Assembly: GCA_046497275.1 (NCBI GenBank)
Contig: JAWOFX010000088.1
Span: 96,384-120,383 of the forward strand
Direction: 5' to 3'
Source of the DNA: Promethearchaeia archaeon
Lineage (GTDB): Archaea > Asgardarchaeota > Lokiarchaeia > Sigyniarchaeales > SOKP01
Length of the DNA: 24,000 nt
A program made the position numbers and the translations under genes. Every line of letters begins with the position of its first letter. Positions within the stretch are counted from its first letter, which is position 1. Below, one piece after another: positions 1 to 24,000 of this stretch. A model generated the notes under the pieces. It was not told where the DNA came from. It searched no databases and saw only the letters and a list, made by a program, of their open reading frames with translations.

Positions 1-216
1 TGGTTGGATATGACTTTCCAAAAATAAAGCAAATATATATTCAACAAACGGTCCAAGCCAAAATAGCCCGATAAAGATCATCATAGCTCCCGCATAATAT
101 AATAATTTCGCTCCCATTTTTCGGGCATTGATAAATGATAATAAACCGAAAATAACGGAAGTTAAAATGATAATCGATGCTGTTATCCCGTCTAAATGAC
201 CAATTAAATTTACCAT
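1..216 (-). CDS. Partial (N-terminal part only) membrane protein of unknown function
   Basis: The reverse strand starts with ATG (216-214) and reads MVNLIGHLDGITASIIILTSVIFGLLSFINARKMGAKLLYYAGAMMIFIGLFWLGPFVEYIFALFLESHIQP with no stop before the window edge. It contains 2-3 hydrophobic helices. It is absent from the ORF track because the window truncates it. Confidence 0.45.
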   Translation of the reverse strand, partial: MVNLIGHLDGITASIIILTSVIFGLLSFINARKMGAKLLYYAGAMMIFIGLFWLGPFVEYIFALFLESHIQP

Positions 217-256
217 ATTTGATTCACTTAAAATTTAGTTAATTTTTATTTTATTT

Positions 257-266
257 CCTAATTAGG
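257..266. promoter_or_regulatory. Perfect 10-bp palindrome CCTAATTAGG in a divergent intergenic region
   Basis: Read directly from the sequence. It lies ~40 nt upstream of the minus-strand ATG at 216. It shares the heptamer TTCCTAA(T) with the hairpin at 365-381. Confidence 0.25.
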
Positions 267-364
267 GAATTTAATATTGCAATTATTGTTGACAATATAT
301 ATAATAATTTGTGTGATATTCAAATATATAAAATTAAGGAAAAAAGAAAATTTAAGGCATATTT

Positions 365-388
365 GGAGATTCCTAATCTCCTTTTTTT
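365..388 (+). promoter_or_regulatory. Terminator-like hairpin GGAGATT-CCT-AATCTCC followed by T7, in the leader upstream of the acylase gene
   Basis: Perfect 7-bp stem (365-371 / 375-381), 3-nt loop, then TTTTTTT (382-388). No plus-strand gene lies upstream in the window. It sits ~100 nt before the ATG at 485. Confidence 0.35.
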
Positions 389-389
389 A

Positions 390-404
390 AATCTAATTTA
401 GATT
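390..404. promoter_or_regulatory. Perfect palindrome AATCTAA-T-TTAGATT directly after the hairpin and T-tract
   Basis: Read directly from the sequence. Its half-site AGATT/AATCT is the same as in the 365-381 inverted repeat, so this could be a tandem operator pair. Confidence 0.3.
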
Positions 405-484
405 CATAATCTTTATTTTTAAATAGTTTGAGATCATAACTATTATTTAATCAAATAATTTAAACCAAAAAAAGCAAAATCACT

Positions 485-3061
485 ATGAGAAACGATTCTC
501 AGAATATTAAAAAAAATACAATAGCGTTTTCTAGTGCGCTAATAGTTACAATTTTATGCTTGGTAATTTTTTCGATGCCCTTACTTGGATTCTCTTTAGG
601 AAATCTTTTATTTCCTGGGAATGGTCTTTGGACTGTGCCTGGAGAACCAGAGAGTCAACTTATCTATATAGATGGTATGGATGATGAAGTTACGATTATT
701 CGAGACGAATGGGGTATCCCTCATATTTATGCTACAACTGATAATGATTTATTTTTTGCCCAGGGATATCTCCATGCTCAAGACAGATATTTCCAGATGG
801 ATTTGATTCGTCGCCAAGTGCGCGGTCAATTATCAGAAATATTAGGAGAGGGTGCCCTAAATCAAGATAAGCTAATGCTTGCGATGGGAATGGAATATTG
901 GGCAATAAAAACCGACCAAGAAATTAGAGCTAATTATTCTGAATTTTTACCTCCTTTTGAAAATTATGTTGAAGGTATTAATTATTATTTAGAAACTCAT
1001 AAAGATCAAAAACCGGTAGAATACCAGTTACTTGGGTTTGAGCCTAAACCCTGGACAAGCATCGATACTTTATGTCTCGTGCAAGAAATGGCACGTCAAT
1101 TATCTTGGAATTATAATGACCTTTATCGGTACTCAAATTGGGCAGGATTAGGAAGAGATAAGTATCTTGAATTATTTAATCCTTTTCAACCTTATCAAAT
1201 TCCAATTGTCCCTAATTATTCCAGTTATGAAACAACTCCTAAATTCTCTTCAAGTGGTTCACTAGCGCCCTCATCATTAAAATTGTCCGTAGATCATCTG
1301 ATTAGTGGAATAGAAAGTATTGATTCTGAAAAGAAATTGATAGAGTCGCGAGAAATTACAGGTTCGAATAATTGGGTAATAGACGGCTCTAAATCAAATA
1401 CAGGTAAACCCATTTTATGCAATGATATGCATCTTTCTTGGATTCTACCTGGAGTGTGGACAGAACAACATTTAGTTTCTGAAGAGACAGGTATTAATTC
1501 ATACGGATTTGCTATTCCTGGAATGCCATTAGTAGCAGTAGGTCATAATGAACATTTGGCATGGGGATTTACAAATACGGGATATGATGTTATGGATTGG
1601 TATTATTATAACGAGAAGAATAGTACGCACTATCTCTATGAAGGAGAATATGAGTCTTTTGAAACCAGAGATTATACCATAAAAGTTGCTGGTGAGGAAG
1701 ATGTTCAATTTACCGTAAGAGAAACAAAAGAAGGACCTGTCTTGACTGATTTTTTGGGTAGTAGAATCCCTTCTAATTTAACCCAACCAAATATAATTTT
1801 TGCGGCACAATGGATGGGGAATGACATTTTCTATAATCTTTTAGCAGGGGAAGGTTTTAATCGTGCAAAAAATAGAGATGAGTTTAATGAAGCCTCCAAA
1901 TACTGGAGCACTTTAGCTCAAAATATTGTATATGCTGATGTAGATGGAAATATTGCGATACGTCCAACAGGCAGAGTTCCAATTAGAGATGATTCAAAGA
2001 TTCCCTCATGGCATTTAGGAAATGGAACACTTCCTTATAATGGTTCTAATGGAGAAGGAAAATGGGTTGATGAAATACCCTTTGATCAATTACCTAATAG
2101 CTTAAATCCGACGCAAGGATATTTGGCTTCGGCAAATCAAATCGCAGTTGGTCCAGAATATAATTTTAGTAAGTATTTCCTACAAAACGAATATGCAAAT
2201 GGATATAGAGCTCGGAGAATAAATGAGTTGCTAAATACAACTAATAATATCTCAGTAGAGAAAATGATGGAAATTCAATTGGATGTGAATTCCTCAGCAG
2301 CAAAAGCATTTATACCCACTTTAATTGAGGTGATTGAATACACTTATGGGGATACTATTCCGGAGGATCTTGATCAAGCTTTTACTATTTTAAAAGACTG
2401 GAGATATATAATGGATAAAGACGAAGCTGCTCCAACGATCTATCGAAAATGGCGGGATTATTTTTATGCTTACACGTTCAATGATGATATTAGTCATAAC
2501 AACTTAAGTCGTGGACCTATGCTTGTTATGTTAGAATATTTAATGAATAACAAAACATCCCATTGGTTTAATGATACCTCTACTGGTACCCCAATATCAC
2601 AAACTCGAAATCAAACGATGTTATTAGCTTTTAATGATACAATCGATTGGCTGGAAAATTTTTATGGCACTTCAGATGCATCACAATGGAAATGGGGAGA
2701 TATCCATAAATTATATTTTGAACATCTCTCTGGTCTATCCTTACTCAGTAAAGGACCATTTCCTGGTGATGGAGAAGGCTACACAGTAAATCCTGCGGGA
2801 GTTAGTATTCATAATGGTGTCGGTTTAGCTAGAGGGGGAGCATCAGAACGCATGATTGTTGATTTCAGCGATTTAGGAAATTCTAAGAGCGTCATACCAT
2901 CGGGCCAATCAGGACATCCGCATCTTAAACATTATTCAGATCAACTTACAGAGTTATTCTTAAAAGGAAAATATCATTCTCAATATTTCTATTACACACC
3001 AGCAAATTTTCCATCTATTGAAACAAGATTAATCTTTAGACCGGCGGGAGGTGTGTTCTAA
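485..3061 (+). CDS. Penicillin/cephalosporin/acyl-homoserine-lactone acylase family protein (Ntn hydrolase, peptidase S45), membrane-anchored precursor
   Basis: 858 aa. N-terminal TM/signal anchor (AFSSALIVTILCLVIFSMPLLGF). WGIPHIYA...DLFFAQGYLHAQDRYFQMD is the alpha-subunit signature. TG|SNNWVIDGSKSNTGKPILCNDMHL is the autoprocessing site with nucleophile Ser294 (nt 1364-1366). The C-terminal PSGQSGHP motif is typical of the family. Confidence 0.9.
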   Translation: MRNDSQNIKKNTIAFSSALIVTILCLVIFSMPLLGFSLGNLLFPGNGLWTVPGEPESQLIYIDGMDDEVTIIRDEWGIPHIYATTDNDLFFAQGYLHAQDRYFQMDLIRRQVRGQLSEILGEGALNQDKLMLAMGMEYWAIKTDQEIRANYSEFLPPFENYVEGINYYLETHKDQKPVEYQLLGFEPKPWTSIDTLCLVQEMARQLSWNYNDLYRYSNWAGLGRDKYLELFNPFQPYQIPIVPNYSSYETTPKFSSSGSLAPSSLKLSVDHLISGIESIDSEKKLIESREITGSNNWVIDGSKSNTGKPILCNDMHLSWILPGVWTEQHLVSEETGINSYGFAIPGMPLVAVGHNEHLAWGFTNTGYDVMDWYYYNEKNSTHYLYEGEYESFETRDYTIKVAGEEDVQFTVRETKEGPVLTDFLGSRIPSNLTQPNIIFAAQWMGNDIFYNLLAGEGFNRAKNRDEFNEASKYWSTLAQNIVYADVDGNIAIRPTGRVPIRDDSKIPSWHLGNGTLPYNGSNGEGKWVDEIPFDQLPNSLNPTQGYLASANQIAVGPEYNFSKYFLQNEYANGYRARRINELLNTTNNISVEKMMEIQLDVNSSAAKAFIPTLIEVIEYTYGDTIPEDLDQAFTILKDWRYIMDKDEAAPTIYRKWRDYFYAYTFNDDISHNNLSRGPMLVMLEYLMNNKTSHWFNDTSTGTPISQTRNQTMLLAFNDTIDWLENFYGTSDASQWKWGDIHKLYFEHLSGLSLLSKGPFPGDGEGYTVNPAGVSIHNGVGLARGGASERMIVDFSDLGNSKSVIPSGQSGHPHLKHYSDQLTELFLKGKYHSQYFYYTPANFPSIETRLIFRPAGGVF

Positions 3062-3062
3062 T

Positions 3063-3461
3063 ATGGACCAAGATAAAAGAAATTTAATAATTGGCACTTT
3101 GGTGACTCTGGGTCTTTCATCTCTTTTATCTCTGATTCCCGTATGGCAACTAATTTTTCTTGCAGGTCTAGTGGGAGGTTTTATAAATAGAAAAATACTT
3201 TATGGTGCTTTAAGTGGTGCTATTGGAGGAGGGATCTTTTGGATTCTTTATATTATAGATGGTGTATTTTATAAAGGACTCTACAATCTTTTCGATATAT
3301 TTGGTGCTTTGATCATTGGTTCTGGAATGGGATGGATTATTTTACTATTAATTATTTTACTAGGATTTATGTTTGGATTTTTAGGAGGCTCACTCGGAAG
3401 CAGCGGAGGAAATTTGTTTTTATATTATTATAATAAACAATCATCCTCAGAAAGAAAATAA
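3063..3461 (+). CDS. Small glycine-rich polytopic membrane protein, unknown function
   Basis: The ATG at 3063 is 1 nt after the acylase stop and is preceded by GGAGGTG (3047-3053, 9-nt spacer). I prefer it to the GTG at 3051 in the ORF track. About 4 hydrophobic helices rich in G/I/L, then a polar tail. Confidence 0.6.
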   Translation: MDQDKRNLIIGTLVTLGLSSLLSLIPVWQLIFLAGLVGGFINRKILYGALSGAIGGGIFWILYIIDGVFYKGLYNLFDIFGALIIGSGMGWIILLLIILLGFMFGFLGGSLGSSGGNLFLYYYNKQSSSERK

Positions 3462-3497
3462 GAGGCTTTTTGTTCTCTAAAGAAAATTTAAAATTCA

Positions 3498-3520
3498 TTT
3501 TTTTCTTTTTTTAATTTTTT
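3498..3520 (+). terminator. Oligo-T tract (T7-C-T7-AA-T6) in a convergent intergenic region
   Basis: It lies 37 nt downstream of the stop at 3461. Archaeal termination typically occurs at oligo-T runs. The region sits between convergent genes. Confidence 0.45.
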
Positions 3521-3554
3521 GGTATAATCTGACTAAATAAAAGACTTAGAACAT

Positions 3555-5720
3555 TTATTTTAGTTTATTATTTTCATAGATCTCATAAAACCAATCCACA
3601 ATATATTGATAGAAAAATCTTTCTCGGAGAACGTCATAATGCGATTTTTCTCTAAGACTTGTAAGCTTTGCAATATCCTCTGATTTGATTTTCGATTGTT
3701 TAATTAAATTCATACGTGCTTTAAATTGATCGACCATATCTATCGGCCTTAGTATAATTGAAATCGCTTCTGAAATTGTATCAATTATATCATTTAAGTT
3801 ATCAATACCTAGTGATTTTTCTCGATTCGATTTTAATAAATAAGATTGAATTTTTTCTATGAGAGGATCTTTTCTTTCATAGTTAATTAACTCTCTGTTT
3901 TTAATTAGATTGTCTAAAAACTTTATAATATCATTAATCACGACTATATCGATATTTAAATTCTCTAATTGTGTTTTCAACTTTATTAGAAATTGTCTCT
4001 TTAGAAATTGTTTATATTTAATTATAATTGCCTCATTCTCTCTGATATCTGAGCAAACCTCAACTAATTCGCCTTTCGGTGTCGCATAAGTGAATCCATG
4101 ACCTTGCGGCCCTAAACCACCTAATAATACCATTGATAAGCTATGAAATTTATAAGAATCTGTTGATAATATCTCTTGTTCGTTATCAAGAATATTCTTA
4201 GGGGAAACTAAATGCTTCTTAACTTCTCTCTCTTCTCGTTCTTGCAAAGTTCCATAATAATTTATACGATATCTATACAAAATATTAAATTCTAAAAAAC
4301 CATCTTCCTTTAGCTCTTCTCTTCGGCTATTTTTATAATGTTTTTTAAATTCTTTGAGAAAATGTAGGGTTGACCCTAAATTCTTAACACTCAATCCATA
4401 GATAGAGTATGCATTAAAGAAAGAATTTTTAATATAATAGATAAGTTGATCAATATTACTATAAAATGAATAAGCATTAGGATAATTTACAAAATATTCA
4501 TAAAGATTCCTTGGAAGAACTTTATATACAAAATAAATTAGAAAATCATTTACAGGACCAAAAAGATCTTTTAAATTGGCTAAAAATAGTTTATCTTTCT
4601 TTATTTTTTTTATTTTTTTTAACTTTTGCTCATTAAGTTCTCTAGTTAATAAATTATATTTATTACAAAATCTTATGGTATCTATCACTTTTCCTAGACT
4701 GGACGTTTGATATCCGACGGTCACATCTTGAATACAATTGATTATAAGTTGTGAAATAATTTTAAATCGATTTGGAATCTTTTCTACTTCAATAAATATA
4801 TCAAATTTATCCGAATTTTTAATTAGTTGCTTAAACTTATCAAAATGACCCGCTTCTAGATCTTTTGCTAATCCTTTGTAAAAATTTTCCTCAATTTTCT
4901 TTTTATTTTCTGCTTTTAAAAGAATCCGAGATAAATTAATCTCTCCCTCATCTTCAATTATATGATCTATTGTATATTTTATTTTCTGAAATTCTCCAGA
5001 TTTTAGAGATTCTATTATTGTTTCAATAATTAATTCTTGAATATCGTTAGTATTTTTTTTTAATTTGTGATGAGAAATTTCATTTTTCTCTATAAATTTA
5101 TAGAAGAAAATTAAGTATTTTAAATTTCCAATTCCTAAAAAATAATCAAATGAATCTCTGAATAATTTAGTCATAAAGGTTAAAATTCTTTCCTTATTAC
5201 TTCCCTTTTCAAATGATTTGTCTTCCTTATATTTCTCAATCCAATCTCTTAAATAAATTATAAAAAGAGGTAAATTATCTGTATTATAAAAAATCTGAAC
5301 ATTTTTCTGACATCTTCTACAGAAATAAATCATTCTATTTTCATTGAATGCATAAGAACCCTCAGATATATCCTCTGAATGACATTCAGTACATAATTTT
5401 TCAAATAATAATTTTTCGATTAATTCTTCTAAAAATTCAATTTTAAGATTCTTGATAACTTCAAAATCAATAATCTCATTCTCTATTAAAACCCAGAGAT
5501 AAGATCCAAACTCTAAAAAAATAGGTTTGAAGAAACGAATTTTATCAGAATTATCTAACTTTTTATATTCTTGAGTTATATTATAGATTTTCTCAGCGAG
5601 CTTTATTTCTTTAGTGGCGACTTTCTTTCTAATATCATTTAAATCCAGTTTGCCTTTTTTAATAATATTAAATATATCGTTTTTTAAATTGCCATAAAAT
5701 TGCTCAGAGAGAATATGCAT
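3555..5720 (-). CDS. Large K/E/I/N-rich, predicted alpha-helical protein with an internal CxxC-x22-CxxC zinc ribbon; no recognisable family
   Basis: 721-aa uninterrupted ORF starting with ATG. Zinc ribbon CTECHSEDISEGSYAFNENRMIYFCRRCQ (aa 110-137, nt 5310-5393). No P-loop or other catalytic motif seen. It lies 77 nt downstream of the Roadblock gene on the same strand. Confidence 0.7.
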   Translation of the reverse strand: MHILSEQFYGNLKNDIFNIIKKGKLDLNDIRKKVATKEIKLAEKIYNITQEYKKLDNSDKIRFFKPIFLEFGSYLWVLIENEIIDFEVIKNLKIEFLEELIEKLLFEKLCTECHSEDISEGSYAFNENRMIYFCRRCQKNVQIFYNTDNLPLFIIYLRDWIEKYKEDKSFEKGSNKERILTFMTKLFRDSFDYFLGIGNLKYLIFFYKFIEKNEISHHKLKKNTNDIQELIIETIIESLKSGEFQKIKYTIDHIIEDEGEINLSRILLKAENKKKIEENFYKGLAKDLEAGHFDKFKQLIKNSDKFDIFIEVEKIPNRFKIISQLIINCIQDVTVGYQTSSLGKVIDTIRFCNKYNLLTRELNEQKLKKIKKIKKDKLFLANLKDLFGPVNDFLIYFVYKVLPRNLYEYFVNYPNAYSFYSNIDQLIYYIKNSFFNAYSIYGLSVKNLGSTLHFLKEFKKHYKNSRREELKEDGFLEFNILYRYRINYYGTLQEREEREVKKHLVSPKNILDNEQEILSTDSYKFHSLSMVLLGGLGPQGHGFTYATPKGELVEVCSDIRENEAIIIKYKQFLKRQFLIKLKTQLENLNIDIVVINDIIKFLDNLIKNRELINYERKDPLIEKIQSYLLKSNREKSLGIDNLNDIIDTISEAISIILRPIDMVDQFKARMNLIKQSKIKSEDIAKLTSLREKSHYDVLRERFFYQYIVDWFYEIYENNKLK

Positions 5721-5797
5721 AGCTCTACATTTTTATTAGAACAAGATAAGATTAATAAAATTATTTATAAAATAGTATAAGTGGTTTCAATTTAATT

Positions 5798-6169
5798 TTA
5801 ATCTAATAACCCAGCAATCTTCTGTGAAACGCTCTGTATATTTAAGAAAACCATACCCAAACTCGATGCCTTCGACGCCAGAACACAGAGTATCGCATTT
5901 TCGCCCGCACGAGAAAGTATTATAATTCCATCCAATCCCTCAATAAGAATTCTCTTTAAATCTCCTCTCGCTAACTCTTGAACAGCTCTCTCCGATACGC
6001 TAAGAATAGCAGCAGACATAGCACTAACAATACCATCATTCACATCTCCCGAAAGCGCAGAACAAATAGGTAACCCTTGGACAGAAACAATCGCACTTCC
6101 TTGAATATCGGCATTGATTGCTTCCAAATTTCTCAGAATGTCTGTAAGCTCACTTATATTTTCTGACAT
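5798..6169 (-). CDS. Roadblock/LC7 (MglB-like) domain protein
   Basis: 123 aa. The pattern is typical of Roadblock/LC7: ...GSAIVSVQGLPICSA...SAMSAAILSVSERAVQEL..G.LKRILIEG.DGIIILSRAGENAILCVLA....LGMVFL. The size also fits a single Roadblock domain. Confidence 0.85.
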   Translation of the reverse strand: MSENISELTDILRNLEAINADIQGSAIVSVQGLPICSALSGDVNDGIVSAMSAAILSVSERAVQELARGDLKRILIEGLDGIIILSRAGENAILCVLASKASSLGMVFLNIQSVSQKIAGLLD

Positions 6170-6191
6170 AATGGGGAAATAAGTAATTAAT

Positions 6192-6237
6192 ATATTGATT
6201 CTAATAAAGTAAGTAAAACAATATTAATATTGATTCT
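6192..6237. repeat. 11-nt direct repeat ATATTGATTCT (6192-6202 and 6227-6237)
   Basis: Read directly from the sequence. It is in the divergent intergenic region, 23-68 nt upstream of the Roadblock start codon (6169, minus strand). Confidence 0.5.
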
Positions 6238-6527
6238 GACTAAATTCTTTTAAATTTTAATGTTTATGTATAGAATATTATTAATAATAAATCTATATTA
6301 ATTTTTTGCAAAAAACCATCAATGCATTTTTTAACGAATTTTAAATAATAATCCCCAAATTCTCTTTTTAAACAGATTGAAATACTTTTTTATAAAATGA
6401 TAAATCCGCAAAATTATGTATGCATGAGTAATTCAAACTTTTTTTAGAAAAACTGATGGATTTAAAAAATATTATTATCCATTTTTCATTACCTAACCTA
6501 ATGAATGAGACACGAAAAGAAAAAGAT

Positions 6528-7481
6528 ATGTCTGAAAAGAAAAATAATTCAGAGATTTCAGAGGAAAATGAAGAGGAGAAGCAATTAAAATTCGATTCTC
6601 TCAGAAAGGCTGGTGAAATAGCGCAAGAAGTAAAGAAATTCATCAAACCGAAGATTAAAATAGGTATGAAAGGATTAGATATAGTATCTGCAGCGGAAAA
6701 GAAGATAAGTGAATTGGGAGGTGCTTGCGCATTTCCAGTTAATTTATCTATCAATAATATCGCTGCTCATTATACTTCTCCATTTCGTGAAGATGGATTA
6801 ACTATAAAAGAAAATGATCTTGTGAAAATAGATTTGGGAGTGCATATTGAAGGATATATCGTTGATACAGCATTCACAGTAAATTTTAATCAAGATAAAT
6901 CTCTAGAAAATATAATTACTGCCACTGACACGGCATTGCAAGCAGCAAAAATGATGGTGAAGCCAGGTGTGAACACAAAAGATATAGGAAAGAAGATAGA
7001 AAATATTGTTAGGGGGTTTAATTACAATCCAATTAAAGAATTGGGCGGTCATCAAATAGAACGCTGGAGACTTCACGGAACAAAGGATCTCCCAGAATTA
7101 GGCTCTCAAGGTGGAGATGAAATAGAGGAAGGAGATGTGTTTGCTATTGAAATCTTTGCATCTACGGGAGCTGGATCGGTTCATAGTACAAATAGTTGCC
7201 ATATATATGCGATTAATCCCTATACAGGGCGGGTTCCTTTAAGAAGAAAGAGCTCTAAGCAAATACTGGGATTTATAAATAGAAATTATAAAACTCTTCC
7301 GTTTGCTGAACGCTGGCTTGGTCAAGAGTTTCAAATAGGGGTTGCTTTCGGAATACAAGAACTTGTCCAGAAAGATAAACTAAGACAACATAATGTGCTT
7401 TCTGAAGAGAAAGACGCCTACGTTGCACAATCAGAAGAAACAATATTGATAACCGAAGATGGCTATGAACAATTAACATAG
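6528..7481 (+). CDS. map: Type II methionine aminopeptidase (archaeal/eukaryotic MetAP2 class)
   Basis: LRKAGEIAQEV...GGACAFPVNLSINNIAAHYTSP...LVKIDLGVHIEGYIVDTAFTV...GHQIERWRLHG...EGDVFAIEIFASTGAG...LPFAERWL...AQSEETILIT is collinear with archaeal MetAP as I remember it (e.g. the Pyrococcus enzyme). I chose the start at ATG 6528 (MSEKKNN...). The ORF is also open from ATG 6456, so the start is uncertain. Confidence 0.9.
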   Translation: MSEKKNNSEISEENEEEKQLKFDSLRKAGEIAQEVKKFIKPKIKIGMKGLDIVSAAEKKISELGGACAFPVNLSINNIAAHYTSPFREDGLTIKENDLVKIDLGVHIEGYIVDTAFTVNFNQDKSLENIITATDTALQAAKMMVKPGVNTKDIGKKIENIVRGFNYNPIKELGGHQIERWRLHGTKDLPELGSQGGDEIEEGDVFAIEIFASTGAGSVHSTNSCHIYAINPYTGRVPLRRKSSKQILGFINRNYKTLPFAERWLGQEFQIGVAFGIQELVQKDKLRQHNVLSEEKDAYVAQSEETILITEDGYEQLT

Positions 7482-7535
7482 AATCATAATTTATATTTTT
7501 GAACATCAAATTTAAAATAACTTCCTCTTCAAAAA

Positions 7536-8645
7536 ATGCGAAAATTAAGTATCTGCTTGGTTTCATTTAAAATTCCGCCCGATTCTCAAGACGGCACAGC
7601 AAAAACATTTAAAGGAATTTATAAATATCTCAAAAACCAAGGGCATAACGTGAAATTAATAACAGGAAAATGGAAATATGATTTAAAAGATCCAGACATA
7701 ATACAAATTGATATAATTAATAAAAGATTTGTTTGGATCATCCCTTTTGCTCTCGGTGTTATAAAATATCTAAAATCCCATGATTTTGATATTATACATG
7801 GAAACAATCCTAAAGGAGTGCTACCTATTCTTTTAGCAAATAAAAAAAAATTCATCTCAATGATTCATGATTTAGGATATTTTACAAAAATTCCTTTTGA
7901 AAAATTTCTAATAAAGTATATAGCGAAGAATTCAACTTTTATCACAGTTCCTTCGACCCAAATAAAAAATAAATTGCTTAAGAATCTTAAAATCTTAAAT
8001 CCCAATAAAATATTTAATTTATATAATGCCATAGAAGACAAATTTAAACCTTATCCCGAAAAAGCAGACAAACTTAAAGAACAATTAGGAATAAAAGGTC
8101 CAGTTTTAATTTATATAGGCCGTATTTCGTTTTATAAAGGAGTACATGATATTATTAAATCATATTATTTAGCTAAAGAAAAATTGAGAAATTTAAATCT
8201 CGTTATTGGAGGATTGCCTGATTTTAGGACACAAAAAAAATATGATTATTGGAAGAATAAATATAATGATATAAAATTTGTTGGATTTATTCCCCCTGCT
8301 CAAATTCCTATATATTATTCAATGGGTGATATTTTCATAACTTATTCATATGCGTTTGAGGGGTTTGGATTGACCCCAATAGAAGCAATTGCTTGCGGAA
8401 CACCAGTTATTTGTTCTTCCCTCCCAGTTTTTAAGGAAGTTTTGGGAGATAATGCAGTATTCTTACCACCCAGAAGTCCAAAATTATTAGCAAAAGCCAT
8501 TATTGCACTATTAGAGGATGATGAAAGAAGAAAGAAAATAATAGAAAACGCGCAAGAATTTATAAAACGTTATTCTTGGAATGCAGTAGGGAAAAAGCTT
8601 GAAAAAGTCTATATGCATTTCTTAAATTTAAAAACACATAATTAA
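7536..8645 (+). CDS. GT-B glycosyltransferase, CAZy GT4-like (Glycos_transf_1 type)
   Basis: 369 aa. The C-terminal half carries the retaining GT4 signature: IGRISFYKG...GDIFITYSYAFEGFGLTPIEAIACGTPVICSS (E-x7-E). Confidence 0.85.
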   Translation: MRKLSICLVSFKIPPDSQDGTAKTFKGIYKYLKNQGHNVKLITGKWKYDLKDPDIIQIDIINKRFVWIIPFALGVIKYLKSHDFDIIHGNNPKGVLPILLANKKKFISMIHDLGYFTKIPFEKFLIKYIAKNSTFITVPSTQIKNKLLKNLKILNPNKIFNLYNAIEDKFKPYPEKADKLKEQLGIKGPVLIYIGRISFYKGVHDIIKSYYLAKEKLRNLNLVIGGLPDFRTQKKYDYWKNKYNDIKFVGFIPPAQIPIYYSMGDIFITYSYAFEGFGLTPIEAIACGTPVICSSLPVFKEVLGDNAVFLPPRSPKLLAKAIIALLEDDERRKKIIENAQEFIKRYSWNAVGKKLEKVYMHFLNLKTHN

Positions 8646-8682
8646 TAGATTTATATCTTAATATTTAAGAAATTTATATTTT

Positions 8683-9813
8683 TTACTTGAACCATCTCGT
8701 TTGTCCGAGGGTAATGATTCGATATTTTTTTACACGATTATAATCATTCCAAAAACATCCATAACATTCTGGGATATTTTTTCTTGAATCAATTAATAAA
8801 TTTCGAAAATTTTTGTATTTTGTTCCATTCCAAATCTCAGAAAATGAATTTTTATATATATTACCCATAATATATTTTTCATTTGTAAGATAACAACAAG
8901 GTAAAACTTTCCCTGTGGCTGTAATATAGGTTGAGATCCAAGGTGTTAAACATGGTGTTTCATTTTTTAGGGTTTTTCTGTGAAGTAGTTCCAATAATTT
9001 CTCTTTCCAATTGAATAAAAAATCTTTTTTCTGTTTTTCCATATTTGAAGTTATTATAGAATTTATTTTAGCTATGGTATTTTCTATTTGTTCAGGACTA
9101 GGAACAATCCCTGAATCAACTCCAAAATCAAATACGGGTTCCAATCTAAAAGATTCTAATAATCCCCATTTTTTAAGATAATTATACATCGGTTCATATT
9201 CATCTAAATTTTTCGCTTGTAGACAGCATAGTATACGTATCATAATTTTTTTTCTATCAATCTCTGAAAGCAATTTCTCAAAATTATCAATACACTTATG
9301 AAATGTTGAGCTCTTAGTTATTTGTTCAAAAGATTCTGGGTTTGTTCCATGAAGTGAAAAAGTTAAAATAGATGGAGGATTCTCTACTAATTTTGCAATA
9401 TTCAGGGCATTCATAAGAGACATATTTGTTGGCATAGATGTTGTTATATGCTTTCGATTGCATAATGCTAAAAACTTATATATCTCAGTATTCATCAAAG
9501 GTTCACCTAAACCATTCAACGTGACATATAATGGGTGGATATTCTCAATTAAATTTTTGAATATCTTAAAAGAGATTACATTATTTAAATTTCTAATTTT
9601 TTTCAGATTATGTCTGTCGCACATAATACAATTAAAATTACATCTATCTGTAATTTCAATTTGAAGCCGAATTGGTCCATATTTAGACGCCTTTGGAGTT
9701 CCCAATATTGAATAATAAAGAACACTGAATGCTTTCTTTATATTATATAAAGTTAGAAACTGATTATTTTTAAAAATTAGTAATAAATCTTCCAGTCGCT
9801 TTTTTAATGACAT
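8683..9813 (-). CDS. Radical SAM enzyme with C-terminal SPASM-type auxiliary cluster domain
   Basis: CNFNCIMC (Cx3Cx2C) at about aa 58-65. GLGEPLMN SAM-binding motif. C-terminal Cys cluster CLTPW...GKVLPCCY...IPECYGCFWN. Confidence 0.85.
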   Translation of the reverse strand: MSLKKRLEDLLLIFKNNQFLTLYNIKKAFSVLYYSILGTPKASKYGPIRLQIEITDRCNFNCIMCDRHNLKKIRNLNNVISFKIFKNLIENIHPLYVTLNGLGEPLMNTEIYKFLALCNRKHITTSMPTNMSLMNALNIAKLVENPPSILTFSLHGTNPESFEQITKSSTFHKCIDNFEKLLSEIDRKKIMIRILCCLQAKNLDEYEPMYNYLKKWGLLESFRLEPVFDFGVDSGIVPSPEQIENTIAKINSIITSNMEKQKKDFLFNWKEKLLELLHRKTLKNETPCLTPWISTYITATGKVLPCCYLTNEKYIMGNIYKNSFSEIWNGTKYKNFRNLLIDSRKNIPECYGCFWNDYNRVKKYRIITLGQTRWFK

Positions 9814-9852
9814 TTCTGAGAATTGAAAAAATTAAAATTCTTTTAATATATT

Positions 9853-10065
9853 TTAACCCGCTGGAGAAAATATTAACGCAAAAATTCCAAGACGAGCTAA
9901 TATTACTATAATTATAAGAGATGCAGCAAAAATTACCGTTGCTATTGGACTTATCTTGATACCAATTGAAGAATCTTCGAAAAATCTCATTAAACCAGCT
10001 CCACCCATCGGCATTGGAGCACTTCCCGATCTTCTTTTTTTCCTTCGCGATTGTCTTCTAGACAT
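9853..10065 (-). CDS. secG: Sec61beta-family preprotein translocase subunit (archaeal SecG)
   Basis: 70-aa tail-anchored protein. Basic N-terminus, then GGAGLMRFFEDSSIGIKISPIATVIFAASLIIIVIL. This closely parallels the eukaryotic Sec61beta core [29 protein letters not shown] (from memory). Confidence 0.8.
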   Translation of the reverse strand: MSRRQSRRKKRRSGSAPMPMGGAGLMRFFEDSSIGIKISPIATVIFAASLIIIVILARLGIFALIFSPAG

Positions 10066-10214
10066 CTTTTTTAAATCTATTATGTATTATTATATTTAAT
10101 ATAAAGATTTTAACCTAAAAAACTATTTCTCAAAATTTAAACTCGCAAAAAATCCAAAAAGCAAGATTTTTTTAACTCATAAATTTAATTATCTTAAAAA
10201 AAATAAAAATACAA

Positions 10215-10511
10215 ATGCGGATTCGAGAATTTCAAGATTTAATACGTGATCTTTACTTCCATCAAGATTCTAAAAGAGGTTTTAACAAATGTTTCTTATG
10301 GCTCGTTGAAGAAATTGGTGAATTAGCCAGTGTTTTAAAAGAGAAAGAGTTAAATATAGAATTTATTGGAGCAGAGATGGCAGATATAATAGCTTGGATA
10401 TTCACGTTAGCAAATTTGCTAAAAATAGATATCGAAACGGCTGTGATGAAAAAATATCCTAATAAATGTCCCAAATGTGGTTCTAATCCATGTATATGTA
10501 ATAAAAATTAA
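10215..10511 (+). CDS. MazG-like nucleoside triphosphate pyrophosphohydrolase domain protein with C-terminal Cys knuckle
   Basis: 98 aa. EEIGELASV ... AEMADIIAWIFTLANLLKIDIE matches the EExxE / ExxD metal-binding helices of the all-alpha NTP-PPase fold. C-terminal KYPNKCPKCGSNPCIC. Confidence 0.75.
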   Translation: MRIREFQDLIRDLYFHQDSKRGFNKCFLWLVEEIGELASVLKEKELNIEFIGAEMADIIAWIFTLANLLKIDIETAVMKKYPNKCPKCGSNPCICNKN

Positions 10512-10622
10512 TAGTGAAGATTCTATTATTTTATTTTAAAGCGTGAAGAGAATAAACTTTAATAAATTTTTAAAATTGATTATATTAATTTTAGTTATTT
10601 AGGAAATGAAAAAAAATTGCTA

Positions 10623-12464
10623 ATGTTGAAAAAAAGAAAAATTTACTTGCTAACAACGATTTTCATATCAATCTTTATCATTAGTTCCTTTATTTCAATA
10701 TTTGATTATAATACTTGCTATAATCGTTCAAATTATGAACTACCTAAGACAGCTTCAAGCATAGAAGGAGCTTCCGATATTATAATCTCTAAAATTAATC
10801 GAACTATTGATATAAACGGATTTGGATTAACAAATTTTAAGGATTCTTTAACAATTAAAAATGAATATAATAATCCTGTCTCCTCAATTTTGATAGGAAT
10901 TCCATCTAATATTTATGATGATTTAATATATTATGAAGCAACTGGTATGGGGAAAAATAGTTTATTGGTGGAAGAGACTGATATCATAATGGATAATAAT
11001 AAAATGATGTTAGCAATATATTTTGATTCTCCACTGCTTCCTCAAGAATCTAAATCAATAATTCTCTCCCATTCTTATAAGGAACTTTTACAATACCAAC
11101 CCTCAGGGGAAAATCAAAAGATTTCTTTTACTGGAATAGTTTATCCGCTTTTCCCTTATAAAGCAGAAGGATTAATAAAAACAATTGTTATTCTGCCAAT
11201 TGGATCGACTATCATTAATTCCGATTTTTGGGGGGAGAATAACGATAATTTAATAATTTATGACCTTGAAGAATTAACCCAATCATATTTAGAACCATTT
11301 TTAGAAAACTTAGGGGAAGATAAAATAATTGAGTTATCATTCACCCATCCTTCCAAAACAAGATTGGAAATACAAAAATCCACAAGGGAAATAACAATTT
11401 CCCCGTGGGGAGTGATTAAAGTGAAAGAGAGTATTTTAATTAGGAATCTCGGCTCTATAGATCTTGGAAAATTTAACTTAAAAATACCAAAAGGGGCTCG
11501 CAATGCGAAAACAACCGATCATTTAGGGGAAATTGATGGAACTACTGTGACAGATTTACCGAATAATCCCAAATCCAAACAAATTAATCTGGATCTTACA
11601 AATAATAGGGTGACAATGAATCCAGACTCGAGTTTCAGATTTACATTAACATATCAATTAAATCTGGCAGATTATGTATCTTATAACTGGTTCAAACAAT
11701 CAATACAAATGGATATAATAACAACACGCTGTGATTTTTTAGTAAGAGATCAAATTACAAAAATCATCATAGAAAGCTCTCTTAGCATAACTGATATTTC
11801 TAATCTTCCAAATGAATTTGATGAATCGGTTGCATCTAGCATTCTCGTCTATGAATCAGATTACATTAGCAATATTGAAGAGAATAAAATTTTATTGACT
11901 TATACTCTAGATATTTTTGAAATGTTCCTCAGACCGCTAATAATTTTATTATTAATTGCATCACTGTGTTCGGGGTTTATCCTTTTTATTAAGAAAAGAA
12001 AGCAAATGGGCATTTTACCTATGATTGAAAAAGAAGAGATTCCTATAAAAGAGATCAGAGAGTTTTGTTCACTCTATGAGCAAAAAAATGCCCTTACATT
12101 AGAAATTCGAGAAGCAGAAGAGGAACTTAAGCGACGTAAATTAACTAAAAAACAATATCGTAATCTTGTTGATAAAAATGAATCAAAACTAAAGGATATT
12201 GATGAGGAAATAAAACCTTTTAAGAAAGAATTGATGGAAACAAATCAAACTTTTGAAAGCATGATAAAAAAACTAGATGTTTTAGAAGCGGAACGGCAAA
12301 CGGTCGAGGATGGATTAAAATTATTGGAAAGCAGATATAAAAAAGGGAAACTTCCTTCAAGATCAGCTTATGTAAAATTAACCAATGATTTTTTAAATAG
12401 ACGAAAAAAGATTGACAGAACAATATCTCGTTTTATACAACAATTACGTTCTTATCTCCTTTAA
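10623..12464 (+). CDS. Ribophorin I / OST1-like oligosaccharyltransferase subunit homologue
   Basis: Signal anchor, ~410-aa external domain, one TM (nt 11925-11990) followed by KKRK, then a ~155-aa coiled-coil tail. Motifs collinear with human RPN1 from memory: KINRTID (nt 10791-10811), ISFTGIVYPLFPY, ISPWGVIKVKE (nt 11397-11429). I prefer ATG 10623 to the TTG at 10617 in the track. Confidence 0.72.
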   Translation: MLKKRKIYLLTTIFISIFIISSFISIFDYNTCYNRSNYELPKTASSIEGASDIIISKINRTIDINGFGLTNFKDSLTIKNEYNNPVSSILIGIPSNIYDDLIYYEATGMGKNSLLVEETDIIMDNNKMMLAIYFDSPLLPQESKSIILSHSYKELLQYQPSGENQKISFTGIVYPLFPYKAEGLIKTIVILPIGSTIINSDFWGENNDNLIIYDLEELTQSYLEPFLENLGEDKIIELSFTHPSKTRLEIQKSTREITISPWGVIKVKESILIRNLGSIDLGKFNLKIPKGARNAKTTDHLGEIDGTTVTDLPNNPKSKQINLDLTNNRVTMNPDSSFRFTLTYQLNLADYVSYNWFKQSIQMDIITTRCDFLVRDQITKIIIESSLSITDISNLPNEFDESVASSILVYESDYISNIEENKILLTYTLDIFEMFLRPLIILLLIASLCSGFILFIKKRKQMGILPMIEKEEIPIKEIREFCSLYEQKNALTLEIREAEEELKRRKLTKKQYRNLVDKNESKLKDIDEEIKPFKKELMETNQTFESMIKKLDVLEAERQTVEDGLKLLESRYKKGKLPSRSAYVKLTNDFLNRRKKIDRTISRFIQQLRSYLL

Positions 12465-12516
12465 ATTTTTATATTCAGATGGATTAGCTAATAATAGACC
12501 TTATTTATGATAAAAA

Positions 12517-13143
12517 ATGAGACTCTGGTTATTTGATATCCTTGCATGTCCGATATGCAAGCATTATCCACTTAAGTTATACATCTTTTCGTATCAAGCA
12601 GAAGAAGATAAATTCAAAAAATATCTTAAAGATTACAATGAGAATACTTTTAATTATGAAAATCAGGATATTTTAAAAATATCTCAAGATAGTGAAGAAA
12701 AAATTTTGATTAAGGATGAAATTGTAATTGAGAAAAAACCTATAATTAAATATCTTGAAGATATTCTCACTAGTGTTGAAGAATTAAAAAATATCGAAGA
12801 TCTGAGTTCTTACGAAAAAAGCAAGAAATGCCTTTCCATTGCAAGAGAAAAGATTTTTGAGCAATTAATTGAATTCTCCAAAAAATCAGACTTAGATCAC
12901 ATTGAATCTATAATACCTGAACTTATTTTTCTGAATAAATTAAAAATTGACGCAGAAATTGAATCTGGTATTTTATTCTGCAATGAATGCAATAGATGGT
13001 TTCCCATTATCGATACAATTCCTCGGATGTTACCAGATGAGTATAGAGACAAAGCAAAGGAACTCGATTTCTTAAAAAGCAAAAAGGATATATTAAATGA
13101 AGAATTTTTTAATTTGGATCTAAAACCTTTTAATCTACAATAA
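12517..13143 (+). CDS. Trm112-family zinc-ribbon protein with a ~125-aa central insertion
   Basis: N-terminal LFDILACPICKHYPLKL and C-terminal GILFCNECNRWFPIIDTIPRMLPDE are the two halves of the Trm112p/DUF343 zinc knuckle (C11, C14, C155, C158). They are separated by a K/E-rich insert (nt ~12589-12960). Confidence 0.7.
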   Translation: MRLWLFDILACPICKHYPLKLYIFSYQAEEDKFKKYLKDYNENTFNYENQDILKISQDSEEKILIKDEIVIEKKPIIKYLEDILTSVEELKNIEDLSSYEKSKKCLSIAREKIFEQLIEFSKKSDLDHIESIIPELIFLNKLKIDAEIESGILFCNECNRWFPIIDTIPRMLPDEYRDKAKELDFLKSKKDILNEEFFNLDLKPFNLQ

Positions 13144-13150
13144 ATTGTAG

Positions 13151-13157
13151 TTAAATA
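13151..13157 (+). promoter_or_regulatory. TATA-box-like element TTAAATA centred ~26 nt upstream of the tRNA 5' end
   Basis: The position matches the canonical archaeal TATA distance. The AT-rich background makes this weak evidence. Confidence 0.3.
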
Positions 13158-13179
13158 CCATTATTACTAATTATACAAA

Positions 13180-13282
13180 AGCCCGGTGGTGTAGCGGCCA
13201 AGCATCTGGGGCCTTGAAGATGCTTTAATTCCTAAGGCTTTAGGGACACCCCGTGACCACGGTTCGAATCCGTGCCGGGCTA
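13180..13282 (+). tRNA. tRNA-Gln (anticodon UUG) with a 30-nt intron at the canonical 37/38 position
   Basis: Folded by hand. Acceptor AGCCCGG/CCGGGCT (A1-U72) with discriminator A. U8. D arm GTGT-AGCGGCCAA-GCAT. Anticodon stem TGGGG/CCCCG. Loop CCTTGAA after splicing. Variable region TGAC. T arm CACGG-TTCGAAT-CCGTG. No encoded CCA. The isotype rests on the anticodon plus my recollection that A1-U72 is typical of archaeal tRNA-Gln. Confidence 0.8.
13218..13247 (+). other. tRNA intron with a bulge-helix-bulge splicing motif
   Basis: Central 4-bp helix 13212-13215 (CCTT) with 13242-13245 (AGGG). 3-nt bulges at 13216-13218 (GAA) and 13246-13248 (ACA). Outer intron helix 13219-13227 with 13233-13241 (9 positions, one U-U mismatch, loop ATTCC). 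Confidence 0.7.
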
Positions 13283-13394
13283 TCTATATTTTCTTTACTG
13301 AAGTTTTTCTTATAAAAGTCTTATTCTTGAGTTATGGAAATTTATTTATTAAAACCATTTCGATAAATTGAAAAAAAAATAATAATTATGAAAA

Positions 13395-13453
13395 CAAAAA
13401 GCAGAATTTAATTATAAAAAAATAATATTTATCACAATTAAAAAGCAGAATTT
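13395..13453 (+). repeat. 14-nt direct repeat AAAAAGCAGAATTT (13395-13408 and 13440-13453)
   Basis: Read directly from the sequence. The second copy ends 1 nt before the ATG at 13455. The first copy lies inside a 7-codon mini-ORF, ATG AAA ACA AAA AGC AGA ATT TAA (13387-13410). Confidence 0.55.
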
Positions 13454-13454
13454 T

Positions 13455-14549
13455 ATGAGTCTTTCTGGAAAAAAAATTTGGGTTGATATAGAACAACCGA
13501 AGGCAGCAATAATGCTTTATTCTCTCATAAAGCAGTTTGAGTATGATGAGATTGATTTACTTATAACTGCTCGAGATTATGATTCCACATACCAAATCCT
13601 GGATGATCATGAGATAAAATATATTAAAGTTGGAAAGCATGGCGGTGCCAACTTAGAAAATAAATTAAAAGCACATATTGATCGATTAAGTGATTTATTT
13701 CCTCATGTTATTCGATTCAATCCGGATTATTTTGTAAACTTTATGTCTGTAGAGGGTATCCGAATAGCTTATGGATTAAAAATACCCTCTATAGGCTTCA
13801 ATGATGAGCCGAGAAATGTACCTGTATGTAAATTAATTTTCCCTTTCATTGATAATGTAATTACTCCAGAGTGTATTCCTAAAGAGGCATATGTTGAACT
13901 ATATGCCGATCCAAAGAAGATAATAAGATATAAAGGGATTGATGAGATTGCTTGGCTTTCAGATTTCAAACCAAATCCAAAAATTTTAGAGGATTATGAT
14001 TTAAAAAAAGGAGAATATGTAATAATGCGAAGTGAACCATCTGCAGCCTGTTATTTTATAGATAAGTTGAAACCAGATGAAACTTTATTAAGTGAAATCT
14101 TCCCGCCAATACATAAAAAATTCCCTAATCACAAATATTTTCTCTTAGCAAGAAATAGGAATCAGGAGGATTATTTACACAATAAATTAAAAAAATACAA
14201 GGATAATCCAAATTTAGTCATAACTCGTTATTTACCACATTTAGATGATTTTTGTTTTTATAGTGGGCTAGTTATTAGTGGAGGAGGAACAATAGTTAGA
14301 GAGTCCAGTTTGCTGAGCGTTCCAAGTATAGAATTCTTTCCCGGACCAACAGCTCCACAAGAAATGTTTTTAAAAAATAATGGCTTTCCTTTAGAACATA
14401 TCGAAGAATTAGATAGAATTATAAAAAGATCCATTTATGTTCTTAAAGAGGGTTTTGATACTACGAGAATCAAAAATTTTAAAAACAGAGTTAAGCAATT
14501 TGAAAATCCTATAAAAATTTGTTATAATTATGTTAGAATAAATATTTAA
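13455..14549 (+). CDS. DUF354-family protein (predicted GT-B fold, MurG/epimerase-like)
   Basis: 364 aa. The N-terminus KKIWVDIEQPKAAIMLYSLIKQF...DLLITARDYDSTYQILD...KVGKHGG matches my memory of the archaeal DUF354 consensus (IWIDI...ITARDY...). The C-terminal half has ISGGGTIVRESSLLSVPSIE, the nucleotide-sugar-binding-like part of a GT-B fold. Confidence 0.7.
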   Translation: MSLSGKKIWVDIEQPKAAIMLYSLIKQFEYDEIDLLITARDYDSTYQILDDHEIKYIKVGKHGGANLENKLKAHIDRLSDLFPHVIRFNPDYFVNFMSVEGIRIAYGLKIPSIGFNDEPRNVPVCKLIFPFIDNVITPECIPKEAYVELYADPKKIIRYKGIDEIAWLSDFKPNPKILEDYDLKKGEYVIMRSEPSAACYFIDKLKPDETLLSEIFPPIHKKFPNHKYFLLARNRNQEDYLHNKLKKYKDNPNLVITRYLPHLDDFCFYSGLVISGGGTIVRESSLLSVPSIEFFPGPTAPQEMFLKNNGFPLEHIEELDRIIKRSIYVLKEGFDTTRIKNFKNRVKQFENPIKICYNYVRINI

Positions 14550-14572
14550 TTAAAAAATTCAAATCTATAAAA

Positions 14573-15937
14573 ATGGAATCTCCAACAGACATTCAATGGG
14601 ACTTTTTTAGCATCCTTTTTCTCTTATTTTCAGCGACTATAGGATTTATCATAACATATTTAATTATGCCACATTTAATCAGATACATGAAAAAGAAAGG
14701 TTTTATGGGAATTGATATCCATAAAAATTCCAAACCAGAAGTTGCTGAATCCGGAGGGTTGGGGATGCTAATAGGATTCATTGCATCATCAACTTTTTTA
14801 TATCTCGTTTTTCCTCTGTATAGAAATATCATTTTAATTGTCCAAATGACACTTATTATTGCAGGGGTTATTGGATTTATTGACGATAGAATTAGATTGA
14901 GAACCCGCTATAAATTATTATTAACTCTTAGTCTTGGAATTATAATTTTCCTCTCTAACTATTTAGAATTTATAAATATTAAAAATCCAGTGCTTCCAAT
15001 TTTAAGCCAGTTAAGACTTAATTTAATTTATCCAATTTTAATTCCTTTAGTGGTAACAGTATTCGCAAATACTGTTAATATGTTAGAGGGATATAATGGA
15101 GAAGGATCTGGTACAAGTATCATCTCTATTGCTTTTCTATTAATATGCAGTTTAATTTGGAATACAATGGAAGGTTTAATGTTTTCTCTGATTTCTCTTT
15201 CGGTTATAATACCATTTTATTTTTTCAATAAGTATCCGGCAAAAGTCTTTCCAGGTGATGTTGGAACACTCTCTATGGGTGTTATGATAGCAAGTATCGC
15301 TCTTTTTGGTGGCTTACTGCCTGCGGCATTCTGTACACTTTTAACTCATGTATTTAACAGTTTTTATTATATATCTTCTGTAAGAGGGTTTTTTGAGAGT
15401 GAGAAAATTCATGAATTAAGAGATGATATTATCTTACTTGGAGATGATAAAATTAAGCCCTCGGAGGAAAAAGAAGCTCTTCTCACCATGCCACGTCTTA
15501 TTTTAGTCAAAGGTCCTTTAACTGAATCTAAATTGGTTAAAAATCTCTTCCTAATATCACTTATTAGCGGTTTTTTAGGAATTATAACCACTTTTCTTAT
15601 GTGTTGGACTATAGGAGAAATCAATATCCTTTATCTTCTAACCTTTTCCATACCATGTTTTATTATGATTGGATTATTAGTATTTTTCTTTCCAAGAATT
15701 AGAGATATTGCTCTTCAGATGATAATATTATATTTTATCGGAATTATAATATTGTATCTTATAGATTTTCTAATAGTTCCAATTCAAATAACTGTAGATT
15801 TATATTTTATTAAAATACCCGTAAATATTTTACTTTCAATACTTATAATTATTCCAGGATTAATTTTATGGTACATAATAACTATTTTTTACGTGAATAG
15901 GAAATTAACTTTAAATAATAAATCAATTCAAAAATAA
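14573..15937 (+). CDS. Polyprenyl(dolichyl)-phosphate N-acetylhexosamine-1-phosphate transferase, AglH/Alg7(GPT)/WecA/MraY superfamily
   Basis: 454-aa polytopic membrane protein. GFIDDR (DD at nt 14882-14887). NTVNMLEGYNGEGSG (compare the eukaryotic/archaeal NxxNxxAGxNGLExG). VFPGDVGTLSMG (the xxGDxG Asp motif). A ~60-aa cytosolic loop is followed by extra C-terminal helices. Confidence 0.85.
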   Translation: MESPTDIQWDFFSILFLLFSATIGFIITYLIMPHLIRYMKKKGFMGIDIHKNSKPEVAESGGLGMLIGFIASSTFLYLVFPLYRNIILIVQMTLIIAGVIGFIDDRIRLRTRYKLLLTLSLGIIIFLSNYLEFINIKNPVLPILSQLRLNLIYPILIPLVVTVFANTVNMLEGYNGEGSGTSIISIAFLLICSLIWNTMEGLMFSLISLSVIIPFYFFNKYPAKVFPGDVGTLSMGVMIASIALFGGLLPAAFCTLLTHVFNSFYYISSVRGFFESEKIHELRDDIILLGDDKIKPSEEKEALLTMPRLILVKGPLTESKLVKNLFLISLISGFLGIITTFLMCWTIGEINILYLLTFSIPCFIMIGLLVFFFPRIRDIALQMIILYFIGIIILYLIDFLIVPIQITVDLYFIKIPVNILLSILIIIPGLILWYIITIFYVNRKLTLNNKSIQK

Positions 15938-16101
15938 AAGGGATTTATATCAAAGGATATAGAAATCTATTAATTGCTACAAAATAGGAGATTCATCTGA
16001 AAACGAAGTTTCGAATCATCACTTTTATTTCTTATTTATTTATATCGCTAATTCTATTTTTTTTCTTTATTTTATTTTATTCCGTTGATCTTTTTAACAT
16101 C

Positions 16102-18471
16102 TTGACAGATTGGTCTTTTTTTATTACCATTGTTTTCTATATAATAAGCTTAGAAGAGTTCTATGTGTATGTAAAGAATGGTCAGAGAAGTGAACTTTCT
16201 GATATTGTTGCGATTATTTTTTTCTTCTTTTTAATCTATTTTTTAACGAAAGATCTTCTGACCTCTTTAATGGGTTCTTTTTCCATTTATCTTTGGGTTG
16301 GAGTTGCTGAATTAAAGGAATATCCTGTAATAAACAAGATTTTGGTAATTTCTTTAGTGACTTACAATATAATTTTCGTTTCTGGATTAATTTCAAAATT
16401 TTTAAATAATCCTATTGTTTTAAATACTTCTTTTTCCTTTTCCTTTTGGATAATTTTGATTTTAGGATTTATTTTATTCGGACGAAAATATATTGTCGTT
16501 TGGAGATTTATGAGTCCCCAATATCTAACGCTTTTTCTCTATATTCTCGGCTGGATTGGTGTAGTATTCATAAATCAATATACTCCCATCGATTTTCTTC
16601 AATATATTTATATTATTCTAATTCTCATGAATGTATTGATTTATTTCTTTTCTGGATTTTTATTGGATAAACTTCTGGGTATTAAGAGAATAAATAATGA
16701 AAAAATTAATTCCATCGTTAATGAAGTAAAAAAAAATATTGGAATTAATAGTAATGTTAAAATAGGGCTTGGAAAATATCCCATTGTGAACGCAATGGCC
16801 TACGGGCCTTTTTTAGACAAGAGGATTGCGATTATTGCTGAAGATCTTGAAAAAATTCCAGAAGATGAGATAAAGGGAATTATTGCTCATGAATTAGCCC
16901 ATACCAAAGCTAATCATACTTTAATATTAGGGTTTATAACTATATTCGATTTAATTATAAGAGGAATTATTGGATTTCCAGCAACTTATTACGATTACAC
17001 ATTTGGTAATCCTCAAATCCCATTCATCTTTTTTCTCGTGATTAATTTTGGAGTCTATATATTTTTATATTTTTTCGTAAGAATTTTAGAAGGTTTTGCA
17101 GATAGGATTGCTAAGAATTCAGGTTATGGGCAAGAACTTGTAAAAGCTCTCTATAATTTAGAGAGTTTTTATGCTTCAGGCAGAGAAATTGGATTAAATA
17201 CTATGCTATTATGCGAAGAAAAAATCTCCAGAGAAAATAAGATATTAGATTATATGGAAACGGCTCAATATCTCAATAATTCAATTATAAAACCGTCTAA
17301 AATCTCTCTTCTTGGGAATTTCCTTAACTCGCATCCCCCGACTTATCATAGAGTTATAGCAATTTTAAGCGATGAGATAAGTCCTTATAAAGAAACCTTG
17401 TTACCTCTAATGCATCTAAGATCTAAAAATCAGAAAAAATTTGCTCAACAATATAATAAAACAAGAAAAAAATTCAAAGAAATCACAAATCAAAAATTCA
17501 AAGAGATGTTTAATATCGAAGATATATCTAAATTTCTTAGTACTTTGGAACTTAGAGAAAAACACAAACATGAACTTTTCAAAAATTATCTATTCAAAAA
17601 TCTTATTACAGGAAAATATATCTATGGGCAAGTAAGAGATATTAAGTTTGAAAATGATATCAATAATTTCTTCTATGAAATTTTCAATCACGAAACAATG
17701 ATAATTGAAAATTTAAACTCTTCGCACTATACGAAAAAAGAAGTTAATGTCGGTGATCATTATATTTTTTCAAAAAAAAAATTATTGAAGCTAAAAAGGA
17801 TTCAATTTGATGAGGACTATAATAATGGATTTTATTATTTCTCAGATAAATATAATCTTGAAATTAAAAAGGCTATTAAAAAAACCAAAATACCGTTCTC
17901 GGTAGAAAATCTCCAAAATTTTGTCGGTAATGAAGTATTTTTTAAAAAAAGAGGAGTATTAGAAATAGCCCACTGCACCTCTCTTTATGAAAAAGAAGAA
18001 AAATTAGAGGAATATGTGATAAAATTAAAAAACTCTTTTCATGATATTGAAGGATATGAAACTACGGCTTTAAAATTAAAAGAATTACTTATTAAACCTA
18101 AAAATATTCAATTTGAAATTAAGAAAAATGAACAAAATAAGGATGATACCAGAAAAATTTTAAACTGGATATTGAAAAATCAAATTAGAACGTATTTTTA
18201 TTTGAAAAAACCTGTAAATAACTTAGAAATTGGTTATCTTCAAAATATTTTTCATAATTCAGAACAAGAAAAACAAATGAAAAAATTTCCATTATTTATA
18301 GAAATAAGAACAATTTTTAACGAATTTAAAAAAATAAATTTGGAAATAATTGAATTTGTAAGCTTTGCATTCAATACTGGAATTATTCAACTGAAATCTG
18401 AAATAAGCCTCTTTTCAAAAATTGGATATCATCTCTTAAAAAAAATAAAACCACAAAAGATCTATATATAG
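16102..18471 (+). CDS. M48-family zinc metalloprotease (HtpX/Ste24 superfamily) with an extended polytopic N-terminus and a ~360-aa C-terminal domain of unknown function
   Basis: PIVNAMAYGPF...IIAHELAHTKANH (HExxH at nt 16888-16902), two TM helices, then RILEGFADRIA (third-ligand Glu) and NSHPPTYHRVIAIL. About 7 hydrophobic helices precede the catalytic domain. The start is uncertain: TTG at 16102, and the frame is open from 15988. Confidence 0.8.
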   Translation: MTDWSFFITIVFYIISLEEFYVYVKNGQRSELSDIVAIIFFFFLIYFLTKDLLTSLMGSFSIYLWVGVAELKEYPVINKILVISLVTYNIIFVSGLISKFLNNPIVLNTSFSFSFWIILILGFILFGRKYIVVWRFMSPQYLTLFLYILGWIGVVFINQYTPIDFLQYIYIILILMNVLIYFFSGFLLDKLLGIKRINNEKINSIVNEVKKNIGINSNVKIGLGKYPIVNAMAYGPFLDKRIAIIAEDLEKIPEDEIKGIIAHELAHTKANHTLILGFITIFDLIIRGIIGFPATYYDYTFGNPQIPFIFFLVINFGVYIFLYFFVRILEGFADRIAKNSGYGQELVKALYNLESFYASGREIGLNTMLLCEEKISRENKILDYMETAQYLNNSIIKPSKISLLGNFLNSHPPTYHRVIAILSDEISPYKETLLPLMHLRSKNQKKFAQQYNKTRKKFKEITNQKFKEMFNIEDISKFLSTLELREKHKHELFKNYLFKNLITGKYIYGQVRDIKFENDINNFFYEIFNHETMIIENLNSSHYTKKEVNVGDHYIFSKKKLLKLKRIQFDEDYNNGFYYFSDKYNLEIKKAIKKTKIPFSVENLQNFVGNEVFFKKRGVLEIAHCTSLYEKEEKLEEYVIKLKNSFHDIEGYETTALKLKELLIKPKNIQFEIKKNEQNKDDTRKILNWILKNQIRTYFYLKKPVNNLEIGYLQNIFHNSEQEKQMKKFPLFIEIRTIFNEFKKINLEIIEFVSFAFNTGIIQLKSEISLFSKIGYHLLKKIKPQKIYI

Positions 18472-18510
18472 CAATAAAATTTAATTTCAATAGTTTTTTT
18501 TAAAAGTTAC

Positions 18511-19464
18511 ATGTTAGAACGGATACACCATTTAATAAATCTCATAAGAGTAAGACAATATTACAAAAACGTTTTAGTCTTTGTTGGATTGTTCTTTAGT
18601 GTTAATTTATTTACTGTTGAATATTGGTATCCGTTAATTATTGGATTTATTTTACTCTGTCTAACCTCCTCCGTCAATTATATTGTAAATGATATAGTAG
18701 ATATTGAAAGTGATAAGAAACATCCTGATAAGTTAAAAAAAAAACCTCTCGCATCCGGAGATTTATCTATTTCTTTTGCGGTTGGTTTATTGATATTAAT
18801 CGTTTTTATAATTATAATTAGTTTATTATTTATTGTTCCAAATATCCCTTTCGCTATTTTATTACTTTTAATAATTTTTACCGGTCAACTTTATAATCAT
18901 TTTTTTAAAAGATATGCTTTTATTGATATTTTATCTCTATCAACAGGATATTTATGGAGAGCCTTGGCTGGCTGCGTATTGATTAATCAATTTATTTCCG
19001 CATGGTTATTTCTTTCCATATTTGAACTTGCTCTTTTTTTAGTAATTTCAAAAAGAAAAGGAGATCTTATGATATTGGGGAGTAAAGAAGATGCGGTAAA
19101 ACATAAAAAGGTGTATAATCAATATTCGATAAAATTGTTAGATCAATTTCACGTAATAACTGCTGGCTCTATTTTTATGACTTATAGCCTTTATTTAATT
19201 TTCAAGTTCGAATTATTTACTGAGGGTGAGTTTAATCCAAATGAATATATAACAATCCTTACAATTCCAATTATTCTTTTTATATTAATGCGTTATATGT
19301 ATCTTACATCAGCAAAACCCGAGCTAGCAAGAAACATTGAGAAAGCACTTTTTGATAAAGGTATCTTAATAGCAGGAATATTTTTAGGAGCAATTTTATT
19401 ATATTCATTTTATTTTGAACAAATTATAGAAATTCTAAACCTTATTTTTAATTTAAATCTTTAA
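18511..19464 (+). CDS. UbiA-superfamily polyprenyl-phosphate phosphoribosyltransferase-like enzyme (DPPR synthase / Rv3806c-type)
   Basis: IRVRQYYKNVLVFVGLFF (compare RPRQWVKNVLVL). NDIVDIESDKKHPDKLKKKPLASG (NDxxDxxxDxxHPxKxxxPxAxG). Later SKRKGDL...HKKVYNQYS. About 8 TM helices. Family-specific motifs are from memory of the mycobacterial enzyme. Confidence 0.75.
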   Translation: MLERIHHLINLIRVRQYYKNVLVFVGLFFSVNLFTVEYWYPLIIGFILLCLTSSVNYIVNDIVDIESDKKHPDKLKKKPLASGDLSISFAVGLLILIVFIIIISLLFIVPNIPFAILLLLIIFTGQLYNHFFKRYAFIDILSLSTGYLWRALAGCVLINQFISAWLFLSIFELALFLVISKRKGDLMILGSKEDAVKHKKVYNQYSIKLLDQFHVITAGSIFMTYSLYLIFKFELFTEGEFNPNEYITILTIPIILFILMRYMYLTSAKPELARNIEKALFDKGILIAGIFLGAILLYSFYFEQIIEILNLIFNLNL

Positions 19465-19487
19465 AAAAATAATAATTAAAAAAAAAA

Positions 19488-20174
19488 TTGACAAATATCC
19501 GATTAGATCTCCATGTTCATACAACATTTTCGGTCGATTCTTTAATTCCCCCTCAAAAATTAATAAAATATGCCATAAATAAAGGCTTAGATGGCTTAGC
19601 AATATGTGATCATAACACAATTAAAGCTTATGATAAGTTAAAAAGAAATGCTGAAGAGAATGATTTTTTATTAATACCTGGAATGGAGATTGAAACAAAA
19701 GTCGGGGAAGTAATCGGGCTTTTTATTGAAAATGAAATTAATACAAATAATAAGGATTTTTTTGAAATTGTCCATCAAATTAGGGATTGTAATGGTCTAG
19801 TGATCATTCCTCATCCATTTGATTTTTTAAGACGAAATCATCTAAAAACAGATCTATTAAGCGACAAAATTATACAAAAATATATCGATGGTGTAGAAAT
19901 CATCAATTCTCGAATAATTTTTAATTATTGCATCAAAAAAGCTCTAAAATTTAAAAATAAATATAATTTATTTGAAACAGCTGGTTCCGATGCTCATTAT
20001 TACAAAGAAATTGGAAATGGTTTCACTTTAATAAAAAATTTTGATGGAAATTCACTTGATGAGGTTAAGAAGGCTTTATTATCTAAAAAATCAAAAAGTT
20101 TGGGTAAAAGATCTTCCCCTCTTTATCATATGATAACTGTATTAAATAAATTAAAAATGAGACAATACTTTTAA
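19488..20174 (+). CDS. PHP-domain metal-dependent phosphoesterase (COG0613 / TrpH-YciV-like)
   Basis: DLHVHTTFSVDS, AICDHNT, GMEIET, IIPHPFD and GSDAH are the PHP metal-ligand motifs, in order. TTG at 19488 is the only start-like codon between the upstream in-frame stop (19473-19475) and the conserved DLHVHT. Confidence 0.85.
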   Translation: MTNIRLDLHVHTTFSVDSLIPPQKLIKYAINKGLDGLAICDHNTIKAYDKLKRNAEENDFLLIPGMEIETKVGEVIGLFIENEINTNNKDFFEIVHQIRDCNGLVIIPHPFDFLRRNHLKTDLLSDKIIQKYIDGVEIINSRIIFNYCIKKALKFKNKYNLFETAGSDAHYYKEIGNGFTLIKNFDGNSLDEVKKALLSKKSKSLGKRSSPLYHMITVLNKLKMRQYF

Positions 20175-20180
20175 AAAATA

Positions 20181-21338
20181 ATGAGTTCATCTAAAAATCC
20201 CAAAATTTTTGTTGTTAAAACAAAACCAGAAACGGTTTTACAAGATTATCAACGCCTTATGCATATGGCGAATTATATAGATCATTTTTCTAAAGAACAA
20301 AAGATTTTGCTGAAATTAAATTTGAGTTGGTCGAAGTTTTTTCCCGCTTGTTCGAGTCCTCCATGGCAATTGGAAGGAGTTTTAAAAACGATGGTTGGTG
20401 ACGGGTTTAACCCCCGAAATTTGTTTACTTGCGAGAATAGAACAGTTGTCACTAATATCGCACGTGGGTTGAGGGGGAATCGTTGGGCACCCATCATAAA
20501 AGAGTATGGCGTTTGGTTTGTGCCATTAACACGGGTTCCTTTTGTCCCTTATGAATCTCTCCGAGATGAGTTTCTTACATTAAAGAATAAAGAACTTCAT
20601 GCATTGGATTCAAAAATTTTTCCCGATGGATTTAGCATTCCTAAATTCTATCTGAATAAGCCGATCATTCATATGCCAACCATAAAAACTCATGGGCATA
20701 CAGGAGTAAAAAAAGGGAATAGGAGACAGGGTCTTACTTGCTGTATGAAAAACGCATTTGGAGGATTACTTACTAAAAGAAGGCACTTTTCTCATCAATT
20801 TATGTCAGAAGTACTCGTAGATCTATTAATCATTCAGAAACAAATTCATCCAGAAATCATGGGTATTGTTGACGGGACTGTATGCGGGGATGGTGCTGGT
20901 CCACGTACGATGATTCCGAGAATTAAAAATTATTTACTCGGGGGTTACGATCAAGTTGCAGTTGATTCCGTGGTAGCAAAAATGCTTGGTTTTGAACCAT
21001 TAAAGTTGCCCGCAATTAAATTAGCCCATGACGAAGGTCTTGGGTGTGGTGATTTTGATCAAATAGAAATAATAGGTGAAGATATATCCAATGTTAATTG
21101 GAATTTTACTTTGAAACGGAGCTTGGTTATTTGGGGAGATCAAATGGTTAGAAAAGGACCTTTGAGTTTTTTACACCCTCTCTTTCATAATAGGTTATTT
21201 ATGGCACTCCCTATACTTGGAAGCCTAGTTTTTCATGATATGTTCTGGTATCCAACAATAGGAAAACAGAGAATCAAAAAATTTATGACTACAAAATGGG
21301 GGAAATTATTTCAAGAATATCCGGCTGATTCAGATTAG
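20181..21338 (+). CDS. DUF362 domain protein
   Basis: ILLKLNLSW..., MPTIKTHGHTG...LTCCMKNAFGGLL, IVDGTVCGDGAGP and GGYDQVAVDSVVAKMLGFEP match my memory of the DUF362 consensus (KpN..., lKtH..tg.T...KN.fG, vvDg...G.GP, D.vavD.v...lmG.dP). Confidence 0.75.
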   Translation: MSSSKNPKIFVVKTKPETVLQDYQRLMHMANYIDHFSKEQKILLKLNLSWSKFFPACSSPPWQLEGVLKTMVGDGFNPRNLFTCENRTVVTNIARGLRGNRWAPIIKEYGVWFVPLTRVPFVPYESLRDEFLTLKNKELHALDSKIFPDGFSIPKFYLNKPIIHMPTIKTHGHTGVKKGNRRQGLTCCMKNAFGGLLTKRRHFSHQFMSEVLVDLLIIQKQIHPEIMGIVDGTVCGDGAGPRTMIPRIKNYLLGGYDQVAVDSVVAKMLGFEPLKLPAIKLAHDEGLGCGDFDQIEIIGEDISNVNWNFTLKRSLVIWGDQMVRKGPLSFLHPLFHNRLFMALPILGSLVFHDMFWYPTIGKQRIKKFMTTKWGKLFQEYPADSD

Positions 21339-21356
21339 AAAAATATAAAAGAGAGA

Positions 21357-22769
21357 TTAAACAACTTCTAATGTTTCCTCCGGAATTTCACTACAAATCT
21401 TTTCTAGATCTATCCCTCTGTTTTTCAACCATTTCTTCCTTATGAAATAATAGACTATAGCAATAATATATAAACCCATTACAATGAGGATGATATATAA
21501 TTCTGCTAACATTATCGCAAATATAGAAAGAGAACTATAAATTACGTTAAAAACTATTAACGCTAACAAATATTTCTTTTTGATTTTAAATCTAGACTTT
21601 TCTAAGAGTTCTGGATATTTTTTTCTAAGTAAGTATGGAATAAATGCTAAAATAATTGAGGGGATTGCTATAGTCAGAGAATTATAATATTGTAGATCTT
21701 CAAAATTGGGTTGGAATAATAATAATATTATGGATGATATACAGAAAAAAGTAACGGCCCAATGAGGTGTTCCATATCTTTTATTCACTTTCGACAAAAT
21801 ATAAGGAAGCATCCGATCTCTTGCCGCAGAAAACAGATCTCTTGAGTATGCTAGAATGATTGCATGAATCGTTGATGCTATAGCAATTAAAATTAAAATA
21901 TTTAAAAACAATAAGAATACTCCATCTATTCCTATTTGAGTAAATACATCTATAATGGTTATATTTTCGTCTTTTAATGTCGCCTCTTGAAAAACAGTAA
22001 AATCTAAAACCCCTGTCATAATTATTGAAACTAAAATATAGAGGATCAAAATCATAATCAAGGAAATAAAAAGCCCTAAAGGGACATTCCTCTTGGGATT
22101 TTTAATTTCACCACCAATTTCAACAATAGCATTAAATCCCGCAAATGAAAAACTCAATAACACAGCTCCCAGAAATATTCCCATTATCCCCGTAGGAAAT
22201 AGTCCTCCTGTACCAACACCCGTTAATTTATTAATTTCAATGTTAGGAAGACCAAATATTATGAATAATATCAAAATAAGGAAATCCCCTAAGATAGCAA
22301 GAAGTATTTGAACCCATCCCGCAAATTTCACATTAAAAATATTTATAACATAGAATATAACTAAGATGATGATTGCTGAAATATTCAAAGTACCCGGAAT
22401 TAACTCATTGAAATATTGCCCAAAACCAAGAGATAAAAATGCTATTGATCCAATAATGTGTATTATAATTGAAAATAAGACAATGAATCCAATGAAGGAA
22501 TTCAATAATCTCGAAGAATATACCCATGTACCTCCGCTAACTGGAAATGCTGATACAATATAATAAATAATAATAGCATTAATAACATTAGGAATACCAG
22601 CAATTATAAATGCTAACCAGAGTGCCGGACCTGTTTCTGCTGCCGCTGATCCCGTCTGTATTAAAATTCCTGCCCCAACAATATATCCAAAAAGAAAAAA
22701 TACAACAGAAACTAATCCCAGTTCTCTACGTAATTTTTTGTTTTCTTTTTTTCCTTTTTCTTCTACCAT
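21357..22769 (-). CDS. APC-superfamily amino acid/polyamine permease
   Basis: 470 aa, ~12 TM helices. The N-terminal signature LGLVSVVFFLFGYIVGAGILIQTGSAAAETGPALWLAFIIAGI is typical of amino acid permeases. Confidence 0.85.
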   Translation of the reverse strand: MVEEKGKKENKKLRRELGLVSVVFFLFGYIVGAGILIQTGSAAAETGPALWLAFIIAGIPNVINAIIIYYIVSAFPVSGGTWVYSSRLLNSFIGFIVLFSIIIHIIGSIAFLSLGFGQYFNELIPGTLNISAIIILVIFYVINIFNVKFAGWVQILLAILGDFLILILFIIFGLPNIEINKLTGVGTGGLFPTGIMGIFLGAVLLSFSFAGFNAIVEIGGEIKNPKRNVPLGLFISLIMILILYILVSIIMTGVLDFTVFQEATLKDENITIIDVFTQIGIDGVFLLFLNILILIAIASTIHAIILAYSRDLFSAARDRMLPYILSKVNKRYGTPHWAVTFFCISSIILLLFQPNFEDLQYYNSLTIAIPSIILAFIPYLLRKKYPELLEKSRFKIKKKYLLALIVFNVIYSSLSIFAIMLAELYIILIVMGLYIIAIVYYFIRKKWLKNRGIDLEKICSEIPEETLEVV

Positions 22770-22951
22770 TGGTAATGATCTTCTTTTTATGTATATTTTA
22801 ATCTTCTATTTTATTTTACTACCTAATTCTCAATTACCATAATATTCAATTTTTATGATATAGAAAAATATAAAAACCTAATATTGAAAATGAATTAATT
22901 TTTACAAAAAAATTGCTAGTCAAACTCAATCCTTTAATATAAGTATTAAAT

Positions 22952-23821
22952 CTATTTAGGAAATTGTTTTATTAATCTTTTTTGATTGATGATATCAAAT
23001 GCTTCATAAATAGTAATCTTACAATTCAAAAGACCAAAAACCAAAGTTTTGAGAAGCTCAATATTATTGTTCAAAAATGAAATATAATTTAATTCTTTTT
23101 TAAGCTTTTCTTTTATCTCTTTATCTGTTTTTTTCAATTCAAAAAATTTCAAATAGTTCTCTTCATTAACCTTAATCCCTTTTCTCAAAGCTAAAATAAT
23201 AGCTGAAGCTTCGTGTTTAGAGATATTTTGGAATAGTTTATGAAATTTAAATTTTGACGACTTTAATTCATTTATTAAATAGATTATAACTTTCTCTTGA
23301 TTACCGAAAAGACTATAAATTTCTGTGATAAGTTCTAAACTCAGAGGAAATACTCCTCTACCAATCTTAAAAGTAAGTTTTAGTTTACTATTGCTTTCAT
23401 CTTCTACATTCTTAACACAATTTTTAACGTTTGAGAGGAGTTCTTTTTTATTATAGAATGTTTTTGAATAGAAAAAATGTCCATCTAAAAATACAATCAA
23501 TCCAATAGTTTTTCCTGGATCTATTGAAAGTAGTAATTTTGAGTGATTTCCGAAACCACAATGGTAAATCTTAAGAAAATTAAAAAAATACTTATCAAAA
23601 TTCTCTTCATCCTTATATGGAATAAAATTTACTTTTTTATTGTTATAATTATTGATTTTAAAAACTTCTTTTAAGGTTGTAAGAACTATTGAATCAACAT
23701 TTGGAATATGTTGTCCTAAATTCAAGACTGTGAATGGAATTCCTAATTTCTTCAATTCTTTATTGAGTCTGAAGAAAAATTTTGAATTATTTGTAATTAC
23801 AAATACTATTTTTTCTCTCAA
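22952..23821 (-). CDS. Hypothetical protein; possible RNase H-fold (RuvC/YqgF-like) nuclease domain
   Basis: 289-aa ORF with a TTG start, so the N-terminus is uncertain. LLSIDPGKTIGLIVF resembles the first-strand IDPG motif of RuvC/YqgF. KHEASAIILALRKG resembles their C-terminal D/E-x-SA-x-IL helix. The similarity is motif-level only. Confidence 0.45.
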   Translation of the reverse strand: MREKIVFVITNNSKFFFRLNKELKKLGIPFTVLNLGQHIPNVDSIVLTTLKEVFKINNYNNKKVNFIPYKDEENFDKYFFNFLKIYHCGFGNHSKLLLSIDPGKTIGLIVFLDGHFFYSKTFYNKKELLSNVKNCVKNVEDESNSKLKLTFKIGRGVFPLSLELITEIYSLFGNQEKVIIYLINELKSSKFKFHKLFQNISKHEASAIILALRKGIKVNEENYLKFFELKKTDKEIKEKLKKELNYISFLNNNIELLKTLVFGLLNCKITIYEAFDIINQKRLIKQFPK

Positions 23822-24000
23822 ATCAATTAAATCAATGTAATAAAAATTAAAAATTTTAAAGAAACTTCTTCTTTTTAAAACCCTAAATTACATCGAAAAT
23901 GATAAAAATGAAGAATATGTTTATTATTTCTTTATGTTAAAATTTTTTATACGATAAACATCTTCTTCTTATTCAAAGCTCCGTGATTGAAATTTAAATA

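Follow-up and report, generated by a model that had tools for sequence, protein, structure and literature searches.

Pathways to lipid-linked pentofuranose donors

The decaprenyl-phosphoarabinose pathway of mycobacteria employs the transferase Rv3806c (DPPRS), the PAP2 protein Rv3807c, the pair DprE1/DprE2, the SMR protein Rv3789 and the GT-C enzymes Emb and Aft. In mycobacteria the gene for the dedicated phosphatase need not lie with that for the transferase. In Gram-negative bacteria a comparable route is taken by three-component systems, in which a PRPP-dependent transferase of the UbiA type generates lipid-phosphate ribofuranose. These systems also require a distinct 5-phosphatase activity, and may have a cytoplasmic epimerase that acts ahead of flipping. 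That of Citrobacter youngae O1/O2 comprises the PRP-PPPRS protein ORF15, a MATE flippase and a GT-C of family GT136, with the optional SDR epimerase ORF13 (Kelly et al., 2024; PMC11127046). The phosphatase step cannot be dispensed with, whereas epimerization is optional, and both are performed by non-orthologous enzymes that differ with lineage (PMC11127046).

We have analyzed a stretch of 24,000 nucleotides from a Promethearchaeia archaeon (hereafter the window), containing adjacent genes for a UbiA-superfamily protein, a PHP phosphoesterase and a DUF362 protein. A sequence-only reading of the window had taken this triad for a candidate undescribed pathway to a lipid-linked pentose donor. As a pathway it is not new; PPPRS, variable phosphatase, optional epimerase, flippase and GT-C constitute an established and widespread bacterial system (PMC11127046). 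The novelty lies in which proteins supply two of the components, and in the archaeal setting. From sequence, structural models and analogy with the described systems, we propose that the triad forms the cytoplasmic part of a pathway from PRPP to a polyprenyl- or dolichyl-phosphate pentofuranose donor, in which the PHP protein would be the 5-phosphatase and the DUF362 protein an epimerase-like enzyme. We assign this reading a probability of about 60%.

The locus and its surroundings

The features of the window that are relevant here are as follows.

10617 to 12464, + strand: Ribophorin I (Ost1)-like protein, 615 aa (Pfam Ribophorin_I, 2.9e-18)
14573 to 15937, + strand: Glycos_transf_4 protein (AglH/Alg7/WecA-type polyprenyl-phosphate HexNAc-1-P transferase), 454 aa (Pfam, 3.6e-30)
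16102 to 18471, + strand: M48 (HtpX/Ste24-type) membrane metalloprotease, 789 aa (Pfam Peptidase_M48, 4.7e-16)
18511 to 19464, + strand: UbiA-superfamily protein of the PPPRS/DPPRS type, 317 aa, ATG start
19488 to 20174, + strand: PHP phosphoesterase (PHP + PHP_C), candidate 5-phosphatase, 228 aa, TTG start
20181 to 21338, + strand: DUF362 protein with a predicted LarA-like fold, candidate epimerase on lipid-linked ribose, 385 aa, ATG start

Direct reading of the sequence gives gaps of 23 nt between the UbiA and PHP genes and 6 nt between the PHP and DUF362 genes, exactly as had been noted earlier for these three same-strand genes. The adjoining N-glycosylation neighborhood is also real, with Ribophorin I, DUF354, Glycos_transf_4 and GT1 all situated 5′ of the triad. 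A scan of every open reading frame of at least 130 aa in the window found no homologue of PAP2, DprE1 or DprE2, so the mycobacterial partners are indeed missing. Unlike the three-component systems, no flippase or GT-C was recognized in the window.

The M48 gene ends 39 nt before the start of the UbiA gene, and lies directly 5′ of it in 36 of the 39 Loki-type loci with enough flanking sequence. Glycos_transf_4 is kept 5′ of the M48-UbiA pair in Loki loci, and the order Ribophorin, GT4, M48, UbiA repeats in Loki metagenome loci. Outside Asgard, M48 is absent among the recurrent neighbors. The protease is probably lineage-specific context, and not a component of the pathway.

The UbiA protein resembles a phosphoribosyltransferase

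At the level of Pfam the first protein is seen only as a member of the generic UbiA family (2.9e-19, above the gathering score), and homologues are labelled 4-hydroxybenzoate polyprenyltransferase in some sources. It might thus be an ordinary prenyltransferase of the DGGGP synthase, quinone or haem O type, in which case no pentose donor would be made. However, the best NCBIfam match is the DPPRS model NF008977 (1.7e-54), with 185.3 bits, where the models of 4HB-transferase and haem O synthase reach 26. The score lies below the equivalog cutoff of 234, and the protein is under cutoff for all three NCBIfam DPPRS models (185, 132 and 96 bits). By NCBI's rule it is therefore not an equivalog, and by sequence we class it as a divergent archaeal member of the DPPRS group.

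Comparison with known structures agrees with this. Searching the PDB with the single sequence at E ≤ 0.01 returned Rv3806c (8j8j) alone (2.7e-20), the two proteins being 26% identical over 218 residues. With a profile, Rv3806c was found at 8e-25 and the second match, AfUbiA, at 1.8e-4. The AF2 model is all-helical (pLDDT 79.8), and was aligned with 8j8j by Foldseek with TM 0.81/0.88, an rmsd of 2.9 Å and E = 1.7e-9. The corresponding TM values are 0.62-0.70 for AfUbiA, 0.58/0.65 for DGGGPS and 0.53/0.59 for ApUbiA.

Both sequence motifs previously associated with DPPRS are present, RvRQyyKNvLVF at residues 13-24 and NDivDiesDkkHPdKlkkkPLASG. In the second, four residues separate K from PLASG, one more than in Rv3806c; the sequence-only reading had written three, a trivial discrepancy. 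In Rv3806c, Mg2+ is bound by N73 and D77, and pyrophosphate by a K/R cluster of R22, K87, R90 and K143. The 5-phosphoribose is contacted by K28, Y70 and Y157, which are specific to phosphoribose and not conserved in ordinary UbiA enzymes, and the lipid phosphate is contacted by K191 (PMC10994848). Residues R22, K28, Y70, N73, D77 and K87 align with R13, K19, Y57, N60, D64 and K74 of the window protein, and R90, Y138, K143, Y157, K191 and K208 with K78, Y128, K133, Y147, K181 and K200. Twelve of the 13 functional residues are thus kept, 11 of them identical and one a change of arginine to lysine (R90 to K78). The exception is Q135, which is aligned to G125, beside Q126. A similar pattern holds across 36 UbiA proteins linked to DUF362, where Q135 and K208 vary and the remaining 11 of the 13 are kept. 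The positions contacting Mg2+, pyrophosphate, phosphoribose and lipid phosphate are kept in 35-36 of the 36, position 157 being Y or F.

The HMM and PDB matches, the similarity of fold to Rv3806c and the 12 retained functional residues together indicate that the UbiA protein is a polyprenyl-phosphate phosphoribosyltransferase of the PPPRS/DPPRS type and not a prenyltransferase. By HMM, by sequence match in the PDB and by fold it groups with Rv3806c rather than with DGGGPS, AfUbiA or ApUbiA, and its earlier assignment to the DPPR-synthase branch stands. The retention of the PRPP-specific residues adds to this, and the prenyltransferase alternative is largely refuted; we regard it as scarcely credible.

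The PHP protein is a candidate 5-phosphatase

The second protein matches Pfam PHP (5.3e-13, 50.1 bits; cutoff 26.4) and PHP_C (1.3e-11, 44.3 bits; cutoff 21.3). It has this domain pair in common with 3′,5′-nucleoside bisphosphate phosphatases, RNase AM/YciV and histidinol phosphatases (PDB 3e0f, 2anu), and several members of the PHP family hydrolyze phosphomonoesters on ribose. Its matches in NCBIfam and the PDB are at the generic superfamily level only, and it lies far under every equivalog cutoff of the specific subfamilies. At the 3′,5′-nucleoside bisphosphate phosphatase / RNase AM equivalog level the scores are 50.2 versus 400 and 47.4 versus 375 bits, for matches that cover only the N-terminal 70 residues. 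At 228 aa it is also shorter than the known subfamilies, and its partners are PPPRS and DUF362 rather than genes of nucleotide or histidine metabolism. The earlier suggestion of a non-orthologous phosphatase is credible, but the kinship claimed with nucleoside-bisphosphate enzymes gives way to membership of the PHP superfamily in general.

Alignment of 21 orthologues shows little or no variation at D7, H9, H11, D17, D41, H42, E67, H109, D112, R115, E137, N140, R142, D168 and H170. The metal ligands among them (H9, H11, D17, H42, E67, H109, D168 and H170) are invariant, making up the full His/Asp/Glu set of the PHP-family phosphoesterases. Judged by its sequence, the protein has a complete and intact metal-binding and catalytic site.

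Orthologues adjoin UbiA and/or DUF362 in Loki, Parvarchaeota (L050), Methanobacterium (L066) and Chloroflexi (L059, L069 and L078), and it is from this genomic association that we infer the PHP protein to be the candidate 5-phosphatase of the pathway. It is not beside UbiA in most Loki relatives, an Opp/Dpp-type ABC-transporter operon being found 3′ of UbiA in 29 of the 43 Loki-type loci, and it is missing from most bacterial UbiA-DUF362 pairs. The PHP protein must therefore be dispensable or replaceable.

The DUF362 protein has a LarA-like fold in the predicted structure

Residues 42-266 of the third protein match Pfam DUF362 (PF04015; 1.6e-13, 51.6 bits; cutoff 24). A structure prediction had been proposed in the sequence-only reading, and the AF2 model (pLDDT 91.6, pTM 0.92) gave a LarA-like fold. 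The five best fold matches in the PDB by Foldseek are all LarA or LarA-like (9eia, 9eid, 9q3j and 9q3k), and LarA structures are the sole significant ones. The probabilities are 0.97-1.0 over ~291-298 aligned columns, with TM-scores of only 0.30-0.40. DUF362 and LarA share Pfam clan CL0471, and their similarity in sequence or profile is not significant. The model thus indicates a two-domain fold like that of LarA, a nickel-pincer racemase, with kinship at the level of fold and clan only.

In LarA, the cofactor and catalytic residues are R75, H108, H174, K184 and H200 (L. plantarum numbering). The DUF362 motif KTH...MKN...RH resembles EPH174...GGRK184...NH200, and H171, K190, H202 and H205 are invariant in the orthologues. 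In one hhalign run, which was not significant, KTH171...K190 was paired with EPH174...K184, while another, also not significant, paired H223/R242 with H174/K184, a conflicting register. Given these two registers, the non-significant profile alignment and the low TM-scores, the equivalence of H171/K190/H202 to H174/K184/H200 is no more than putative. Unlike the situation in LarA, the cofactor-binding residues are not demonstrably conserved, and the LarA C-terminal domain is missing from the sequence of DUF362, whose hydrophobic C-terminal extension is peculiar to it.

DUF362 is 73-85% identical among Loki/Hermod MAGs. Across 81 orthologues (40-77% identity) ~25 polar or ionizable residues are invariant. 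Those conserved in at least 95% comprise K45, N47, W62, Q63, N86, N100, H164, K169, H171, K190, N191, R201, H202, H205, D214, H223, D231, R242, D257, D262 and H283. Some DUF362 genes contain inteins, which sit exactly at K169|T170 within the invariant motif PTxKTH.

These properties bear on whether DUF362 is an enzyme at all. It could be a partner that regulates the transferase or supports it without catalysis, for instance as an assembly factor or as a subunit for PRPP delivery or membrane docking, given that the UbiA-DUF362 adjacency is very tight with frequent gene overlap, suggesting co-translation or complex formation, that the hydrophobic C-terminal segment is conserved, and that the cofactor-binding site is putative only. 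We consider this quite improbable, since the fold is an enzyme fold, and both the number of invariant polar residues and the insertion of inteins within an invariant motif are typical of catalytic sites. With its LarA fold and clan, the density of invariant His, Lys, Arg and Asp and the intein site, DUF362 looks like an enzyme.

LarA works by reversibly abstracting a hydride beside a hydroxyl group, as would be required of a sugar 2- or 3-epimerase, and the modelled fold suggests epimerase-type chemistry for DUF362. Against this, the characterized enzymes of the LarA clan all use 2-hydroxy acids to our knowledge, never sugars or lipids. The candidate substrate of DUF362 is a lipid-linked sugar, whereas those known for LarA are small. 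The reaction within the pathway, and its chemistry, are hypothetical.

DUF362 recurs beside PPPRS-type UbiA genes

Loci anchored on DUF362 were examined over ~20 kb (10 kb flanks, some being short). In the scan of named genomes UbiA was the top neighbor cluster, present in 32 loci compared with 10 for the second. Outside Lokiarchaeia a PPPRS-type UbiA is likewise the commonest neighbor: of 71 loci, 31 contain UbiA at some position, and of 59, 21 have it immediately 5′ of DUF362, in the same orientation and no more than 150 nt away. It was not seen in the other 40 of the 71, some with short flanks; these 40 include EPS loci of Zixibacteria whose flanks extend for the full 10 kb. The hosts of UbiA-DUF362 pairs include Acidobacteria, Chloroflexi, Firmicutes, Planctomycetes, WOR-3, Actinobacteria, DPANN and Methanobacterium. 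The link is far stronger and wider than the earlier reading could know, and DUF362 emerges as a genuine functional partner of PPPRS-type UbiA, although the third step once proposed for it stays hypothetical.

DUF362 and PHP are found together in nine loci. The full triad occurs outside Loki in DPANN and Methanobacterium, and three Chloroflexi loci have PHP-DUF362 without nearby UbiA. The pairwise adjacency of the three families thus recurs in unrelated phyla, confirming an association beyond chance.

Could DUF362 itself be the phosphatase? The pathway would be the same, with DUF362 hydrolyzing the ribose 5-phosphate as the general phosphatase of the PPPRS clade, and PHP acting elsewhere, for example in polyprenyl diphosphate recycling or PPi hydrolysis. 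In bacteria, UbiA-DUF362 pairs mostly stand as two-gene islands without any recognizable phosphatase nearby, even though this is the obligatory step (PMC11127046), and the many invariant His and Asp residues of DUF362 could bind metals. However, the absence of a phosphatase from a locus is weak evidence, since in mycobacteria it can lie apart from the transferase, and phosphatases of the LarA/DUF362 fold are not known. Moreover, a dedicated PHP accompanies DUF362 in four lineages, and in Bryobacteraceae DUF362 stands alongside a HAD (PRP)-UbiA fusion resembling the characterized ORF15, in which HAD is the proven 5-phosphatase. From its co-occurrence with both PHP and the HAD-UbiA fusion, DUF362 is probably a step distinct from the phosphatase, and we consider the contrary assignment unlikely.

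The compact arrangement is in the minority among Loki relatives, with PHP adjoining UbiA in 9 of 43 Loki-type UbiA loci, and does not represent a conserved condition of Asgard archaea; the expected synteny held for UbiA-DUF362, which recurs in bacteria, DPANN and methanogens, but much less for the compact triad. In most Loki relatives an Opp/Dpp/Nik-type ABC operon is followed by DUF362 and PHP is missing, and a Hermod contig (L002) has ABC then DUF362 without UbiA, though at 5.3 kb it is too short to show one upstream. This might suggest that the triad of the window is a lineage-specific rearrangement without shared function, PHP and perhaps DUF362 having nothing to do with the UbiA product and DUF362 serving the peptide/nickel ABC transporter or some other process. 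Yet in L009 and L011, where the 10 kb flanks reach both genes, DUF362 lies at the far end of the ABC operon, and UbiA and DUF362 flank the inserted operon without any change in their order or strand. The same pairings also recur independently in distant bacteria and archaea that do not have that operon. We therefore think a functionless rearrangement very unlikely.

Other genes often present around UbiA-DUF362 pairs resemble the later components of the three-component systems. They include the GT-Cs PMT_2, TMEM260 and YfhO, and flippase-like LPG_synthase_TM, SMR, EamA and Wzx-like proteins; BacA is also found. Among 138 neighbors of the pairs, DprE1/E2, SDR, PAP2 and free HAD fall outside the 25 commonest families, in contrast to the mycobacterial pathway.

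A proposed pathway

In the reading we favor, a lipid-linked pentofuranose pathway, UbiA would transfer ribose-5-phosphate from PRPP onto a lipid phosphate in the manner of Rv3806c and Citrobacter ORF15, a step that is strongly indicated. The lipid is presumably dolichyl phosphate, since the host is an archaeon while the three-component systems are Gram-negative. PHP may then remove the 5-phosphate, taking the place of the PAP2 protein (Rv3807c) or HAD (PRP) domain of other lineages. More speculatively, the cytoplasmic DUF362 protein, with its LarA-like fold and hydrophobic C-terminal helix, would act on the lipid-linked ribose, most likely by epimerization at C2 or C3 via transient oxidation and reduction. 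Elsewhere DprE1/DprE2 or an SDR protein performs this task, and the final donor here would be an arabino- or xylo-furanose. To judge solely from other genomes, the system would include as its final components a flippase-like protein and a GT-C, the donor being used by GT-C-type glycosyltransferases on the outer face of the membrane. The order of transferase, phosphatase, epimerase, flipping and GT-C would be that of the mycobacterial pathway, from which gene order and acceptor glycans differ.

The product most likely serves to decorate surface glycans. In the Loki archaeon P. syntrophicum all three N-glycans contain a pentose of unexplained origin (PMC11284389). It is internal, second from the reducing end, which is atypical for a sugar from a lipid-phosphate donor and counts against such a source, but it is possible that this pentose is a product of the pathway. 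The recurrent adjacency to UbiA in many unrelated bacteria and archaea gives the DUF362 family its first testable function.

The triad and its setting in the window

UbiA, PHP and DUF362 are borne out as three same-strand genes running from 18511 to 21338, and the spacers of 23 and 6 nt that had been read from the sequence are confirmed. The features of the window considered here are:

18511-19464, + strand, UbiA; open reading frame with a Pfam match above the gathering score
19488-20174, + strand, PHP; TTG start, open reading frame with a Pfam match above the gathering score
20181-21338, + strand, DUF362; open reading frame with a Pfam match above the gathering score
16102-18471, + strand, M48 (HtpX/Ste24-type) metalloprotease of 789 aa, with ~370 C-terminal residues without an assigned family
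22952-23821, − strand, 289-aa protein with no family match
3555-5720, − strand, 721-aa protein without a family match
485-3061, penicillin-amidase homologue of 858 aa
8683-9813, − strand, radical-SAM/SPASM gene
12517-13143, Trm112-like protein with a large insertion

The M48 protease gene stops 39 nt 5′ of UbiA, and a convergent amino-acid permease gene comes after DUF362. The window is AT-rich (~28% GC) and encodes both Ribophorin I and a Roadblock protein. It is Asgard-like, and the nearest homologues of its proteins carry Promethearchaeota or Lokiarchaeota labels. Genes for the partners of the mycobacterial pathway, PAP2, DprE1 and DprE2, were not found in the window, in agreement with the sequence-only reading. 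The 721-aa protein was considered as a missing membrane glycosyltransferase of the GT-C class and was ruled out for want of a family match, a Pfam search being empty even at E ≤ 1.

The UbiA protein resembles decaprenyl-phosphate phosphoribosyltransferase

Does the UbiA protein belong with the decaprenyl-phosphate phosphoribosyltransferases (DPPRS), as had been proposed from two sequence motifs? Both motifs are present, although the spacing of the second had been miscounted by one residue. The three top-scoring NCBIfam models are all DPPRS (185, 132 and 96 bits, with none of the DPPRS equivalog cutoffs reached), and a HAD-UbiA model also scores well; the models for 4-hydroxybenzoate transferase and haem O synthase give just 26 bits. 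The mycobacterial enzyme Rv3806c is the sole PDB sequence match at E ≤ 0.01 (2.7e-20). A profile of 12 Asgard UbiA sequences matches it at 8e-25, the next structure being AfUbiA at 1.8e-4. The AF2 model of the protein (pLDDT 79.8) superimposes on Rv3806c with TM 0.81/0.88 and an rmsd of 2.9 Å, compared with TM values of 0.62-0.70 for AfUbiA, 0.58/0.65 for DGGGP synthase and 0.53/0.59 for ApUbiA. The HMM, PDB and fold rankings thus all place the protein in the DPPR-synthase branch, and it does not cluster with the DGGGP synthases.

The functional residues of Rv3806c have been listed from its structure, and those that bind phosphoribose are not kept in ordinary UbiA enzymes (PMC10994848). In a MAFFT alignment the positions R22, K28, Y70, N73, D77, K87, R90 (as R or K), Y138, K143 and K191 (Rv3806c numbering) are kept in the window protein, and the same ten are kept in 35-36 of 36 UbiAs linked to DUF362. 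The position of Y157 is Y or F, and the only variable positions in these proteins are Q135 and K208. The window UbiA shares 26% of its residues with Rv3806c and the bacterial DUF362-linked UbiAs share 28-40%, a range comparable to the 31-34% of the proven Citrobacter and Pseudomonas enzymes (PMC11127046). On these comparisons of sequence and model, the window UbiA is a predicted phosphoribosyltransferase.

A pathway of this type is known in bacteria. Bacteria widely make alpha-linked pentofuranoses by a route that relies on a polyprenyl-phosphate phosphoribosyltransferase (PPPRS), a 5-phosphatase, a flippase and a GT-C, with a cytoplasmic epimerase as an optional addition (Kelly et al., 2024; PMC11127046). 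The phosphatase varies by lineage, being a HAD PRP domain, a PAP2 protein or a member of another family, and the epimerase is DprE1/E2 leading to Araf or an SDR leading to Xylf; non-orthologous replacement is the rule for both steps (PMC11127046). The pathway logic put forward in the sequence-only reading had therefore already been established. What is new is PHP as a candidate phosphatase family, DUF362 as a conserved partner, and the archaeal setting.

The compact triad is a minority state in Loki relatives

We examined the neighbourhood of UbiA in a metagenome scan anchored on this gene, which recovered 80 loci of Loki type. Identities span 58-97%, and one locus, L085, matches the window at 97%. 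A backbone of Ribophorin I, GT4, M48 and UbiA is strongly conserved, and M48 immediately precedes UbiA in 36 of 39 loci; outside Asgard, M48 has no association with UbiA-DUF362 pairs. The 289-aa protein at 22952-23821 is also kept in Loki loci, beside a protein of ~230 aa.

PHP adjoins UbiA in only 9 of 43 Loki-type loci, comprising seven compact triads and two in which genes are inserted before DUF362. In 29 of the 43, UbiA is followed 3′ instead by an Opp/Dpp/Nik-type ABC operon that encodes a family-5 substrate-binding protein (SBP), a protein of ~155 aa without a family, two permeases and two ATPases. In two loci of the DUF362-anchored scan, L009 (2108-9848) and L011 (2039-9855), this operon separates UbiA from DUF362 by ~8.2 kb, with no PHP there. 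Since DUF362 sits at the far end of the operon, the two genes keep one neighbourhood, strand and order. The synteny expected from the sequence-only reading thus holds for UbiA and DUF362, whereas only a minority of Loki relatives have the compact triad and most lack a local PHP. That interpretation as a whole is supported in part: the UbiA assignment and the missing partners stand; the pathway logic is not new, and the triad is not the usual arrangement in Loki. Some members of the Opp/Dpp/Nik transporter family import nickel, a point that would matter if DUF362 has a nickel cofactor.

DUF362 is paired with UbiA in many phyla

The DUF362 protein is 73-85% identical among many Loki and Hermod MAGs. 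The whole family comprises 2,787 representative clusters at E ≤ 1e-3, and the window-type subfamily 137 at E ≤ 1e-30. GTDB species genomes were scanned with a 14-sequence DUF362 alignment, giving 80 loci, 9 of Loki type and 71 others; the latter, at 40-56% identity, belong to a wide range of bacterial phyla and to other archaea. ORFs called in each locus were searched first with the proteins of the window and afterwards with iterated profiles, and all neighbours were clustered.

The commonest neighbour of DUF362 by far is a PPPRS-type UbiA, found in 32 loci compared with 10 for the next cluster. Of the 59 non-Loki loci with enough flank, 21 have UbiA directly 5′ of DUF362 in the same orientation, no more than 150 nt away and often overlapping it; among all 71, UbiA is present somewhere in 31. 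PHP is again found in this company. Its orthologue occurs with UbiA and DUF362 in a Parvarchaeota locus, and a Methanobacterium locus has the order UbiA, PHP, LPG_synthase_TM, DUF362, PMT_2 GT-C; in three Chloroflexi loci PHP is immediately 3′ of DUF362, with no UbiA nearby. PHP has a PHP plus PHP_C domain architecture and is a generic member of its superfamily. Across 21 orthologues the expected metal ligands are all invariant, and so are two arginines.

Among 138 neighbours of non-Asgard UbiA-DUF362 pairs, the most frequent are PMT_2 GT-Cs (8), followed by LPG_synthase_TM, NTP-transferases, GT1, SMR, EamA and BacA; TMEM260-like and YfhO GT-Cs and one Wzx-like protein were also annotated individually. 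DprE1/E2, SDR epimerases, PAP2 and free HAD proteins do not appear in the 25 most frequent families of this census. In many bacteria UbiA and DUF362 form a two-gene island amid unrelated genes, and thus the pair itself is the conserved unit. The main alternative for the role of DUF362 attaches to these islands, namely that it is itself the phosphatase there.

The DUF362 protein has a LarA-like fold

The DUF362 protein had been assigned an unspecified third step. Neither the single sequence nor a 43-sequence profile matched any solved structure. Structure prediction gave a confident AF2 model (pLDDT 91.6, pTM 0.92) and recovered a LarA-type fold: LarA, the nickel-pincer racemase, and LarA-like nickel-pincer enzymes take the top five places among the PDB fold matches. 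Their probabilities are 0.97-1.0 over ~291-298 aligned columns, with TM only 0.30-0.40; nothing else is close. This accords with Pfam, where DUF362 and the LarA N-terminal domain belong to one clan (PMC11770544).

In 81 DUF362 orthologues the residues K45, N47, W62, Q63, N86, N100, H164, K169, H171, K190, N191, R201, H202, H205, D214, H223, D231, R242, D257, D262 and H283 are at least 95% conserved. We compared these with LarA, using three PDB sequences and a homologue from an Anaerolineae locus (L073). There is a likeness of motif between KTH171, MK190N and RH202 of DUF362 and EPH174, GGRK184 and NH200 of LarA, where H174 is the catalytic histidine, K184 the cofactor-tethering lysine and H200 a nickel ligand. 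A profile comparison of the two families was not significant and gave two conflicting registers. The Anaerolineae homologue (L073:13682-15061, +) is a bona fide LarA, with E 3e-80 to I. pallida LarA and an HMFAGFSGGPK motif. It lies ~2.5 kb 3′ of the DUF362 gene in this one locus, probably by coincidence.

Inteins typically sit in catalytic motifs. Seven DUF362 representative clusters (P0241, P0242, P0247, P0248, P0255, P0256 and P0262) carry an intein, six of them with a match to a LAGLIDADG endonuclease domain. The site is fixed between K169 and T170 of the invariant motif PTxK/TH (~nt 20685-20690 by correspondence to the window); the N-extein ends in LPTVK, the intein begins with Cys, and the C-extein starts from THGHT. 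Seven long representatives that might have been informative fusions are thus intein insertions. Two others (P0385 and P0306) join unrelated domains and appear to be chimeras from gene calling or assembly.

In Asgard DUF362 proteins the invariant H171 and K190 are separated by a loop that is rich in Lys and Gly and specific to this lineage (residues ~172-186, window 20692-20738). It is longer than in bacteria by 9 residues in the window and by 17-18 in most Loki relatives, and starts two residues past K169/T170, the intein site of other lineages.

The protein lacks a signal peptide. Its most hydrophobic segment (~residues 338-353) is in a subfamily-specific C-terminal extension, near the conserved W356, G361, W373 and Y380, and is compatible with a peripheral membrane enzyme.

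A possible epimerase in a lipid-linked pentose pathway

In the pathway we propose, UbiA would very probably convert PRPP and a lipid phosphate into lipid-P-ribose-5-P. The 5-phosphate would then be removed by PHP, as its association in four lineages and precedent suggest, and DUF362 might act as an epimerase or isomerase on the lipid-linked ribose. This role is favoured over that of a phosphatase because DUF362 co-occurs with PHP and with the proven HAD phosphatase type, because the known epimerases are absent from these loci, and because the only related fold is that of hydride-transfer racemases and epimerases. We give this specific chemistry a probability of roughly 0.35-0.4.

The chemistry of the NPN nickel-pincer cofactor extends to sugars in an unrelated fold (PMC13524815), making a sugar substrate less exotic; this offers nothing direct on DUF362. 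The hydride-shuttling enzymes concerned had been considered as DUF362 proteins and were rejected, being of AKR fold; a paper on the acyltransferase TmAT was likewise set aside, as the match was to DUF3623. In the literature searched we found neither a function for DUF362 (PF04015) nor a tie to PPPRS.

A wider proposal, which we consider doubtful, is that this subfamily is a LarA-related epimerase, maybe nickel-pincer-dependent, that would on its own, as one protein, convert polyprenyl- or dolichyl-phosphate ribofuranose into the arabino-, xylo- or lyxo-furanose, replace DprE1/DprE2 across many bacterial phyla and archaea, and supply the pentose of Asgard N-glycans.

With the proposed pathway, DUF362 has for the first time a specific role that can be tested on a defined substrate. 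The lipid-linked pentofuranose pathway would reach archaea (Asgard, DPANN and methanogens) and many uncultured bacterial phyla. PHP would be a third phosphatase family, and DUF362 possibly a third solution for the epimerase. Because DprE1 is validated as a target for tuberculosis drugs, an enzyme of unrelated structure that did its job would, if this is true, be of interest to enzymologists. An epimerase role would also provide the first function for DUF362, and for the LarA clan the first substrate beyond 2-hydroxy acids and the first that is lipid-linked.

A possible product in Asgard N-glycans

Glycoproteomics of the Loki archaeon P. syntrophicum has identified three N-glycans, each with a pentose (e.g., 304.13-Pen-Hex-HexNAc), which is internal in the glycan; they are mainly on a family-5 SBP, the dominant N-glycoprotein, and no gene has been tied to the pentose (PMC11284389). 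The triad is a candidate genetic origin for the pentose in all three, which we offer as a lead and not as evidence. A family-5 SBP gene lies immediately 3′ of UbiA in most Loki loci. None of the best 120 matches to the Loki SBP is a named P. syntrophicum protein, the candidate orthologue being the glycosylated SBP DSAG12_03090. Sugars transferred from lipid-phosphate donors do not typically occupy an internal glycan position.

Other arrangements of DUF362

Three Bryobacteraceae loci (L049, L052 and L055; e.g., L052:9980-16129) share a conserved block of DUF362, a 290-aa protein, an FGE-sulfatase-like protein, a 570-aa secreted protein and, four genes away from DUF362 and on the opposite strand, a UbiA in the form of a 485-aa HAD-UbiA (PRP-PPPRS-type) fusion. 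The 290-aa and 570-aa proteins are uncharacterised. This block may be a distinct pentofuranose system with extra components.

An apparent DUF362-UbiA fusion in Woesearchaeota (L041:8838-10574) was rejected, as the ORF crosses a masked run of N and indicates adjacency only. Such an artefact could mislead automated fusion (Rosetta-stone) screens.

In four Zixibacteria/Ignavibacteria loci (L015, L016, L025 and L037), DUF362 is in an exopolysaccharide-type context, preceded by a TPR/zinc-ribbon protein, a CpsD-like P-loop protein and a polysaccharide deacetylase (DUF3473). UbiA was not detected in these stretches, which for L015 and L025 cover the complete 10 kb flanks. The link to PPPRS is thus not universal for the subfamily.

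Lastly, two or three tandem DUF362 paralogues are found in three loci (L023:3620-11059, L082 and L084), suggesting diversification of the module. The first of these has three paralogues together with two LPG_synthase_TM genes and one PMT_2 GT-C.
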